Shown in pieces: positions 1 to 64,000 of a stretch of 64,000 nucleotides of DNA. The DNA comes from Patescibacteria group bacterium (GTDB lineage: Bacteria; Patescibacteriota; Minisyncoccia; Phycocordibacterales; Phycocordibacteraceae): positions 141,717-205,716 of the forward strand of contig JAHJYC010000004.1 in assembly GCA_018826905.1 (NCBI GenBank), written 5' to 3'. The notes under the pieces were generated by a model, which worked only from the letters and a program-made list of their open reading frames with translations, ran no database searches and was not told the DNA's origin. Both the position numbers and the translations under genes were made by a program. Each line of letters opens with the position of its first letter. Positions within the stretch are counted from its first letter, which is position 1.

Positions 1-96
1 TGATTCAAAAACTTCCTCAGGAAACATTCTCTCAAATGCTTCCTGAGCTGCACGTACCTTCACCGGATTCTTTGAGGCAACAATAATCTTTTTCAT
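1..96 (-). CDS. Gene truncated by the window edge: only the N-terminal 32 codons are present (MKKIIVASKNPVKVRAAQEAFERMFPEEVFES...). The N-terminus resembles inosine/xanthosine triphosphatase (YjjX-like).
   Basis: The start codon is read as CAT at 94-96 on the plus strand, and the frame stays open to position 1. The MKKIIVASxNPxKV pattern is typical of YjjX-type NTPases. It sits 4 nt downstream of the FtsB-like gene. Confidence 0.3.
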   Translation of the reverse strand, partial: MKKIIVASKNPVKVRAAQEAFERMFPEEVFES

Positions 97-100
97 ATAT

Positions 101-463
101 CTATTTCCAAAACAGCATCGTATTCAAAAGCTTTTGGTGCCACTTCAGTTCTTCCTGAATTGGCACTTCCTTTGGAGGCACCACGATAATCACCTCTTCT
201 CCTGGTCTTGCAACGCCGTAGGTTTGTCGCAGTGTCGCTTCGTGCCCTCGCTCTGTAGAAAGCTCATTTATGTTTTCTTGTAGGATTGCCTGACGTTCTG
301 TAAGCAAGGCAAGTTCTGCCCTTCTCTCATCAACGGCCTTGCGGGCAATTTCTTCTTTCCTCGCAATACCCCACACAAGGAAGGACAGCCAAATAAGGAG
401 AAGAGCGAGCAAGGCCGCAAAGGCATATTGATGTATTCGTTGCTTTGTTGCCTTTCGCGCCAT
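101..463 (-). CDS. Septum formation initiator family protein (FtsB/DivIC-like).
   Basis: 120 aa with an N-terminal transmembrane helix followed by a coiled coil (ALLTERQAILQENINELSTER), which is typical FtsB/DivIC architecture. Confidence 0.55.
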   Translation of the reverse strand: MARKATKQRIHQYAFAALLALLLIWLSFLVWGIARKEEIARKAVDERRAELALLTERQAILQENINELSTERGHEATLRQTYGVARPGEEVIIVVPPKEVPIQEELKWHQKLLNTMLFWK

Positions 464-481
464 GCGTTTAGTATAGCAACC

Positions 482-2272
482 CTATCTATCGCTATCCTGA
501 ACCATCTTCATGAACACGTCCTGAGGGATGTCCATTTTTGCATGCTCTCCTCTGCGCTTCTTTCCCTTCTTTTGTTTTTCCAAGAGCTTCATCTTTCGTG
601 TAATGTCTCCCCCGTAGAGGTACCCCGTTACATCCTTCCTTAACGCTGAGATAGATTTGGACGCGATGATACGTCCAATGGCATGCGCCTGAATTTTAAG
701 CACGAACATCTGTCGTGGGAGGATCTTCTCAAGTTTCTCAACCATTCGCTGCCCCTCTTCTTCAACACGACGACGCGATACAACGCGAGCAAATGCAGGA
801 ACCGGTTCCTCTGCAACATATATCTCAAGCTTCACTACGTCTGCAGGACGCTCATCAAGGAACTCATAGGAGAGTGATGCATACCCAGAGGAAGCATTCT
901 TTACTTTGTCAAAGAATCCGCGCATAAGTTCTCGTAGCGGCATTTCAGCAGCAAGCTCAATACGCCCATCCAAGTGAGTCTCTGTGTCCATAACCGCCCC
1001 CTCGTGATCATGGAAGAGCTGCATCATAGAAGAGAGCGTGTCTGCAGGAGTGATAAGCACCACCTTTACCCACGGCTCTTCAATTGCCTGAATGTCTCCA
1101 AACGCAGGGAACTTTGACGGGGTGTAGACCGTCTCTCGCTTCCCATTCTTTGCAGTAACGATATAGGCAATGGTGGGAATCGTAACAATAAGAGAAAGAT
1201 TGAACTCTCTTTTTAACCGCTCCGTCACAATCTCAAGATGAAGCATGCCAAGGAACCCACACCGGAACCCACGCCCCAGCACGCCTGAAGACTCCTCTTC
1301 AAAAGATAAAGACGAGTCTGAAAGGCGAAGACGCTCAAGAGACTGACGCAGCTCTGTGAGGTCGTCCTGACTCTCAGGATACACAGACGCCCATACAACG
1401 GGACGAGGGCGCTCAAAGCCTCCCAGGGCCTTTCTAGGGCCTTTATCTGTAAGAATAGTATCTCCCACAGCAACCACACCAGCTTCCTTAACGCCGGTTA
1501 CAATGTAGCCAATTTCTCCTGCAGAGAGGCTTTCTGTTTGTACTTCGTCTGGCATAAAAATACCTGTTTCAAGAGCGGTGAACTTCTGCTCTGCCGCAGA
1601 AAAACGCAGCACATCCCCTTTCTTAAAGGTTCCATCAAACACGCGGGCAAAGACTGCGATACCGCGGTGTGGAGTGAAGGAGAAATCAAAGATGAGTGCG
1701 CGAGAATCTCCAGGTTCACTCGGGCGAGGCGCCGGCACGCGCGCTATAACAGCTTCAAGGAGTGCTTCAACTCCTTCTCCCGTGCGACCAGATACTGCCA
1801 GTACCGTCTCAGGTTCAACATTTAGAAGTTCTGCGAGCTCAAGTGTTACATCCTCAACTCTCGCAGCAGGTGCATCAATCTTTGAAAGGACAGGGATAAT
1901 TACACAGCCAGCATTTCGTGCCATGCCGAGCGTGGTGAGAGTTTGTGCTTGAATACCTTGTGTTGAGTCAACAAGAAGAATAACTCCCTCAACAGCAGAG
2001 AGCGCGCGAGATACCTCGTATGCAAAGTCTATGTGTCCTGGAGTATCAATAAGATTAAGCACATACGGGGTACCATCTTTAGCCTTATACTTCATGCGCG
2101 CCGGCTGCATCTTAATAGTGATACCGCGCTCTCGCTCCAGATCCATTTTATCTAGCACCTGGTCCCTCATTTTTCTCGCTTCAATTGTGCCGGTACGCTC
2201 AAGAAGCCTATCCGCTAGAGTAGATTTCCCATGATCAATATGGGCGATGATGCTGAAGTTTCGTATGTTCAT
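482..2272 (-). CDS. lepA: Elongation factor 4 (LepA), a translational GTPase.
   Basis: 596 aa with the G1 motif AHIDHGKST and the DTPGHIDF motif, plus a LepA-specific C-terminal domain. Confidence 0.95.
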   Translation of the reverse strand: MNIRNFSIIAHIDHGKSTLADRLLERTGTIEARKMRDQVLDKMDLERERGITIKMQPARMKYKAKDGTPYVLNLIDTPGHIDFAYEVSRALSAVEGVILLVDSTQGIQAQTLTTLGMARNAGCVIIPVLSKIDAPAARVEDVTLELAELLNVEPETVLAVSGRTGEGVEALLEAVIARVPAPRPSEPGDSRALIFDFSFTPHRGIAVFARVFDGTFKKGDVLRFSAAEQKFTALETGIFMPDEVQTESLSAGEIGYIVTGVKEAGVVAVGDTILTDKGPRKALGGFERPRPVVWASVYPESQDDLTELRQSLERLRLSDSSLSFEEESSGVLGRGFRCGFLGMLHLEIVTERLKREFNLSLIVTIPTIAYIVTAKNGKRETVYTPSKFPAFGDIQAIEEPWVKVVLITPADTLSSMMQLFHDHEGAVMDTETHLDGRIELAAEMPLRELMRGFFDKVKNASSGYASLSYEFLDERPADVVKLEIYVAEEPVPAFARVVSRRRVEEEGQRMVEKLEKILPRQMFVLKIQAHAIGRIIASKSISALRKDVTGYLYGGDITRKMKLLEKQKKGKKRRGEHAKMDIPQDVFMKMVQDSDR

Positions 2273-2279
2273 GAAAGAC

Positions 2280-3962
2280 TTAGGCGTCCGATCGGTCAGA
2301 CAGCACGGGACCTGATGGTTTCAGTGCTGTTCCTGGCTTCAGGCGCTTTAGAGAGGCAACAAGATCTTTAAACTCTTGGTTTGCAAGTAGTGCCAGAACT
2401 GCTGCCGCTACCGTCAGTCCCACCATACCAGCAAGCGTAGCTTCAGCAAAGACAATGAAGAGCGTGGTTGCAGGAGCGAGGGAGGCGGTAAACGTAAGAA
2501 CGCCATAACTTGTTGCCCCTCCAAGAATGGCCGCCCCAAACCCTTCAAACAACGGACGAAGCAGACTCTTTGCTACTCCCGGTGCAACACTCTTTAGTGT
2601 AAGGAGTGCAATAGCTCCGGTTGCCAACTGGCCCAGGGCCGCTCCAAGTGCAATAAGAAGAATTTCAGAACCTGGCGTGTCCTCAATTCTAAACAAGGCT
2701 TCAATAAAGTACTTGAACAGTGGGAAGCTCTCAGCAAGTGCCAACGCTCCCCACGCAAAGAGAACTGAAATAATAGCTCCAACTGCTTGAATAACAAGTG
2801 GGTTCCAAGACTTTTGTGCAGCGTAAAATGCGCGTGACGCAAGCAACACAAGTCCTTGCGCAATAAGCGCTGAAACAAGTACAGCAAGGATAGCGGCAGT
2901 AAGCTTTGTTGCGTTCCAATCAAACGCTCCCGTTCCAAGTACGATGCGTACTATATGGGCACGCAATACGAGCGTAAGCACTGCAACAATGGCTGACCAA
3001 AAAATAATATGTCTAGCCGCAGCAGAGAGTGTTGATTTAAACGCTTCATACCGTTTTGCTTCCATAGACTCAGCAAGCACAGGGAATGCTGCAGTTGCGT
3101 AGGAGGCGCCTATAAGAGAGAGCGGTACTGCCTGCAAGTTACTTGCAAGGGTATAGACTGCAATACTTCCTTCACCAGTTCGTGCGGCAAGAATAGTGAG
3201 TAGCAGGGTCGTTATAGACCCCATAGCAAGCGCAAGAGAACGTGGTACAGAATCCCGTACTACCGGCCACAACAATTTTGGATCTGGGAGCGTGAGCGTA
3301 GGGACTAGCTTTGCCTGCATAAGAACAGGGACGTGGACGAGCAGATGCGCAAGTGCACCAAGCAATACACCCACACCAATTCCGGTGAGTCCAAACAGTG
3401 GATACAACACAACCGTACCGAATATGATTCCTAAATTGTAGAGAACTGGAGAAAGTGCAAATAGAACAAATCTCCTGCTAACCTGGGTTACGCTCGTAAT
3501 AATCCCCGACAATCCAAGAAGTATTGGCTGGATTAAGAGAAGACGCGTGAGCAAAACAAATGATTCGGCATGTTGAGATGTCGCTGCATTCGGGAACAAA
3601 ACAAAGATGAACGAAGGAACAAATAGTGCCAACAACAAACACAACAGTCCTCCTCCTATAAGAAGAAAGGACGCTGTTTGTGAAAGAAGTTTTCTATTTT
3701 GCTCTTTGCTTCCCCCCGTAATGCGCGGGATAAGTACGTACGCAGAAACTAGTGATGCAACGAGAGCAAACACTAAGTCAGGCACCTTAAAAGCCGCATA
3801 GTACAGATCCAATATTTCACCCGCGCCAAAACTGTGCGCAAATAATCGGTCTCGTAAGAGAGCCAGTATCTGGGAAGCCAGGGTAAGGCCCGCAAGCACG
3901 TACGCGGCCTGGTGAAGGCCGCGTACTGGTGCTGAGAGTGTTTTTAGGATTGCGCGAACCAT
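2280..3962 (-). CDS. murJ: Lipid II flippase MurJ (MviN family).
   Basis: 560-aa polytopic membrane protein. The N-terminus (LLRDRLFAHSFGAGEILDLYYAAFKVPDLVFAL) matches the MurJ/MviN signature region. Confidence 0.8.
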   Translation of the reverse strand: MVRAILKTLSAPVRGLHQAAYVLAGLTLASQILALLRDRLFAHSFGAGEILDLYYAAFKVPDLVFALVASLVSAYVLIPRITGGSKEQNRKLLSQTASFLLIGGGLLCLLLALFVPSFIFVLFPNAATSQHAESFVLLTRLLLIQPILLGLSGIITSVTQVSRRFVLFALSPVLYNLGIIFGTVVLYPLFGLTGIGVGVLLGALAHLLVHVPVLMQAKLVPTLTLPDPKLLWPVVRDSVPRSLALAMGSITTLLLTILAARTGEGSIAVYTLASNLQAVPLSLIGASYATAAFPVLAESMEAKRYEAFKSTLSAAARHIIFWSAIVAVLTLVLRAHIVRIVLGTGAFDWNATKLTAAILAVLVSALIAQGLVLLASRAFYAAQKSWNPLVIQAVGAIISVLFAWGALALAESFPLFKYFIEALFRIEDTPGSEILLIALGAALGQLATGAIALLTLKSVAPGVAKSLLRPLFEGFGAAILGGATSYGVLTFTASLAPATTLFIVFAEATLAGMVGLTVAAAVLALLANQEFKDLVASLKRLKPGTALKPSGPVLSDRSDA

Positions 3963-3977
3963 GTACGCCCGTGAGAA

Positions 3978-6404
3978 CTACTGTGCTGGGGCATTAGTTG
4001 CAGACTCATTAAGGGATCCTTGTGGAATTCCAAGTGCTCCAAGGCGCGATGGTGGGAATGGGTTTCTTCCCTGGCGAAGTGCTGCGAGATCAGCTGCAAT
4101 TGCTTCTTCATTCTCAGGTGAAAGTGCGGCAACTGTTTCAAGCTCTGCAATAGCCCTGTCATACTGGCCACTGATACCGTACATAACTCCTAGGAAGAAA
4201 CGGGCATTAGCATACTGAGGATTCAGTTCAACAGAGCGTGCAAGTGCCTGAATTGCTCCAGGATTATCTCCGTTTGCTGATCGCAAGATTCCTACCTGGA
4301 AAAGTACTACAGGGTCATTCGGTGCGAAGTACGCTGCGGCTTCAGCTGCCTCAAGTGCTTCACGTGCACGGCCCTGTTGCACTGCGAGCTGTGAGAGCAA
4401 GAAGATTGCCTCAGTGTAATCACGCTTTAGGTTAATTGCTTGCATAAGGTTCTCCTCAGCTGCTTCTGCATTTTCGTTTGCAATCTCAAGCTGAGCGAGA
4501 ACAAATGGAAGTGTTGGGTTTGTTGGGTTAAGCGCAACTGCTCTATCGTATGCAGCCTTAGCATTGTCATACGCACCTTCAATGTTAAGTGGCACAACTG
4601 TCTGGTACACGTTTCCAAGGATTGCCCAATTCTGATAGTTGTTTGGGCCAAGTCTTGTCGCAGTGAGTGCTGCTTCAATACTTCCAGAGAGTGCCTGCTG
4701 GAACTGTTGCTGTGCATCTGCAGCGGCTAGCGTGCTATCTGATGCAATGGTGTTCATACGAGCAATTCCAACACCTGCAGCAAGCTGGTATGCGCGATCT
4801 GAAGGAGCAAACAGTATTGAGCGTGCAATATCTGCTTCTGCTTCTTCTAGGTTTCCAGAAGAAAGCGCAACGGTTGCTTCAGTGTATGCAACTCCTGCAA
4901 GGTAACGCTCAATAACAACGTACGCTGCAACGATAGAGGCAAGGAGAAGCAGTGTAAGCCCAAAAACGATAATGAATCCGATGCGTGGACTGCGCGCGAA
5001 GATAACTCCCCACTCCCGAGCATTCGTTCCATAACGGAGCGAAGACACAAAGAGTCCGACTAGCAAGAACCCAGCAAGCAAAACAAGTGGTCCAGGGACG
5101 TTAAATATCGCAAGCGCAAGCACGTACAGCACTCCTGTGAAAGAAGCTGCTGAGACAAACCGCACAAACGGATCCTGTGGCATGCGCAGAAGGAGCGCAC
5201 GAAGACCAAAGAACAGGAAGAGACCAATGAAACCAAGCCATGCAAGTGCTCCTACAAGTCCTGTAGTAACAAAAGACGACGGAATGAAGCCAATGCCTGA
5301 CGTAAAGTCTATGTTCCAGAAGATGGTGTCGTTTAGACTCCTGTCTTTAAACTGAATCCACTGAGCGCCAAATGTTCCAGGCCCTGAACCAAAGAGCGGA
5401 GAGGAAGCATAGGTATGCCCTCCAATATCAAAGGTTGATTGCCATGATGGACGAACATCAACAACACTTGTTCCAAGTGCTGATACAAGCGCATTTCCAA
5501 TTGTTGATCCTCCAATGAGGAAGAAAAGTGAGATGGCGAGTACTGCGAGAGGTGCCGCGAGCGAGCTTGATGCACCTGCCTCCTCTTCAGTCTCAGTCTC
5601 AGCGAGCATGAGTGCAACTCCATCTAAATCAGAATCGTCTGCCATAGGACGACGACGCATAATCGCTTCAATAAAGAGCGCAAGCGAAACGAGCGCAATG
5701 AGAGACCACACAACTGCTGAGTTCACGAGAGCGAGCATCAAGAGACCGAGTCCTCCTCCTATAAGAAGGAGCGTGCGCTTTCGTCCGGTAACTGCAAGTA
5801 GACGAAGTGCTAGGAGGATCACGGTAACACCGAGTCCCACGAACATACCGAAGTCAGCAAATGAGCCGATTAGGTTTGTTGTCGGTGAGATAAAGCTTGG
5901 TGCAATGCGTCCAAGGACAAGAATCAGTACCTGCGCAACAAGCGTAATACCGAATACAAATGAACTTACCTTAAAGAAGGTCTGATAGCTCTGAGTGCGT
6001 CGGAACGCGAGGGCCGTAAGCGTTGCGAGCATTGCGAGAATCAATACAAAGCCAAACGTGTCTGTCTCAAGTTCAGTTCCGAAGAATCCGTTCTGAATTC
6101 CCACTCCTGAAAACAAAGATGAGAACAGATAAGCAAGCGGTACGAGCCAGAGTGCTCCAAGAAGTGGTAGTGGAGGCACAATCACATTGCCACGAGTAAG
6201 ACGCGCAAGAATGAAGAGCGCTAGCGTAACAAGTGCTCCGAGAGCAATGATAGTTACTTTCGTGTAAAGGAACGGAATTGTAATAACAGGGATAAAGGCG
6301 ACAACGCTTATTGCAAGCGTAAGAACTGCTGCCCAACTTGTGGCAACATCAAATGACAAACGCTTTGTGCGCGCCGGTCGTACTCCAGATGAATTCTCGT
6401 GCAT
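3978..6404 (-). CDS. Polytopic membrane protein with an O-antigen ligase/Wzy-like core and a C-terminal TPR repeat domain.
   Basis: 808 aa. The N-terminal ~550 aa carry about 10 TM helices of Wzy_C type. The C-terminal ~250 aa contain several TPR-like repeats (AYDRAVALNP..., ALARSVELNPQYANARFFLGVMYGISGQYDRAIAEL). Confidence 0.55.
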   Translation of the reverse strand: MHENSSGVRPARTKRLSFDVATSWAAVLTLAISVVAFIPVITIPFLYTKVTIIALGALVTLALFILARLTRGNVIVPPLPLLGALWLVPLAYLFSSLFSGVGIQNGFFGTELETDTFGFVLILAMLATLTALAFRRTQSYQTFFKVSSFVFGITLVAQVLILVLGRIAPSFISPTTNLIGSFADFGMFVGLGVTVILLALRLLAVTGRKRTLLLIGGGLGLLMLALVNSAVVWSLIALVSLALFIEAIMRRRPMADDSDLDGVALMLAETETEEEAGASSSLAAPLAVLAISLFFLIGGSTIGNALVSALGTSVVDVRPSWQSTFDIGGHTYASSPLFGSGPGTFGAQWIQFKDRSLNDTIFWNIDFTSGIGFIPSSFVTTGLVGALAWLGFIGLFLFFGLRALLLRMPQDPFVRFVSAASFTGVLYVLALAIFNVPGPLVLLAGFLLVGLFVSSLRYGTNAREWGVIFARSPRIGFIIVFGLTLLLLASIVAAYVVIERYLAGVAYTEATVALSSGNLEEAEADIARSILFAPSDRAYQLAAGVGIARMNTIASDSTLAAADAQQQFQQALSGSIEAALTATRLGPNNYQNWAILGNVYQTVVPLNIEGAYDNAKAAYDRAVALNPTNPTLPFVLAQLEIANENAEAAEENLMQAINLKRDYTEAIFLLSQLAVQQGRAREALEAAEAAAYFAPNDPVVLFQVGILRSANGDNPGAIQALARSVELNPQYANARFFLGVMYGISGQYDRAIAELETVAALSPENEEAIAADLAALRQGRNPFPPSRLGALGIPQGSLNESATNAPAQ

Positions 6405-6486
6405 AGATATATATAAAAACGGCCCTAGTAATTCATTCAGTATACCGCGTTGCTTTTCTTACATTAGAAAAGAGGTGGGGACATAT

Positions 6487-6517
6487 AAGGCAAAACCCAC
6501 CCTTGTGGGGCGGGTTT
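6487..6517 (-). terminator. Hairpin downstream of the RNase P RNA (AAAACCCGCCCC-ACAA-GGGTGGGTTTTG in the minus orientation).
   Basis: A GC-rich imperfect stem with a short U tract, lying immediately 3' of the predicted rnpB 3' end. Confidence 0.35.
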
Positions 6518-6519
6518 TG

Positions 6520-6868
6520 CACGAATGGATACCGGTCCGATAAGCCGAATTCTGTCCCTTCAAAGAAGAGGACGGTCATCTATCTGGGAGTGTTGTTACC
6601 AACACCCTCAAGCGGCGCTCCCGCACGAGGACGGGCACGGCCTTGCACAGGGGTAAGGATTTAGCCGTTTCAGCTTGAAGTCACCTTCAGGACACTCTTA
6701 GAAAGAGTCTCTATCCTTTCGGAATTGAGCGTTTCTGTTCGCACCTCGCGCCTTTCGGCGGACGGGCGTTACCCGCTACCTGTCTGCAGCGAACTGCCTG
6801 TGTTCGGACTTTCCTCTCTACAATACAAGTATCATAGAGCGACCGTCTGGGCCGGTCCATATATATTA
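6520..6868 (-). ncRNA. rnpB: RNase P RNA (bacterial M1-like RNA).
   Basis: The minus-strand sequence carries the universally conserved P4 and neighbouring elements. These are GAGGAAAGUCCGAACAC (E. coli GAGGAAAGUCCGGGCUCC), GGUAACGCC in the P10/11 region, and the 3'-proximal GACAGAAUUCGGCUUAUCGGACCGG (E. coli GACAGAACCCGGCUUAUCGGUCAG). The 5' segment CCCAGACGGUCGC aligns with E. coli CCAGACAGUCGC, and the P1 ends can pair. The region contains no credible ORF. Confidence 0.75.
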
Positions 6869-6879
6869 TACAACGATCT

Positions 6880-7344
6880 TTATTGCTGCGCTAGAGGCAG
6901 CTCAATCTGTGTTCCTATAGTCCACCCTTGGCGCTCAGCCTCTCCTGGGACAGTTTCAAGAACGTAGCGTACTGGTTCTGGGGGAAAGAATGATTGAGGA
7001 AAAGACTCCGGTGTTGCTTCTTGTTCAATTCCTATGATAGTTCCATCGTCTCTAATCCAGATCATATCAATTGCAAATTGCATGTCTTTCATCCAAAAGC
7101 CATGGAGGTCTTTTTGTGGAAAGACAAAGAGCATTCCATAGTTTTCTGGAATACTTGTGCGTCCACTTAACCCTTGCTCCCGTGTCGCATCTGTAGACAC
7201 TATTTCATAAGTGAAAGAAGCAGATGTCTCCACCTGTGTCGCAGCTGGAGGAGCTGGTGCCTGCACTCTTGTAGCAACAAAGAAGATTCCTCCAAAGAGA
7301 ATTCCTATAATAAGCGCAGGCAGAGCTAGTTTGAGGTAGTTCAT
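6880..7344 (-). CDS. DUF192 domain protein (COG1430-like), membrane anchored.
   Basis: 154 aa with an N-terminal TM helix. The core (GLSGRTSIPENYGMLFVF...FWMKDMQFAIDMIWI...DGTIIGI) matches the DUF192 pattern. Confidence 0.6.
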   Translation of the reverse strand: MNYLKLALPALIIGILFGGIFFVATRVQAPAPPAATQVETSASFTYEIVSTDATREQGLSGRTSIPENYGMLFVFPQKDLHGFWMKDMQFAIDMIWIRDDGTIIGIEQEATPESFPQSFFPPEPVRYVLETVPGEAERQGWTIGTQIELPLAQQ

Positions 7345-7378
7345 AACGTGTTGGAAAAAATTCTTAACACAAGATAGC

Positions 7379-7464
7379 GGAGGCGGAGAGATTCGAACTC
7401 TCGAGACCCTTTCGGGCCTGCCGCCTTTCCAAGGCGGTGCACTAGACCTCTATGCGACGCCTCC
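7379..7464 (-). tRNA. tRNA-Ser (anticodon GGA).
   Basis: The minus-strand sequence GGAGGCGUCGCAUAGAGGUCUAGUGCACCGCCUUGGAAAGGCGGCAGGCCCGAAAGGGUCUCGAGAGUUCGAAUCUCUCCGCCUCCG folds as a cloverleaf with a 7-bp acceptor stem, a CCGCC/GGCGG anticodon stem, loop UUGGAAA (anticodon GGA), a long variable arm typical of tRNA-Ser, and a GGUUCGAAUCU T-arm. Confidence 0.85.
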
Positions 7465-7498
7465 TGTGCGTGGCTGTTATACCACAAATTCCCTTCTC

Positions 7499-8392
7499 TT
7501 ACGCCCCCTTTCCAAGCAACGCTTCAACCCTGTCCTCAACCGGCGGATGCGTTGAGAAGATGCGGTTCATGAACTTGCCTGCTTGGTTTCCAAAAGGGTT
7601 TCCGATAAAGAGGTGCGCTGTTGCATGATTGGCCCGGCGCATAGGCTGCGCATATCCACTAATCTTCTGAAGTGCTGACGCAAGTCCCTCAGGATAGCGC
7701 GTAAGGAGAGCTCCAGAGGAGTCCGCAAGGAACTCTCTTCTTCTAGAAATTGCCATCTGAATAAGTTGGGCTGCGAGTGGCGCCAAGATTGCTGCAACAA
7801 GAGCGAGTACAAGGAAGAGCGCTCCGCTCTTGTTGTCTCCTCTATCGCCCCCGCCAAACAACGACATGCGTAAGAACAAATCTGCGATTATGGCAATAAA
7901 GCCCGCAAGCACCACAGCAACGGTCATAACTAGCATGTCCTTATTTCTGATGTGTGAAAGCTCATGTGCAATAACTCCCTCAAGTTCAGCACGGGTAAGC
8001 AAGGAAAGAAGACCAGTGGTTGCGGCTACAACAGCATGCTTTTCATCCCTTCCAGTTGCAAACGCATTCGGTGCTGGGTCTTCAATAACATAGAGCTTCG
8101 GCATTTCCATCCCTGCTGTAATAGAAAGGTTCTCTGTAACTGTATAGAGATCAAAATACTCCTCACGGGTAGCAGGACGTGCTCCGTTCATAGAGAGTGC
8201 AATCTTATCGGAGAACCAGTAGCTCCCTACATTCATAAGCACGGAAAAGATAACTGCTCCATACAAAATAGCAGGGGAGTTGTAGTACCAAGACACTGCC
8301 CACCCAATAGCAATAACTATAATCAAGAACACTGCCATGAGCATGTAGGTCTTGAATACGTTATGTGATCTTTCTTGGTAGAGGTCTGCCAT
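7499..8392 (-). CDS. htpX: Zinc metalloprotease HtpX (peptidase M48).
   Basis: 297 aa with N-terminal TM helices, an HELSH zinc-binding HExxH motif, and a C-terminal region of M48/HtpX type. Confidence 0.9.
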   Translation of the reverse strand: MADLYQERSHNVFKTYMLMAVFLIIVIAIGWAVSWYYNSPAILYGAVIFSVLMNVGSYWFSDKIALSMNGARPATREEYFDLYTVTENLSITAGMEMPKLYVIEDPAPNAFATGRDEKHAVVAATTGLLSLLTRAELEGVIAHELSHIRNKDMLVMTVAVVLAGFIAIIADLFLRMSLFGGGDRGDNKSGALFLVLALVAAILAPLAAQLIQMAISRRREFLADSSGALLTRYPEGLASALQKISGYAQPMRRANHATAHLFIGNPFGNQAGKFMNRIFSTHPPVEDRVEALLGKGA

Positions 8393-8415
8393 AGTTATGT
8401 AGACGAGTATCTCAG

Positions 8416-8727
8416 TTATTTCTTTTCAAAGCGGTCTTTGTCTCGCCCGTAGCACTTGTTCATCTTCTGAGCAAACGCTTCATCAAGATCTATCTCGTGC
8501 TTGTTTGCAAGACACATAGCCGCAAATATCACATCCACAATCTCTTCTCCGAGCTCTTGCGCAGCTTCCTCAGCTTTCTTTTGCTTAGGGCCATACATGT
8601 GATTCACGAGTCGCGCAACTTCCCCAACTTCTTCGGTGAGAGCAGCAAGCTGGGCAAGCGCTGGCCAATAGGGATCCTTAAACCCCTGCGCCCAGTCATC
8701 TATCTGTTTCTGGGCGTCTTTGAGCAT
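8416..8727 (-). CDS. MazG-like nucleoside triphosphate pyrophosphohydrolase domain protein.
   Basis: 103-aa all-alpha protein. LTEEVGEVARLV...EELGEEIVDVIFAAMCLAN matches the MazG/HisE EExxE-type motif arrangement. Confidence 0.5.
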   Translation of the reverse strand: MLKDAQKQIDDWAQGFKDPYWPALAQLAALTEEVGEVARLVNHMYGPKQKKAEEAAQELGEEIVDVIFAAMCLANKHEIDLDEAFAQKMNKCYGRDKDRFEKK

Positions 8728-8731
8728 GGAG

Positions 8732-9292
8732 CTAGAAGGCGACTTTTACGGGCTCGCGTGCAGCTTCTTCCCCTTCTGCAAGTTCAAACAAACTCATCTG
8801 CTTGAAACTGAACATGCCAGCAATAACATTTCCTGGGAACTGCTCTAGTGCTGTGTTGAGTGTCTGCACGGTAGTGTTGTAGAAGCGGCGAGAGGCCATA
8901 ATCTTATTCTCCGTGTCAGACAATTCACGCTGCAGTTCCAAGAAGTTAGTGTTTGCTTTAAGGTCTGGATAGCTCTCAGATACAGCAAAGAGGGACTTGA
9001 GTGCTCCGGTAAGCATATTCTCAGCAGCTGCGTGCTGTTCAACTGTTCCTGCGTTCATTGCTGCAGTACGCGCTTCAGTTACCTGAGCAAGCGTAGTACT
9101 TTCATGCGCAGCGTATCCCTTAACCGTCTCAATAAGGTTAGGGATGAGGTCATAGCGGCGCTTCATCTGCACCTCAATATCAGACCACGCTTCCTTAGCG
9201 CGATTACGCAGACTAATAAAGCCGTTATATGAGAGCACTACCCACAAAACAACAAGGGCGAGTACACCGAGCGCGATATAAAGAATAGTCAT
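8732..9292 (-). CDS. LemA family protein.
   Basis: An N-terminal TM helix followed by the LemA core (YNGFISLRNRAKEAWSDIEVQMKRRYDLIPNLIETVKGYAAHE...). The start is placed at the internal Met (MTILY...); the ORF-track start at 9328 would add 12 poorly conserved residues. Confidence 0.75.
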   Translation of the reverse strand: MTILYIALGVLALVVLWVVLSYNGFISLRNRAKEAWSDIEVQMKRRYDLIPNLIETVKGYAAHESTTLAQVTEARTAAMNAGTVEQHAAAENMLTGALKSLFAVSESYPDLKANTNFLELQRELSDTENKIMASRRFYNTTVQTLNTALEQFPGNVIAGMFSFKQMSLFELAEGEEAAREPVKVAF

Positions 9293-9383
9293 ATACGTAC
9301 ATTGTAAGGTGCAGAAAAATGTATGCAAGTGGTTTGCAGAGCCACTGCCTTAGGTGTAGGGTCAGGTGCGAGGAGGAGAGAAT

Positions 9384-9542
9384 ATGCACATTAATCTGGA
9401 TGGGGTTGCAGACCACTTGGCTGACAAGGTTCTGGCGGCTGTCCCTGCGATCTGCTACACAGCGATTGCGGCGGTAATTGTGATCGGAGCCCTGGAAGCT
9501 TTCCTGCGGCACATAGACAGCACCAAGAGCAACAACAAGTAG
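9384..9542 (+). CDS. Small hypothetical membrane protein of 52 aa (MHINLDGVADHLADKVLAAVPAICYTAIAAVIVIGALEAFLRHIDSTKSNNK). It is too short to appear in the ORF track.
   Basis: A strong Shine-Dalgarno sequence AGGAGG sits 7 nt upstream of the ATG (9371-9376). There is one predicted TM helix, and an intrinsic terminator follows at 9562-9597. Confidence 0.4.
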   Translation: MHINLDGVADHLADKVLAAVPAICYTAIAAVIVIGALEAFLRHIDSTKSNNK

Positions 9543-9561
9543 TCGCCGCCCGAATCACAAA

Positions 9562-9597
9562 CGCCCCAGTCCTTATTTGGACCAGGGCGTTTTTTCT
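9562..9597. terminator. Intrinsic terminator hairpin (CGCCCCAGUCC-UUAUUU-GGACCAGGGCG followed by UUUUUU), probably bidirectional for the small plus-strand ORF and for groEL.
   Basis: A GC-rich stem followed by a T6 run on the plus strand, lying 14 nt downstream of the groEL stop when read on the minus strand. Confidence 0.5.
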
Positions 9598-9610
9598 TGT
9601 GTGTAGGCTT

Positions 9611-11263
<1,653 letters not shown>

Positions 11264-11281
11264 TTACTAGGGGAGTAAGAA

Positions 11282-11593
11282 CTACTGAATAACGGCAAGC
11301 ACATTGGACTCAGAGAGTATGAAATACTCCTGTCCATCAATCTTTACCTCGTCAAATCCGTACTTAGAGAACAGAACGGTGTCTCCAATCTTTACAGAGA
11401 GGGGAATGAGCTTGCCGTCTTCTGTGCGACCTTTGCCAACTGCAACTATTGTTCCGCGTTCTGGTTTTTCTCGGTTGCCCGTGTCGGGGAGGATAATGCC
11501 CATTGCCGATACCTCATCCTTCTTAAGAGGTTGGACAACGACACGATCTCCAAGCGGCGTAATTGAAAGAGTCTCACGTGCTGCTTTAGCCAT
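11282..11593 (-). CDS. groS: Co-chaperonin GroES (Hsp10).
   Basis: 103 aa with the PLGDRVVVQ mobile-loop region and a GroES fold. It lies immediately upstream of groEL. Confidence 0.95.
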   Translation of the reverse strand: MAKAARETLSITPLGDRVVVQPLKKDEVSAMGIILPDTGNREKPERGTIVAVGKGRTEDGKLIPLSVKIGDTVLFSKYGFDEVKIDGQEYFILSESNVLAVIQ

Positions 11594-11638
11594 AGGAAAA
11601 ATATTCGCTTATGCGGGTTTATAACAAAGCTCCATCAC

Positions 11639-11661
11639 TTGGCGCGAGTTCCCTCGCCCAA
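11639..11661. promoter_or_regulatory. Inverted repeat TTGGCGCGAG-TTCC-CTCGCCCAA in the groES leader, a candidate heat-shock operator that does not match the CIRCE consensus.
   Basis: A 9/10-bp inverted repeat with a 4-nt spacer, located between the predicted groES -10 element and the groES start. Canonical CIRCE is TTAGCACTC-N9-GAGTGCTAA. Confidence 0.35.
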
Positions 11662-11672
11662 AGTTATCCACA

Positions 11673-11700
11673 GTATAGAACGCGAGTGAAGTGCGTCAAA
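11673..11700 (-). promoter_or_regulatory. Putative sigma70-type promoter for groES-groEL: -35 TTGACG (11695-11700, read on the minus strand) and -10 TATACT (11673-11678), with a 16-nt spacer.
   Basis: Good matches to both hexamers with canonical spacing, located about 80 nt upstream of groES. Confidence 0.4.
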
Positions 11701-11701
11701 C

Positions 11702-11733
11702 TTGACTCATATTGTTTTTTGTTTTGTTACAAT
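11702..11733 (+). promoter_or_regulatory. Putative divergent promoter for secG: an extended -10 TGtTACAAT (11725-11733), with TTGACT (11702-11707) sitting in the same palindrome GTCAAACTTGAC as the groES -35.
   Basis: The extended -10 lies 57 nt upstream of the secG ATG. The spacing from TTGACT to the -10 is 20 nt, which is long, so the -35 assignment is uncertain. Confidence 0.3.
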
Positions 11734-11789
11734 TATGTGCAGAAATCCATTGCTCCGGACCAGTTCTCGTGCTATTCTCCAGAGCACCG

Positions 11790-12020
11790 ATGGAGACTCT
11801 TTTGGCATATCTGCCCTACATTCAAATAGCACTTGCCCTACTCCTTATCACAGGGATTGTTCTGCAGAACCGCGGAGCATCTCTTGGAGGAGCTTTTGGA
11901 GGCGACAACTTTGCGTCTACATTCTACAAGCGCCGTGGCGCTGAGAAATTTCTTTTTAATGCAACTGTTGTACTCGCTGTCTTGTTTGTACTTGCAGCAA
12001 TTGCTGGACTCTTTGTCTAA
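11790..12020 (+). CDS. secG: Preprotein translocase subunit SecG.
   Basis: 76 aa with two TM helices flanking the Gly-rich SecG motif (LLLITGIVLQNRGASLGGAFGGDNFASTFYKRRGAEKFL). The longer ORF-track version (11712..12020) starts inside the promoter and is rejected. Confidence 0.7.
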   Translation: METLLAYLPYIQIALALLLITGIVLQNRGASLGGAFGGDNFASTFYKRRGAEKFLFNATVVLAVLFVLAAIAGLFV

Positions 12021-12031
12021 CCCCAATTCAC

Positions 12032-13756
12032 TTGTCGCGTATGCGGCCCTCTTCCCTTTTTACTCTGTTGCGCACCCGCCAGCCGATTCCTTGGCTTGAG
12101 GCGCTTTCAGCACATATCCGTTCCCTTTCTTACGGAGACAAGCTCATCGTAAGTGTATTAGGCATATTTGTACTTGCCTCAAGTCTTGCAGGACTCTACG
12201 CACTTGAGCGTTCCTTACTTATTGAGGTACCCGCTCGCGGAGGCAGTCTTACTGAAGGTGTTGTTGGCTCCCCTCGTTTTGTAAATCCTTTGCTAGCACT
12301 CACGGACGCTGATAGAGATCTTACTGCCCTTACGTATGCCGGGCTTATGGGAGTAGCGCCAGACGGCTCTCTTATTCCAGTTCTTGCTGAAAGCTACAGT
12401 GTCTCAGAAGACGGAAAGGAGTATTTGTTTACACTTCGCTCAGATGCACGCTTCTCAAACAATACTCCTGTTACCGCTGAAGACGTTGTCTTTACTATAG
12501 AGAAAGCGCAGGATCCTTCTCTAAAGAGTCCGGAGCTTGCGAACTGGGCAAACATTAAGGCTGAGATTGTTGATGCACGCACCGTGCGATTCCTGCTTCC
12601 AAAACCATATGCACCCTTTCTTGTAGACACCACACTCGGTATTCTTCCTGCACAATTATGGAGGAACATCCCTGTTGATGAATTCCCCTTCTCCCCTCTT
12701 ATGACTGAGCCTGTGGGAGCTGGACCTTTCCAGGTACAGAATGTCACTAGAGGAAAAAAAGGAACGATCATCAGTTACGAACTCCGCGCGTTTTCTAAGT
12801 ACGCACTAGGGCGTCCCTACCTTGATCGTATTCTGCTTCGCTTCTACGAGAGCACCGATGCTCTAGGAAATGCATATCGTAAGGGAACCATTGAAAGCGC
12901 ATACGGCATAAATACGAGTACGGCACTGCGTGTTCCCTACTCTCGTACCTTTGGTGCATTCTTTAACCCAGACGAGAACCCTGTCTTTACGAACCTTGAA
13001 GTGCGCAAAGCACTTTCACTTGCCATTGATAGACAGGCACTAGTTTCGGGTGCCCTTGGGGGAAATGCCACGCCACTCTTTGGCCCAGTCCCGCCCGGAA
13101 GCGGCATAACACAACCAGAGATTCCTGTAGAGGATGGCGTGCTTCTTGCAACAGAGATTCTTGAAGACAACGGCTGGGAACAGGACGCTGAAACAGGGGT
13201 GTGGGAAAATGCAAAGGAAGAGCTACTGCTTGAAACAATTACACTGAAAACGTCAAACGTTCCAGAGCTTAAAGCAGTTGCAACGAGTATAGAGAGCGAC
13301 TGGGAGCGTCTTGGAGTAAATACAGAGATTGAGCTGTATGAGCCAGGGGATCTCGCATCTTCAGTTATCCGCCCTCGTGCGTATGAAGTACTTCTCTTTG
13401 GCATGGTTATCGGAAGAGACCAGGACCTCTTTGCGTTCTGGGATTCAGGAGAGCGAAGCGATCCTGGTCTTAATATTGCAGGCTATGCAAACAGGTCTGT
13501 TGATACACTTCTTGAAAGTGCTCGTGTGGAACTTAATCCTGAGATTGCACGCGCGGACTTACAGAAATTATCTCAACTAATTGCAGAAGATTACCCCGCA
13601 GCCTTTACGCATGCACCAGACTTCCTGTATGCTGTGCCTCAAAGCGTGCAGGGTATCCGTCTTGTGCAGATAACCGCACCCGCAGACCGTTTCGCTGCAG
13701 TCCATACGTGGTACCGACGAAGCGAGCTCGTGTGGCCATTTCTTGTTTCAAAGTGA
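12032..13756 (+). CDS. Family-5 extracellular solute-binding protein (SBP_bac_5; oligopeptide/nickel-type ABC substrate-binding protein), membrane anchored.
   Basis: 574 aa with an N-terminal TM anchor and SBP_bac_5-like blocks (NPLLALTDADRDLTALTYAGL, FTLRSDARFSN, ITAEDVVFT). Confidence 0.65.
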   Translation: MSRMRPSSLFTLLRTRQPIPWLEALSAHIRSLSYGDKLIVSVLGIFVLASSLAGLYALERSLLIEVPARGGSLTEGVVGSPRFVNPLLALTDADRDLTALTYAGLMGVAPDGSLIPVLAESYSVSEDGKEYLFTLRSDARFSNNTPVTAEDVVFTIEKAQDPSLKSPELANWANIKAEIVDARTVRFLLPKPYAPFLVDTTLGILPAQLWRNIPVDEFPFSPLMTEPVGAGPFQVQNVTRGKKGTIISYELRAFSKYALGRPYLDRILLRFYESTDALGNAYRKGTIESAYGINTSTALRVPYSRTFGAFFNPDENPVFTNLEVRKALSLAIDRQALVSGALGGNATPLFGPVPPGSGITQPEIPVEDGVLLATEILEDNGWEQDAETGVWENAKEELLLETITLKTSNVPELKAVATSIESDWERLGVNTEIELYEPGDLASSVIRPRAYEVLLFGMVIGRDQDLFAFWDSGERSDPGLNIAGYANRSVDTLLESARVELNPEIARADLQKLSQLIAEDYPAAFTHAPDFLYAVPQSVQGIRLVQITAPADRFAAVHTWYRRSELVWPFLVSK

Positions 13757-13864
13757 GTGCTCAGTTGGTAGGTTAGAGAATTCTTCTCCAGGTTACCGAC
13801 TGCGCACTGACACCATATACGGTGTGCATCTAATAAAAGTATTTAACATCTAATCATTATTGCT

Positions 13865-15781
13865 ATGTCAGCACCCGCACCAGCGCCAGCGCCTGCCCCT
13901 CAAGGCCGCGCACCGCGCTCAGAAAGTAGCCAAGGACCACGCCCAGAGAGGCGTACTGACGGCCCTCGCCCTCCTCAAGCACGAGGAAAGGAGACAGGTC
14001 CTCGCAGAGCCCGTCCAGCGAATCGCACTATGCGACGACCTGGAGGCGCTCAAGGAGGCACCCCCACCGTTAAGAAGGCTCCTGACTACTTCCCGGAAGC
14101 TCCTGGAAAGGACGTCGTTCGCGTCGTTCCTCTTGGAGGAGTTGAGGAGGTGGGACGAAACATGTTTACCATTGAAGCCAATGGAGACATCTTTGTGTTT
14201 GACGTCGGATTCCAGTTCGTGTCTGAGGACACTTCTCCCGGCGTTGACTACGTCCTTCCAAACACTCGGTACCTTGAAATGAACAAGGATCGTATTCGTG
14301 GCGTGTTCATCACACACGGACACCTTGACCACATTGGAGGTATTCCCTTCCTCATGAACCGCATGGGGAACCCAACAATCTACACGCAGAATCTTTCTGC
14401 AGTGATGATCAAAAAGCGACAGGAAGAATATCCTGATCAACCAGAACTCAATATCGTAACGGTTGAGCCTGGGTCAACGATGACCATTGGGTCAACGAAA
14501 GTGCAGTTCTTCCCTGTAACACACTCAATCCCTGATTCAATGGGTATTGCTATAAGTACTCCATACGGAAACGTTATTGCTACAGGAGACCTTAAGCTTG
14601 ATCATGAGAACGGTATTCCTACTGAGACTGAAGCCAAGAAATGGGGAGCACTTGGAAAACAGAAGAACCTCCTCTTTATTGCAGACTCAACAAACGCAGA
14701 GCGTGACGGATTCTCCGTACCAGAGCGCAAAGTTCATGAGACTCTTGAAGAGATTATTAGGACCGTCAAAGGACGTTTGATAATCGGTACATTTGCTTCT
14801 CAGTTTGAGCGCATGGTCCGTATCATTGAAATCTCTGAAGCTCTTGGAAAGAAAGTAATTACTGAGGGACGCTCTATTAAGACGAACTTGGAAATTGCAC
14901 AGAAGACAGGTCTTCTTACTGTTAAGAAGGACACTATCATTAGCTCCCAAGAGATCGGAGATTATCCTCCAGACAAAATTGTTATCCTTTCAACAGGAGC
15001 ACAGGGAGAGGAGTTTGCGGCGCTCATGCGTATTGCAACCAAGCAGCACAAGAGCATCACACTTAATTCTCGCGACACAATTGTGCTCTCTTCTTCCGTT
15101 ATTCCTGGAAACGAGATTTCAGTACAGAAGCTGAAAGACAACTTGTACCGCAACGGCGTTACGTTGATTCACTACCGCTCAAGCGATGTGCACTCAACAG
15201 GGCACGGAAATACTGGCGAACTTATCTGGATTAACCAGCAAGTGAACGCAAAGTACTTCATGCCTGCGTACGGGTACTACTCAATGACAGCGAGCCATGC
15301 TCGCGCAGTTGAACAGGCAGGACGTCCTCGCGAATCAATCATTCTTGCTGATAACGGAATGGTTATTGATATTGAGGAGAACGGCGAGAAGCTCAATTAC
15401 CACAAGCAAAAAGTTCCCTCTACACCACTCGTGGTTGATGGATTCTCCATTGGAGATCTTCAAGAGGTGGTAATTCGTGATCGCCAGATGCTTGCTAAGG
15501 ACGGCATGTTCGTTATCATCGCAACGGTTAACCTAAAGACCGGGAAACTCAGGAAGTCACCGGATATTATCTCTCGCGGATTCGTGTACCTCCGTGAAAA
15601 TCAGGAGATGCTCAATCAAGCACGACTTCTTATCAAGAAGACCGTTGAGGATTCAACTGAGGGAATGAATCCTGTTGATCTTGATTACGTTAAGAATGCA
15701 CTCTCAGATACTATGGCTGGCTACTTGTTCACTAGAACAAACAAAGCACCAATGGTGATCCCTGTTCTTATCGGAGTGTAA
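13865..15781 (+). CDS. rnj: Ribonuclease J (metallo-beta-lactamase plus beta-CASP RNase), carrying a ~80-aa Pro/Arg/Gly-rich N-terminal extension.
   Basis: HGHLDHIGG (the HxHxDH motif), beta-CASP motifs, and an RNase J C-terminal domain. The N-terminus MSAPAPAPAPAPQGRAPRSESSQGPRPERRTDGPRPPQARGKETGPRRARPANRTMRRPGG is low complexity. Confidence 0.9.
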   Translation: MSAPAPAPAPAPQGRAPRSESSQGPRPERRTDGPRPPQARGKETGPRRARPANRTMRRPGGAQGGTPTVKKAPDYFPEAPGKDVVRVVPLGGVEEVGRNMFTIEANGDIFVFDVGFQFVSEDTSPGVDYVLPNTRYLEMNKDRIRGVFITHGHLDHIGGIPFLMNRMGNPTIYTQNLSAVMIKKRQEEYPDQPELNIVTVEPGSTMTIGSTKVQFFPVTHSIPDSMGIAISTPYGNVIATGDLKLDHENGIPTETEAKKWGALGKQKNLLFIADSTNAERDGFSVPERKVHETLEEIIRTVKGRLIIGTFASQFERMVRIIEISEALGKKVITEGRSIKTNLEIAQKTGLLTVKKDTIISSQEIGDYPPDKIVILSTGAQGEEFAALMRIATKQHKSITLNSRDTIVLSSSVIPGNEISVQKLKDNLYRNGVTLIHYRSSDVHSTGHGNTGELIWINQQVNAKYFMPAYGYYSMTASHARAVEQAGRPRESIILADNGMVIDIEENGEKLNYHKQKVPSTPLVVDGFSIGDLQEVVIRDRQMLAKDGMFVIIATVNLKTGKLRKSPDIISRGFVYLRENQEMLNQARLLIKKTVEDSTEGMNPVDLDYVKNALSDTMAGYLFTRTNKAPMVIPVLIGV

Positions 15782-15844
15782 GCACTTCACTAGAGAGAAG
15801 TACACAACAACTGTCGCAGAAATGCGGCAGTTGTTGTTTTATGA

Positions 15845-17017
15845 GTGCTACAATCTCTTATCATGGGTCCTCGCCTTGCTCTTTCTATTGGCAACTTCTT
15901 TGCCGCAGGACATTTCTTTCTCGTTGCATACATTATTGCGCCCTATTTAGCGCTATACATGCCAGCCGCACAGACTGGCCTCGTTGTTTCATTAGGGGCA
16001 GTCTTTACTCTTTCTTTGTTCCCGTTCATGCCGCGCATTACGGCGCATTTTGGCGCGCGCAAGATGGCCATTGCGCTCACCTCTCTACAAGCAATTATCC
16101 TTGGATCTCTCGCTATTAGCCCAGGGGTTATTCCTGCTGTTATTTTTATTGCAGCCGCCTGTGCTACAGCTCCTTTCATTAGCTACCAGCTTGATTTACT
16201 GCTTGAGGCGACTGTCCGCGAAGAAAACACTACGGGACGTGTGCGTACGCTCTTCCTTACTGCCGCTAATATTGCTCTTGTTCTTGCGCCTTTGATTATT
16301 GGTTTCTTGCTTGGGAGCACTGAGAACTACGCACGAGTCTTTTTTGCTTCAGCACTCATGCTTACTCCCTTTATTACGCTCTTTCTGTTTGAACGCACTC
16401 CAGAGCCACAGCCTCACGGCATAACAAGAGTAGGTCTCACTTGTAAGTGCATCTGGGCAGACAAAGACTTGCGAGCCGCATCAATTGGGAATGCTGTACT
16501 GCAGTTCTTTTACCACCTGGCTCCTCTCTATACCTCTTTATATTTACACACTGCTCTTGGTATTCCTTGGAGCGAGTTAGGATGGATATTTGCCATAATG
16601 CTCATCCCGTTTGTGTTTATTGAGTATCCCGCAGGGTATATTGCAGACCGCTGGCTTGGAGACAAAGAGCTACTTATCACAGGGTTTGTCATAACCGGTG
16701 TCTTCTTTGCCCTCTTAGGATTTGTCACCATAGAAACCCCTCTTCTTCTTATAGCCGCGATACTCTTTATGACTCGCGTTGGTGCTGCTCTTGTTGAAGC
16801 AATGGTTGAAGGACATTTCTTTAGACGCGTGAGCGAACGTGATGCAAACACTATTAGTGTCTTTCGTATGACACGTCCACTTGCAGGATTAACTGCCCCG
16901 TTGTTTGCAAGTATTGTTCTTCTTTCTGGAAACTACCTCGCTTTCTTCATTCTTTCAGGAGGAATCATCGTTGCACTTGGAGTGGTAAGTGCTGCTGCAA
17001 TTCACGACATACGTTAG
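15845..17017 (+). CDS. Major facilitator superfamily (MFS) transporter.
   Basis: 390 aa with about 12 predicted TM helices and 2x6 MFS topology. Confidence 0.65.
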   Translation: MLQSLIMGPRLALSIGNFFAAGHFFLVAYIIAPYLALYMPAAQTGLVVSLGAVFTLSLFPFMPRITAHFGARKMAIALTSLQAIILGSLAISPGVIPAVIFIAAACATAPFISYQLDLLLEATVREENTTGRVRTLFLTAANIALVLAPLIIGFLLGSTENYARVFFASALMLTPFITLFLFERTPEPQPHGITRVGLTCKCIWADKDLRAASIGNAVLQFFYHLAPLYTSLYLHTALGIPWSELGWIFAIMLIPFVFIEYPAGYIADRWLGDKELLITGFVITGVFFALLGFVTIETPLLLIAAILFMTRVGAALVEAMVEGHFFRRVSERDANTISVFRMTRPLAGLTAPLFASIVLLSGNYLAFFILSGGIIVALGVVSAAAIHDIR

Positions 17018-17823
17018 TCTGCCAAAGTGTACGTGCTTCTCCTTTTCTGAATAAGCCCTTCTCGTAACAGCACGGTTATTTGTTCATCAACTTCTTGTAC
17101 TCGTTCTTTAGGGAAAAGTTTTAGAAGCGTCGCCTTTGTTGCAGGAGATTGTACGAGTGCTTTTAGCAGTGCCCCACGCACCTCACGCCTAGATCCTTTA
17201 AACGCCTTTTGCTTTTTATACGTAGTGCTTCTTTTATTTTGTGAAGCACCGGTACGCTTTAAATAAGTCCCATAATCCATAAGCGCGGCATACCATTCTC
17301 GGGCATTTCCCTTTGGAAGTGCTTTCTCAAGGACGTGTAGTACCTCAGCATCAGAAACGTGCTCCGCTTCACTAAAAAAGTGATGTAGTACTACAGTGCG
17401 AATATTGGTCTCAATGCAAACGACATCTGTGTTATACGCGAAGGCACATACCGCTCTGGCTGTGTATGAACCGATTCCTGGCAGAGCTTGAAGCTCCTCC
17501 GGTGTTTTAGGAAAGACTCCTCCATGGAGCGCAACTACCTCCTGCGCTGCTTCCTTTAAATATTTAGCACGTCTGTTGTAGCCAAGTCCTTGCCATTCGC
17601 GAAGCACAGAAGAAAGAGGCGCTTTTGCAAGCGATGAGACAGAGGGAAACTTTTTGAGAAAGGAGGTGTAGTACGGAACTACACGTTCTACCTGTGTTTG
17701 CTGCAACATCATCTCTGAGACCAGAATATGGTACGGATCACGGGTCTTCCTCCAGGGAAGCGTGTGTCTCCCTAGAGAAGCGTAGTATGCGAGAACGAGT
17801 TCCCTAAACTTTCTTGGTGTCAT
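17014..17823 (-). CDS. HhH-GPD superfamily DNA glycosylase (MutY/EndoIII-like N-terminal domain) that lacks the Fe-S cluster cysteines.
   Basis: LPWRKTRDPYHILVSEMMLQQTQVERVVPYY...LPGIGSYTARAVCAFAYNTDVVCIETNIRTVV has the helix-hairpin-helix and GPD motifs. There is no C-x6-C-x2-C-x5-C block and no NUDIX-like C-terminal domain. The start is set at the internal Met MTPRKF to limit overlap with the upstream PspC gene. Confidence 0.55.
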   Translation of the reverse strand: MTPRKFRELVLAYYASLGRHTLPWRKTRDPYHILVSEMMLQQTQVERVVPYYTSFLKKFPSVSSLAKAPLSSVLREWQGLGYNRRAKYLKEAAQEVVALHGGVFPKTPEELQALPGIGSYTARAVCAFAYNTDVVCIETNIRTVVLHHFFSEAEHVSDAEVLHVLEKALPKGNAREWYAALMDYGTYLKRTGASQNKRSTTYKKQKAFKGSRREVRGALLKALVQSPATKATLLKLFPKERVQEVDEQITVLLREGLIQKRRSTYTLAD

Positions 17824-18019
17824 CTGCTGAAACAGGCGCGTCAGGCAAGATAAAGAAAGCGAGTATGTATATGAGTATTCCAGGAGCAACTGCTGTTATG
17901 AGCATGAAAAACAAATAGATGAGACGAACGATGTTGCCGTCTACTTCTAAATACTCTCCCACTCCCCCAAGCACTCCTGCTACCATGCAATCTTTTCTGC
18001 TTCGCGTTAGTTTCTTCAT
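17804..18019 (-). CDS. PspC-domain protein (phage shock protein C family).
   Basis: 71 aa. SRKDCMVAGVLGGVGEYLEVDGNIVRLIYLFFMLIT matches the PspC motif, and a TM helix follows. Confidence 0.6.
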   Translation of the reverse strand: MKKLTRSRKDCMVAGVLGGVGEYLEVDGNIVRLIYLFFMLITAVAPGILIYILAFFILPDAPVSADDTKKV

Positions 18020-18031
18020 ACGAAAAGTATA

Positions 18032-18715
18032 TCAAAGCTCATGAATAACGTCTTTTCGTTCAACAATAATCCTCCACAGTTTTGATTTTGCATGCCTATA
18101 GAGACGACTGTCAGGATTGAATGCAATAGCATCCTCAACCATATCAAGCATGGACACATCGCTCTCCCACCCCCCAACTCCTACAGAACCATTCAACGAA
18201 AGGTTCTCCTTTTCAAGGGCGCGTGCAAGCACTGATGCCTTATTCATAATGATATGCTCGTCCTCAATCTCTCCAGTGAACCTGCTTGCGGCACCTGTCT
18301 CATAAAAGATTCCGTATGACTTCTCAAACCCAAGCTCGTACGCAAACCCGTCAACTATAAACTTTGGAGAATGAGAGACAGCAAGTAGGAAGTGACCCTC
18401 TTTCTTTAGCTCCTGCACAAGATCCCGGGTATACCTAAAGACATTCTTTTGTTCTTTCTCAATTAACTCCCCAGCAACATCTGCCACCTCTCCATATGAA
18501 AGTCCTTTTGCATGTGTGGCGAAAGCTTTCACTGCCTTCTTCATTAGCTTTGCGTGGTCACTCGCATGGAGGTCTTCTTGTAAAAGTCCTTCGTAGCTTG
18601 CCTCGGCACTTTTTGGGAGAAGTTCCCGTGCCACGAGCTCTTCCATAAGTTTCGCCAGTAGGCACGAGCGATACAGTGTTCCGTCTATATCAAAGACTGC
18701 TACAGGGCGCTTCAT
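18032..18715 (-). CDS. HAD-superfamily hydrolase (HAD-IB/phosphoserine phosphatase-like).
   Basis: AVFDIDGTL (HAD motif I, DxDG[T]), a cap domain, and later SHSPKF and GDxxxD-type motifs. Confidence 0.55.
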   Translation of the reverse strand: MKRPVAVFDIDGTLYRSCLLAKLMEELVARELLPKSAEASYEGLLQEDLHASDHAKLMKKAVKAFATHAKGLSYGEVADVAGELIEKEQKNVFRYTRDLVQELKKEGHFLLAVSHSPKFIVDGFAYELGFEKSYGIFYETGAASRFTGEIEDEHIIMNKASVLARALEKENLSLNGSVGVGGWESDVSMLDMVEDAIAFNPDSRLYRHAKSKLWRIIVERKDVIHEL

Positions 18716-18730
18716 ACTTCCTATGGTACC

Positions 18731-19411
18731 TTATTTTGCCTTAGGCCATCGCAGTGCTGCCTTAGGCCATAGCTTCGTTAAAGGATGCTCCTCACACGCA
18801 TGAGGGAGCGCAGGACATACATAGCGGCCGTACAGAACAAGTCCATTATTTACGTACTTCCAGTCTTTCTTCGGAATGAGTACCTCTAGGTCCTTAGATA
18901 TCTTAGTGAGTTCTGTATTATCCGTAAGATCAAAACGAAGAGCGAATCTACGTACATGGGTGTCTGTGGGAATACCTTCCCAAACACTAAACAGCTCCCC
19001 CAGCACTACATGTGCAGTTTTATATGCAACACCTGGCAAGAGAATTAACTCCCTTTCTGTCTGCGGTACCTCACCATTAAATTGATCGCGTATCATTTGC
19101 GCCGCAGAGACGATGTAGCGTGCCTTGGACTGATGATACGTTATGGACGAGGTTTCATTTGAAAAGACCGCGACAGACGCAGTAGCGAAATCATCAACTG
19201 TCTTGTACTTTTTCCAAAGCGTCTCTGTAACGGCATTTACTTTCTTATCTGTACACTGCGCTGACAATATAACTGCAGCTACAAATTGAAATGGAGTATC
19301 GTACGCAAGTTCACTCTTAGGCTCTGGGTACGAACGCCTTAGATAGCGAACTATCTCCTGTGCTCTCTTCTTTCGTTCTTCTTTGTGTACGTCTCTGAAA
19401 AGTTCATCCAT
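18731..19411 (-). CDS. Endonuclease III-like HhH-GPD DNA glycosylase with a degenerate Fe-S site.
   Basis: FQFVAAVILSAQCTDKKVNAV...LPGVAYKTAHVVL...PTDTHVRRFALRF matches the Nth pattern. The C-terminal region has only two Cys (VCPALPHAC) instead of the four Fe-S ligands. Confidence 0.6.
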   Translation of the reverse strand: MDELFRDVHKEERKKRAQEIVRYLRRSYPEPKSELAYDTPFQFVAAVILSAQCTDKKVNAVTETLWKKYKTVDDFATASVAVFSNETSSITYHQSKARYIVSAAQMIRDQFNGEVPQTERELILLPGVAYKTAHVVLGELFSVWEGIPTDTHVRRFALRFDLTDNTELTKISKDLEVLIPKKDWKYVNNGLVLYGRYVCPALPHACEEHPLTKLWPKAALRWPKAK

Positions 19412-19871
19412 GCACTACATCTTGAAGTACTTCTGCTGCGTGTTCCTCGGGACGCACATTTTCATATATCTTCTCTACGTATCCTTCAGGATTTATAAGA
19501 AATGAAGTACGAAATACTCCGTCATACTCTCGTCCCATAAACTTCTTCTTTCCCCACACGTCGTAGGTAGAAATAACGTCCTTCTCAGGGTCTGCGAGTA
19601 GCGTAAATGGAAGTGAGTACTTTAGAGCAAACTTTTTATGGCTTTCTACAGAATCGGGAGAGATCCCGAGGACAACCATTTTGCTCTTAGCAAACGAAGG
19701 GAATGCATCTCGTATAGAGCACGCCTCCTTGGTACATCCTGGCGTATCGTCCTTAGGATAGAAGTAGATGAGCACAGGTGATCCACGATACGAAGAAAGT
19801 GTGTGCGGCGCTCCGTCTTGATCAAGGAGGGTAAAATCTGGAGCGAGAGAGCCAACTGAGGGATGTGCCAT
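19404..19871 (-). CDS. bcp: Peroxiredoxin of Bcp/PrxQ type (thiol peroxidase, thioredoxin fold).
   Basis: 155 aa with the PKDDTPGCTKE peroxidatic Cys motif and APDFTLLDQDG. Confidence 0.85.
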   Translation of the reverse strand: MAHPSVGSLAPDFTLLDQDGAPHTLSSYRGSPVLIYFYPKDDTPGCTKEACSIRDAFPSFAKSKMVVLGISPDSVESHKKFALKYSLPFTLLADPEKDVISTYDVWGKKKFMGREYDGVFRTSFLINPEGYVEKIYENVRPEEHAAEVLQDVVHG

Positions 19872-19874
19872 GAA

Positions 19875-21050
19875 TTACAGATCTTCTCCAGTTTCTTCAA
19901 GAAGCGTTCTTGTAAAAGCGAAATGGAAGAGAATTGAAATAATTGAGCCAGTAGCAACCAAGAAGAGGACAAAGGAGACAAGTCCTCCAACAACTGGCAC
20001 GACACTAATGAGATACAGGGCGAGCATACCAAGAAGCGCGAACTTCCACGTTACTTGTGTACGCTTCATCAAGCCCCGAGAGAGAGCGGCACCCGCAAGA
20101 ATACCTGCATAGACATACCCAACAGCAAGAAGGAGTACATATGCCGTTGCCAATATGAATGCAACCCCAATACCTACGAATGAAACAGCGAGTAACAGGA
20201 TAAGCATCGGCGTGGCAAAGACCATTCCAAACCCAAGGAGTCCAAGGAGCGCAAATCTGCCAGGAGTACGTGCAAGTGCCTTATCAGCAACACGCTGAGA
20301 GAAGACGGGAAATAGCCCGGCAAAGAGACCGGCTAGTATAAGTACAGCAATTATCTTGACCACAAACAACACACTCGCTCCCGCAAGCGCGAAGGTCTTT
20401 GCCTGCTCAATTGTTGGCAAGTAGGAAGAGGCACCAATATACGTTACTGCTCCTATAATCTCAGCTGAAGCAGGAATAGCTGCCTGCTGTGGTGCATCGT
20501 ATTCAAATGTCCCATTGATGATAGTGCCCTCTTCAAGGGTTATACGATCTGAAGCTATAACTTCAACATCTCCCGCAAACTCTCCAGACAAAGTTACATC
20601 AGCTCCATAGATAACCACTGGCCCACCAGAACCTGTGAGTCGCACAGTCCCACCAATGATTCGTGTATCGCGAGCAGTAGTTGAAGCAACGACAGACCCT
20701 CCCGCAAGCATAAGATCTCCCGAGACTGGAGCAGAGACCGTTACCTGTCCTCCCGCTGCTCGGAGATCTCCCTCAATTGGATGCGTGATAGAAATTGTTC
20801 CCCCTCCAAGCAACGCATCTCCTGCAATAGGTGCAGCTACGGAAAGCGTCCCACCAAAGGCAAGAAGATCTGCAGGAAGTGGTACGGTGAGTGTTATATC
20901 TGTACCTGTGAGATACAGGTTTTCAAGCGGAGCCTCGGTTATAACAAGCGTACGGGCACTCGCTAGAGTAGCCGCTGAAACTGCGCCAGGAGTAAGGAGG
21001 AGCACCAAAAGGAGAGCTCCAGCTATGCGAAATCGCTTCATGGAACCCAT
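19875..21050 (-). CDS. Hypothetical protein with a signal peptide, a Gly-rich beta-helical-like repeat domain and a C-terminal polytopic membrane domain.
   Basis: 391 aa. Repeats of about 20 aa of the form GG(T/S)(L/I/V)x(V/I)xAP(I/V)xGD(L/A) recur at least 5 times, reminiscent of bactofilin-like beta-helices. The C-terminal ~180 aa contain 5-6 TM helices. Confidence 0.45.
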   Translation of the reverse strand: MGSMKRFRIAGALLLVLLLTPGAVSAATLASARTLVITEAPLENLYLTGTDITLTVPLPADLLAFGGTLSVAAPIAGDALLGGGTISITHPIEGDLRAAGGQVTVSAPVSGDLMLAGGSVVASTTARDTRIIGGTVRLTGSGGPVVIYGADVTLSGEFAGDVEVIASDRITLEEGTIINGTFEYDAPQQAAIPASAEIIGAVTYIGASSYLPTIEQAKTFALAGASVLFVVKIIAVLILAGLFAGLFPVFSQRVADKALARTPGRFALLGLLGFGMVFATPMLILLLAVSFVGIGVAFILATAYVLLLAVGYVYAGILAGAALSRGLMKRTQVTWKFALLGMLALYLISVVPVVGGLVSFVLFLVATGSIISILFHFAFTRTLLEETGEDL

Positions 21051-21071
21051 AGTACCACACGGTACTTGCCG

Positions 21072-21500
21072 TCAAGAACTTCCCTTTCTCAAGGAGTACA
21101 CAATGCCCCAAGACACCACTGCAATGGCAGCAGAGGCAAGACAGTAGACACAAATTGCTTTAATAAGAAATAGTTGTATAGCAACAAACACTGCTGAGGC
21201 TCCCACTCCTCCTATTGCAAGAAGGTGTAGTAGATTCCATATGATCTTCTGTTGAAAGAAGACCCATATTCCAGCAAGTATAAAAAACACCATGTAGAAC
21301 AAGACACCGTACAGTGCAAGTGGTATTCCAAACAATTGAGAGTATGGACTCTGAGCAACAATGTTGCATCCGTCTAACACTCCACCAATTTCACACGTAA
21401 GAGCGGTGTCTGTAACTGCACTTTGGTAGAGATACCAAGAGTCAGCAATACCTGCAAGAAGGAGTATAAAGAGAAACACTACAAGGATAGTGCGGTGCAT
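21072..21500 (-). CDS. Vitamin K epoxide reductase (VKOR) family protein, a DsbB analogue.
   Basis: 142 aa with 4 TM helices, a loop Cys pair (CEIGGVLDGC) and an active-site CVYC within a TM helix. Confidence 0.7.
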   Translation of the reverse strand: MHRTILVVFLFILLLAGIADSWYLYQSAVTDTALTCEIGGVLDGCNIVAQSPYSQLFGIPLALYGVLFYMVFFILAGIWVFFQQKIIWNLLHLLAIGGVGASAVFVAIQLFLIKAICVYCLASAAIAVVSWGIVYSLRKGSS

Positions 21501-21968
21501 GTGTCTATCGTACCGCGGTGAAGTTCAACGAGCAATCGCCTGAAACCCTGTGCACTTTCCTGCAGTTTATATAAGTGGAGGGACAGAACACTACAACGAG
21601 ATAGAGAGACGCCTTGCGCTCTCGTCATCTGCACTCGTGCTGATGACTTATATACTTAACCCAATTATTCATATGCCTATTTTTCAGGCGATTGGGCTTG
21701 GAGTATGTATCCTCGTCCTTAAACTTCTTGTCCCACAGATTCTTACCGAAGTAGAACACACCGCAATTGTATTCCTCAAAGGAGCACAACTGTCGGCTGT
21801 GGTTGCTACGGATCTTGTTGCTGGCGCCAGCGCTATACAGTTCTCCCAAGAACCGTTTGCTCTGCCCCACGCAACTCCCATCCCCTAGCACTTCTACTTC
21901 TTATGGCCGGACTCACATGAGTTCGGTCTACGTGTTTTTACTTACGCTCTACCGTATACTCTACAGAC

Positions 21969-22634
21969 ATGGAACATCTCAAGGCAAAGGTGACTGAACA
22001 ATTAAATGTTATCGGAATTGCCATAACAATCATTCTTCTTTTAGCTCTTACTATTTTCGTTGATATAAAGGAGCTTCAAGAGTTGGTTGCTACGAGCGGA
22101 GCACTTGCACCCCTCATCCTTATTGTTCTTAAGGCATCAACGATTGTAGTTGCTCCACTTTCAGGCTCCCCTCTGTATCCATTAGTTGGACTTATCTTTG
22201 GGTTCTGGCCAGGTATTTTATACATTGTTGCAGGAGATTTCCTTGGTATCACCATCGCCTTTACGTTAAGCCGTGTATTTGGGTATCCGGTTGTTAATCG
22301 TCTAATTGTAGGAAAAGAGCGGAGCACCCTTGCAAAGATTGTTCGGCACGTTGGCACCACAAAGGGATTCGTTCATATGTGCCTTACTTGCTTTGCACTC
22401 CCTGAACTTATTGCATACGGCGCAGGGCTCTCTACGCTCCCCTATTGGAAGTTCATACTCCTCTACCTTCCTATATCAATCGCAGTCTCTTCTGCAGCAG
22501 TACTCTTTGGTTCTCTCCTAGATCCCTCCCAATCTTCACTCTTTATCGCAGTTGGCGTACCGCTTGCAGGAGCAATTATTGTAGGAGCTGGAGCACTTCT
22601 CTTTTTGCGGGGAGTACGGCAAAAGGAAGACTAA
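21969..22634 (+). CDS. TVP38/TMEM64 (DedA-like, VTT domain) family membrane protein.
   Basis: 221 aa. PLYPLVGLIFGFWPGILYIVAGDFLGITIAFTLSRVFG is a typical VTT-domain core. Confidence 0.55.
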   Translation: MEHLKAKVTEQLNVIGIAITIILLLALTIFVDIKELQELVATSGALAPLILIVLKASTIVVAPLSGSPLYPLVGLIFGFWPGILYIVAGDFLGITIAFTLSRVFGYPVVNRLIVGKERSTLAKIVRHVGTTKGFVHMCLTCFALPELIAYGAGLSTLPYWKFILLYLPISIAVSSAAVLFGSLLDPSQSSLFIAVGVPLAGAIIVGAGALLFLRGVRQKED

Positions 22635-23224
22635 GATTTCTTAGGTAGACAAAGTACAATCCAGAACAAGCCCAAAAGAAAGCCTCCCATTACGTCTGAA
22701 AAGAAATGTACGCCGAGTACAAGACGACTGAATCCAATAAGGAATACGAGTGCACCTAAAGCAGTAACTAGAGATACACGCATATATCCGCGTGTAAGTT
22801 GTGCACTCATAAAAGCCAGGAAACCAAAGAGCGCCATAGCTGAAGTGGCATGCCCGCTTGGAAATGAATACGTAAGTAAAGAGTCAAACCACTGCAACGG
22901 CTCTGGTCTAATGCGTGCGACAAGCACCTTTATGAGATTCGCACTTATGATGCTCCCCGCAAGCACTAGTACCAGCGCTCGCATATATGCAACACGCTTC
23001 CGTATAAAATAGACAGCACCCAACCCTATGGCAACGGTGCCGGACACACCTGCAAGCGCTGTTATTACGAGAAACAACTGGATACTTGTAAGTGTCTGAT
23101 GAGACACAAGAAATCGCGCAATTGGTACATCAATAGCACGCACGAGTTCAGGGAACTGCCACGTAGCAAACGCTAGGAGCAAGAAAGCAACTCCCAGGAA
23201 TACTGTCGCATGAATTCTACTCAT
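22631..23224 (-). CDS. PAP2 family phosphatase (possibly an undecaprenyl-diphosphate phosphatase).
   Basis: Three PAP2 motifs are present: KxxxxxxRP (KVLVARIRPEP), PSGH (FPSGHAT) and SRxxxxxHxxxD (SRLVLGVHFFSDV). Confidence 0.7.
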   Translation of the reverse strand: MSRIHATVFLGVAFLLLAFATWQFPELVRAIDVPIARFLVSHQTLTSIQLFLVITALAGVSGTVAIGLGAVYFIRKRVAYMRALVLVLAGSIISANLIKVLVARIRPEPLQWFDSLLTYSFPSGHATSAMALFGFLAFMSAQLTRGYMRVSLVTALGALVFLIGFSRLVLGVHFFSDVMGGFLLGLFWIVLCLPKKS

Positions 23225-23730
23225 AGCTTCCGACTATCATACGCCCAATGAAGCAACGCCTGGCGTTGTCGTGTATGACAGGTCTCGTCTGCTTGTCTAC
23301 AGGCATACTTTATCTGTGCAACGTGTCTCACCATTTGTCGCCACCTTTTTATTTGTCGTGCATCTTCCTTTGGAATACGCCTTCCGCTGAAATATCTGCA
23401 GTACCACTGAAACCATCCTCTCGGATCTTCTTTGTATATCCATCCCTTCTCCCTCCACACTGAAAGAGATTGCGATGCATCTACACCAAAGAAGTTACAT
23501 GACCTATCATGTCCTCCTGGAGAGAGTCTCGCGTGAGTAAACCACTCTACCGGAAATTCTTTCTTGCAATCCGTCATATACTTCCCTCCAAATACACCAA
23601 GAGCAAGCATCTCTTTGGGTGTTAGGTCTGGGGTGAATTCTGGAGAGAAGTTCTCACCCATTGGTTCTGTGCGCACATAGGAGTACCCTTGCTGCATAGT
23701 ATCTGAGACAGTTACTGTGACAGGCCGCAT
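23221..23730 (-). CDS. Hypothetical protein with a Trp/Cys/His-rich conserved-looking core (EWFTHARLSPGGHDRSCNFFGV...GWFQWYCRYFSGRR).
   Basis: 169-aa ORF with an even codon pattern. No family was recognised, and the true start is possibly an internal Met. Confidence 0.35.
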   Translation of the reverse strand: MRPVTVTVSDTMQQGYSYVRTEPMGENFSPEFTPDLTPKEMLALGVFGGKYMTDCKKEFPVEWFTHARLSPGGHDRSCNFFGVDASQSLSVWREKGWIYKEDPRGWFQWYCRYFSGRRIPKEDARQIKRWRQMVRHVAQIKYACRQADETCHTRQRQALLHWAYDSRKL

Positions 23731-23794
23731 TAAGAATAGTATACGCGAAAACGGACCCCCGAGAGGGTCCGTTTTCTTTCCTGCTAGTAACGTT

Positions 23795-24523
23795 CTACTT
23801 CAACTCGCTTTCAATAAGCGCCTTCACTGCGTCATACGGCTGTGCTCCAGAGAGAAGCGTTGTGCCGATGATAAGACTCGGAGTTCCATTAATACCGAGA
23901 GCTTGTCCTTCTGCACGGTCTGCTGCAATTGCAGCCTCATACTCAGAACGCTTATCAGTAATGAGCTTAAGAACACGATCAGTATCAATTCCAGGAATAG
24001 TACGGGTCAATGCTTCAATGCTTGCAAAGTCGCCGAATCCACCAAACTCTTCGTCCTGACTTTCAGCCATAGCACGGAACCAATCATAGAAGCGATCAGG
24101 ATGTGCGTCCCATACCGCACGTCCAAAGATTGCTGCGCTCATTGAATCCTCATTGCGCTCCGGATTCTTTGAGTACTCATCAAGGAACTGGAAGTCCTTG
24201 AATACAATCTTTACCTTCCCGTTCTTCACATAATTCTCGTACACTTCTGCTGTAGTGGTGAGCTCAAACTGTTTGCAGAACGGGCACTGGTAGTCGTACC
24301 ACACTGCCATAACAACAGGAGCATTCTTCTCACCAACATATGGGCTTGAATCAGTGTCCACATCTTTAATGTCTACAGCCATAGCCTGTCCGTCCTGAGG
24401 AGTGTTCTTAGATCCGCCCTGTCCGAAGGCAACAGCGACAGCAATAATCACACAGCCCAAAACAACAGCGATAGGCGTCAGATATTTCTCCATAAATCCT
24501 CCTCCCTGTGCGTTCGTTTCCAT
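23795..24523 (-). CDS. DsbA-family thiol:disulfide oxidoreductase (thioredoxin fold), membrane anchored or secreted.
   Basis: An N-terminal TM/signal sequence, a CPFC active site (WYDYQCPFCKQF), and a C-terminal DsbA-like helical insert. Confidence 0.7.
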   Translation of the reverse strand: METNAQGGGFMEKYLTPIAVVLGCVIIAVAVAFGQGGSKNTPQDGQAMAVDIKDVDTDSSPYVGEKNAPVVMAVWYDYQCPFCKQFELTTTAEVYENYVKNGKVKIVFKDFQFLDEYSKNPERNEDSMSAAIFGRAVWDAHPDRFYDWFRAMAESQDEEFGGFGDFASIEALTRTIPGIDTDRVLKLITDKRSEYEAAIAADRAEGQALGINGTPSLIIGTTLLSGAQPYDAVKALIESELK

Positions 24524-24567
24524 ACCAAGTATTTATCCCTTATTTAAGTATTATGTCCCTAGTATAA

Positions 24568-24604
24568 CAAATCCCCGCTAATAGGTAGCAGGGATTTGTT
24601 GTCC
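24568..24604 (-). terminator. Hairpin (CAAAUCCCUGCUA-ccuau-UAGCGGGGAUUUG in the minus orientation) downstream of the DEAD-box helicase gene.
   Basis: A 12/13-bp stem 15-50 nt past the helicase stop with only a weak U tract; it may also act as an RNA stability element. Confidence 0.35.
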
Positions 24605-24618
24605 TCTATAGAGGGGGG

Positions 24619-26088
24619 TTACGGAATGAAGGTAAGTGCTTTCCCTGTTGTTCCAGCGCGTCCTGTGCGACCAATACGGTGCGTATAGTCCTCGTATGTT
24701 GAAGGAAGATCGTAGTTGATCACGTGAGTAACACCAGAGATGTCTAGTCCACGAGCAGCAACATCTGTTGCTACAAGAACACGAACATCATTCTTTTTGA
24801 ATGCAATGAGTGCCTTCTGGCGCGCACTGTGTGTCTTGTTTCCGTGAATAGAATCTGCGCGAATACCTTGCTGACGAAGGTCTTTCGCCATTCGTTCAAC
24901 ACCGTGCTTGGTACGTCCAAAGACAAGTGCCTTTTCAAACTCAGGTTCTTTCAAGAGCTCAACAAGTCTGTCAAACTTCTGCGAGTGATGTACTTGCACA
25001 ACGTCTTGATCAATCGTATGCGAAGTCTCTCGTGTCTTCACTGAGACAGAAACAGGATCCTTAAGGAAGGCCCCGATAAGTGCCTGGATGTCGCGAGACA
25101 TTGTTGCAGAGAAGAAAAGTGTGTGACGTTCTGCACGCATCTTGCTAAGGATGAAACGCATGTCGTCAATGAATCCCATGTCTAGCATGCGGTCCGCCTC
25201 ATCAAGTACAACTGTACCGAAGTGAGTAAGGTCTAGATCGCGGCGCTCCATGAGGTCCTTTAGACGTCCTGGTGTTCCGATAACAAATGCAGGGTTACGC
25301 TTAAGAACGCGAATCTGAGGAACAATGTTTGCTCCCCCGACACACGTTACAGACGCAAGACCAAGTCCCTTCGCAAAGCCAAAGAACTCAGATTCAATCT
25401 GAATTGCGAGCTCGCGGGTTGGAACCATAACGAGCACACGCTCGTCGCTTCCAAGTGCACGGAACTTGAGCACTTTATCAATAAGAGGAATAAGGAATGC
25501 GGCTGTCTTTCCTGTTCCGGTGTTTGCAATACCTACAACATCCTTCCCAAGAAGAACGTGCGGGATTGATTGATCCTGAATTGGTGTTGGTGTGACGTAT
25601 CCCTTATTAGCAATATTTGCCTTGAGGCGTTCGTCTACTGCAAAGTCTGCGAACGCGTGAGTTGAGTTATATGCTTCAACTTCGCCTGCTGGCTGTGCTT
25701 TGTTTACGAGTTTTGAGAGATCAACAGCCATCTCTTGGTATCCACGTCCTCCACGAGTAGGGCGAGCGTTTTGTGAACGCTCTGGGCGTCCTGTTGGGCG
25801 TCCTCCTGTACTTGCGCGACGAGGTCCTCCACGAGAGCCTCCGCTTGAACGGCGCTGTTCAACAGCAGCGGTCATAGGACGCTTAAAGCCGTTTTCAAGC
25901 GCAAAGCGCATGCCTGCCTCGTATGCAGGGTTTGTTCTAGTATCGCGTCCTCCGAAACGAGAGCGCTGGGGTGCGTTCGTGCGGCGTGGGCCACGTGAAG
26001 AACGCGTATCTTTCTTTGTATCCATGTTGAATGCGTGAGCACGGGTCTGCCGTGCCTTGTAAATTATAAGGCGCCAAATATGGCTCAA
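24619..26088 (-). CDS. DEAD-box ATP-dependent RNA helicase carrying a ~130-aa Arg/Gly-rich N-terminal extension.
   Basis: The Q motif, Walker A (ANTGTGKT), PTRELA, DEAD (VLDEADRML), SAT, and HRIGRTGR motifs are all present. The N-terminus is RG-rich (RGGPRRASTGGRPTGRPERSQNARPTRGGRG). The true start may be an internal Met. Confidence 0.9.
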   Translation of the reverse strand: MSHIWRLIIYKARQTRAHAFNMDTKKDTRSSRGPRRTNAPQRSRFGGRDTRTNPAYEAGMRFALENGFKRPMTAAVEQRRSSGGSRGGPRRASTGGRPTGRPERSQNARPTRGGRGYQEMAVDLSKLVNKAQPAGEVEAYNSTHAFADFAVDERLKANIANKGYVTPTPIQDQSIPHVLLGKDVVGIANTGTGKTAAFLIPLIDKVLKFRALGSDERVLVMVPTRELAIQIESEFFGFAKGLGLASVTCVGGANIVPQIRVLKRNPAFVIGTPGRLKDLMERRDLDLTHFGTVVLDEADRMLDMGFIDDMRFILSKMRAERHTLFFSATMSRDIQALIGAFLKDPVSVSVKTRETSHTIDQDVVQVHHSQKFDRLVELLKEPEFEKALVFGRTKHGVERMAKDLRQQGIRADSIHGNKTHSARQKALIAFKKNDVRVLVATDVAARGLDISGVTHVINYDLPSTYEDYTHRIGRTGRAGTTGKALTFIP

Positions 26089-26243
26089 CCGTTCTCGAGA
26101 GTCTCAAGCGATGCGCGCTGGCGCGGTGCCTGGTCTTGAATTCTCTTCAAGACGGCGATCCGTGGAGCAACTGTTGTAAAAGTAGTATACCAGACGCTTG
26201 TATTTGCGCAAGTAGAGAAAGCGCCCGTTCTCCGGGCGCTTTC

Positions 26244-26420
26244 CTAACTTTTTCTGCCTGATCCTGACTTCTTTCCCCCTCCCGATTCCTTATTCACTGT
26301 TGCCCAGGCACGGGCCTCCGCTTCCTTTTCAGATACTCCCTTCTCCTTATATCCCTCTTCTATGTGTGCAGCCTGTCGCTTCTGCTTGTCTGTATAAGCT
26401 GACTTGTCTCCACGAGGCAT
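26244..26420 (-). CDS. Small hydrophilic Lys/Gly/Glu-rich protein of 58 aa (MPRGDKSAYTDKQKRQAAHIEEGYKEKGVSEKEAEARAWATVNKESGGGKKSGSGRKS); stress-protein-like.
   Basis: It begins 6 nt after the stop of the lmo0937-family ORF on the same strand. The 151-aa ORF-track version (26244..26699) is rejected because its upstream part overlaps the small TM ORF in another frame and is Cys/Pro-rich nonsense. Confidence 0.4.
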   Translation of the reverse strand: MPRGDKSAYTDKQKRQAAHIEEGYKEKGVSEKEAEARAWATVNKESGGGKKSGSGRKS

Positions 26421-26425
26421 ACACG

Positions 26426-26578
26426 TTACGCAACAGGATTCTTGCCCTGAATAAGGCGGATGAGCACCATGATTATTGCCACAACGAGAAGGAGATGCAG
26501 GAAGCCTCCAACTGTGTATGAGGTCACCAGGCCAACGAGCCAAAGCACCAAGAGGATTGCAGCTATTGTATAAAGCAT
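26426..26578 (-). CDS. lmo0937-family small membrane protein of 50 aa (MLYTIAAILLVLWLVGLVTSYTVGGFLHLLLVVAIIMVLIRLIQGKNPVA).
   Basis: Found by manual translation; it is below the ORF-track size cutoff. It matches the widespread lmo0937/DUF-type ~50-aa hydrophobic peptide (ILLVLWLLG...GGxIHxLLVIA...LIQGR). Confidence 0.55.
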   Translation of the reverse strand: MLYTIAAILLVLWLVGLVTSYTVGGFLHLLLVVAIIMVLIRLIQGKNPVA

Positions 26579-26705
26579 GACTATATTTGCTTACTAGTAA
26601 GTAGTGCCCTAATACTACAGACGCGAGCATAAAGACTTGGTGAAGGGAGGAAGATACAAAAAGGAATGGAGGAGGAAGGGTGTGGACACCAACCCCCATC
26701 CAATG

Positions 26706-27071
26706 TTATTTGAATTCAATCAGAATTCTGTTGCTCTGCTTGATCAGGTCGATGAACTTGTGACGGCCCGTCATCACCTCCTCGTGCCATAGGTCTCCGA
26801 AGAGTTCCTCCATTTGGCCGAGGATGTGCTCGTCGTCCAGGTCCAGCTCGTGCGAATTGCGGACAAGCAACTGCACAATGGCTCTGGTCCCTTGATCTGC
26901 TTCTGAGTAATGCAGATCGTATTTGTCATCAAGCATATTAACGAAAGTGAACTTCCGAATTCTCAGTTCGTTTTCCTGAAAGGGGTACTGAATGCCGAGC
27001 TCTTCGGCAACGCCAGCAACCCGCCCTAGGAATTGTTCGTTAGCCTCAAGCATGACACTTGTTCCTTTCAA
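26706..27071 (-). CDS. Hypothetical acidic protein; no recognisable domain.
   Basis: 121-aa ORF lying between terminator hairpins with coding-like composition. Confidence 0.4.
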   Translation of the reverse strand: MKGTSVMLEANEQFLGRVAGVAEELGIQYPFQENELRIRKFTFVNMLDDKYDLHYSEADQGTRAIVQLLVRNSHELDLDDEHILGQMEELFGDLWHEEVMTGRHKFIDLIKQSNRILIEFK

Positions 27072-27157
27072 ACTATTTGGGTGAGGTCTTCCCCACTCCT
27101 TTTTGTATCCATACTTTCAAAGAGCATGAGTACCCTACCAAATGGATTCTGAAACGC

Positions 27158-27186
27158 AAAACGCCTCCTGAAGGAGGCGTTTTGTT
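27158..27186. terminator. Bidirectional intrinsic terminator AAAACGCCUCC-UUCA-GGAGGCGUUUU downstream of typA.
   Basis: A perfect 11-bp stem including the A and T tracts on both sides; it overlaps the typA stop codon. Confidence 0.65.
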
Positions 27187-28969
27187 AGCGACGTGCTTTT
27201 GCTCTATCGCTGTCAGTGAGGTGTTGCTTACGCAAACGAACGTTATCAGGAGTTATCTCCAAATACTCGTCTTCACTCATAACTTCAAGTCCGCGCTCAA
27301 TAGTAAGCGTGTATGGAGGGAAGAGGTTAATTGCCTCATCATTTCCAGAAGAACGAACGTTTGTAAGGTTCTTGCCCTTTGTTGGGTTTGAGGTCATCTC
27401 CTCTCCCTTTGAAGTGTTTCCAATAACCATACCTTCATAGACTTCTGTTGCAGGAGAGATGTACAGAATACCGCGCTCCTGAAGTCCCCAGAGGGCGTAG
27501 CCAAGCGCCTTCCCTGTTGCCATTGAAATCATTGATCCAACCTGACGCTTCTTGATTTCTCCAGCGTATGGCTTAAAGCCGAGTACTCGTGAAGAAAGAA
27601 TTCCTTCTCCCTTTGTATCAATAACAAACTGGCTACGGTATCCGAGAAGTCCGCGAGTCGGGCCCTCAAGAGTAAGACGTACGATATCGCCATCTTGCGT
27701 AAGGTTCTGGAGCACAAAGCTACGAGTACCGAGGCGCTCAATAATAGCTCCCTGGTATTCGCTTGGAGTATCAATAATAACCTCCTCATAAGGCTCCATC
27801 TTCACTCCCTCTTCCTCACGAACGATTACTTGTGGCTGAGAGACTTGCATTTCGTATCCTGCACGACGCATGTTCTCAAGCAAAATAGCGATGTGGAGCT
27901 CTCCACGTCCAGACACCTTGAATGAATCAGGAGAAACAAAGTCCACCTTTAGACCTACGTTCACTTCAAGTTCTCGCTCAAGATACTCACGAAGCTGGCG
28001 ACTAGTTACATACTTTCCTTCACGTCCAGCAAACGGAGAGTTGTTAACAAGGAAATTTAGAGTGATGGTCGGCTCATCAATCGCAATTGCTGGAAGTGGT
28101 TCAGCTGCAGGATCTGTTGTAACAGTTTCTCCAATGAAGATATCTGAAAGACCAGCAATGATAACAATATCTCCTGCCTGGGCTTCTGTAGCTTCCACAC
28201 GCTCAAGACCCTTAAAGCTAAACATCTTCGTTAGCTTTCCGGTGCGAGTTGAACCATCTGGTTTCTTAACGATAACGTTGTCAGTTGATTTAACTATTCC
28301 CTCGTACACGCGAGCAATCGCGAGACGGCCTAGGAAGTTGTCGTACGCTAGGTTAAATGCCTGAAGACGAAGTGGCTTTTCAACCTGCTCTGATGTTCCA
28401 GCTACAGGAACGAGTTCCAAGATTGTGTCTAGGAGCGGAGTAAGGTCTTTTCGTTCGTCGTTAATTCCCTTCATCGCAACACCCTCGCGTCCAATAGCGT
28501 ATACGGTGGTGAAGTCAGCCTGCTCGTCTGATGCTCCGAGCTCCAAAAAGAGTTCAAGTACCTGCTCCTCTGCACGATCTGGATCTGCTGCAGGCTTATC
28601 TATTTTGTTGAGGACCACAATTGGCTTAAGGCCAAGCTCCAAAGATTTCTTAAGTACAAAACGTGTCTGAGGCATTGGGCCTTCCTGAGCATCAACAATA
28701 AGAAGCACTGAATCAATAGAACGGAGTACACGCTCAACTTCTGAACCGAAATCGGCGTGCCCTGGAGTGTCTACGATATTGATCTTAGTTCCCTTGTATT
28801 CAACAGCTGCATTCTTTGAGTAGATGGTAATACCACGCTCCTGCTCAATGGAGTTGCTGTCCATTGATACACCCTCAGCAGCAGCACCTGTCTGCTTCAG
28901 AATGGCGTCTGTAAGTGTCGTCTTCCCGTGATCCACGTGGGCAATAATGGCGATATTCCTGATTTCCAT
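27185..28969 (-). CDS. typA: Translational GTPase TypA/BipA.
   Basis: 594 aa with [17 protein letters not shown], and a TypA-specific C-terminal domain. Confidence 0.95.
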
Positions 28970-29048
28970 AAGATAAAAATAAAATGCCCCGTGGGCTGTT
29001 CTCTATACCGTACCGTATATATAGGTATACCGTCAATCTATAGTCACT

Positions 29049-30062
29049 CTATTTAAGATACCTTTGTACATTTGCGAGGTGTCCCGCATAAGAAACAGCA
29101 CAATGGATCTCTCCATTTCTGTCATGCAAATAATAGATACAGGTCGTCTTTTGAGGATTAAGAGCAGCTTCTATAGACTCAAGAGAAGGGTTCGCTATTG
29201 GGTGCGGAGGAAGACCTGCATACTTATAGGTATTAAACGGAGATTCCAGTTTCTTGTCTTCAGGCGTTGGCACTGGCCACCAATTTCCCTCTTCTCCGCG
29301 GATGTACTGCAGCGTTGCGTCAACTTGAAGACGCATACCGTCATTGATACGGTTCCATAAAATTCCTGAAACCAGATGCTTATCATCCTTTGCGGCCTCT
29401 CGTTCAATCAATGACGCCATAATCAGCACCTCTGTCCACGAAACATTCTTTTGAGCTGCTTGTGGTGCGTATTTTGCAAAGACTTCTTCAAACCTCCCAC
29501 GAAGTCTTGCGGCAACTTTCGCTGGTGCTTGGTCTGATGGAATCAAATAGGTATCGCCATAGTAGACACCTTCAATTTGCGAGAGAGAGGGAGCGGTATC
29601 AACAGTTATCCATTGCTCCTTCTGCTCCTCAGTCCAGCGCAACTTCTTTGCAAGCAGTGTGGCAATTTGTTCTTTTCTCCAGCCAGGTGGGAATGTTATC
29701 CATGAAAGATACGGAGGTTCTGTGAGCGCTTCAGCAATCGTCCACGCATCCATACTTGGACTAATACGATACCCTCCTTCAGAAATGCCTTTTAAATTTC
29801 CTGTGCGTGCGTATGCAATTCTGAACGCAGTGATGCTACGAATGTACCCCTCAGTTTTAAGATCGCTCGCAATCTCTTCAAACGTCTCGTCCGGCGTAAC
29901 AATGAGCTCCTGCATTGGTGCAGATTTATCTACAGGACCGAAATATCGTGCGTATACAAGAAAGAATGCGAACAAGAAAACAATCGCTCCAATACCTATA
30001 TATATGGTGAGTTTTCGTGAGGGACGATTCCTCTGAACAGTCTCAAGGAAAGGAACGTGCAT
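29049..30062 (-). CDS. mltG: Endolytic murein transglycosylase MltG (YceG family).
   Basis: An N-terminal TM helix plus the YceG domain (GEEGNWWPVP...YNTYKYAGLPPHPIANPSLESIEAAL). Confidence 0.8.
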   Translation of the reverse strand: MHVPFLETVQRNRPSRKLTIYIGIGAIVFLFAFFLVYARYFGPVDKSAPMQELIVTPDETFEEIASDLKTEGYIRSITAFRIAYARTGNLKGISEGGYRISPSMDAWTIAEALTEPPYLSWITFPPGWRKEQIATLLAKKLRWTEEQKEQWITVDTAPSLSQIEGVYYGDTYLIPSDQAPAKVAARLRGRFEEVFAKYAPQAAQKNVSWTEVLIMASLIEREAAKDDKHLVSGILWNRINDGMRLQVDATLQYIRGEEGNWWPVPTPEDKKLESPFNTYKYAGLPPHPIANPSLESIEAALNPQKTTCIYYLHDRNGEIHCAVSYAGHLANVQRYLK

Positions 30063-30086
30063 GGATAGGTATTGTACCGTACTCGC

Positions 30087-31760
30087 CTACGCTTGCTTGT
30101 GGAATAGCGCTCTTGCAAGAGTTAGGTCGTCATACGAAAACTTATTCTTAAGAAAGGTGCGGACTGGAGCAAGTTTGTCTGAGCCTTTCTTTGAGAACGC
30201 TTCATAAATAGCGGGGAGTGCGTCTTGCAGACGTTCAGGGATAAGTTCTAGGAGAGTATCCTCAGTGATGCGGTTTGTCTCTAAGAGCTTTGCCGCATGA
30301 TCAGAAATAGTCCCAAGTGTAAGAGAGCGCTCTAGTGCAATCTCTGTAAGAGGCATGCCGTCTATAAGGAGAGCGAGAGTTTCGTCATGTGTACTGCGCT
30401 TTGGTGTCTTTTTGCGTTCTGTTATCGCTGTTGCTTTTAAGGACCCTCCAGACGCCTTAATAAAGTTCTGTTCCATAAGCTCTCTATCTCCCGCTGCATC
30501 AAGTCCCGCAAACCTTGCACCAGCTGCCTCAGATGCTTCTTGGAAAGAGCGGTCTCTCTCTGCAACGCGTGGATGTACTGAGAGCGCGTGTTCGCTCCAT
30601 CCCAACAAGAAAACTCCATCAAGTCTTCGGACACGAGAGAGCGCAACGTATCCTTGCCCATGTTCAAACGCGCGTGAAAGATCAATTGCTGCTGCATCCA
30701 TACTCATACCCTGACTTTTATGCACTGTTATAGCCCACGCAAGTCTAAGGGGAATCTGTGAAATCTTTGCTTTTATCTTTCCTCCCTCTTCAACTGCCCA
30801 TTCAGCAGGGGCGATCGTTATCTCTCGCTCGTCGTGCGTTTCAATGATCGGATAGCCAGTCCCCACCTCAAAATCAATAACCGTACCAAGGGTGCCGTTT
30901 GAATATCCTGCAGCAGGATTATTCTTTGTGGCCATAACAATGGCTCCCTCCTTAAGGAGGAGTTGTTCCGGAGACAAGCACCCACGCACTAAGGCTTGTG
31001 CAAGCGTTTGTGAGCCAGAACTTTCCATAGCAAATTCATGCATCTTTCCTGGTAATGCATTCAGGCGATCTCTGTTAATACGATCTACATCCGCATTGTG
31101 TGTGAACAGCTGAGGAGTGTTTTCGTCATAACTGTCATACTCGCACTCTCTCGCCATGATGCTAGAGACATGTGTATGATCCCATTCTCCTTCGCGAATA
31201 GCTGTAAGAATGTCTAAGAATCCAGGGTCGTCTTGCCGATGCTGTTCAGTTAAGTAACAGATCAAAGGATTGAGTGATCGCCACGACGCTGATTCAAAAG
31301 CGAACTCAGTTTCTCCTCTTGAGATCGGAGGGAGCTGGAAGAAATCTCCTACCAGCACAACCTGCAATCCTCCGAATGCACGCTCTGGTTCTTGCCGTAC
31401 CGCACGTGTAACTTCATCAACCATTGAGAGCACACTGCCTGAGAGCATTGAAATTTCGTCTATGATAAGCACTTTTGCTTTCTGTATGCGTTTTGCGACG
31501 TGTTCCTTGTTCACAATTGCATCAAGGATCTGTGGAGTTAAGTGATCATTAATACCAATACCGCTCCACGCATGAAGTGTCATCCCGCCAACATGGGTGG
31601 CTGCGATTCCTGTAGAGGCTGTTATAGAGGGTTCAATGCCATGCGAACGTAGCCAATTTACATACGCATTAACCGTATGCGTCTTTCCGCTTCCCGGGCT
31701 TCCCGTAAGAAACACATGAGCGCCAGTTTGTAGTATGGAAAGTGCTTCTTGTTGTGTCAT
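30087..31760 (-). CDS. PIF1/RecD-like superfamily-1 DNA helicase.
   Basis: Walker A (GSPGSGKTH), Walker B (IIDEISML), the PIF1-family motif VLVGDFFQLPPI, and a C-terminal SH3/2B-like domain. Confidence 0.7.
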   Translation of the reverse strand: MTQQEALSILQTGAHVFLTGSPGSGKTHTVNAYVNWLRSHGIEPSITASTGIAATHVGGMTLHAWSGIGINDHLTPQILDAIVNKEHVAKRIQKAKVLIIDEISMLSGSVLSMVDEVTRAVRQEPERAFGGLQVVLVGDFFQLPPISRGETEFAFESASWRSLNPLICYLTEQHRQDDPGFLDILTAIREGEWDHTHVSSIMARECEYDSYDENTPQLFTHNADVDRINRDRLNALPGKMHEFAMESSGSQTLAQALVRGCLSPEQLLLKEGAIVMATKNNPAAGYSNGTLGTVIDFEVGTGYPIIETHDEREITIAPAEWAVEEGGKIKAKISQIPLRLAWAITVHKSQGMSMDAAAIDLSRAFEHGQGYVALSRVRRLDGVFLLGWSEHALSVHPRVAERDRSFQEASEAAGARFAGLDAAGDRELMEQNFIKASGGSLKATAITERKKTPKRSTHDETLALLIDGMPLTEIALERSLTLGTISDHAAKLLETNRITEDTLLELIPERLQDALPAIYEAFSKKGSDKLAPVRTFLKNKFSYDDLTLARALFHKQA

Positions 31761-31763
31761 GCG

Positions 31764-32582
31764 TTATCGCTTTTCAATACTGAATGTAAATCTATAGTCA
31801 GCATCTGTAAGTGAGTCTGTTGAAACTTTAGCTGGAGACACATCAGTGAGGGTCACTGAAAATACTTCTGTTGTTATGGTAGTGCCGAGTGTGAACTCCG
31901 CAGTACTCTCACCCAACCCGTCGGTCAGCTTTACCTGAACCAGGACCGTTCCTGCTTGGATACACTGTACGTCCGTTGGACACCTACTGTCTTCAATCAC
32001 CTCAAGTGGTTGTACTGTGACACTCCATGCCTCAACGACTTCATTGAGTCGTGCAATTACTGATACTCCAGAAAGCTCAACTTGTTCTCCAGTAGTACTT
32101 TCTACATACCTCGTAATAAGTAATTTCCCTTTAATAGTCTCAACAGTAATGGACACAGGAACTCTTCCTGCATCGCCAGTACTTGTTACTAATACAATTT
32201 CTCCAGCTACTTCATAAATACCTGTGTCCAATTTCGTCACAGAAATAATATCTATGTAGTCTGGAGATGGGCTTGAGGCGAGTCTTCCAGGAGCTTCAAG
32301 CGGTGCTGCTACCCATGCATCAATAAGGAGCGGTGCCACATAGGGCGCATATACCTCTCTAATAGTCTCTGTTGCATTGGGTGCTTGCAACGAAACGGCA
32401 TCCATCTGATTGCTGAATGACTGTACGAGTGCACGCACATCTCCCTCGTGCTCGTTATCCAAAACCCCATCTGGGTGCGTTCCTATATACGAATAGGCAA
32501 GCGCTCCCATCACCAGGAGTGCCCCAAGAATCCAGAGGTACATAAATGCGTGGTGTTGAGTAGCGTGCTTGTGTAGAGGCAT
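31764..32582 (-). CDS. Hypothetical membrane-anchored protein.
   Basis: 272 aa with an N-terminal TM helix, a beta-rich C-terminal region, and no recognisable catalytic motifs. Confidence 0.4.
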   Translation of the reverse strand: MPLHKHATQHHAFMYLWILGALLVMGALAYSYIGTHPDGVLDNEHEGDVRALVQSFSNQMDAVSLQAPNATETIREVYAPYVAPLLIDAWVAAPLEAPGRLASSPSPDYIDIISVTKLDTGIYEVAGEIVLVTSTGDAGRVPVSITVETIKGKLLITRYVESTTGEQVELSGVSVIARLNEVVEAWSVTVQPLEVIEDSRCPTDVQCIQAGTVLVQVKLTDGLGESTAEFTLGTTITTEVFSVTLTDVSPAKVSTDSLTDADYRFTFSIEKR

Positions 32583-32657
32583 ATCAATTAGAATACCATT
32601 CTTATTCTAGAAGAAACTGTAGTAATAATTGACATCGGACTATATATGGTATAATTT

Positions 32658-34202
32658 ATGGCTATGTCTATTTTTGCACGCATACGGCCCCATTTAAAAA
32701 GTATTTCCACACGAAGCAAAGCGCTCTGGAAGCGCTATCGTTCCCTTCCCCGCTGGCAGCAAGCAGGTATCGCTGTACTTCTTATCGCGCTCCTCATAGG
32801 AGGTGTGGCCTTTGCGCGATCTGGTGGTTCTGTCGCTGAGCCAACTCCAGGAAGAACAGTAACCCTTCAATCGGTGCGCGAACTCTCCGGGGGCGGAAGC
32901 TCAGTGAATCTTATAGGGACCGTTCGTTCTGTAACTGAAGCAGCAATTCTTGCTCAAACAGGAGGGACCGTACGGAGTGTGCGCACCAGTCTCGGGAAAA
33001 GTGTTCCCGCAGGATTCATACTAGCCGAGCTTGAGAATGCTTCTGAGCGTGCTGTTGTTCTTCAAGCAGAGGGTGCCTACGAGGCAGCCGTTGCGGCTCG
33101 CAGTGCACAGTCTCTCCCTGACACGGAAATAACAGCGCGCAATGTGTACCGCAGTGCATATAGCACCCTAGACACTGCACTTCAGCTTCAGGTTGATACT
33201 TTGTATGGAGGACCTACTGCAGTTGGACCTGACCTCCTTTTGTACCCTAACCGAGATACTGCTGTGCGCCTTTCGCGTGAACGCGCACGCATTCAGGACC
33301 TTATGGAGTCTTGGGAAGCTTCACTTGCTTCTGTGGACACCCGTCAACCACAAGCACTTCTAACTGAAGCAGAGACAAACACTCGTTCCATTGAATCATT
33401 CTTGAACGAACTTGCTGCAGCAGCAAACCAACACAACTCACGCGCAACAAGTGAGCAACTTTCTGCACTTGCAACAGCACGCTCTAATGTTGCGGGAGTT
33501 CTTTCTACAATTGTCAGCGCCAAGGGCAGCTATCGCTCTGGGAGCACAAGCGCAACTGCTAGTGCTGATGCATCAGTAAAGCAAGCATTGGGTAGTTTGC
33601 GTGCTGCACAAGCAAACCTTGAGCGCACTGTTGTTCGCGCTCCTATTGGAGGGCAGGTAAACTTCCTTCCAATTCGCGTGGGAGACTACGTGACTGCATT
33701 TACCCATGTAGCAACCATTGCACAAAATGGTGCGCTTGAAATCGTTGTCTACGTTTCAGAGAACGATCGAGATCTTCTTGCAGCCGGAAGTTCTGTTGTC
33801 GTTGAAACTGACTATGGGGGGGTAATCACCTCAGTGTCTCCTGCACTTGATCCAGTGACAAAACAGATTGAGGTGCGTGTTGCGGTAACTGGGGCGAGTG
33901 ATCTCGTAAATGGTCAATCTGTACGCGTCTCGTTCCCAGATCTCGCTGCTGAGACAAATGAACTCGCGCAAATAGAGGGTCCTATTCTTCTTCCTCTTTC
34001 TTCAGTTAAGCTCCGTGCAGGAGATCGCATCGTCTACACCCTAGACGAGGACAATCGTCTTGTTGCTAATGCAGTAACAGTCGGTGAGGTGCGTGGCGAT
34101 CGTATTGAGATAGTGAGCCCGCTCTCTCCAGAACTTCGCATAGTTCGGGACGCTCGCGGACTCTCTGAGGGAGAGCAAGTTGGAGTAGTTTCAACTAATT
34201 AA
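32658..34202 (+). CDS. Efflux transporter periplasmic adaptor subunit (HlyD/RND membrane fusion protein family).
   Basis: An N-terminal TM helix, a long coiled-coil hairpin region, and a C-terminal beta-barrel signature (VVRAPIGGQVNFLPIRVGDYV). Confidence 0.55.
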   Translation: MAMSIFARIRPHLKSISTRSKALWKRYRSLPRWQQAGIAVLLIALLIGGVAFARSGGSVAEPTPGRTVTLQSVRELSGGGSSVNLIGTVRSVTEAAILAQTGGTVRSVRTSLGKSVPAGFILAELENASERAVVLQAEGAYEAAVAARSAQSLPDTEITARNVYRSAYSTLDTALQLQVDTLYGGPTAVGPDLLLYPNRDTAVRLSRERARIQDLMESWEASLASVDTRQPQALLTEAETNTRSIESFLNELAAAANQHNSRATSEQLSALATARSNVAGVLSTIVSAKGSYRSGSTSATASADASVKQALGSLRAAQANLERTVVRAPIGGQVNFLPIRVGDYVTAFTHVATIAQNGALEIVVYVSENDRDLLAAGSSVVVETDYGGVITSVSPALDPVTKQIEVRVAVTGASDLVNGQSVRVSFPDLAAETNELAQIEGPILLPLSSVKLRAGDRIVYTLDEDNRLVANAVTVGEVRGDRIEIVSPLSPELRIVRDARGLSEGEQVGVVSTN

Positions 34203-34207
34203 ACTCT

Positions 34208-37200
34208 ATGACTTCCTTTTGGACATTCTTCATACAGAAGAATCACTTTACAGCACTTCTCGCAGGGGTACTTATCCTTGCGGGTATTGTTGCTGTTACA
34301 AGTATTCCTAAGGAATCATCTCCTGAAGTTCAGATTCCTGTTGGAATTATCACCACCGTTCTTCCTGGAGCTTCTGCTGAGGATGTTGAACGACTTATTA
34401 CAGACAAGCTTGAGGATAAGGTGCTTGGTGTTGAGCGCGTTTCAAAAGTAACCTCCACATCCGGATCTGGTGTCTCTTCAATAACGGTTGAGTTTGACGC
34501 AAATGCTGACATTGATAAGTCTATTCAACTTCTTAAGGATGAAGTGGATAAGGCAGTCCCTGAACTTCCTGCTGAGGCTGAGGATCCACGCGTTACAGAT
34601 GTTAACTTTGCTGACCAGCCAATTCTCATCATTTCCATTGCAGGAGACCTTGCTCCAGCAGAACTTACCCAACTAGGTGAAGAAGTCCAAGAAACAATTG
34701 AGCGAGTTCCCGGTGTTTCTTCTGTTGCTCTATCTGGTGTGCGCGAGCGCGAAGTGCAAGTAATTGTTGAGCAAGCAAAACTTCGTCAGTATGGGCTTTC
34801 TGTCTCAGATGTAACCAATGCTATTCGTGCATCAGGTGTAGCATCTCCTGCTGGGAGTATCACCATTAGCAACATTCAGTACGACATCCGTCTTGAGGCT
34901 GGCCTCACAAAGACTGAGGAAGTTGGCGACATTGCCCTAAAAGGACCAGGTGGTGCAGTGCTCCGCGTTCGCGACGTCGCACGGGTCGTTGATGGCCTCT
35001 CTGACGCAACCACGTTTTCTCGCGTATCTGTTGATGGCAGTCCTTCAGCGCCAGCACTCACACTTTCAGTATTTAAGAGTCGCGGAGGAAATATTCTTGC
35101 AACCGGGAGTGATGTAAAGAAAACTCTTGAAGAACTTTCCGAGGGACCTCTCTCAGGGACAGAGACGGTTATTTCGTATGACGCCGCAGATGATATTGCT
35201 CATGACCTGACCGAACTCACCCGTGTAGGACTTGAAACAGTAGTACTGGTTATGATCATGCTCTTCCTTACCCTAGGGTGGCGTGAATCTTTAGTAGCGG
35301 CTGCGTCAATACCTCTCTCCTTTCTCATTGCCTTTATTGGTCTTGCCGCAAGCGGAAACACCATTAACTTTATTTCCCTCTTCTCACTCATTCTTGCAAT
35401 CGGTATCTTGGTGGATTCGGGAATTGTAGTAGTTGAGGCGATACACACCCGTCTTGCAAAGACTGGCGACAAGAAAGCAGCGGCCATCGCAGCAATTAAA
35501 GAATATGCGTGGCCACTCGTTGCAGGAACATTTACTACTGTTGCTGTATTTATTCCCCTCTTCTTCCTTTCGGGTATCGTTGGGAAATTCATTGCGTCCA
35601 TTCCATTCACCGTTATCTTTGTGCTCCTTGCTTCAATCTTTGTTGCGCTTGGACTTGTTCCGCTTCTTGCAGTGTATGCACTTCGTCCTTCAACAGGGAA
35701 ACTTGCAGAGCGACAGGAGAAATACAATGAGCTCGCTCAAGCGTGGTACGAGCGCTTCCTTCGTGGCATCCTTGGGAACCGTAAGAGAGAGAACCAGTTT
35801 ATCTGGCTTATGGGAGGTCTATTCATACTCGCGCTCGCGCTTCCTGCAGTTGGTGCAGTTAAAGTGGCCTTCTTCCCAGGAGAGGACTCTGGTTTTGTGT
35901 ATGTGGAAATTGAAAAACCCCAAGGCACAGACCTTTCTGATACCGATCTTTCTGTGCGGGAGGTTGAAGAGCTTCTCTACACTGACTCACGCATAGAATC
36001 ATTTGTGTCTGAAGTAGGCGCTGGAAGCGCGTTTGGAGGAAGTGGCATTTCTGGAAGCAAAGCAGCAAACATAACTGTTAACTTTAAGGATTCCAACAAA
36101 CAGACAAGTTCAGAAATTGTAGAGGAGCTTAGACGTGATCTCACTTCAGTAACTTCAGCAAAGATAACCGTCTCAGAGCCTGCAGGAGGTCCTCCAACAA
36201 GTGCGCCGGTACAAGTAACTTTTGTAGGAGAAGATCTTGCTTCTCTTGAAGAAGCGCTTCGTATGGGCGAACGGGTGCTGTCCGAGATTCCTGACGTTAC
36301 AAACATCTCAACCTCAATGAAAGATGACGGCGCTGAGTTTGTAGTGCGGCTTGATACAGCAAAAGCAGTACAGCTAGGTGTCTCGCCACTCACTGTTGCA
36401 GATACCCTCCGCACAGCATTGTATGGAGCTAAAGCAACAGATATACGAACAGGGACTGATGATATTGAGGTGCGCATGAAGGTTGATCTTAATCAGTCAT
36501 ACAAAGACCCTTCAGAGACGACGCACACGACTATTGAATCAGTACAGGCGCTCTCAATTCCTGGAAGCCAGGGTCCTGTTCCGCTTGCAACCATCGCAAC
36601 AATTAGCTACGAACCTGCAAATGCTGTTATCAGACACGAGGACGGATCTCGCACCGGAACACTTACGAGCGATGTGACTAAAAACGGAAATGCACTTGCT
36701 GCAGTGAGTGAATTCCAGAAGCGTATTAAGAATGCTGAACTCCCAGAAGGAGTTACGATGAAAATTGGTGGAGAAAGTGAAGACGTAAATCAATCATTTG
36801 CGGAGATGGGACTGGCACTTCTTGCAGGAGCTGCTCTTATGCTTGCAATTCTTGTTCTTGAATTTAATTCCTTCAGACACTCTCTTTATTTGCTCGCTAT
36901 TATCCCTCTCTCTTTGATTGGGGTGTTGGCAGGTCTTATGATTACTGGTTCTCCACTCTCCTTCCCATCCATGCTGGGAGTTATTGCGCTTGCTGGGGTG
37001 ATTATAAATCACGGCATTATCCTCATGGATTCTATGGCACGTATTGGAAAGTCCTCAACCGATGCATCCCTTACTGATGTAGTTGTTGAAGCATCTGTCT
37101 CTCGCTTCCGTCCAATTCTTCTCACCACCATAACTACAGTGGTCGGTATGATTCCTCTCTCATTTGCATCAGCACTATGGGGGCCACTCGCCTTCTCAAT

Positions 37201-37309
37201 TATGTTTGGACTTGCGTTCTCTATGGTGCTCACACTTATCCTCATTCCTGTCTTGTACCATCGCTGGCCAGGGAAAGAGATACGAGAACAGTTTAAGAAC
37301 GAGATATAA
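34208..37309 (+). CDS. RND efflux transporter permease (AcrB/AcrD/AcrF family).
   Basis: 1033 aa with 12 TM helices in a 1+5 / 1+5 arrangement and two large periplasmic loops, characteristic of AcrB. It lies 5 nt downstream of the adaptor gene. Confidence 0.85.
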   Translation: MTSFWTFFIQKNHFTALLAGVLILAGIVAVTSIPKESSPEVQIPVGIITTVLPGASAEDVERLITDKLEDKVLGVERVSKVTSTSGSGVSSITVEFDANADIDKSIQLLKDEVDKAVPELPAEAEDPRVTDVNFADQPILIISIAGDLAPAELTQLGEEVQETIERVPGVSSVALSGVREREVQVIVEQAKLRQYGLSVSDVTNAIRASGVASPAGSITISNIQYDIRLEAGLTKTEEVGDIALKGPGGAVLRVRDVARVVDGLSDATTFSRVSVDGSPSAPALTLSVFKSRGGNILATGSDVKKTLEELSEGPLSGTETVISYDAADDIAHDLTELTRVGLETVVLVMIMLFLTLGWRESLVAAASIPLSFLIAFIGLAASGNTINFISLFSLILAIGILVDSGIVVVEAIHTRLAKTGDKKAAAIAAIKEYAWPLVAGTFTTVAVFIPLFFLSGIVGKFIASIPFTVIFVLLASIFVALGLVPLLAVYALRPSTGKLAERQEKYNELAQAWYERFLRGILGNRKRENQFIWLMGGLFILALALPAVGAVKVAFFPGEDSGFVYVEIEKPQGTDLSDTDLSVREVEELLYTDSRIESFVSEVGAGSAFGGSGISGSKAANITVNFKDSNKQTSSEIVEELRRDLTSVTSAKITVSEPAGGPPTSAPVQVTFVGEDLASLEEALRMGERVLSEIPDVTNISTSMKDDGAEFVVRLDTAKAVQLGVSPLTVADTLRTALYGAKATDIRTGTDDIEVRMKVDLNQSYKDPSETTHTTIESVQALSIPGSQGPVPLATIATISYEPANAVIRHEDGSRTGTLTSDVTKNGNALAAVSEFQKRIKNAELPEGVTMKIGGESEDVNQSFAEMGLALLAGAALMLAILVLEFNSFRHSLYLLAIIPLSLIGVLAGLMITGSPLSFPSMLGVIALAGVIINHGIILMDSMARIGKSSTDASLTDVVVEASVSRFRPILLTTITTVVGMIPLSFASALWGPLAFSIMFGLAFSMVLTLILIPVLYHRWPGKEIREQFKNEI

Positions 37310-37354
37310 CAAAAGACCCGCTATTGTGCGGGTCTTTTGTTATGTGTGCTGTTC

Positions 37355-38083
37355 TTAAGAAGAAGCCTGTGCTGAAGCGTTTGCGGAAAGCGCTACTTGA
37401 ACTTTTTCAAGGATGCGTGCCCATCGCTGACTTTCAAGCATTGCAGAGTTTTCACTCTCCGTTGCCATATCTGCTGAAGCTGTAGCACTTGCATCATTAT
37501 TTACTGATGCAATTTCTGACGCAATGCGTGCCTCAAGATCTGCTTGGCTCTCACCTGTGGCCATAAGGAAAGAGTACCAGGGGTACTTAACAGAGACAGC
37601 TCCATTATCATCAACATGAACGCGAACGCTCATCTGTGATGGGATGACTGCAAGGAAGCGAGCTTCACGCATATAGGTTATGTCCATTCCATTCTCGTTC
37701 ATTACCACTCCTTCAAACTGGGCATCGCTCTTCAGAGAGTTCTCTGCGTAAGCACGGAATGAATCATTTGAACTAACTTCTGATGCGCTTTGAACCATTA
37801 CATCTCCCGATGCAGATGCATCAAGAGAATCGCGCACGAGACTGAAGTTAAGTATTCCCTCGGCTTGCGCTGAGGTAGTGGAAGTATCTTCTGTTGAGGT
37901 ATCCTCATCTGAGGTGTTCGCGGTTGTTGACGTGTCTACAGAGCCTGATACGTCCGTGCTATCAGAATCAGCTCCCACGTTTACATCAAGGGATGTTCCA
38001 GTATTTAGTGTCTGTGCTTGAATCACGCCTCCGCTAAGGGCAACGCCAAACGCACACAAGAGGGCGAGAGTGCCGTATTTCAT
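37355..38083 (-). CDS. Secreted hypothetical protein that is Ser/Thr/Asp-rich.
   Basis: A signal peptide followed by a low-complexity acidic S/T/D-rich stretch, then a ~120-aa globular C-terminal region. Confidence 0.4.
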   Translation of the reverse strand: MKYGTLALLCAFGVALSGGVIQAQTLNTGTSLDVNVGADSDSTDVSGSVDTSTTANTSDEDTSTEDTSTTSAQAEGILNFSLVRDSLDASASGDVMVQSASEVSSNDSFRAYAENSLKSDAQFEGVVMNENGMDITYMREARFLAVIPSQMSVRVHVDDNGAVSVKYPWYSFLMATGESQADLEARIASEIASVNNDASATASADMATESENSAMLESQRWARILEKVQVALSANASAQASS

Positions 38084-38172
38084 AATAGAATAGTGTTAAG
38101 GGTTAGATTAGAGCGGTACAGCCGCATACCCACCACACTCCCACGAGCGGGATTAAGGTTTCATGAACGACC

Positions 38173-38619
38173 TTATGGCACGAGCTTTAGGTCTAACGAA
38201 GCTTGAGTCTCTATTTCATTTCCATCTCTATCCAGGAGACGGAGTGTTGTTTCGTCAACAAGTAGATACCGCTGAGATATCTCTGGCTGATTTGGGTCAA
38301 GTACAATAATCGGCGTCTCCAAATTACCCAGCTCATACTCCCACTCACCCTGAGATACAACTGGCTCAACATCTCTTTCAAGGTACGTTAACGAAAGCTC
38401 ATATGTACCACCAGACGCTCCAGTTATTGCATTTGTGAGAGTGAGCCTTGTTTGGATTCCAGGACAATCTGCACACGGCAAAACTCCTTCATAGACTTGC
38501 TGCCCTCCTTCAACAGGAATTGGTTCAGATACCTGAGTGAGACGCTCTGGCGGGGGCACGAGTGCAAGTACAATCAGACCAAATAAAACGAGTAGCGCTG
38601 TAGGTAGATACTTTTTCAT
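38173..38619 (-). CDS. NlpE N-terminal domain-like (copper resistance/CpxP-pathway lipoprotein family) protein.
   Basis: A signal/TM sequence plus the LPCADCPGIQTRLTL...GTYELSLTY motif (CxDC with a lipocalin-like fold). Confidence 0.5.
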   Translation of the reverse strand: MKKYLPTALLVLFGLIVLALVPPPERLTQVSEPIPVEGGQQVYEGVLPCADCPGIQTRLTLTNAITGASGGTYELSLTYLERDVEPVVSQGEWEYELGNLETPIIVLDPNQPEISQRYLLVDETTLRLLDRDGNEIETQASLDLKLVP

Positions 38620-38813
38620 ATACGATTAATAGTACACCCAGCCTAAACGAGGGTTACCCTCTTTCTGTGCATTTCCCAAATGTGTTGACAAAAAATGCCA
38701 CTTGTTGCAAACTAAGAGTATCAATAGCAACGTTGCGTAGAAGAAGCAGTGAATTCGCTCTCCTCTGGTTGTGGTGCAGTTGATGTTACTTACGTGCGAA
38801 TAGAAAATAGAAC

Positions 38814-39014
38814 ATGCAGACAGGAACTATCGTTGGTCTTACCGACAAAGGATTTGGATTTATCAAGGGCGAAGGAATGGAGAAGGATCTCTTCTTCCAC
38901 TCAAATGAGCTCGTGAATGTTAACTTTGACGATCTTCGTCAGGGTGACCAGGTTACTTTTGAAATCGGCGAGAGCCCTCGCGGACCAAACGCAATCAAGG
39001 TGAGCAAGGTGTAA
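38814..39014 (+). CDS. cspA: Cold-shock protein (CspA family).
   Basis: 66 aa with the RNP1 motif KGFGFI and the RNP2-like FFHS motif. Confidence 0.9.
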   Translation: MQTGTIVGLTDKGFGFIKGEGMEKDLFFHSNELVNVNFDDLRQGDQVTFEIGESPRGPNAIKVSKV

Positions 39015-39029
39015 TAACCTACTCTTTCA

Positions 39030-39063
39030 AAAACAGGCGCTCTCTGAGCGCCTGTTTTTGTTT
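39030..39063. terminator. Intrinsic terminator CAGGCGCUC-ucu-GAGCGCCUG followed by UUUUUGUUU, after the csp gene.
   Basis: A 9-bp GC-rich stem with a flanking A tract and T tract, 16 nt after the csp stop. Confidence 0.65.
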
Positions 39064-39298
39064 ACCCAAAGAACCCCTTCTTCTTCACTCCCTGGTCTTG
39101 ATAGTTTACGAACAAACTCGGGCCAGGCTTTTTCTCCTTTGGTTTTGGTGCAGTTGTGCGAGTGTTCTCTTCTATTTTCTCAAGAAGCTGTATCACTTTG
39201 TTTATCTTCAAATACCACGCAAGGACCTCTCGCAGTATAAACAGTGCGAGCAGTCCAAGCAGTATGGGAAATATGATATTTACATCAAGAGTAGGCAT
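39062..39298 (-). CDS. Small hypothetical membrane protein (one TM helix plus a Lys/Pro-rich tail).
   Basis: 78-aa ORF whose end overlaps the csp terminator; weakly supported. Confidence 0.3.
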   Translation of the reverse strand: MPTLDVNIIFPILLGLLALFILREVLAWYLKINKVIQLLEKIEENTRTTAPKPKEKKPGPSLFVNYQDQGVKKKGFFG

Positions 39299-39323
39299 AA
39301 GCAGAATGCGCTACGAACTGCGA

Positions 39324-39902
39324 CTAATACTCAATAGTGATAGGAAACGAAATTGATGCGTCATTTTCAGGAAGACCTGATGGATTGTCTTTCTTAAGCA
39401 CAAGGGTGGCCGGACCTATGTAGCTTTCTGGAGCTTTGATGTTTGTACTGAAGGGGACGAACTCTGTTGTCATCCAATCTCCGTCAGCCTGTGCTATTGC
39501 AGTGGCGAGCACCTTTCCATCTTTATCAAGAAGCGTTATGGGGAATGAAGCTTCAAAGAACCAGTTTCCTCGTGCCTCTCCTTGTACACCAAACTCCTTC
39601 CCGGTAACCGCTCCAGGAAACGGGAGCGAAACAGAGATCATGTCTGGTGTTGCATTCATGTAGGTAATCATTTCAGGGATTTCTTCTGCATAGAGCCTCC
39701 CATCTGGAGTCCTACACTGCCGTGGATTACTTTCAGCGACTGGGTAGCCAGCTGCTACACAGTCCTCAAAAGAGAGCACTGTTGCAGGATCTATGTAATC
39801 ACCATCTGCTTGCTTCTCGTTGTATATATAGGTATTAAGCACAAAGAAAAGCCCAGCCAAGATCACAATCGCACCGAGGATATATAGGAATGGTTTCATC
39901 AT
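39324..39902 (-). CDS. Gmad2-like (Ig-like, GerMN-associated) domain protein, membrane anchored; paralogous in its N-terminus to 44673..45587.
   Basis: Shared N-terminal block with the paralogue: ...AGLFFVLNTYIYNEKQ versus ...AGFFALNSYIYNEKQ. Cys pair FEDCVAAGYPV...RQCRTPDG. Confidence 0.45.
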   Translation of the reverse strand: MMKPFLYILGAIVILAGLFFVLNTYIYNEKQADGDYIDPATVLSFEDCVAAGYPVAESNPRQCRTPDGRLYAEEIPEMITYMNATPDMISVSLPFPGAVTGKEFGVQGEARGNWFFEASFPITLLDKDGKVLATAIAQADGDWMTTEFVPFSTNIKAPESYIGPATLVLKKDNPSGLPENDASISFPITIEY

Positions 39903-39949
39903 GAGACTGAGTATAGCAAATCAAATCTAAAGGCTTCATGAAATGCCCT

Positions 39950-40501
39950 TTACGCCTGAGCAAGCAAAACAATGATCAAAATACCTGTGGTATTGAGTAC
40001 ATACGTAAGAAGCATGAACTGCCACTCACGCATCTTGCTGAGACCCATGAGCCCTATCCCGGCTTCGTCCGGGAGCGGGGACGCAATAATCAGCGCTCCG
40101 AGTACTGGAGTGAACCATCCAAAATACGAACTTTTAAAGAGCGCGAACACTGGTCGTTGTTTAATGCGCTCAATTAGTGGAGAAAGCTCTGCAAAGGCGT
40201 CTCCCCGCACAAAGCGGAAGATAAGAAGATCTCCGATAACTCCTCCTGCCCCTGCTGTTAGTGCAATCAGTACTGGGTGAAATTCTTCAGCAAGATGGAA
40301 AAGTACCACGGCAGACGGTGCAACAGTAAAAGTAGAGACAAAGAATATTCCTGCAATGAAAGACCCCAGGTATCCATATGATCCTATATGTTCAATCATT
40401 GCGTGCGCAGCCGGAGTGTCCGCAAGGAAAATGAAAAGACCGATACTCGCAATCGTGAGTGCAGTATTTTGATACGCCCACTTTTTCTGACGCGGCTTCA
40501 T
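39950..40501 (-). CDS. Hypothetical polytopic membrane protein.
   Basis: 183 aa with 4-5 TM helices. Confidence 0.4.
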   Translation of the reverse strand: MKPRQKKWAYQNTALTIASIGLFIFLADTPAAHAMIEHIGSYGYLGSFIAGIFFVSTFTVAPSAVVLFHLAEEFHPVLIALTAGAGGVIGDLLIFRFVRGDAFAELSPLIERIKQRPVFALFKSSYFGWFTPVLGALIIASPLPDEAGIGLMGLSKMREWQFMLLTYVLNTTGILIIVLLAQA

Positions 40502-40521
40502 GTTTCCTAGTGTAGCAAGTG

Positions 40522-41373
40522 TTACTTCGCTATGTGCGTAACGCGCTGAGGAAATGGAATCTCTATCCCCTCTACATCAAAAGCAATTTTAAGCCGTTTC
40601 CGCAGTTCTCCTGCAACATCCCATTGCTTAATGGGAAGCGTGTCTCCAAGAATCTTGATGATAATCGCAGAGTCAGCAAATTCATCAACACGCAAGAATT
40701 CTGGTGTCTTTAGTATCTGATCTTTCCATACCGGGTCTTCAGCGAGCTCTTTCCCGACGCGGTTCACCACCTGAATAACATGCTCAAGATCTGAGCTGTA
40801 CCCAATACCAATATTTAGGTTCACCCGTGAAAATCCCTTTGAAAGGTTGGAGACTGTGTGTATTTCCCCATGGGGCACATGATGCACGGTGCCATCTAGA
40901 TCTCTGAGTGTTGTCATACGCAAAGATAGATGCTCTACGAGCCCACAGGTTGAATCAAAACATACAACATCCCCTGTGCGGTACTGGTTTTCAAGAATAA
41001 TAAATATTCCTGATATGAGGTCTCGTATGAGGTACTGACCTCCAAAACCAAGTGCAAGCCCTGCAACTCCTGCTGCCGCAAGAATTGGACCAATAGCAAT
41101 CCCAAACTCAGACAAGAGCATCATGAGTGCGATGATCCAGACGAGAATAGAGACTCCTCCACTAAGTACCTGAGTAAGAGTATTTTCTCGCTTCTCTTCT
41201 GCTTCTTTGGAGTGAGCGCCTTGCTTAACTAAGCGACGCACCAAGCGAGCGATAAGCCTTCCAGAGAAATGCTGCACAAGGAACGTGAGAACGAGTATGA
41301 AAAGAATTCGTACTCCGTGATCTGTAATCCATTCGTAAGAATATGCGTAGAACGCTGTATATAAATCATTCAT
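40522..41373 (-). CDS. Small-conductance mechanosensitive channel (MscS family).
   Basis: 3 TM helices followed by the MscS beta-domain (VGDVVCFDSTCGLVEHLSLRMTTLRDLDGTVHHVPHGEI). Confidence 0.8.
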   Translation of the reverse strand: MNDLYTAFYAYSYEWITDHGVRILFILVLTFLVQHFSGRLIARLVRRLVKQGAHSKEAEEKRENTLTQVLSGGVSILVWIIALMMLLSEFGIAIGPILAAAGVAGLALGFGGQYLIRDLISGIFIILENQYRTGDVVCFDSTCGLVEHLSLRMTTLRDLDGTVHHVPHGEIHTVSNLSKGFSRVNLNIGIGYSSDLEHVIQVVNRVGKELAEDPVWKDQILKTPEFLRVDEFADSAIIIKILGDTLPIKQWDVAGELRKRLKIAFDVEGIEIPFPQRVTHIAK

Positions 41374-41426
41374 ATAAACACCATACCCGCCTGAGCGAGT
41401 ATGGCAACCCGTGGAAAAGTACGAGA

Positions 41427-41612
41427 CTACTGACGGAGCGAGATATAGATGATGTACAGAGCAAATACAACACCAACGCTAACAAGCAACGCAAGGTGCG
41501 GAAGGAACAGTCCCTGCCAGTACGCACCGATTGCAACTCCTATGGCGAGTAACGACAGTTTAAAGATCCCGATCTGCCACCAACTATACGTATGATTTTT
41601 GAATATGTTCAT
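41427..41612 (-). CDS. Small hypothetical membrane protein (2 TM helices).
   Basis: 61-aa ORF. Confidence 0.3.
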   Translation of the reverse strand: MNIFKNHTYSWWQIGIFKLSLLAIGVAIGAYWQGLFLPHLALLVSVGVVFALYIIYISLRQ

Positions 41613-41663
41613 ACATATAAGTGTACTCCCGTTCTAAAACACTTATAGAAGTGAGGAGGATAA

Positions 41664-42368
41664 CTATGCAACCTCCTTTTCTTGCTCAATTACCCTTTCT
41701 TCTTCCTTAACCACCTCTACTGCCACAGCCCTTTTAACTGAGAAACGAAGAAGCGCAAATACAATCATCGCAGAGAAAAGAATTCCAATGACATTCACTA
41801 TAAAGAGCATGAGTGCGTTACTGAAAACTCCCCACTCAAATACAGAGAGAGCAACACCTGCTGAAGCGAGCGGTGGCACGAGTGCAACTGAGATAGCAAC
41901 ACCAGGAAGTGTTTCGTTTAGATGTGGCTTTGTCATTGCAAACGCAGCAGCAAATCCTGCGATTGCGGCAACAATAGCGTACATAAGTGCAGAGTAGTCG
42001 TTTGAAATAACTCCGGGAGGGAGAAGCGCTACTCCACTATGATCTGAGAACAAGAATCCAATTATGAAACTTGCTCCGAGCGCTAGTACAATTGATTTAA
42101 GCAATGTATAGAATGATCTCCCAAGAAGTTTCTCGTCTGCAACAATCACACCAAGCGCAAGAGAGAGGAGCGGATATAGGAGGGGTGCTATGAGCATACT
42201 TCCCACTAGAATAACGGTGCTCTGGAGAAGAATTCCAAAAGAAGCCATTGATACTGAGAGGACCAACATCATGAAAAAGTCCTGTCGTGGGGTAGCGTGC
42301 TGAATGATGCCTTCAATCGCAGTATTCTTTTCTGGCTCGCTGAGGTTGTTGAAGAGTGCCTTAAGCAT
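41664..42368 (-). CDS. DUF389-like hydrophobic membrane protein.
   Basis: 234 aa with a pattern of Gly/Ala/Pro-rich TM helices (LPGVAISVALVPPLASAGVAL), as in DUF389. Confidence 0.45.
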   Translation of the reverse strand: MLKALFNNLSEPEKNTAIEGIIQHATPRQDFFMMLVLSVSMASFGILLQSTVILVGSMLIAPLLYPLLSLALGVIVADEKLLGRSFYTLLKSIVLALGASFIIGFLFSDHSGVALLPPGVISNDYSALMYAIVAAIAGFAAAFAMTKPHLNETLPGVAISVALVPPLASAGVALSVFEWGVFSNALMLFIVNVIGILFSAMIVFALLRFSVKRAVAVEVVKEEERVIEQEKEVA

Positions 42369-42414
42369 AGAAATTTATTATGCCTCTATATTATCAGATG
42401 ATACGTAGCTCGCC

Positions 42415-43662
42415 CTACAGCAAAATAAGAGTTGCTAGACCGAGGAATGCGAAGAACCCGAACACGTCTGTAGCTGTGGTAATGAAGATGGTTGCTGATG
42501 TAGCAGGATCCTTTCCAAGAGCCTTCATAACAAGCGGGATCAGGGCCCCAAAGAACCCTGCAACAACGAGGTTAAAGATCATAGCAACGGCGAGCACAAA
42601 CCCAAGAAGAGGATCCCCGTTCCATAGGGTCGCAACGATGGCCACAATAACGCCATTGATGGAGCCATTGATGAATCCTGCTCCTACCTCTCTCAAAATA
42701 GCAGGCGTCCCATTCTTAAGGGTAATCTCCCCTACAGTAATACTGCGCACAATGACGGCAAGCGTTTGAGTGGCAGCGTTTCCTCCCATACCCGCAACAA
42801 TAGGCATATACACGGCGAGCACTACTAGTTGACTGAGTGTGTCTTCAAAAAGACTCACCACAGACGCAGCAAGGAACGCGGTGCCTAAGTTTATAATCAG
42901 CCACTTGTATCTGCTCTTTACCTTGCTCTGCACACTGTCAAAAGATCGTTCTGCCTCAGCAACTCCAGCGAAGTCATACAACGCAGTTGCTGGAGCGTTT
43001 GCAAAGAGAGCAAGAGCATCATCCGAATAAATAAGCCCGATCACACTCCCGTCTTTATCAAGCACAGCCACCTTCCCGCGTTTCGTTGCGGAGAAGCATT
43101 CCATAACCTCTTTTATCTCTGCTTGATAGGTAACCGTTTTTATCGGAAGAATATACTTGTGGAGAGGTTTTGAGTTTGGTTCTCGCACCAGTGCTGATAC
43201 GGGTACTTCTCCAACTAACTGTCCATCCTTTTGAATTAAAATCTCAGGGAGCTTCCCTACCGCTCTATAGTGCTCATCAATAGCATCAGCGGCAGTTCCA
43301 ATAGTGCTGTCGGCAGAAAGGAGGAGATAGTTAAAGTTCATTAATGAAAACGCTGCCTTTGGATGGAAGCGTAGGAAGTATTGTGTCTTTTCCTTTAGTT
43401 CACTACGGACTCGAGAGAGAATTCTTTCTTTTCTCTTTCTATTCTTGAATATGGCGAGAGTATGTTCTGCCTGCTGCAGATCCATTTGATCTAGAAGATC
43501 AACGAGTTCCGAGTCTTTTAAATCCTCAAAGATGGCTTGCTTTACCCGCGGAGAAAGTCTTAGGAACGCAACGGCCTGCTCACCAACAGTCAAAGAACGA
43601 AAGAGCTCCGTACGTTTGCCGGGGTGATAGGTGATGTCGTGACTTACCGCTACTTCGTTCAT
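42415..43662 (-). CDS. mgtE: Magnesium transporter MgtE.
   Basis: An N-terminal MgtE_N domain, tandem CBS domains, and 5 TM helices with the conserved GGNAATQ/PLGxD-like motifs (AGMGGNAATQTLAV). Confidence 0.85.
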   Translation of the reverse strand: MNEVAVSHDITYHPGKRTELFRSLTVGEQAVAFLRLSPRVKQAIFEDLKDSELVDLLDQMDLQQAEHTLAIFKNRKRKERILSRVRSELKEKTQYFLRFHPKAAFSLMNFNYLLLSADSTIGTAADAIDEHYRAVGKLPEILIQKDGQLVGEVPVSALVREPNSKPLHKYILPIKTVTYQAEIKEVMECFSATKRGKVAVLDKDGSVIGLIYSDDALALFANAPATALYDFAGVAEAERSFDSVQSKVKSRYKWLIINLGTAFLAASVVSLFEDTLSQLVVLAVYMPIVAGMGGNAATQTLAVIVRSITVGEITLKNGTPAILREVGAGFINGSINGVIVAIVATLWNGDPLLGFVLAVAMIFNLVVAGFFGALIPLVMKALGKDPATSATIFITTATDVFGFFAFLGLATLILL

Positions 43663-43686
43663 GAAGAAAGTATACCAATCGGTCAG

Positions 43687-44082
43687 CTACTCGTCTGCTC
43701 GCAAATCTAGCAACACCCTCCCCTTCTTAGAGATTGGATCCAAGCACTCCTTTTTAAATGCGGCATGCTCTTGGTTTATTTGGACATCTGGGTCACCAGT
43801 CCTATAGGGCTCACGTGCTTCATTAAGCCCAATCAAGTAATAGGAACCATCCTCCCCCTCAAAAAGGGTTACCACCTCCCGCGTTACATTTTCATAGTTA
43901 AATGTTGCGATAGCTTCTTCACGTCTTCCGGTCGCAAGTGTCTCCATCCACGCCAGAACTCTTTCCAACTTCCCGGCCTTTACCCTGAATAGTTTAGAAA
44001 AATGCATATAGGGACAGTATACAATGAGCAATTTCTCCTCTTGAAAAGAGGGTTTAAAAGTGGCATTGTGTATGCAGAGCAT
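43687..44082 (-). CDS. Hypothetical protein (possibly a small alpha+beta domain); the true start may be the internal Met MHFSKL.
   Basis: 131-aa ORF. Confidence 0.35.
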   Translation of the reverse strand: MLCIHNATFKPSFQEEKLLIVYCPYMHFSKLFRVKAGKLERVLAWMETLATGRREEAIATFNYENVTREVVTLFEGEDGSYYLIGLNEAREPYRTGDPDVQINQEHAAFKKECLDPISKKGRVLLDLRADE

Positions 44083-44115
44083 TCATGGTGAGTGCTCTTT
44101 GAAAGGAACAGACTG

Positions 44116-44610
44116 ATGCAAAGTATCGTCCTTTCCGGCCCCGCAGCGGGAACTGTTCCTGCGGGACTGCTCGCGAAGCTCGCGCTGATCGATTCCCTCG
44201 ATCTCTCGCGGGCCCAGGAGCGCATGTCCGTTGACTTTCCCGGAAGCGAAGCCTCGTTCGAAGAGGTGTCCGTGGAGGTGAAGCGGTTCCTCGCCCTGGC
44301 TGTTCTCGAGCGCGATCCGGGCCACCGCATCGTGATCGGCGAAAAGATCGACGGGCTGTGGCACTACTTCATCCTGCACACCCGCGAATACCGGGACTTC
44401 TGTGCGGATGTCTTCGGCGCCTACCTGCACCACGTTCCGATTCTCCCGTCGGAGAAACCGGATCTGGCCGCAGACTACCAGAAGACGCGAGACCTCTACC
44501 GCACCTACTTCGGCGAGCCGCCTGTCCATCTCTGGGGCGACGGCGACATGATCTGCTGGGGCGGGTGTGACGAGGTTCGCGACGACGAACCCATCACCAA
44601 ACTGAACTGA
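44116..44610 (+). CDS. DUF1399-like (glycine-rich-domain-containing-protein-like) protein, encoded by a clearly GC-richer, horizontally acquired gene.
   Basis: The motif LWHYFILHTREYRDFCADVFG is the signature block of DUF1399/GRDP-like proteins. A Shine-Dalgarno sequence AAAGGAA sits 7 nt upstream of the ATG at 44116. Third-codon positions are almost all G/C, unlike neighbouring genes. Confidence 0.55.
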   Translation: MQSIVLSGPAAGTVPAGLLAKLALIDSLDLSRAQERMSVDFPGSEASFEEVSVEVKRFLALAVLERDPGHRIVIGEKIDGLWHYFILHTREYRDFCADVFGAYLHHVPILPSEKPDLAADYQKTRDLYRTYFGEPPVHLWGDGDMICWGGCDEVRDDEPITKLN

Positions 44611-44622
44611 TCTACGGATCAC

Positions 44623-44675
44623 ACGCTTGTCTATAAAGTGCCGAAAGGCATTTCGTAGACAAGCGTTTTACTTTA
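44623..44675. terminator. Long nested hairpin ACGCUUGUCUA-[UAAAGUGCC-GAAA-GGCAUUUCG]-UAGACAAGCGU followed by UUUUACUUUAUC; a bidirectional terminator between convergent genes.
   Basis: A perfect 11-bp outer stem with an inner stem capped by a GAAA tetraloop. It lies right after the DUF1399 stop and overlaps the stop of the downstream minus-strand gene. Confidence 0.55.
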
Positions 44676-45587
44676 TCTAAAGTAAACTGATCCACTATCA
44701 AACTTCAGATTCAACACTAGTTCTCCTTTTGAGGTAAACAAATACTCTCCGGTATTCTCTAGGATCTTCCTGAAGTCTGCTTCCTGGGATCCTTCACAAT
44801 ACATTAGTGTTGATACCATCTCACTGAAACGTATCGTTGATTCTGTAGCCGTGTACTTTCCTCCAACACCGTTACAGTCGGTAGCCGCCCCGAATGTTCC
44901 GTCATTCTTGAATGTCAGTGTGAATACATCCCTGTTCGGAGTAACAACTGTTCCGTCATTGTATTCAGCACGTACCCACTCCCATGTCTTCATGGTGAGG
45001 CTCATTCTGTTTGGGTCAGCCTCTCCTTCAAAATTCTGTTCTACTACGCCAAACTGTAGCGCGACAGGATCAAGCTTGAGCCACACACTTCTCCCAACAG
45101 AAGGCTGGGCTGTCATTGGTTCTCCAGGCGCACGATCCATGTAGTTCACCACAATGACATTTTGATGACCTGGGTTCTGACTAAGTTCAGTACTCTGTGG
45201 TGCAATTCTGTCTCCCAGTACGTATGCCTCTGAACCAACATAGCCCTCTTCCGTATTGAGTGCTGCGACTACGTAATAGAACGTACCTGACCCCCTGCCC
45301 TCTTGAGTAAGAACGAACACAACATCCTCTCGTCCGTCATTATCCAAATCAGCACTGATCTCATTGCCAAAATAACGAGTAACACTCTTTGAAGCAGACC
45401 CTGGGGCTGATTGTGTCTCTGCAATACCATCCTGAAGCTTTACACGTTGTCCTTCAATAATATATTCGGCATTCTTGTAGTCAGTTGCCGTATCTACCTG
45501 CTTCTCATTGTAAATATAGGAATTAAGAGCAAAGAACCCTGCAATAAGCAGTGCTACAGCTACAAGCGCAGTAAGAATCCATTTCAT
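44673..45587 (-). CDS. Membrane-anchored protein with a Gmad2-like N-terminal region and a C-terminal META/HslJ-like (DUF306) domain.
   Basis: N-terminal block shared with 39324..39902. The C-terminal MVSTLMYCEGSQEADFRKILENTGEYLFTSKGELVLNL resembles the META domain. Confidence 0.45.
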   Translation of the reverse strand: MKWILTALVAVALLIAGFFALNSYIYNEKQVDTATDYKNAEYIIEGQRVKLQDGIAETQSAPGSASKSVTRYFGNEISADLDNDGREDVVFVLTQEGRGSGTFYYVVAALNTEEGYVGSEAYVLGDRIAPQSTELSQNPGHQNVIVVNYMDRAPGEPMTAQPSVGRSVWLKLDPVALQFGVVEQNFEGEADPNRMSLTMKTWEWVRAEYNDGTVVTPNRDVFTLTFKNDGTFGAATDCNGVGGKYTATESTIRFSEMVSTLMYCEGSQEADFRKILENTGEYLFTSKGELVLNLKFDSGSVYFR

Positions 45588-45620
45588 ATAGTTCAGTGTA
45601 GCAGGTGTAGGTCAGAGTTT

Positions 45621-46370
45621 TTAAGCCCTGTATACTTTTCCGGTTACAAAAGCTGGATCAAGATTTGCAAACATAAGTCGTATGAACAATCTTGGGTTTG
45701 CGTCACTCACCTGCTCGTCTAGTGTTATCGGTTCTGCGTGAGGAGTGTAATTAGTTATGTGATAGAGCCTGCGCGGAAGAAGCGACACTGCACTAAGACT
45801 CGCAGGACTAACTTTGGAAAGTTCTTCTCTCAATTCGCTCCCCGGTCCTGTGGCAGTTGTAAGTTCTGTTTCCCCCAGATACTGAGTGGTAGTGGGACCA
45901 GAAAATGAAATGATGTATCCGCTTACATTTCCAAATTTCTCATGTCCATCAAAATGCAGGAGCTTCTGTTCTGGATCAATGCCCTCTGCGAGAGCTTTAT
46001 CATTGTTCTCTCTGAAATCTCGTGCTTTCGCATCTCCCTGCACTCTCACACTTATATGACACGCTAATGCGTCAACATTCTCGTTGAGTTGTCTTTCATT
46101 TGCTAGAGCAAGATTGAACACTTCTTTAACGACTTCAGGCATCTCTTCAGGTTCAGGCCACTTACCCTCTCTAGGGAATAAGAGTGCCTGGAACTGACCA
46201 AATCCTTCCCCATCTCCTTTGATGGTTTCTTTAAGAATGCGGGCGTCTCTTACTTCCTGAATGGCAGACTCCGCATTCTTTCCTATTGGTTCTTTAGAAA
46301 CTAAATCAATCCCTGGGAATACAGCCGTAGTCTTCTCAGGGCCTTTTTGTATACGGAATGCTTCGCTCAT
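45621..46370 (-). CDS. Hypothetical protein; no recognisable domain.
   Basis: 249-aa ORF with coding-like composition. Confidence 0.4.
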   Translation of the reverse strand: MSEAFRIQKGPEKTTAVFPGIDLVSKEPIGKNAESAIQEVRDARILKETIKGDGEGFGQFQALLFPREGKWPEPEEMPEVVKEVFNLALANERQLNENVDALACHISVRVQGDAKARDFRENNDKALAEGIDPEQKLLHFDGHEKFGNVSGYIISFSGPTTTQYLGETELTTATGPGSELREELSKVSPASLSAVSLLPRRLYHITNYTPHAEPITLDEQVSDANPRLFIRLMFANLDPAFVTGKVYRA

Positions 46371-46393
46371 ATGTAATAGCTGGCTTTGTTCTA

Positions 46394-46753
46394 TTATATA
46401 CCTGCCTTCCGCAGAATCTTTTCCATATCTTTTCCCCTTGCAAGCTCATCTATGAGCTTATCTAGATAGCGGATCTCACGCATTGTCTTCTCTGTAATAT
46501 CCTCCACTCGCACACCACACACCACGCCTTTAATCAGTTTCCTTGAAGGGTTTAGCTTTGGAGCATTTGCAAAGAAGGTCTGAAAGTCTGTCTCCTTCTT
46601 AAGAACAGTTTCCATACCCCTTTGGGTATACCCGGTGAGCCAACGAATTATTGTATCTACTTCTTCTTTGGTGCGTCCTTTCTTTTCTGCTTTAGCAACA
46701 TAAAGCGGGTACACTCTTGCAACACTCATCGTGTAGATGCGGGGCTTCGTCAT
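46394..46753 (-). CDS. DUF2200 family protein.
   Basis: [34 protein letters not shown] matches the DUF2200 N-terminal signature. Confidence 0.5.
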
Positions 46754-46818
46754 ACACGCATAGTATCAAAGAAAAAGGCACCCATTGGTTGGGGCCTTTT
46801 TCTTTTAGAAAGGTCTCC

Positions 46819-47202
46819 CTACACGAAGTAGGCAACCCACGTAACATACCCACCGATAAGAAGCATGAGTGCTCCTGCAACAGGGATAAGGTTCATGTTC
46901 GCCCAGCGATCTCCTGCTTTATCTACAAAGCTTGGAGCCACTATAAAGACAGCTCCCTTAACAAGAGTTGCCCATCCAAGAAGGCTTATGACAATCTGCG
47001 GAAGAGTATTCCAGATGGAGTGGAAGAGAACCTGCGCAATACCTGCAACAAGCATAACCATACCAATGAGGAAGACTGCAAGAGTGTCCTTCTCAAGGTC
47101 TCTATAGATTCGTGTGTAATACGCACGACTTATAAACATACCAATTCCAATGAGGAGCAAAGCAGGGCCCCAGAGCGACGCAAGCAAGAGTGTTATATCC
47201 AT
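46819..47202 (-). CDS. Hypothetical integral membrane protein (4 TM helices).
   Basis: 127-aa ORF. Confidence 0.4.
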   Translation of the reverse strand: MDITLLLASLWGPALLLIGIGMFISRAYYTRIYRDLEKDTLAVFLIGMVMLVAGIAQVLFHSIWNTLPQIVISLLGWATLVKGAVFIVAPSFVDKAGDRWANMNLIPVAGALMLLIGGYVTWVAYFV

Positions 47203-47277
47203 TTTAGATATGAAGTATTAGGGGACTAATACATAAAGTATACTCCTCCCCAGCAGCGGTCTTAGACACGAGGTGGA

Positions 47278-47814
47278 CTAGAAGCCCTTGTTGCTTTTCA
47301 TGAATTCAATCTCTTTTGGAGTTGAAGTACGTCCGAGAATATCGTTCCTGTGCGGATAACGACCGAACCGGTCAATTATCTTCTTATGTTTCAGCTCAAA
47401 AGAAAGTGTGGAGAAATCCCCCAAGAACAAGAACAGCCAAAAGGCCTTTTTGTGCATTACCGGAGATTCACTATGCATATACGGCATGTACAAAAACTTT
47501 CGTTCTACACGAGTCAGTCTTCTGTCCGCACCAACTTTAATTGCTTCCTCTGCGAGCTGTAGCGCAAGAGGATCATACTCAAATGCTTGCGGCGTATCTC
47601 TGAACATATTGCGCGCAAACTGATCAAGCACGATAATTTCCGCAAGACGTCCTTCAGGAACTTCACGCCATTCAGCTGTTTCCCCCTTCACCACCTTCAG
47701 ATACGTACTAAGAAAACGATTGCGAATTTCTTCGTCCAAAGCAGGGTCTTTGATAAACCACTGACTAGGGGAAAGAGTCTCAAACCAAAATGTAATTACC
47801 TCATTCCAATTCAT
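47278..47814 (-). CDS. DUF924 family protein.
   Basis: FWF...GRLAEIIVLDQFARNMFRDTPQAF...RKFLYMPYMHSE matches the DUF924 signature. The start is taken at MNWNEV to avoid overlapping the upstream Msr fusion gene. Confidence 0.55.
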   Translation of the reverse strand: MNWNEVITFWFETLSPSQWFIKDPALDEEIRNRFLSTYLKVVKGETAEWREVPEGRLAEIIVLDQFARNMFRDTPQAFEYDPLALQLAEEAIKVGADRRLTRVERKFLYMPYMHSESPVMHKKAFWLFLFLGDFSTLSFELKHKKIIDRFGRYPHRNDILGRTSTPKEIEFMKSNKGF

Positions 47815-47830
47815 ACACACATTGTACCGC

Positions 47831-49624
47831 TTACGCAGACTGGTCAAAAAGGTGTAGGTACTGCTCGTACCCTTCTTTTACCATTTCTTCTTTTGGAATG
47901 AACTTGAGAGACGCAGAGTTGGTGCAGAAACGACGGCCACCCTCCTCAGCGGGTCCGTCGTTAAAAACATGACCAACATGTCCCGCCTCACTTCGTATTT
48001 CTGTTCGGGTAGTAGAGAGTGAATTGTCCTCGTGCATCGTCACTGAATTATCATCAATCGTTCTCCAAAAGCTTGGCCAGCCTGTTCCTGAGTCATATTT
48101 GTGTGTACTTGAGAAAAGCGGTTTTCCTGTAACCACGTCCACATAGATGCCATCAGCCTTATTATCCCAATATGCATTGTTGAAGGGCGACTCGGTGCCA
48201 TTCTCAGCAACAACGTGGTACGCCAGCGGATCTAAGTTCTTTAGCAGTTTCGCAATTTCTTCGTCTGTATAGTTGTACGCATCATTTGTATCCATAGAGG
48301 TTGTTTGTTTAGATTCTAAAAATTGGATTGCTGCATCTTTTGCCCAGGTCTCTTCAACGAATCCTGCCCTGCCAGATGCTTTCTTATAGCGCTCGTAATG
48401 ATCTGCTGCTTTTTTGTAATAGTCCTGATGATACTCCTCTGCTTTGTAGAAGCTTGCGAACGGGAGTACTTCTGTCGCAATCAGCGCATCAAACACGCCA
48501 CTTGCTTCAAGACGCTCCTTAGAATCGCGCGCTATCCTTTTCTGTTCATCATTCTGATAATAAATGGCTGTCGTGTACTGGAACCCTGTATCAGCAAACT
48601 GGCCCTGCTCATTTGTTGGATCAATGTGCGACCAATAGATATCTAGTACCTCTTCTGTTGAAAGTATCTTTGGGTCATAGGTTATCTGTACTGCTTCCCT
48701 ATGGTTAGTTGTGCCCTTTGAAACAAGAAGGTACGACGCCTCTGATTCATCTCCTCCTGCATATCCTGAGACTGCATCAATGATCCCTTCTTCTTCCTGG
48801 AAGTACGCTTCGGTGCACCAGAAGCATCCACCTGCTAGGGTGATTGTCTCGTACTCTCCATTTAGCATAGCGCTCTCCTCTACAGAACTCTCTGGAGCGA
48901 ATCGCTCAATAAGAGCATTCTCAAACTGAATCGTTGCTCCGTAGCCTGAATCTAGAATGAATGTCTCAATCTTTTTGTCGTACCCGGTAAGTATGGCAAT
49001 ACCAACAAGAACAATCAGTACACCAAATACCTGCTTCACTCTCCCGGCAGTTTGCAGGTGTCCCAGTGCTTTGTTGATGAGCTGTTGCCCGAAGTACGCA
49101 ATGAGCAAAAGCGACACCGAAAGACCAAGGACAAACCCGAAGAGGTATGTAACTCCCTCTGCGAACGTTGCCGGCAAGACAGTTGCAATAATGAAGAGAT
49201 AGGTCGGCGAGCAGGTCGTAAAGACTGGCCCGAGCGCAGCCCCAATTGCGATGTCTCCCGCATAGCTTTTCTTCTGATAACCCGTACCCACGAGCTTATT
49301 ACTTGCAAGACTAAGTCTGTTTACGAGTGGAACCCTCGCCCACAAGGACGGGAACACTATGGCAAGACCAACAAGAATAAGAACCGCTCCAGAAAACCAG
49401 CTCCAGAACACTTGAGGAATATCAATAAGCAGTGTTGATGCTTTCAGCAAAAGCGTGAAGACGATGACTGAGACCGATAGCGATCCGACAACAACGAGAG
49501 CTCGTCTTGAGATATATCTTCCACCAGTTTCTGAGGCTCCAATAACTACCGGGAGAAGCGGAAGTATGCAGGGAGCTAGAACCGTGAATATTCCTGCCAG
49601 AACTGATATTCCAAAGAAAATCAT
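47831..49624 (-). CDS. msrAB: Triple fusion of a CcdA/DsbD-like thiol-disulfide transporter membrane domain, peptide methionine-S-sulfoxide reductase MsrA, and methionine-R-sulfoxide reductase MsrB.
   Basis: The N-terminal ~230 aa have 6 TM helices with the CcdA cysteines (LAPCILP, TTCSPTY). The middle region carries GGCFWCTEA (the MsrA GCFWC motif). The C-terminal region carries GTGWPSFW...RTEIRSEAGHVGHVFNDGP (MsrB SelR motifs). Confidence 0.8.
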   Translation of the reverse strand: MIFFGISVLAGIFTVLAPCILPLLPVVIGASETGGRYISRRALVVVGSLSVSVIVFTLLLKASTLLIDIPQVFWSWFSGAVLILVGLAIVFPSLWARVPLVNRLSLASNKLVGTGYQKKSYAGDIAIGAALGPVFTTCSPTYLFIIATVLPATFAEGVTYLFGFVLGLSVSLLLIAYFGQQLINKALGHLQTAGRVKQVFGVLIVLVGIAILTGYDKKIETFILDSGYGATIQFENALIERFAPESSVEESAMLNGEYETITLAGGCFWCTEAYFQEEEGIIDAVSGYAGGDESEASYLLVSKGTTNHREAVQITYDPKILSTEEVLDIYWSHIDPTNEQGQFADTGFQYTTAIYYQNDEQKRIARDSKERLEASGVFDALIATEVLPFASFYKAEEYHQDYYKKAADHYERYKKASGRAGFVEETWAKDAAIQFLESKQTTSMDTNDAYNYTDEEIAKLLKNLDPLAYHVVAENGTESPFNNAYWDNKADGIYVDVVTGKPLFSSTHKYDSGTGWPSFWRTIDDNSVTMHEDNSLSTTRTEIRSEAGHVGHVFNDGPAEEGGRRFCTNSASLKFIPKEEMVKEGYEQYLHLFDQSA

Positions 49625-49626
49625 TC

Positions 49627-50112
49627 CTACTGAATACTACCTACAAGACCTGTGAGCGTAGGGCTACCACTCCACTTCTTAATCAGATTGCCTTCAGCAT
49701 CTACCTGAACAAGTGTGTGCTGAGTTGTTACTCCATATTTCTTCTTAAGCTCTGTCTCTGTATCATAATCAAGCTTTAAGATACTCACGTTTGCAGGTAT
49801 TGCCTCTAGATTGTTCTCAATGTCCGCATTAAGTCCTCTACATGAAGGACACCACGTTGCATGAAAGAAGAGGACAACATCTCCCTCTTTAGCTCGTGCT
49901 AGCTTTTCAGGAGCGTATGCTTCGTATAACCCAGTCTTCATCATGTCCTCTCCTTTTTCCATTCCCTCCTCCGTCGACATATCCTTCTCACCTGTCTGAC
50001 TCGTTTCATCTTTCACGCTCACATCAGCACTCTTGTTCATAGATGCGTATGCAAATCCAGCAATCGCAATGAGCGCGACAACTGCAATGCTAATCCCTGC
50101 GGTTTTATTCAT
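49627..50112 (-). CDS. Membrane-anchored thioredoxin-like protein (TlpA/ResA-like), the likely reductant partner of the Msr fusion.
   Basis: An N-terminal TM helix and a WCPSC active site (FFHATWCPSCRGL). It sits 3 nt upstream of the CcdA-MsrAB gene on the same strand. Confidence 0.75.
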   Translation of the reverse strand: MNKTAGISIAVVALIAIAGFAYASMNKSADVSVKDETSQTGEKDMSTEEGMEKGEDMMKTGLYEAYAPEKLARAKEGDVVLFFHATWCPSCRGLNADIENNLEAIPANVSILKLDYDTETELKKKYGVTTQHTLVQVDAEGNLIKKWSGSPTLTGLVGSIQ

Positions 50113-50133
50113 AGAATCGTTACTGGTTATACC

Positions 50134-50159
50134 CTTACTATGTAACTAATTGTAGTAAG
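50134..50159. repeat. Inverted repeat CTTACTA-N12-TAGTAAG in the thioredoxin upstream region.
   Basis: Seen directly in the sequence: 7-bp arms located about 20-45 nt upstream of the trx start on the minus strand. Confidence 0.35.
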
Positions 50160-50201
50160 CACTGAGCCAGATGTAAAGTGTACTTTACATCTGGCTCAGT
50201 G
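50160..50201. repeat. 42-nt near-perfect palindrome CACTGAGCCAGATGTAAAGT-gt-ACTTTACATCTGGCTCAGTG.
   Basis: 20-bp perfect arms. It lies between the XRE/membrane-protein operon stop and the trx-msrAB operon start, and no U tract follows in either orientation. Confidence 0.6.
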
Positions 50202-50215
50202 GATAACGAACGGTT

Positions 50216-50578
50216 CTACAGATACTTGTCGCTCCAGATACGGGTTCCGATCTTAACCAAGATCATTGCAATGAGTGCAATAACGAGCCATGGATCTACA
50301 GTGTGTGTGTACCCCTGCACAACAATGCCCAATGTCAGAACTCCTGAACCGACTAAGAACGCATTCCTCCCCGCTAGAGTACGGTGCAACCCGTCGCGTT
50401 CATCCTCTACTTTCTCTCTCAGAATAAAGCTTGAAAATACTCCAAAGAGCCCCAGGGTGACTGCGAGCATACAGATTACGATCATGTCTGGCATCCAGAA
50501 ATGGAAAGGATTGAGAAGCAGGATTGCGAGCGCAACCAGACATAGTGTGACGATGGTTTCTATAAGATTATTTTTCAT
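50216..50578 (-). CDS. Small polytopic membrane protein (DUF2975-like) that is typically paired with a YozG-type HTH regulator.
   Basis: 120 aa with 4 TM helices. It overlaps the upstream XRE gene by 11 nt. Confidence 0.45.
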   Translation of the reverse strand: MKNNLIETIVTLCLVALAILLLNPFHFWMPDMIVICMLAVTLGLFGVFSSFILREKVEDERDGLHRTLAGRNAFLVGSGVLTLGIVVQGYTHTVDPWLVIALIAMILVKIGTRIWSDKYL

Positions 50579-50780
50579 ATGAAATTCTGAATAGCTTCTC
50601 CACAGGCATTTTGAAGAAACCTGCTATTTTCAAGGCCAGTAAAATTGATGGTGTGTAGTTCCCCTTTTCTAAAGCAATAATAGTCTGCCGACTCACATTC
50701 ACTTTTGCGGCAAGCTCTTCCTGCGTCACATTCATCTGTGTTCTATAGGTACTCACTTCATTCTCTATCGTTCCTTGCAT
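50568..50780 (-). CDS. XRE-family (Cro/C1-type) helix-turn-helix transcriptional regulator, YozG-like.
   Basis: 70 aa. MNVTQEELAAKVNVSRQTIIALEKGNYTPSILLALKIA is a classic HTH_XRE. Confidence 0.75.
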   Translation of the reverse strand: MQGTIENEVSTYRTQMNVTQEELAAKVNVSRQTIIALEKGNYTPSILLALKIAGFFKMPVEKLFRISYEK

Positions 50781-50856
50781 GCGTTATGCAGTATAGTTGA
50801 GCGCAGAGCATCAGTAAAGCTAACTTTACATGCTAGAAGCAGTTTGGTTGGTGCCC

Positions 50857-51348
50857 TTAGGTAGAGGCCTTTCGTGCTGTATCAATAGCAGCAACGTCAA
50901 TCTTTTGCATGGTCATCATTGCTGTAAAGGCGCGCTCTGCCTCATCTCCTCCTGCAATCAGCGCATCCGTTAGAGTGCGCGGCGTAATCTGCCATGACAC
51001 TCCCCAGCGATCCTTGCACCATCCACATGCGCTTTCTTTTCCTCCGTTTCCTACAATTGCATTCCAGTAGCGATCTGTTTCCTCCTGATCGTCTGTTGCG
51101 ATTTGGAAAGAGAATGCTTCGCTTTGTTTAAATATGGGACCTCCATTCAAACCAACACAGGGAATTCCGCAGACCGTAAACTCAACCGTTAACACATCAC
51201 CCTTCTTTCCGCCTGGAAAATCAGCTGGTGCAGTGAAGACAGTGCCTACTCTGCTATCTGGGAATGTAGCGGCGTAAAAGGTGGCAGCGTCCAGTGCATC
51301 CTTTTCAAACCAGAGACAAATGGTGTTCTTAGGTGTCATATAGTTCAT
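50857..51348 (-). CDS. VOC/glyoxalase-superfamily protein of the PhnB-like family (3-demethylubiquinone-9 3-methyltransferase domain).
   Basis: ICLWFEKDALDAATFY...GDVLTVEFTVCGIPCVGLNGGP...ESACGWCKDRWGVSWQI matches the PhnB-like family (PF06983). Confidence 0.65.
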   Translation of the reverse strand: MNYMTPKNTICLWFEKDALDAATFYAATFPDSRVGTVFTAPADFPGGKKGDVLTVEFTVCGIPCVGLNGGPIFKQSEAFSFQIATDDQEETDRYWNAIVGNGGKESACGWCKDRWGVSWQITPRTLTDALIAGGDEAERAFTAMMTMQKIDVAAIDTARKAST

Positions 51349-51579
51349 TTGTTTAGAGCTCTTGTATACCTAGATTATTGCATGTAAATCTATGCTCTAG
51401 GAAATGAGCTGGCAAGAACCGCTCAGTTATAGGTCCTTCTATACTAAACTAGGCTGCTGGCCGTCTGGGGCGGTATCCGAACTCTTCTTACCGGGCCAGT
51501 TCCTCAATTGAACGAGTAGAGTGATTGAAAATGGCTTCCTTCTGATTATATTAAGATTTTTGCTCATTAATCTACGTTC

Positions 51580-52209
51580 TTAAACAGGCAGAAAGCGAGT
51601 TGCACCATTTTCAACTATCAAGACCTCTCCGTCTCTTAGTTTCTTACATTCATAAGGAAGTGCTTTCATTTGCTCTTCGCCTTCAGGCTGTAGGTGGCGA
51701 TACTTCTCAGTACCCCAATGAGGCCATACGAAATAGTCCATAAGACCAAGGCCTTCAAATATAATTGAAGGTGCTTTATTGGGATCATCCATCAGTTCGA
51801 TGGGGTGCATTGACGGTCCTGCAACGACGATACCCGCACTCCATCCGCCATATACTATTCCTTCTTCAAGCAGGTCTTTAATAATCCTATCGAATCCGCT
51901 TGTTCTCATTACATAACGCAACCAAAACGAATTTCCGCCTGCGCACCAGACGAGCTGGCAGGTTCGTAGTTCTGCAGCTAATTCCTCCCCATTCGCTACA
52001 TATTCCCGTAAATCAACCTCAACCGGTTCAAAGCCTAAGGAGTCAAAGAGTTTAGAGAGATTCTCACCGCGCTCTTTTGCTTTTTCTTCTGGGTATGGAT
52101 CTTGAGCATTGTTTATGAGAGCAACTCTGGGCTTCTCGACTCCATTCCTCAAAAGTCCTTTCAGCAAGTCAGCGTGCGGCACACCCTCAGAGCTAAGGAA
52201 GAGCTTCAT
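51580..52209 (-). CDS. Peptidase S51 (dipeptidase E-like) family protein.
   Basis: LVWCAGGNSFWLR...GIVYGGWSAGIVVAGPS matches the S51 core with the catalytic Ser (GGNSF ... GWSAG). Confidence 0.55.
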   Translation of the reverse strand: MKLFLSSEGVPHADLLKGLLRNGVEKPRVALINNAQDPYPEEKAKERGENLSKLFDSLGFEPVEVDLREYVANGEELAAELRTCQLVWCAGGNSFWLRYVMRTSGFDRIIKDLLEEGIVYGGWSAGIVVAGPSMHPIELMDDPNKAPSIIFEGLGLMDYFVWPHWGTEKYRHLQPEGEEQMKALPYECKKLRDGEVLIVENGATRFLPV

Positions 52210-53144
52210 ACTACTTTGTACTGATCTTCTCCAGTCTCAAGAATATTCAGGAGCGACTTAGTAGCTGTATCACTTGTGAGCTTAAGTTCAGTTGAAGTAT
52301 TAAAAGCGTTTGACCCATTGAACGAATACCAGACTCCAAGTGGGAGGCTTTTAAACTCCTCGTTCTTAGCAGGATTGTCAGAAGCCACACGGATACGACT
52401 GGCCTTGAGTTCTTTGAGAAGTGCGTCTTCGTTAATGATTCCGTGATGCATGAATGATACGAGGAGTGCGCCATCTTTCACCAAACCAAGTTCGCGTTCA
52501 CTGATAAAATCCTTACCTGCATCCTTAGAGACACAAAGAAAAAGAACGTCGCTTTCTGCTAGGAGGTTATCGAGAGTCTTGTGATTAAGAGCTACGTCCG
52601 CATGATCGTGTTTGCTGGAGTAGGAAATAGAAGCAGGGCGGAACGGCACCAGAATCTCGGCGATATGCATTCCAATACGACCCAAGCCAATGATCCCAAT
52701 ATTCTGCCCTTCAATTCCCTTAGTCGTCATAAACTTCTTTTCTCCCATTCGCCCAAGTTCGAAGAAGCCACGATTCATTGCTATTGCCGAACCGACAGCC
52801 CATTCCGCAACAGCATGAGTAGGAGCGTCTGGGGTGTTCGTTATTGCAATACCTTTCTTTGTCGCATACTCCCAAGCTGGAATGAGATCCTTGTAGCCTA
52901 TACCAGTAAAGGAAATGACCTTGAGTTCATCTCCTGCGTCGATAATATCCTCGTCAACGTGTTCGACACCCCCAAGAATATAGCCAACCTTCCCTTTAAT
53001 TGCAGAGATCAATTCTTCCTTGGAAGGCTCAGACTTATCTATTCGCTCAATCTCATATCCTGCAGCATGGATCTGCTCCTCGTGTTCTGGGAAGATAAAC
53101 AGGCTATCGGTGATAAGAATTTTACCCTTCATTACTAAAATCAT
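52206..53144 (-). CDS. D-isomer-specific 2-hydroxyacid dehydrogenase family (NAD-binding) protein.
   Basis: The Rossmann motif GIIGLGRIGMHIAEIL and a catalytic region with His and Arg in a C-terminal (D-2HADH) arrangement. The start is chosen at the internal Met MILVMKGKIL; the ORF-track start at 53183 adds 13 aa. Confidence 0.7.
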   Translation of the reverse strand: MILVMKGKILITDSLFIFPEHEEQIHAAGYEIERIDKSEPSKEELISAIKGKVGYILGGVEHVDEDIIDAGDELKVISFTGIGYKDLIPAWEYATKKGIAITNTPDAPTHAVAEWAVGSAIAMNRGFFELGRMGEKKFMTTKGIEGQNIGIIGLGRIGMHIAEILVPFRPASISYSSKHDHADVALNHKTLDNLLAESDVLFLCVSKDAGKDFISERELGLVKDGALLVSFMHHGIINEDALLKELKASRIRVASDNPAKNEEFKSLPLGVWYSFNGSNAFNTSTELKLTSDTATKSLLNILETGEDQYKVV

Positions 53145-53528
53145 ACCAGAAGTCCTGACATTCAATTCCCCTACCTGTAGCATCCCCTATTTGAAGGCTG
53201 GAATGGGCTGCGATGTTCGGTCTGGTACCAGAGCGACCAAGCTTCTAGGCCACCGTGTACCACACCACGACCTCACTCCCCGACCCCAATAGGTCGCCTT
53301 GGCACTAGATTGATCAGGAGTATATTTGGGGATTATTTATGGGAAGTTTGTGGGATAGAAACGGCTATCTTTCCACCATATAAACGCACCTTTCGAAAAG
53401 GTGATACGGCCTAAAACAAAGATATTTTGCGAGAAAATGAATTTTATAGTGGTAAAGGCGGCTAAGGATAACCCCAAACGACCCCACTTCAAATCATTAA
53501 GATAATCCACACCCCTTCCCCATACATA

Positions 53529-54356
53529 TCAAGGGCGCTTCCACATAACTTCCATCTCTTTTTCGGACTTTTTAGGATGCGTGCTGAAAAGAAGTGTAGA
53601 ACCTTCCTTCGGGAAGTCTTCAATACGAACGACATCCGGTTCTAGGTCAAAATGCTCTGTAACTACACGAAGAGATTCCAGAACTGACACAAACACCTCC
53701 TTAGTAGCAACAGTCTTAAGAAAGTTTATATATGGACGATCCTGTAGGAAGTCTCGGTTCCCAAACTGAGCATGGGTGAACCCGGAGAGTCGTGAGTAAA
53801 GTGGGGCATGGGTGTCTTTGAGATCGAGCTCTGAAAATATCTCGCTTATACTCTTGCCGTCCCAGTGATGCCTTCTCTTTCCTGCTGGCTTATGACTCTT
53901 TAGTTCCTCCTGCATTTTCCTGAGCAACTTGGCCTGCAATTCGGATATATTCGGTAGACTTTCCGTTCGCATCACATACTCACGTAGTGGATAGTGATAA
54001 AAATTCCGCGCTCGCTGCTCCGTGTCCTTTTGATAGATGTATTGGAGATTTATGGAGTTCTCAAGTAGAGACCGTGCAAGTGTGAGGCATGGAAGGAATC
54101 TGCCTTTCTTGCGTAGAGTGATAATAGACTCGTATATGTCTATATTCTCCTCTACCAGGAAACGCGTAACTGCAAAAAGCTCTGGAGTGGTTTTCCTTTC
54201 CAGCTGACTTAGGTTTGAAAGATATCTGTGCAGGAATACTACGATCTCTCGCAGGTCCTTTATCTCTCCACTTTCCCAGAATCTAAGCATATACAGGGAG
54301 TATATGCTTCCTGGCCAGGATGACGAATTAGGGATTAAATTCACTCGCACCAACAT
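53529..54356 (-). CDS. Hypothetical alpha-helical protein carrying a HEPN-like Rx5H motif (YSRLSGFTHAQ); a candidate Abi/HEPN RNase-like protein.
   Basis: 275 aa in the AT-richer region flanking the integrative island. Its start overlaps the upstream membrane-protein gene by 29 nt, so the two are likely translationally coupled. Confidence 0.35.
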   Translation of the reverse strand: MLVRVNLIPNSSSWPGSIYSLYMLRFWESGEIKDLREIVVFLHRYLSNLSQLERKTTPELFAVTRFLVEENIDIYESIITLRKKGRFLPCLTLARSLLENSINLQYIYQKDTEQRARNFYHYPLREYVMRTESLPNISELQAKLLRKMQEELKSHKPAGKRRHHWDGKSISEIFSELDLKDTHAPLYSRLSGFTHAQFGNRDFLQDRPYINFLKTVATKEVFVSVLESLRVVTEHFDLEPDVVRIEDFPKEGSTLLFSTHPKKSEKEMEVMWKRP

Positions 54357-55005
54357 ATTTACCTACGACAGCACTCGACTTGGAGGCTGCTGGGAAGAAA
54401 GACAGTGTATTCCGATACAGCATGTTCTCTAGTTCGCCGTCGAAAGACGCGATGTAGTGCCGCTCAAGCAATGCTGTTTCCTCAGCAGTACGTGCTCTTC
54501 CAAGAGAAAGAGTGCCGTATTGGCGATACGCTAGATTGAGCGCATTCGCATCGTCAAAGAAATTGAGTGAGACTTTCGTGCCATGCGCTTTGGTCAGATC
54601 ACGAACCCATCCCGTAACATTATTCTTGAACGAAGCATCTGATAGCTCCACTGGGTCTATGAGCAGATAGAAGACAATTCCTCCATCAGATCGCTCTTTA
54701 GAAGTTTGTACGATTTGGGGTGCTGTAGGCACCAGAGACTCACTTACTGACTGGACTTGTGCAATTGATTCAGTTGTTGCTGGGGTTTCGGCCTCAACCT
54801 CTATAGAAGGCTCAACGGTCGTAATCACAGGAGGCTTAGAATCACTCGGAGGAGCCGTGGCACCAAAAAGAATAAAGAGAACCACTAGCGTAGCTCCAAA
54901 ACCAAGTCCGATGACTTTTCTAGACTGCTTAAAGACTGAAGGCTTAATCAAACCAACGACAAGTCCGACAAGAGACACGAAAAACAGAAAGAGAAAAATA
55001 CCCAT
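54328..55005 (-). CDS. Hypothetical membrane-anchored protein (N-terminal TM helix, Pro/Thr-rich linker, globular C-terminal domain).
   Basis: 225-aa ORF. The left copy of the island direct repeat lies within codons ~25-31. Confidence 0.4.
   Translation of the reverse strand: MGIFLFLFFVSLVGLVVGLIKPSVFKQSRKVIGLGFGATLVVLFILFGATAPPSDSKPPVITTVEPSIEVEAETPATTESIAQVQSVSESLVPTAPQIVQTSKERSDGGIVFYLLIDPVELSDASFKNNVTGWVRDLTKAHGTKVSLNFFDDANALNLAYRQYGTLSLGRARTAEETALLERHYIASFDGELENMLYRNTLSFFPAASKSSAVVGKYVGASEFNP
54908..54929 (+). repeat. Left direct repeat CCGATGACTTTTCTAGACTGCT (attL-like).
   Basis: It matches 60931-60951 at 20/21 positions with a single 1-nt indel; 16 nt are identical (ACTTTTCTAGACTGCT). 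Confidence 0.6.
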
Positions 55006-55290
55006 ACGTAGTTCCTTTAAGGCGAGTAAGCCTAGAAGCGGAATTGTGCGGGTAGCACAAAACCCGCCACCAGGAGCCCGAAGGCCTATAGAAGTTTCCC
55101 TCTATAACGTAGGACACGCCCTGATGACGGGTTTTCTATGTCCTACGATTTTCGACCATGCTCGGGATTCCTCCGCAGGTTTAGGTCATTCTTATTCAGT
55201 TGTTGCCCAGGCTTAGCGCCGTACTAGAACATTAGCGTACAAACGAGAAAGTGTGTAGGTCAGAGCCATAAGCGAGTATAATTTGACTCA

Positions 55291-57597
55291 ATGCCCGATT
55301 ACAATTTCCAAACCCTTAACGATAGAGAGTTTGAGAGGTTAACTCGTGATTTATTGCAAAAGGAAACAGGTCTTACGTTCGAGAGTTTTAAACCTGGGCG
55401 TGATGGGGGTATAGATTTACGCCATTCCTCTCCAACAGAAGATGTGACTACTATTGTTCAGGCAAAGCATCGAGTCCGAGCCAGCTATAAGGATCTTTTG
55501 TATGACCTCAGCAAGACTGAGCTACCAAAAGTTAAGAAGCTGGAGCCCTCACGTTACATATTAGTAACTAGTGTTGAATTTAATCCCGCCCAAAAGAAAG
55601 AACTGAAGAATCTTTTTGCTCCCTATGTTCTTACGACTGGAGATATCCTTGGTAGAGATGACTTAAACGGACTGCTCGGAAAATTTTCTGAAATTGAAGA
55701 GAAGCATCCAAAACTATGGTTATCGAGTATTCCTATACTTAATAAGATTGTAAATAACGGTATAAAGGGCCGTTCTGATTTTACAGACGAAGTGATTAGA
55801 AAGAACGTAAGCCTATATGTAGCCAATGAAACATATGCCGAGGCTCTTGAAATTCTTAACGAAGAACAATTTCTTGTAATAGTTGGGGAACCGGGAATCG
55901 GAAAGACGGTTCTTGCAAAAATGCTTATTTATCAGTTGCTTGGAAACGACTACAGACTCGTGACTGTAACAGAAAAGATCTCCGAAGCAGAAGATTTGTG
56001 GGAACCTGAACAGAAACAAGTGTTTTATTTCGATGATTTTCTTGGAGCCAACTACTTAGAAATAGCTCAGTATCATAACGGTGATTCAGCCCTAGTGAAC
56101 TTTATAGCCCGAATAAAATTAGATCCTCTTAAACGTCTTATGCTGACGAGCAGGACTGCAGTTTTGAACCAAGCGGCTCAGGTTTATCCGCGTCTAGAAG
56201 CACCCGGGCTTGAGCTGGCGCGGCACGAAGTAAAAATTGAGGACTACTCAAAGCTAGACAAGGCTCAGATTTTGTATAACCACCTTTACTTTCTAGGTTT
56301 GGGAGAAGATTACAAGCAAAAGGTAAAAGAAGACAAGAATTACTGGAAAATTATAAAGCACAAAAACTATAATCCGCGCCTGATTGAGTTCATTTCTGAC
56401 CCACTGAGACTGAAGGAGGTACCGCCTGAAGATTATATGGGTTTTATACAGGAGAGACTGGATAATCCTGCGGACATATGGAAGCAAGCATATTTACATC
56501 AGACGGACGACTACTGTAAATTCTTGATTCAATCGCTATTTTCTCTTGGCGAAAAAGTTCCCGAACGAATTCTAAAGAGAGCATTTAATGCGCGTTTAGA
56601 CTACGAAATAGAGCACAATGGCTTTCGAAGAGAAGCAGATGTTTATGCATTGCGTCTCAAGCATTTAATGGGCGGATTCTTAAAGGCAGTCAGGCACGGG
56701 GAGAATGTTTATCTCAGTTTCTTTAACCCTTCTATTACAGACTTCTTGTTGCACTACTTAAGTGAGAATAAAGATGAGAAGTGGCGAATACTTAACTCTG
56801 TGATTTTTACATCACAACTTACAAATCGCTTTATAACCAGTAAAGATTCATTGCTCGCGTTCGTCGAGGACGAAATATCGCCACTTGAAGCACTTATATC
56901 GAGAAGAGCTGACGACCTGGTAGACCCAGAAGGCGGATCCAGAGATATAGAGCTACTACACTTTTATTACTTTGCCTTCCCTGTTGATCTTATTGATACT
57001 AAATCTGCACCTATTTTAGAACGCTTGGATCTAGATGAAGCTTTACCATCACAGTTTGATGCATTGCTATCAACTCTTGATGCACTTCAAACATACGACG
57101 AGTCAATTCGGATAGTTAAGAGTCGCTTTCGTGAAATTATAAATTATCTTTTTAGTTCTGATACCGGCGGGAGAAAACTTAGTTCTATCAAGAAGCTTTT
57201 CAAGGCCTACGATGAAAGTTATGAGGAATATATTGCTGACGAGAATAGCCGAACTATTGTTGAATCAGCATTAACCCGACACTGGGGCGAGCGAATTAGC
57301 GATATAGAGGCCGGGCAAGATTCAGACGTTGCGGAATTTGGCACTTCTTCTGAGATTGAGACTTTCATAGGAGAAATTCAAGAGGACGGGAGGCAATATA
57401 ATAGGAGTTTTGGGTTCGCTGAACTGCGAATAATGGAAAGTTTCGAAGATATAGATTATGACGAGATTGCAAGATCCTCAAGAGAGCGTGCACAAATAGA
57501 AGACTATATGTCCGACTACCATGCAGAGGAATATTATTCTGAGCGTTCTGAACCTCAAAGAAACGAGAATGCGGAAATAGACGAATTATTTCAATAA
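55291..57597 (+). CDS. Mrr-like PD-(D/E)xK restriction-endonuclease domain fused to a STAND-like P-loop NTPase and a helical C-terminal region (Avs/AVAST-like architecture).
   Basis: The N-terminus FERLTRDLLQKETGLTFESFKPGRDGGIDLRHS...IVQAKH gives a D...(Q)xK Mrr_cat-like pattern. Walker A is GEPGIGKT and Walker B is VFYFDDFLG (hhhhDD, STAND type). A C-terminal ~400-aa alpha-helical region ends in an acidic, Tyr-rich tail. Confidence 0.55.
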   Translation: MPDYNFQTLNDREFERLTRDLLQKETGLTFESFKPGRDGGIDLRHSSPTEDVTTIVQAKHRVRASYKDLLYDLSKTELPKVKKLEPSRYILVTSVEFNPAQKKELKNLFAPYVLTTGDILGRDDLNGLLGKFSEIEEKHPKLWLSSIPILNKIVNNGIKGRSDFTDEVIRKNVSLYVANETYAEALEILNEEQFLVIVGEPGIGKTVLAKMLIYQLLGNDYRLVTVTEKISEAEDLWEPEQKQVFYFDDFLGANYLEIAQYHNGDSALVNFIARIKLDPLKRLMLTSRTAVLNQAAQVYPRLEAPGLELARHEVKIEDYSKLDKAQILYNHLYFLGLGEDYKQKVKEDKNYWKIIKHKNYNPRLIEFISDPLRLKEVPPEDYMGFIQERLDNPADIWKQAYLHQTDDYCKFLIQSLFSLGEKVPERILKRAFNARLDYEIEHNGFRREADVYALRLKHLMGGFLKAVRHGENVYLSFFNPSITDFLLHYLSENKDEKWRILNSVIFTSQLTNRFITSKDSLLAFVEDEISPLEALISRRADDLVDPEGGSRDIELLHFYYFAFPVDLIDTKSAPILERLDLDEALPSQFDALLSTLDALQTYDESIRIVKSRFREIINYLFSSDTGGRKLSSIKKLFKAYDESYEEYIADENSRTIVESALTRHWGERISDIEAGQDSDVAEFGTSSEIETFIGEIQEDGRQYNRSFGFAELRIMESFEDIDYDEIARSSRERAQIEDYMSDYHAEEYYSERSEPQRNENAEIDELFQ

Positions 57598-57658
57598 CCA
57601 TTTATCCCCTTCCCGGTTTACTAGACTTCCCGGCGGTATCCAGTATGTTCGTGTCTGT

Positions 57659-58987
57659 ATGGAGACAACAATGCTCTATGGAGCTCAGACAGCCGCCCCG
57701 GCACACCAAGCAGCGGTTACCGTCAGATACTGCCTGTATGCCCGTAAATCGAGCGAGGCAGAGGAGCGACAGGCGCTTTCGATAGATTCTCAGGTTAACG
57801 AGATGTTGGCCCTAGCCCAGCGAGAGGGACTGACAATTGTCGACATGTACCGAGAATCTCACTCGGCCAAGGATTGCGGGCAACGGCCAGTATTCAACCA
57901 ACTCCTCACAGACATACGCGAGGGTAAGTTTGACGGAATCCTCGCATGGCACCCTGACCGACTCTCTCGCAACGCCGGGGACCTCGGAGCTATCGTTGAC
58001 CTCTTTGATCAGAAGAAGCTTCTTGAGATACGTACCCATAGTCAGCGATTCACGAATAACCCGAATGAGAAATTCCTTCTCATGATTCTCGGCTCTCAAG
58101 CCAAGCTCGAGAATGACAACAAGAGCATTAATGTGAAGCGCGGACTCAAGACTAAATGCGAGCTTGGGCTTTGGCCTTCAGTAGCGCCAACTGGATACCT
58201 CAACTCCAAGAATAAGGACCAGAAAGGAGTCGTATTCGTGGATCCGGACCGAGCACCAATCATCAAAGAACTATTCAACAAAGTAGCCAATGAAGGATGG
58301 AGCGGACGGAAGATCTACCGCTGGCTCAAAGATATAAAGTTCCTCACTCGCACCGGCAAGCCCCTTACACTCAGCAATGTCTACTGTATTCTCAACAATC
58401 ACTTCTATCACGGTTCATTTGAGTACCCAAAGAACAGCGGTCGGTGGTTCCTGGGCAAACATACTCCGCTCATATCCAAAGAGCTCTTTGATGATGTTCA
58501 GAAACAGCTCCATTTACAGATTAGAGCTCCTAATCGAAATAAGGAGTTCGCTTTCACCCGCCTTCTCTCATGTGGCACATGTGAATCTGGCGTAACAGCA
58601 CAGGAGAAGTTTAAGAGTTTGAAAGACGGATCGATCGCTAAATATATTTATTACGGATGTACGCGTGCGCGGAATATTAACTGTAAGGAGGGCTACATCG
58701 AGGAGAGGGTTCTCATCTCTCAATTAACTGTAATCATTGACCAAATCGACCTTGATCGCTCAGGTATTAAAAAGAAGCTTGAACTTGAGATTGAGCGTCA
58801 CAAGAAATTTCACTCAGGAATTATGGGCAAAACCGACGAAGAGTACTTCGCCAAAGATGCAGACATAAGAAATTACGCTAAGTACCTCCTTACCGAGGGT
58901 TCTATCTTTGAGAAGCGTGACTTACTCACCTGTCTGAAAAGCAAACTTCTTCTAAAGGAAAAGATAATATCTACAACCAGTACCTAG
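57659..58987 (+). CDS. Large serine recombinase (resolvase/invertase catalytic domain plus recombinase domain plus zinc-ribbon domain).
   Basis: The N-terminal resolvase motif YARKSS...Q...SIDSQ carries the catalytic Ser. The length of 442 aa and the Cys cluster CGTCESGVT...YYGCTRARNINC (zinc ribbon) are typical of LSR integrases. Confidence 0.8.
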   Translation: METTMLYGAQTAAPAHQAAVTVRYCLYARKSSEAEERQALSIDSQVNEMLALAQREGLTIVDMYRESHSAKDCGQRPVFNQLLTDIREGKFDGILAWHPDRLSRNAGDLGAIVDLFDQKKLLEIRTHSQRFTNNPNEKFLLMILGSQAKLENDNKSINVKRGLKTKCELGLWPSVAPTGYLNSKNKDQKGVVFVDPDRAPIIKELFNKVANEGWSGRKIYRWLKDIKFLTRTGKPLTLSNVYCILNNHFYHGSFEYPKNSGRWFLGKHTPLISKELFDDVQKQLHLQIRAPNRNKEFAFTRLLSCGTCESGVTAQEKFKSLKDGSIAKYIYYGCTRARNINCKEGYIEERVLISQLTVIIDQIDLDRSGIKKKLELEIERHKKFHSGIMGKTDEEYFAKDADIRNYAKYLLTEGSIFEKRDLLTCLKSKLLLKEKIISTTST

Positions 58988-58993
58988 GAATGA

Positions 58994-60850
58994 TTAGGAG
59001 AAATTAAATTCGTCTTCCTGGAGAGCCTGGTCGACGAAAGTAAAGATTTCTTCAAAAGCCGTTATCGTAGTTTTGCTTAAGTCATCTTTCTTAATCTGTT
59101 TTTTCTTTGCCTTTTCCAAGAACAGTTTTGCAAAGATGTTTTTTCGACTCTTTCCTATATATGAAACGTTATCTTTCTTTTGGGGCTTAGGAGCTAGAGC
59201 AAAGTTCTTTGAACCGCCCGCGATTGTTTGTATATCACTTATCGAAAATAGTTCTTCGATATCAGACACATCGAGGGTCTTAACTTTCTTTTCCGCTCGG
59301 GTCTTGTCTCCAGCAAAAATACCCTCCTTAAGATCATCGAACTTGGCTTGACCGACTGGCTCGCCATCAATTACCACACACCACTTCAAATTGTACCCAA
59401 TACAGATCCCTACAAGAGGGTTCAATTTACTCCCCAATGCCCCAACTCCAGGGATAAGAGCGTAGTCCAATTTCTTTCCAAGAACAATTGCCATTGCTTG
59501 CAAATGCATGTAATCACTTACACCTTCAAGAATTACATTTTTCTCTTTGAAGATGAGATTCTGGTGCGGTACGTCGCAGCCGATTGCGTAGTTAACAAGA
59601 GACATTGCCTCCTGCTTATTCTTAGAATTTCCAATTTGAGTCTTAAGGATATTCTCACAGAGTGTGCCTTGATCCTTATCGTTAAAAACAAGAGCCACAC
59701 GATAGATGGTCTCTAATGGAACTAGAGTCGGTGCATGCGTCGTGTAAAGTATCTGGTGACCGAATTTACCACTAATTTTCTCAAAGACTTTAAGGAGGTC
59801 TTTTTGAGCATTTATGTGAAGGCTTCTATCAGGTTCATCCACCAAAATTATGGCCTTCTTTTCTTTTAATGATTTTAGTGCCAACCAGAAAGATAGGAAC
59901 CAGATCATTCCCTGGCTGCGCATTCTAACTGGTAGTTCTTTCCCTTCTTTGGTCCTAACAGCAAAGTCGATATAGTTCTTTTCAACTTCATCCTCTTTCT
60001 CTTTTCTCTTTTCGATATTAAAAACCAACCCAAGTTTATCGTTCTCAATCCCGTGAAGTTTTTGAGAAAAGTCATTTTTCAGGTCGGCAGTAATATCAGA
60101 AATTCGTTTATTGGTTTCATCAAGGCGACGAATGGAAGGCGTCTCTGCAAGAGACTTGAAGGTAAAATCTGCATTCCCAGTAAGCTCCTGGAGACAAGCT
60201 TCCAACCATGTGACCGAAACCCAGCCATCTCCAGTTTCTTCCACCAGATCATCAATTGATATGAAATCTGGAAGCGTATCGCAAGTCCCTCCTTCAAAAA
60301 ATATAAACTCCGGAATGATGTTATCTACAATGAACTTTCCTACATCTGGGGTAAGGATAGAAGCGTCAAACTCTTCTTCATTTTCATCGGCATCTTCCTC
60401 AGCCTCTACCGATGCTGCACCGGTAGACTCGACCTCAAGGTTATTAATTAAGGCATTCTGAAAAGTTGTATCCAATGAGTAGTTCTTTCCATCAAAAGTA
60501 AGAGTAAAATTTGAAATACGGCTTATGGTATTTGGCTTAAATGCCACAACCTCCTTGAATATTTCCTCGTTCGCGAAATTCTCGATTTCATCTAGAATCG
60601 CAGGCTTATCATCAGCTGCCTCGAAAGAAAACTGACATGAGACAACTTGATCAAGCCCTGCTGGGGATTCATACGGGTAGGAGTCCCCATCAAACTCACC
60701 ATTATAAAAATCTCTCAGGGCCTCTAAGATGCTTGATTTCCCCGATTCATTCTGTCCGATCAGAGACAGAATATTGTCACTTTGACCCAAATCAACCTCT
60801 ACCCTAACGATAGATTTGTAGTTGTGAATCTCAACCTTATCTAGCTTCAT
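58994..60850 (-). CDS. OLD-family nuclease (N-terminal ABC-type ATPase plus C-terminal TOPRIM domain); a stand-alone Class-1-like gene.
   Basis: Walker A is GQNESGKSS. The Q-loop, signature and Walker B are present (AIILVDEPDRSLH), and a TOPRIM-like VILEGVSDYMHL...VVIDGE follows. There is no adjacent UvrD-like partner gene. Confidence 0.75.
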   Translation of the reverse strand: MKLDKVEIHNYKSIVRVEVDLGQSDNILSLIGQNESGKSSILEALRDFYNGEFDGDSYPYESPAGLDQVVSCQFSFEAADDKPAILDEIENFANEEIFKEVVAFKPNTISRISNFTLTFDGKNYSLDTTFQNALINNLEVESTGAASVEAEEDADENEEEFDASILTPDVGKFIVDNIIPEFIFFEGGTCDTLPDFISIDDLVEETGDGWVSVTWLEACLQELTGNADFTFKSLAETPSIRRLDETNKRISDITADLKNDFSQKLHGIENDKLGLVFNIEKRKEKEDEVEKNYIDFAVRTKEGKELPVRMRSQGMIWFLSFWLALKSLKEKKAIILVDEPDRSLHINAQKDLLKVFEKISGKFGHQILYTTHAPTLVPLETIYRVALVFNDKDQGTLCENILKTQIGNSKNKQEAMSLVNYAIGCDVPHQNLIFKEKNVILEGVSDYMHLQAMAIVLGKKLDYALIPGVGALGSKLNPLVGICIGYNLKWCVVIDGEPVGQAKFDDLKEGIFAGDKTRAEKKVKTLDVSDIEELFSISDIQTIAGGSKNFALAPKPQKKDNVSYIGKSRKNIFAKLFLEKAKKKQIKKDDLSKTTITAFEEIFTFVDQALQEDEFNFS

Positions 60851-60930
60851 GATGCCCTCATTTTACTACTGTCTGGTGGAAGTTCCACCCCGGACAGGGA
60901 TAGTGGCAATTAGGGACCCGTCTAGGTCCT

Positions 60931-60951
60931 TCGATACTTTTCTAGACTGCT
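60931..60951 (+). repeat. Right direct repeat TCGATACTTTTCTAGACTGCT (attR-like), abutting and overlapping the 3' end of tRNA-Gln by 2 nt.
   Basis: See the left repeat. It lies immediately 3' of the tRNA gene on the tRNA strand. Confidence 0.6.
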
Positions 60952-61020
60952 GCGGGACTAGGACTCGAACCTAGATAGACGGTACCAGAAACCGTAGTCC
61001 TACCATTAGACGATCCCGCA
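60950..61020 (-). tRNA. tRNA-Gln (anticodon CUG).
   Basis: The minus-strand sequence UGCGGGAUCGUCUAAUGGUAGGACUACGGUUUCUGGUACCGUCUAUCUAGGUUCGAGUCCUAGUCCCGCAG folds as a cloverleaf with a U1:A72 pair (typical of tRNA-Gln), an ACGGU/ACCGU anticodon stem, loop UUCUGGU, and a GGUUCGAGUCC T-arm. No CCA is encoded. Confidence 0.85.
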
Positions 61021-61088
61021 ATACTGGAAGCTGCCCGAAAGCGACTCCAGTAGAAGCACGATACTTGAAAGATGCCTCTATTTCAAGG

Positions 61089-61517
61089 CTACTGCCATAC
61101 CGCAAGGATAACGCCCATCGCCACAAGGGTAACGAGGTAGTATCCAGCAGTTATAAACCAGTACTTCCAAGGCCGATCCTCCCACAGCACTGAGCCAATA
61201 GTGGCAGGAACCACAAACCCAATCCAACTCCAGAGAGCAACCTGCACCCCTGAATCAACACCCGTAACCCGGGTAATGGAGGTCGTGTAGTACAAGACAT
61301 GCGCAAGTACATACGCCATACCAAAGCTAGTGATGATACTGAGCGTATAGCTACGCATCATAGTACGCTTAACAGCTGGTGTTATCTCATCTGGCTTTTT
61401 AATACCAACGATGCGCATCCAGGTCTTCCCAAAGAGGGGGCCGTACCAGAACGATCCAATAACAACAGCAACAACGACACACAAAAGGATTGCCCAATAG
61501 TTAACCACTACATCCAT
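61089..61517 (-). CDS. DUF1761 family membrane protein.
   Basis: 142 aa with 4 TM helices. MDVVVNYWAILLCVVVAVVIGSFWYGPLFGKTWMRIVG matches the DUF1761 N-terminal pattern. Confidence 0.5.
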   Translation of the reverse strand: MDVVVNYWAILLCVVVAVVIGSFWYGPLFGKTWMRIVGIKKPDEITPAVKRTMMRSYTLSIITSFGMAYVLAHVLYYTTSITRVTGVDSGVQVALWSWIGFVVPATIGSVLWEDRPWKYWFITAGYYLVTLVAMGVILAVWQ

Positions 61518-61600
61518 AGAACTAATGCATTAAAGGAATATACCAATAAGTATACCGCTTCTAGACTGCATGCTATGATTCTCCTGTACAACCGAATACG

Positions 61601-61750
61601 CAGTATCAAGAGTGCGGCGAGGGACCTGGCCCTTTGACCCGTCGGCAACCATTCCTAAAGGAAACGGTGCCCCCAGACCCCAACGCGGGAACGATGCCTC
61701 TGTAACGAAACATCTCCCGTAGTGGGAGATGTTTCGTTTCGTACCTTTAT
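61601..61750 (+). promoter_or_regulatory. SAM-I (S-box) riboswitch with an intrinsic terminator expression platform, sitting in the metK leader.
   Basis: Conserved core AUCAAGAGUGCGGCGAGGGACCUGGCCCUUUGACCCGUCGGCAACC ... GGUGCC ... P1 closing GUAUC/GAUGC. This is followed by the hairpin GAAACAUCUCCC-GUAG-UGGGAGAUGUUUC plus a U-rich tract, 17 nt before the metK ATG. Confidence 0.8.
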
Positions 61751-61767
61751 CTTAATTTCTTCCGTAC

Positions 61768-62820
61768 ATGTTTCATCTTCTTACGCATTACACGACCGAG
61801 AGCGTTACTGCAGGACACCCAGACAAAGTCTGCGACCAAATATCAGACGCCATCCTAGATGCCTGCCTCACCCAAGACCCAAATAGCCGTGTTGCTGTTG
61901 AAACCTTTGGGAGCCACGGCACACTCATGATTGGCGGCGAGGTTACCACAACAGCCTCTGTAGATTACGAAGCAATCGCACGCGAAGTGTATGCCTCTAT
62001 TGGCTACACAGAAGACCTAGAGGTGCTCTCACGCGTTGTAACGCAGTCCGGAGACATTGCTATGGGAGTAGACACAGGAGGCGCCGGAGACCAGGGAATT
62101 ATGTACGGCTACGCAACGAACGAGACTGATCAGTATCTTCCGTTAGGTGTTGTGCTCGCCCACGGACTCGCACGAAAACTAGAGGAGCTTCGCACGAGCG
62201 GGACACTCCCCTACCTGCGTCCAGACGGAAAGACTCAGGTAACCATAAAGAATGGAGAAGTAATCACCGGCCTCACTTCAACCCAACACACTGAAGAGAC
62301 TGAACTTGAAACAATCCGTGAGGATCTAACCAAGCACCTCTTCACACCAATCCTCGGAGACCTAAGTAACATAGAAATCCTCGTAAACCCAACAGGACGT
62401 TTCGTACAAGGCGGGTTTGAGGCAGACGCAGGTCTTACCGGTCGCAAGATAATGGTAGACACCTATGGAGGACTTATGCCACACGGCGGGGGCTGCTTCT
62501 CAGGAAAAGATGCAACAAAAGTAGACCGCTCTGCAGCCTATATGTGTCGCTTTGTAGCAAAGAACCTTGTTGCAAACGGACACGCAAAGAAAGCACTCGT
62601 CTCAGTTGCCTACGCTATTGGCCGTGTTGACCCAGTTATGGTTGAAGCATTTGATGAGAACGGAAAGAATCTCTCAGAGATTGTGAACACACACTTTGAC
62701 TTCCGTCCTCTTATGATTCGCGAGCGACTTGGACTCACCCGTCCTATATTCCGCGAGACTGCCGCATACGGACACTTCGGAGTTCAGGGCCGTCCCTGGG
62801 AAGAAATTATCTCTCTTTAG
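61768..62820 (+). CDS. metK: S-adenosylmethionine synthetase (methionine adenosyltransferase).
   Basis: The signature ESVTAGHPDKVCDQISDAILDA, GGGAFSGKD-like GGGCFSGKDATKVDRSAAY, and C-terminal AYGHFG. At 350 aa it is somewhat shorter than E. coli MetK. Confidence 0.92.
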   Translation: MFHLLTHYTTESVTAGHPDKVCDQISDAILDACLTQDPNSRVAVETFGSHGTLMIGGEVTTTASVDYEAIAREVYASIGYTEDLEVLSRVVTQSGDIAMGVDTGGAGDQGIMYGYATNETDQYLPLGVVLAHGLARKLEELRTSGTLPYLRPDGKTQVTIKNGEVITGLTSTQHTEETELETIREDLTKHLFTPILGDLSNIEILVNPTGRFVQGGFEADAGLTGRKIMVDTYGGLMPHGGGCFSGKDATKVDRSAAYMCRFVAKNLVANGHAKKALVSVAYAIGRVDPVMVEAFDENGKNLSEIVNTHFDFRPLMIRERLGLTRPIFRETAAYGHFGVQGRPWEEIISL

Positions 62821-62821
62821 C

Positions 62822-62851
62822 AAAAAGCGCCGGGATCACCCGGCGCTTTTT
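62822..62851. terminator. Bidirectional intrinsic terminator AAAAA-GCGCCGGG-AUCA-CCCGGCGC-UUUUU between the convergent metK and EEP genes.
   Basis: A perfect 8-bp GC stem flanked by A5 and T5 tracts; it overlaps the stop of the minus-strand gene. Confidence 0.7.
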
Positions 62852-63578
62852 ATACCTTCTCAACTTGAGCTACAAGGGCACAATGATCACTCACGCCACA
62901 CACCATTTCCACATCCCGTACCGCATACCCTCCTCTTGAAAACAAACCATCAACCATAAAAGGAATAGGACCAGCGCGATGCAAGCTCCCATCTATACTG
63001 CTTCCGTACTGAAGCGGCACATTGTCTATAAACTTCTCTGAAATTCTGGAAAACACTTCCCTTCCACGAGGCGCATTAAAATCTCCTGAAATTACACATT
63101 CAGTAAAGAGATCGGTAGTTTCTAGAAACTTCTTAAGTACTCCCTCTTGAATCTCATTCATCTCTCCCTTATCCGTAACTGGGAAGTGCGTCGTACCAAA
63201 TCGGTACACAGCCCCTTCGTGTTCAATGTCTGCAGTAGCCAACACATACCGCTGTGTTTCATTCTTCTCAACTGGCGTACCGTCAAGATACGTAGTGAGC
63301 TCTCCCTCCCAACCGCCCAGTTGATGAAACGCTGTGGAAAGAAATCCTGTGCGTGAAAATAGTGCTACTCCCTCAGGAGTTGTTCCTTCTTGCCAAGGGT
63401 AAAGCGTCATAGGAACAAAGAAACACTCTGCATCAAGCACCTCTCTGAAAAATGGAATATCGCTCTCAAAGACTTCTTGCATACAAACAACGTCCGGAGC
63501 ACGCTCTCTTAGAAAGGGCTCAATGCGCGCAAGGTGCCTGTGTCGCTCAATATTAATGTGAGCAAATGTAAGACTCAT
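62850..63578 (-). CDS. Endonuclease/exonuclease/phosphatase (EEP) family protein.
   Basis: Motifs are spread across the protein: N-terminal VVCMQEV, mid GDFNA, C-terminal SDHCAL (catalytic His), fitting the EEP fold. Confidence 0.6.
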   Translation of the reverse strand: MSLTFAHINIERHRHLARIEPFLRERAPDVVCMQEVFESDIPFFREVLDAECFFVPMTLYPWQEGTTPEGVALFSRTGFLSTAFHQLGGWEGELTTYLDGTPVEKNETQRYVLATADIEHEGAVYRFGTTHFPVTDKGEMNEIQEGVLKKFLETTDLFTECVISGDFNAPRGREVFSRISEKFIDNVPLQYGSSIDGSLHRAGPIPFMVDGLFSRGGYAVRDVEMVCGVSDHCALVAQVEKV

Positions 63579-64000
63579 TAGCTTCCGGCTTTCTTTGAAG
63601 CTGCTTTAAGGAACGCACTGAAGAGCGGGTGTGGTGCAAGAGGACGTGCCTTAAGTTCAGGATGGAACTGTGTGCCGAGGAAGAACGGGTGCTCCTCCTT
63701 TGGAAGCTCTGCAATTTCCATAAGTACACCGCTTGGAGAGGTGCCTGAGAAGACGAGTCCTGCGTTCTTAATCTGCTCTACGAATTCAGGATTAATCTCA
63801 TAGCGATGGCGATGGCGCTCTTGTACTTCTGATGCCCCATATGCCTCTTGTGCAATAGACCCCTCTGAAAGCTTGGCAGGATAGGTACCAAGACGCATGG
63901 TGCCTCCAAACTTGCCGTCCTTAATAAGATCTTTCTGCTCAGGCATCACGTCAACAACAAGATGCTCTCCGTTTGGATCTATCTCAGCTGTAATAGCCCC
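63578..64000 (-). CDS. pyrG: CTP synthase, C-terminal glutamine amidotransferase domain. The gene continues beyond the window end.
   Basis: MRLGTYPAKL...ERHRHRYEINPEF...GTQFHPELKARPLAPHPLF matches the PyrG C-terminus. The frame is probably open upstream of the Met at 63949, to the window edge. Confidence 0.8.
   Translation of the reverse strand, partial: GAITAEIDPNGEHLVVDVMPEQKDLIKDGKFGGTMRLGTYPAKLSEGSIAQEAYGASEVQERHRHRYEINPEFVEQIKNAGLVFSGTSPSGVLMEIAELPKEEHPFFLGTQFHPELKARPLAPHPLFSAFLKAASKKAGS

Follow-up and report, generated by a model that had tools for sequence, protein, structure and literature searches.

The 64,000-nucleotide stretch of Patescibacteria group bacterium DNA analysed here (the window) carries a gene for an OLD-family nuclease that is the att-proximal cargo of a recombinase-bearing integrative element at the 3´ end of tRNA-Gln(CTG). 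The encoded protein is a divergent addition to the Class-1-type OLD proteins, on a compact serine-recombinase defence element. We consider it probable (about 0.78) that it is an autonomous Class-1-type OLD defence nuclease carried as element cargo, with the PDC-S73-family gene of the element as a second defence gene that functions independently. An initial annotation, made from the sequence alone, had described a solo, Class-1-like OLD nuclease; its observation is confirmed and its interpretation supported. The gene and the parts of its product are:

58994..60850, minus strand: OLD-family nuclease gene, Class 1 in type; 618-codon open reading frame, 618 aa
59720..60850, minus strand: ABC/SMC-type ATPase domain, aa 1-377
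60731-60757, minus strand: Walker A, G32-S40 (GQNESGKSS, residues 32-40)
within 59816-59848, minus strand: Walker B, D338-E339 (in ILVDEPDRSLH, residues 335-345)
59216..59551, minus strand: TOPRIM nuclease domain, aa about 434-545, with E442, S445, D446, D495-G-E497 and E532
58997..59215, minus strand: C-terminal helical region with invariant K570, from the alignment and from helices predicted at 561-611

OLD proteins combine an N-terminal ABC-type ATPase, bearing Walker A, Walker B and H-loop motifs, with a C-terminal TOPRIM domain bearing a catalytic Glu and an acidic, DxD-type metal-binding motif, and both halves are found here. Pfam AAA_15, an ABC-type ATPase family characteristic of OLD, AriA and GajA proteins, is matched by residues 1-377 across the entire model (E 1.6e-31). 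This domain also has a signature-like R311-S312-x-G314, the H-loop T371-H372, an inserted helical domain and a disordered acidic loop (aa 143-158). Across 33 aligned relatives, the ATPase residues G32-Q-N-E-x-G-K38, R311-S312-x-G314, D338-E339 and T371-H372 are invariant, as are E442 and S445 (in ‘LEGxSD’), D495, E532 and K570 on the TOPRIM side; D446 is nearly so. Both Walker motifs and the TOPRIM Glu of the initial annotation thus hold up, the Glu by alignment and by profile, whereas its ‘DxD’ does not: D495-G-E497 is a DxE, and the second acidic position varies within the family.

The TOPRIM domain is real, and several results agree on this. The best solved relative by alignment profile is the Class 1 OLD of Thermus scotoductus (PDB 6P74; E 3.5e-20), in an alignment that spans the catalytic Glu and the acidic motif. 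The same structure is the top Foldseek match of an AlphaFold2 model (mean pLDDT 82), with three GajA structures and the retron Eco8 OLD also among the top matches; identity in the structural alignments to 6P74 is about 13-14%. The Pfam model of the OLD-like TOPRIM matches residues 434-496 at 19.9 bits, below its cut-off of 23.2. The predicted catalytic residues of ATPase and TOPRIM are all intact. Both the sub-threshold TOPRIM score and the lack of family-wide conservation of the second acidic residue were counted against the main reading.

The profile searches proposed with the initial annotation bear out its family assignment, with PADLOC matches to AriA, Old and several GajA types at 1e-30 to 1e-16. 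The AriA match (2.8e-30) is confined to aa 1-377, the generic ATPase, and matches to HEC-01A are likewise limited to the ATPase; NCBIfam gave far-sub-threshold matches only. Among 5.8 billion proteins searched, the identical protein is present under the annotation ‘ATP-binding protein [Patescibacteria group bacterium]’; some 15 relatives share 53-83% identity with it and many others 26-38%, and a PF20469 match is on record for several. The subfamily is modest in size (191 clusters at 50% identity, E <= 1e-30, among 1.84 billion representatives) and the protein belongs to a divergent clade centred on Patescibacteria and Bacteroidota. Close relatives are absent from the phage (at most 29%, partial; 50,697 records) and plasmid collections (at most 27%, partial), which argues against a P2-like phage origin for the clade.

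OLD classes are set mainly by gene neighbourhood: Class 1 stands alone, Class 2 is paired with a UvrD-like GajB, Class 3 is part of a retron, Class 4 has its two domains in separate proteins, AriA and AriB, and Class 5 comprises archaeal Cran1 with a membrane-protein gene (PMC10568477, PMC12392090, PMC12796447). By architecture and context the protein is Class 1 in type, since ATPase and TOPRIM are fused, there is no conserved partner gene, and neither a helicase, a reverse transcriptase nor an AriB-like gene lies in the element. Class 2 (Gabija) is rejected: no adjacent UvrD/PcrA/Rep-like GajB helicase, and no UvrD or Hsd homologue at all, was found in the 64-kb window, and the absence of a helicase or AriB partner from the element had been noted correctly from the sequence. 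Class 3 is rejected as there is no reverse transcriptase in the element and no retron RNA by Rfam; the sole non-coding RNA, LOOT, is 3.8 kb from the OLD gene, and the NCBIfam retron Eco8 effector model gives 32.8 bits against a cut-off of 250. Class 4 (PARIS) is excluded by the fused domains and by an AriA match that covers the generic ATPase only, and MADS (mad3) by an NCBIfam MAD3 score of 40 bits against a cut-off of 420 and the lack of a mad locus. Class 5 is rejected on context, by the bacterial host, the mobile-element setting and the lack of a co-oriented membrane-protein gene. Cran1 is an archaeal clade in an operon with a membrane protein and with an essential cell-cycle role, and this OLD class is not a defence protein (PMC12796447), a point also counted against the main reading.

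The fit to Class 1 has two departures. At 618 aa the protein marginally exceeds the 500-600 aa given for the class (cut-offs in PMC12392090), the excess consisting of ATPase inserts and the disordered acidic loop. An early description of Class 1 as having no defence genes close by (summarised in PMC10568477) does not hold here, with the PDC-S73 gene 1.4 kb off in the same element. The Class 1 OLD of Vibrio cholerae (Vc OLD) also breaks this rule (PMC12392090), so non-proximity to defence genes is no longer treated as defining the class.

The co-location of the gene with an Mrr-STAND gene and a recombinase in an element of some 6 kb, noted from the sequence, could be confirmed by its att repeats. 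The element is organised as follows:

54914..54929: distal att core copy, ACTTTTCTAGACTGCT, of a perfect 16-nt direct repeat
54930-60951: integrative element, 6,022 bp, with three protein genes and one RNA
55075..55187, minus strand: LOOT RNA (Rfam RF03000), near the distal element end; 58.9 bits, gathering score 46.4
55291..57597, plus strand: PDC-S73-family defence candidate, 768 aa, with Mrr-type nuclease, nSTAND3 NTPase and C-terminal region
57659..58987, plus strand: large serine recombinase, 442 aa; Pfam Resolvase, Recombinase and Zn_ribbon_recom; NCBIfam CcrB-like, 8.8e-39
60890..60935: conserved element-end arm with the palindrome GGACC-n6-GGTCC, from alignment with locus L071
60936..60951: tRNA-proximal att core copy, ACTTTTCTAGACTGCT, overlapping the last 2-3 nt of tRNA-Gln
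60949..61020, minus strand: tRNA-Gln(CTG), the integration target (ARAGORN; Rfam tRNA, 56.6 bits)

The features of a serine recombinase element are thus present: a Resolvase, Recombinase and zinc-ribbon protein, in an insertion flanked by att repeats. The 16-nt repeat occurs in the window in these two copies only, against 0.07 expected, and G+C drops from about 0.46 outside to about 0.40 between the repeats, the drop coinciding with the distal copy. The 3´ end of tRNA-Gln lies about 100 nt from the OLD start codon. The recombinase and OLD genes converge, their stop codons being 6 nt apart. The candidate attP reads ttagggacccgtctaggtccttcgat-ACTTTTCTAGACTGCT-taaagactgaaggcttaatc and the candidate attB gtagctccaaaaccaagtccgatg-ACTTTTCTAGACTGCT-gcgggactaggactcgaacc. 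Inside the tRNA-proximal junction the sequence CAGCAGTCTAG-wwww-GTwyCGAwGGACCyArAsGGGTC is kept in L071 and L002, the end arm contains a hairpin at 60912-60931, and in L002 the end-arm motif is also found 80 nt upstream of the OLD gene. Among the recombinase-linked loci compared, this att type is common to L071 and L002 only; att core and end arm are absent from L001, L019, L023, L025, L044, L061, L058 and L086. An exact-protein look-up of the flanking DUF1761 gene returned island-bearing contigs only, and with no empty attB site found the distal boundary of the element is set solely by the repeat and the composition. The contigs with an identical OLD protein all have the same context. Promoter and terminator predictions in the element are as numerous as expected from shuffled sequence and are therefore uninformative on transcription units.

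The surroundings of the OLD relatives were surveyed in 80 species-representative genome loci together with the closest homologues, giving 85 loci with a callable OLD open reading frame. The closest relatives keep the OLD/recombinase pair, and more distant ones are found in restriction-modification (R-M) and defence islands. In the two closest (83% and 76% identity) the pair is convergent as in the window, with recombinases 55% (L001) and 76% (L002) identical; the DNA homology to the window ends at the edges of these two genes, and the STAND gene is absent. Two DNA methyltransferase genes precede the homologue with 65% identity, and the one with 62% is located between hsdM/hsdS and hsdR of a Type I R-M system, its gene overlapping an hsdS gene. 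OLD has Type I R-M genes beside it in about 14 species-level loci, and the embedded position between hsdM/hsdS and hsdR is seen at 31-62% identity. About nine species-level loci have a serine recombinase next to OLD or no more than 4 kb from it; MmeI, a DEAD helicase, T5orf172, GmrSD-HEPN and a C5 methyltransferase are also among the neighbours. A UvrD-like gene was near OLD in two contexts only among the 85 loci (L003/L004 and L041), 2 kb away.

The 55291..57597 product, which the initial annotation had taken as one half of a possibly new pairing, is not a new protein. It is a full-length member of the PADLOC candidate family PDC-S73 (E 4.8e-187, positions 1-750 of 752), with Pfam matches to nSTAND3 (1.4e-47) and Mrr_cat (1.6e-6). 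One intriguing possibility, which we nevertheless hold to be doubtful, is that OLD and the Mrr-nSTAND3 protein form an uncatalogued, facultative two-gene defence module, often with an MmeI/BREX-type methyltransferase, in an OLD context beyond Classes 1-5. The STAND NTPase may then be a partner loosely like GajB, or the two nucleases may act in concert, and the element in the window may be a mobile, rearranged copy in which the recombinase gene has come to lie between the two. The idea draws on a sample of 80 metagenomic loci encoding PDC-S73 relatives (34-48% identity), in nine of which a gene matches the OLD profile. OLD is the commonest neighbour family of PDC-S73 in this sample, and the immediate neighbour in all eight loci with a callable STAND open reading frame (within-locus adjacency, P ~1e-4). 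Where the flank is long enough, it directly precedes the STAND gene on the same strand (-1) in 6 of 43 loci and follows it (+1) in 2 of 39. The arrangement is mostly operon-like, with stop and start codons overlapping in three of the pairs; L175, L179 and L131 are examples of operonic pairs. As a control, the other genes of the defence-rich OLD-side loci, about 1,094 in number, contain 2 matches to the OLD profile at E < 1e-8, which gives an odds ratio of 48.5 (Fisher p = 6e-8).

The adjacent OLD proteins have AAA_15 and an above-threshold OLD-like TOPRIM, six of them scoring 1e-53 to 1e-86 against PADLOC ‘Old’, and their STAND partners are all full-length PDC-S73. At least six independent lineages show the pairing, with partners shuffled: STANDs 73% identical pair with OLDs 25% identical, and OLDs 64% identical with STANDs 38% identical. 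Three of the five closest relatives of the window STAND that were examined (P0123, P0126 and P0127) have an adjacent OLD, and P0126 (L178) also has a large serine recombinase two genes off, a trio as in the window. The STANDs of these closest-relative loci are 46-59% identical and their OLD partners 22-32%. The statistical association of the two families is real. In the literature found, PDC-S73 is not named and nSTAND3 is not linked to OLD, and as far as that literature shows the association is undescribed.

For the lineage in the window, the pairing suspected in the initial annotation finds no counterpart: a PDC-S73 homologue is present in 0 of the 85 OLD-side loci, so that the consistent adjacency proposed as its check is not seen, and the 83% and 76% relatives are accompanied by the recombinase only. 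In the window itself OLD and STAND are encoded on opposite strands and flank the recombinase gene. More than 80% of the PDC-S73 loci are without OLD, including the closest STAND relative (59%), which has none within its 7.7-kb contig. The paired OLDs are just 20-33% identical to that of the window and among themselves. Of 11 paired loci, 5 have an adjoining methyltransferase or MmeI-type gene. Members of both families are of a kind known to occur within R-M/BREX-type loci (10.1101/2024.01.29.577857), so that tight packing alone could yield their adjacency, with no need for functional coupling. The lack of OLD beside most PDC-S73 genes, the STAND-less OLD lineage, the opposite strands and the methyltransferase neighbours keep a partnership in the doubtful range. 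Were it true, it would define a new OLD context class, since OLD proteins are classified by gene neighbourhood; were it functional, it would bring a new type of OLD partner and a mechanistic handle on the candidate PDC-S73.

It is rather improbable that the OLD protein serves the element instead of host immunity, by addiction or exclusion directed at competitors for tRNA-Gln, or as an accessory of excision, integration or transfer. Such a role would account for the conserved, tightly convergent OLD/recombinase pair, which is seen in the window, L001, L002 and, with a 4-nt overlap, L023 (33% OLD identity), and for the direct adjacency of a recombinase in L044 and L061. The OLD gene is always at the extreme att-proximal end, and with no room for a terminator between the two genes their transcripts would have to overlap in antisense. 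P2 Old, moreover, is a prophage gene that excludes a rival phage (PMC10568477). However, in about 65 of 76 species-level loci a recombinase is lacking from the vicinity, and many of the relatives are part of Type I R-M operons. For known large serine recombinases, short att cores and a small directionality factor suffice, and an ATPase-nuclease is not required. Exclusion of rival elements would also be defence in mechanistic terms, and in this respect a service to the element overlaps with the main explanation.

A housekeeping repair ATPase of RecF/SbcC/Rad50 type, or an inactive relic, is effectively refuted, as such matches cover the generic ABC head only (NCBIfam RecF 23.9 against a cut-off of 172, Rad50 22.1 against 700), a conserved C-terminal TOPRIM is present, the predicted catalytic residues are preserved, the gene is part of a low-GC insertion beside a tRNA that also carries a recombinase, and the relatives, patchy in distribution and TOPRIM-bearing, are associated with R-M systems and defence islands, contrary to the two outcomes that the initial annotation had set against its own reading, namely an ATPase without TOPRIM and homologues never associated with defence islands.

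For an autonomous Class-1-type defence nuclease, the mode of action may be outlined by analogy with TsOLD (the T. scotoductus protein), P2 Old, Vc OLD, GajA and HEC-04. The protein would dimerise through the domain inserted in its ATPase, as TsOLD does, and ATP binding or hydrolysis would gate it on an infection cue; in P2 Old and Vc OLD such binding or hydrolysis is a requirement, whereas in GajA and YbjD it has a regulatory role (PMC12445682, PMC12392090, PMC13261556). The TOPRIM domain would then cut nucleic acid by two-metal catalysis. The target may be replicating phage DNA, as for Vc OLD, TsOLD and GajA, or tRNA anticodon stems, as for P2 Old: Vc OLD nicks DNA, TsOLD and P2 Old degrade it in vitro, and P2 Old acts on tRNA in vivo. 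Substrate (DNA or tRNA) and trigger cannot be read from the sequence. Phage replication would be blocked or the infection aborted, and protection of the host would extend to the element it carries. The strong enrichment of OLD beside PDC-S73 elsewhere makes full independence from the co-resident STAND less than certain.

TsOLD is the nearest known protein in kind, by best profile match, top Foldseek match, aligned catalytic Glu and acidic motif, and lack of a partner gene. It differs in size (528 residues in the 6P74 chain against 618 aa, the window protein having larger ATPase inserts and the disordered acidic loop) and in its acidic motif, DED against DxE. The window protein, moreover, is on a serine-recombinase element in a candidate phyla radiation (CPR) bacterium. 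TsOLD was never tested against phage (PMC10568477). Vc OLD is likewise solo and shares a mobile phage defence element with a second, independent system, DarTG, and there co-residence need not mean functional coupling (PMC12392090). It differs in clade and host; DNA nicking is proven for it and a phage inhibitor is known, the window protein being a predicted nuclease. P2 Old, the founding Class 1 protein, has the fused ATPase-TOPRIM and the location on an integrated mobile element in common with it, and benefits its carrier by excluding a rival; inhibition of RecBCD triggers it, and its target is the anticodon stem of tRNAs (PMC12445682). Against PADLOC ‘Old’ the window protein scores only 86.9 bits, and six of the seven distinct full-length PDC-S73-linked OLDs scanned score 179-314, the seventh (L145/L155) scoring 48.7. 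Gabija GajA differs in its adjacent UvrD-like GajB, a gene that adjoins OLD neither in the window nor among the relatives. ABC-ATPase(-TOPRIM) genes embedded in R-M, BREX or Hma loci (HEC-04, PrrC and RloC; Payne et al. 2024, preprint) resemble the R-M-embedded relatives at 31-62% identity. HEC-04 is a fused ATPase-TOPRIM protein that defends alone. The window gene, in contrast, is outside any R-M system, none being present in the 64 kb.

Class 1 OLD is reported as rare, at 0.45% of genomes (PMC12392090), and few nucleases of the class have been tested. The locus adds a clear-cut and compact case from the candidate phyla radiation, the 6-kb element holding no more than a recombinase, two defence genes and one small RNA. 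Almost no Patescibacteria are in culture. The element would show how symbiotic bacteria with tiny genomes gain immunity, as minimal mobile cassettes at a tRNA hot spot. Two by-products of the analysis are the neighbourhood enrichment of OLD and PDC-S73 and the placement of LOOT RNA in such elements.

The use of tRNA-Gln recurs among the relatives. In L071 a recombinase nearly identical to that of the window (phmmer E 7e-237) lies beside tRNA-Gln(CTG), in an element of about 11 kb with a Type I R-M system, an OLD 36% identical to that of the window and a LOOT RNA at the distal end. Its right end has a partial tRNA-Gln copy at 11450-11491, which places the boundary approximately, not to the nucleotide. 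tRNA-Gln is also involved in L002 and L019, the same recombinase family being found there as in L071. In L001 the OLD/recombinase pair instead comes after a tRNA-Leu interrupted by a group I intron. LOOT was reportedly defined by comparative genomics in candidate-phyla bacteria, and is not known to have a function. A role as 5´ leader of a conserved downstream gene was rejected, the four downstream open reading frames being unrelated. Homologous copies are present in L071, L058 and L086. This orphan RNA gains a reproducible genomic context, and it may belong to the make-up of the serine-recombinase defence elements that target tRNA-Gln in Patescibacteria.

Operon-like pairs in which an OLD gene comes first and a PDC-S73 (Mrr-nSTAND3) gene follows are found in at least six independent lineages (PDC-S73 loci L102, L103, L106, L111, L123, L131, L145/L155, L175, L178 and L179), often with a gene for an MmeI, Eco57I or N6_N4 methyltransferase at position -2 or +1. 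No other family is found next to PDC-S73 as often as OLD (odds ratio of about 49 versus the control), and PADLOC would label such a pair as two separate single-gene systems. The second commonest neighbour family comprises ~950-aa PHP + SMC_N/AAA_21 ABC-ATPase proteins, usually encoded at -1 on the opposite strand (e.g. L107 5208-8060; also at four other PDC-S73 loci). Thus, PDC-S73 is often next to an ABC-ATPase gene, and these genes are not all of a single kind.

A different setting is seen for OLD relatives of 31-62% identity, which lie within Type I R-M operons on the same strand as their neighbours, with hsdM/hsdS on one side and hsdR on the other, and frequently overlap the adjacent operon genes (OLD loci L006/L012, L017, L034, L037, L045, L046, L050, L053, L069, L070, L081 and L085). 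This position within the operon is similar to that of prrC.

The recombinase of the window element has a near-identical match (phmmer E 7e-237) in an 11-kb element, L071 1-11700, which is located at the same tRNA-Gln(CTG) and has a partial, 93% identical copy of tRNA-Gln at 11450-11491. Its cargo is unlike that of the window element: it has a fused HsdM/S, a 189-aa gene and the orphan sRNA LOOT, and an OLD of 36% identity is embedded ahead of HsdR. The locus with a 76%-identical OLD, L002, has apparent tandem elements at tRNA-Gln(TTG) (1384-11500). The first, with a 494-aa serine recombinase, a Phage_CRI replication protein and AbiTii, stands between the tRNA gene and the OLD/recombinase element, and the junction arm of this second element (7906-7960) matches that of the window. 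In L001, an interrupted tRNA gene lies directly 5´ of the 83%-identical OLD gene, and the recombinase gene is followed by a gene for a 2,032-aa SpvB/RHS toxin:

L001 2639-2955, tRNA-Leu(CAG) split by a group I intron of 245 nt (RF00028 in Rfam, 63 bits)

In the window, the recombinase and OLD genes converge with only 6 nt (58988-58993) between their stop codons, and in L001 and another OLD locus, L023, the two genes overlap by 4 nt. Space for terminators is absent between them and the two transcripts must therefore overlap in antisense, which could couple the expression of both genes.

The LOOT RNA (Rfam, orphan sRNA family) is found at four loci:

window 55075-55187 (-), within the element and close to the distal end
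L071 9712-9862
L058 51-186
L086 4490-4619

The last two copies were found with a covariance model built from the first two, among Patescibacteria loci fetched only for their OLD homologues. LOOT is on the strand of the OLD gene in 4/4 of these loci, three of which also have a serine recombinase. A role as leader of a conserved gene was ruled out because the ORFs 3´ of LOOT are unrelated.

Three features concern the edges of the window element and its surroundings:

54328-55005 (-), 225-aa ORF across the distal att core, with a predicted membrane-spanning N-terminus and no Pfam domain
53529-54356 (-), DUF5677 gene just beyond the distal end
61600-61700 (+), SAM riboswitch (RF00162, 46.6 bits) outside the element

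The distal att core falls at codons 26-31 of the 225-aa ORF; the inserted element therefore supplies the first 25 codons and any promoter, and the start of this gene must have been different before insertion. The DUF5677 gene has a weak PADLOC match to AbiB (E 0.027). The riboswitch lies 5´ of metK (61768-62820), an ordinary arrangement.

Within the OLD protein, residues 143-158 (window 60377-60424) form a disordered and strongly acidic loop, EAEEDADENEEEF, with pLDDT below 50. It is located in the ATPase insert and its length is highly variable across OLD homologues, reaching ~60 residues in the homologue P0016.
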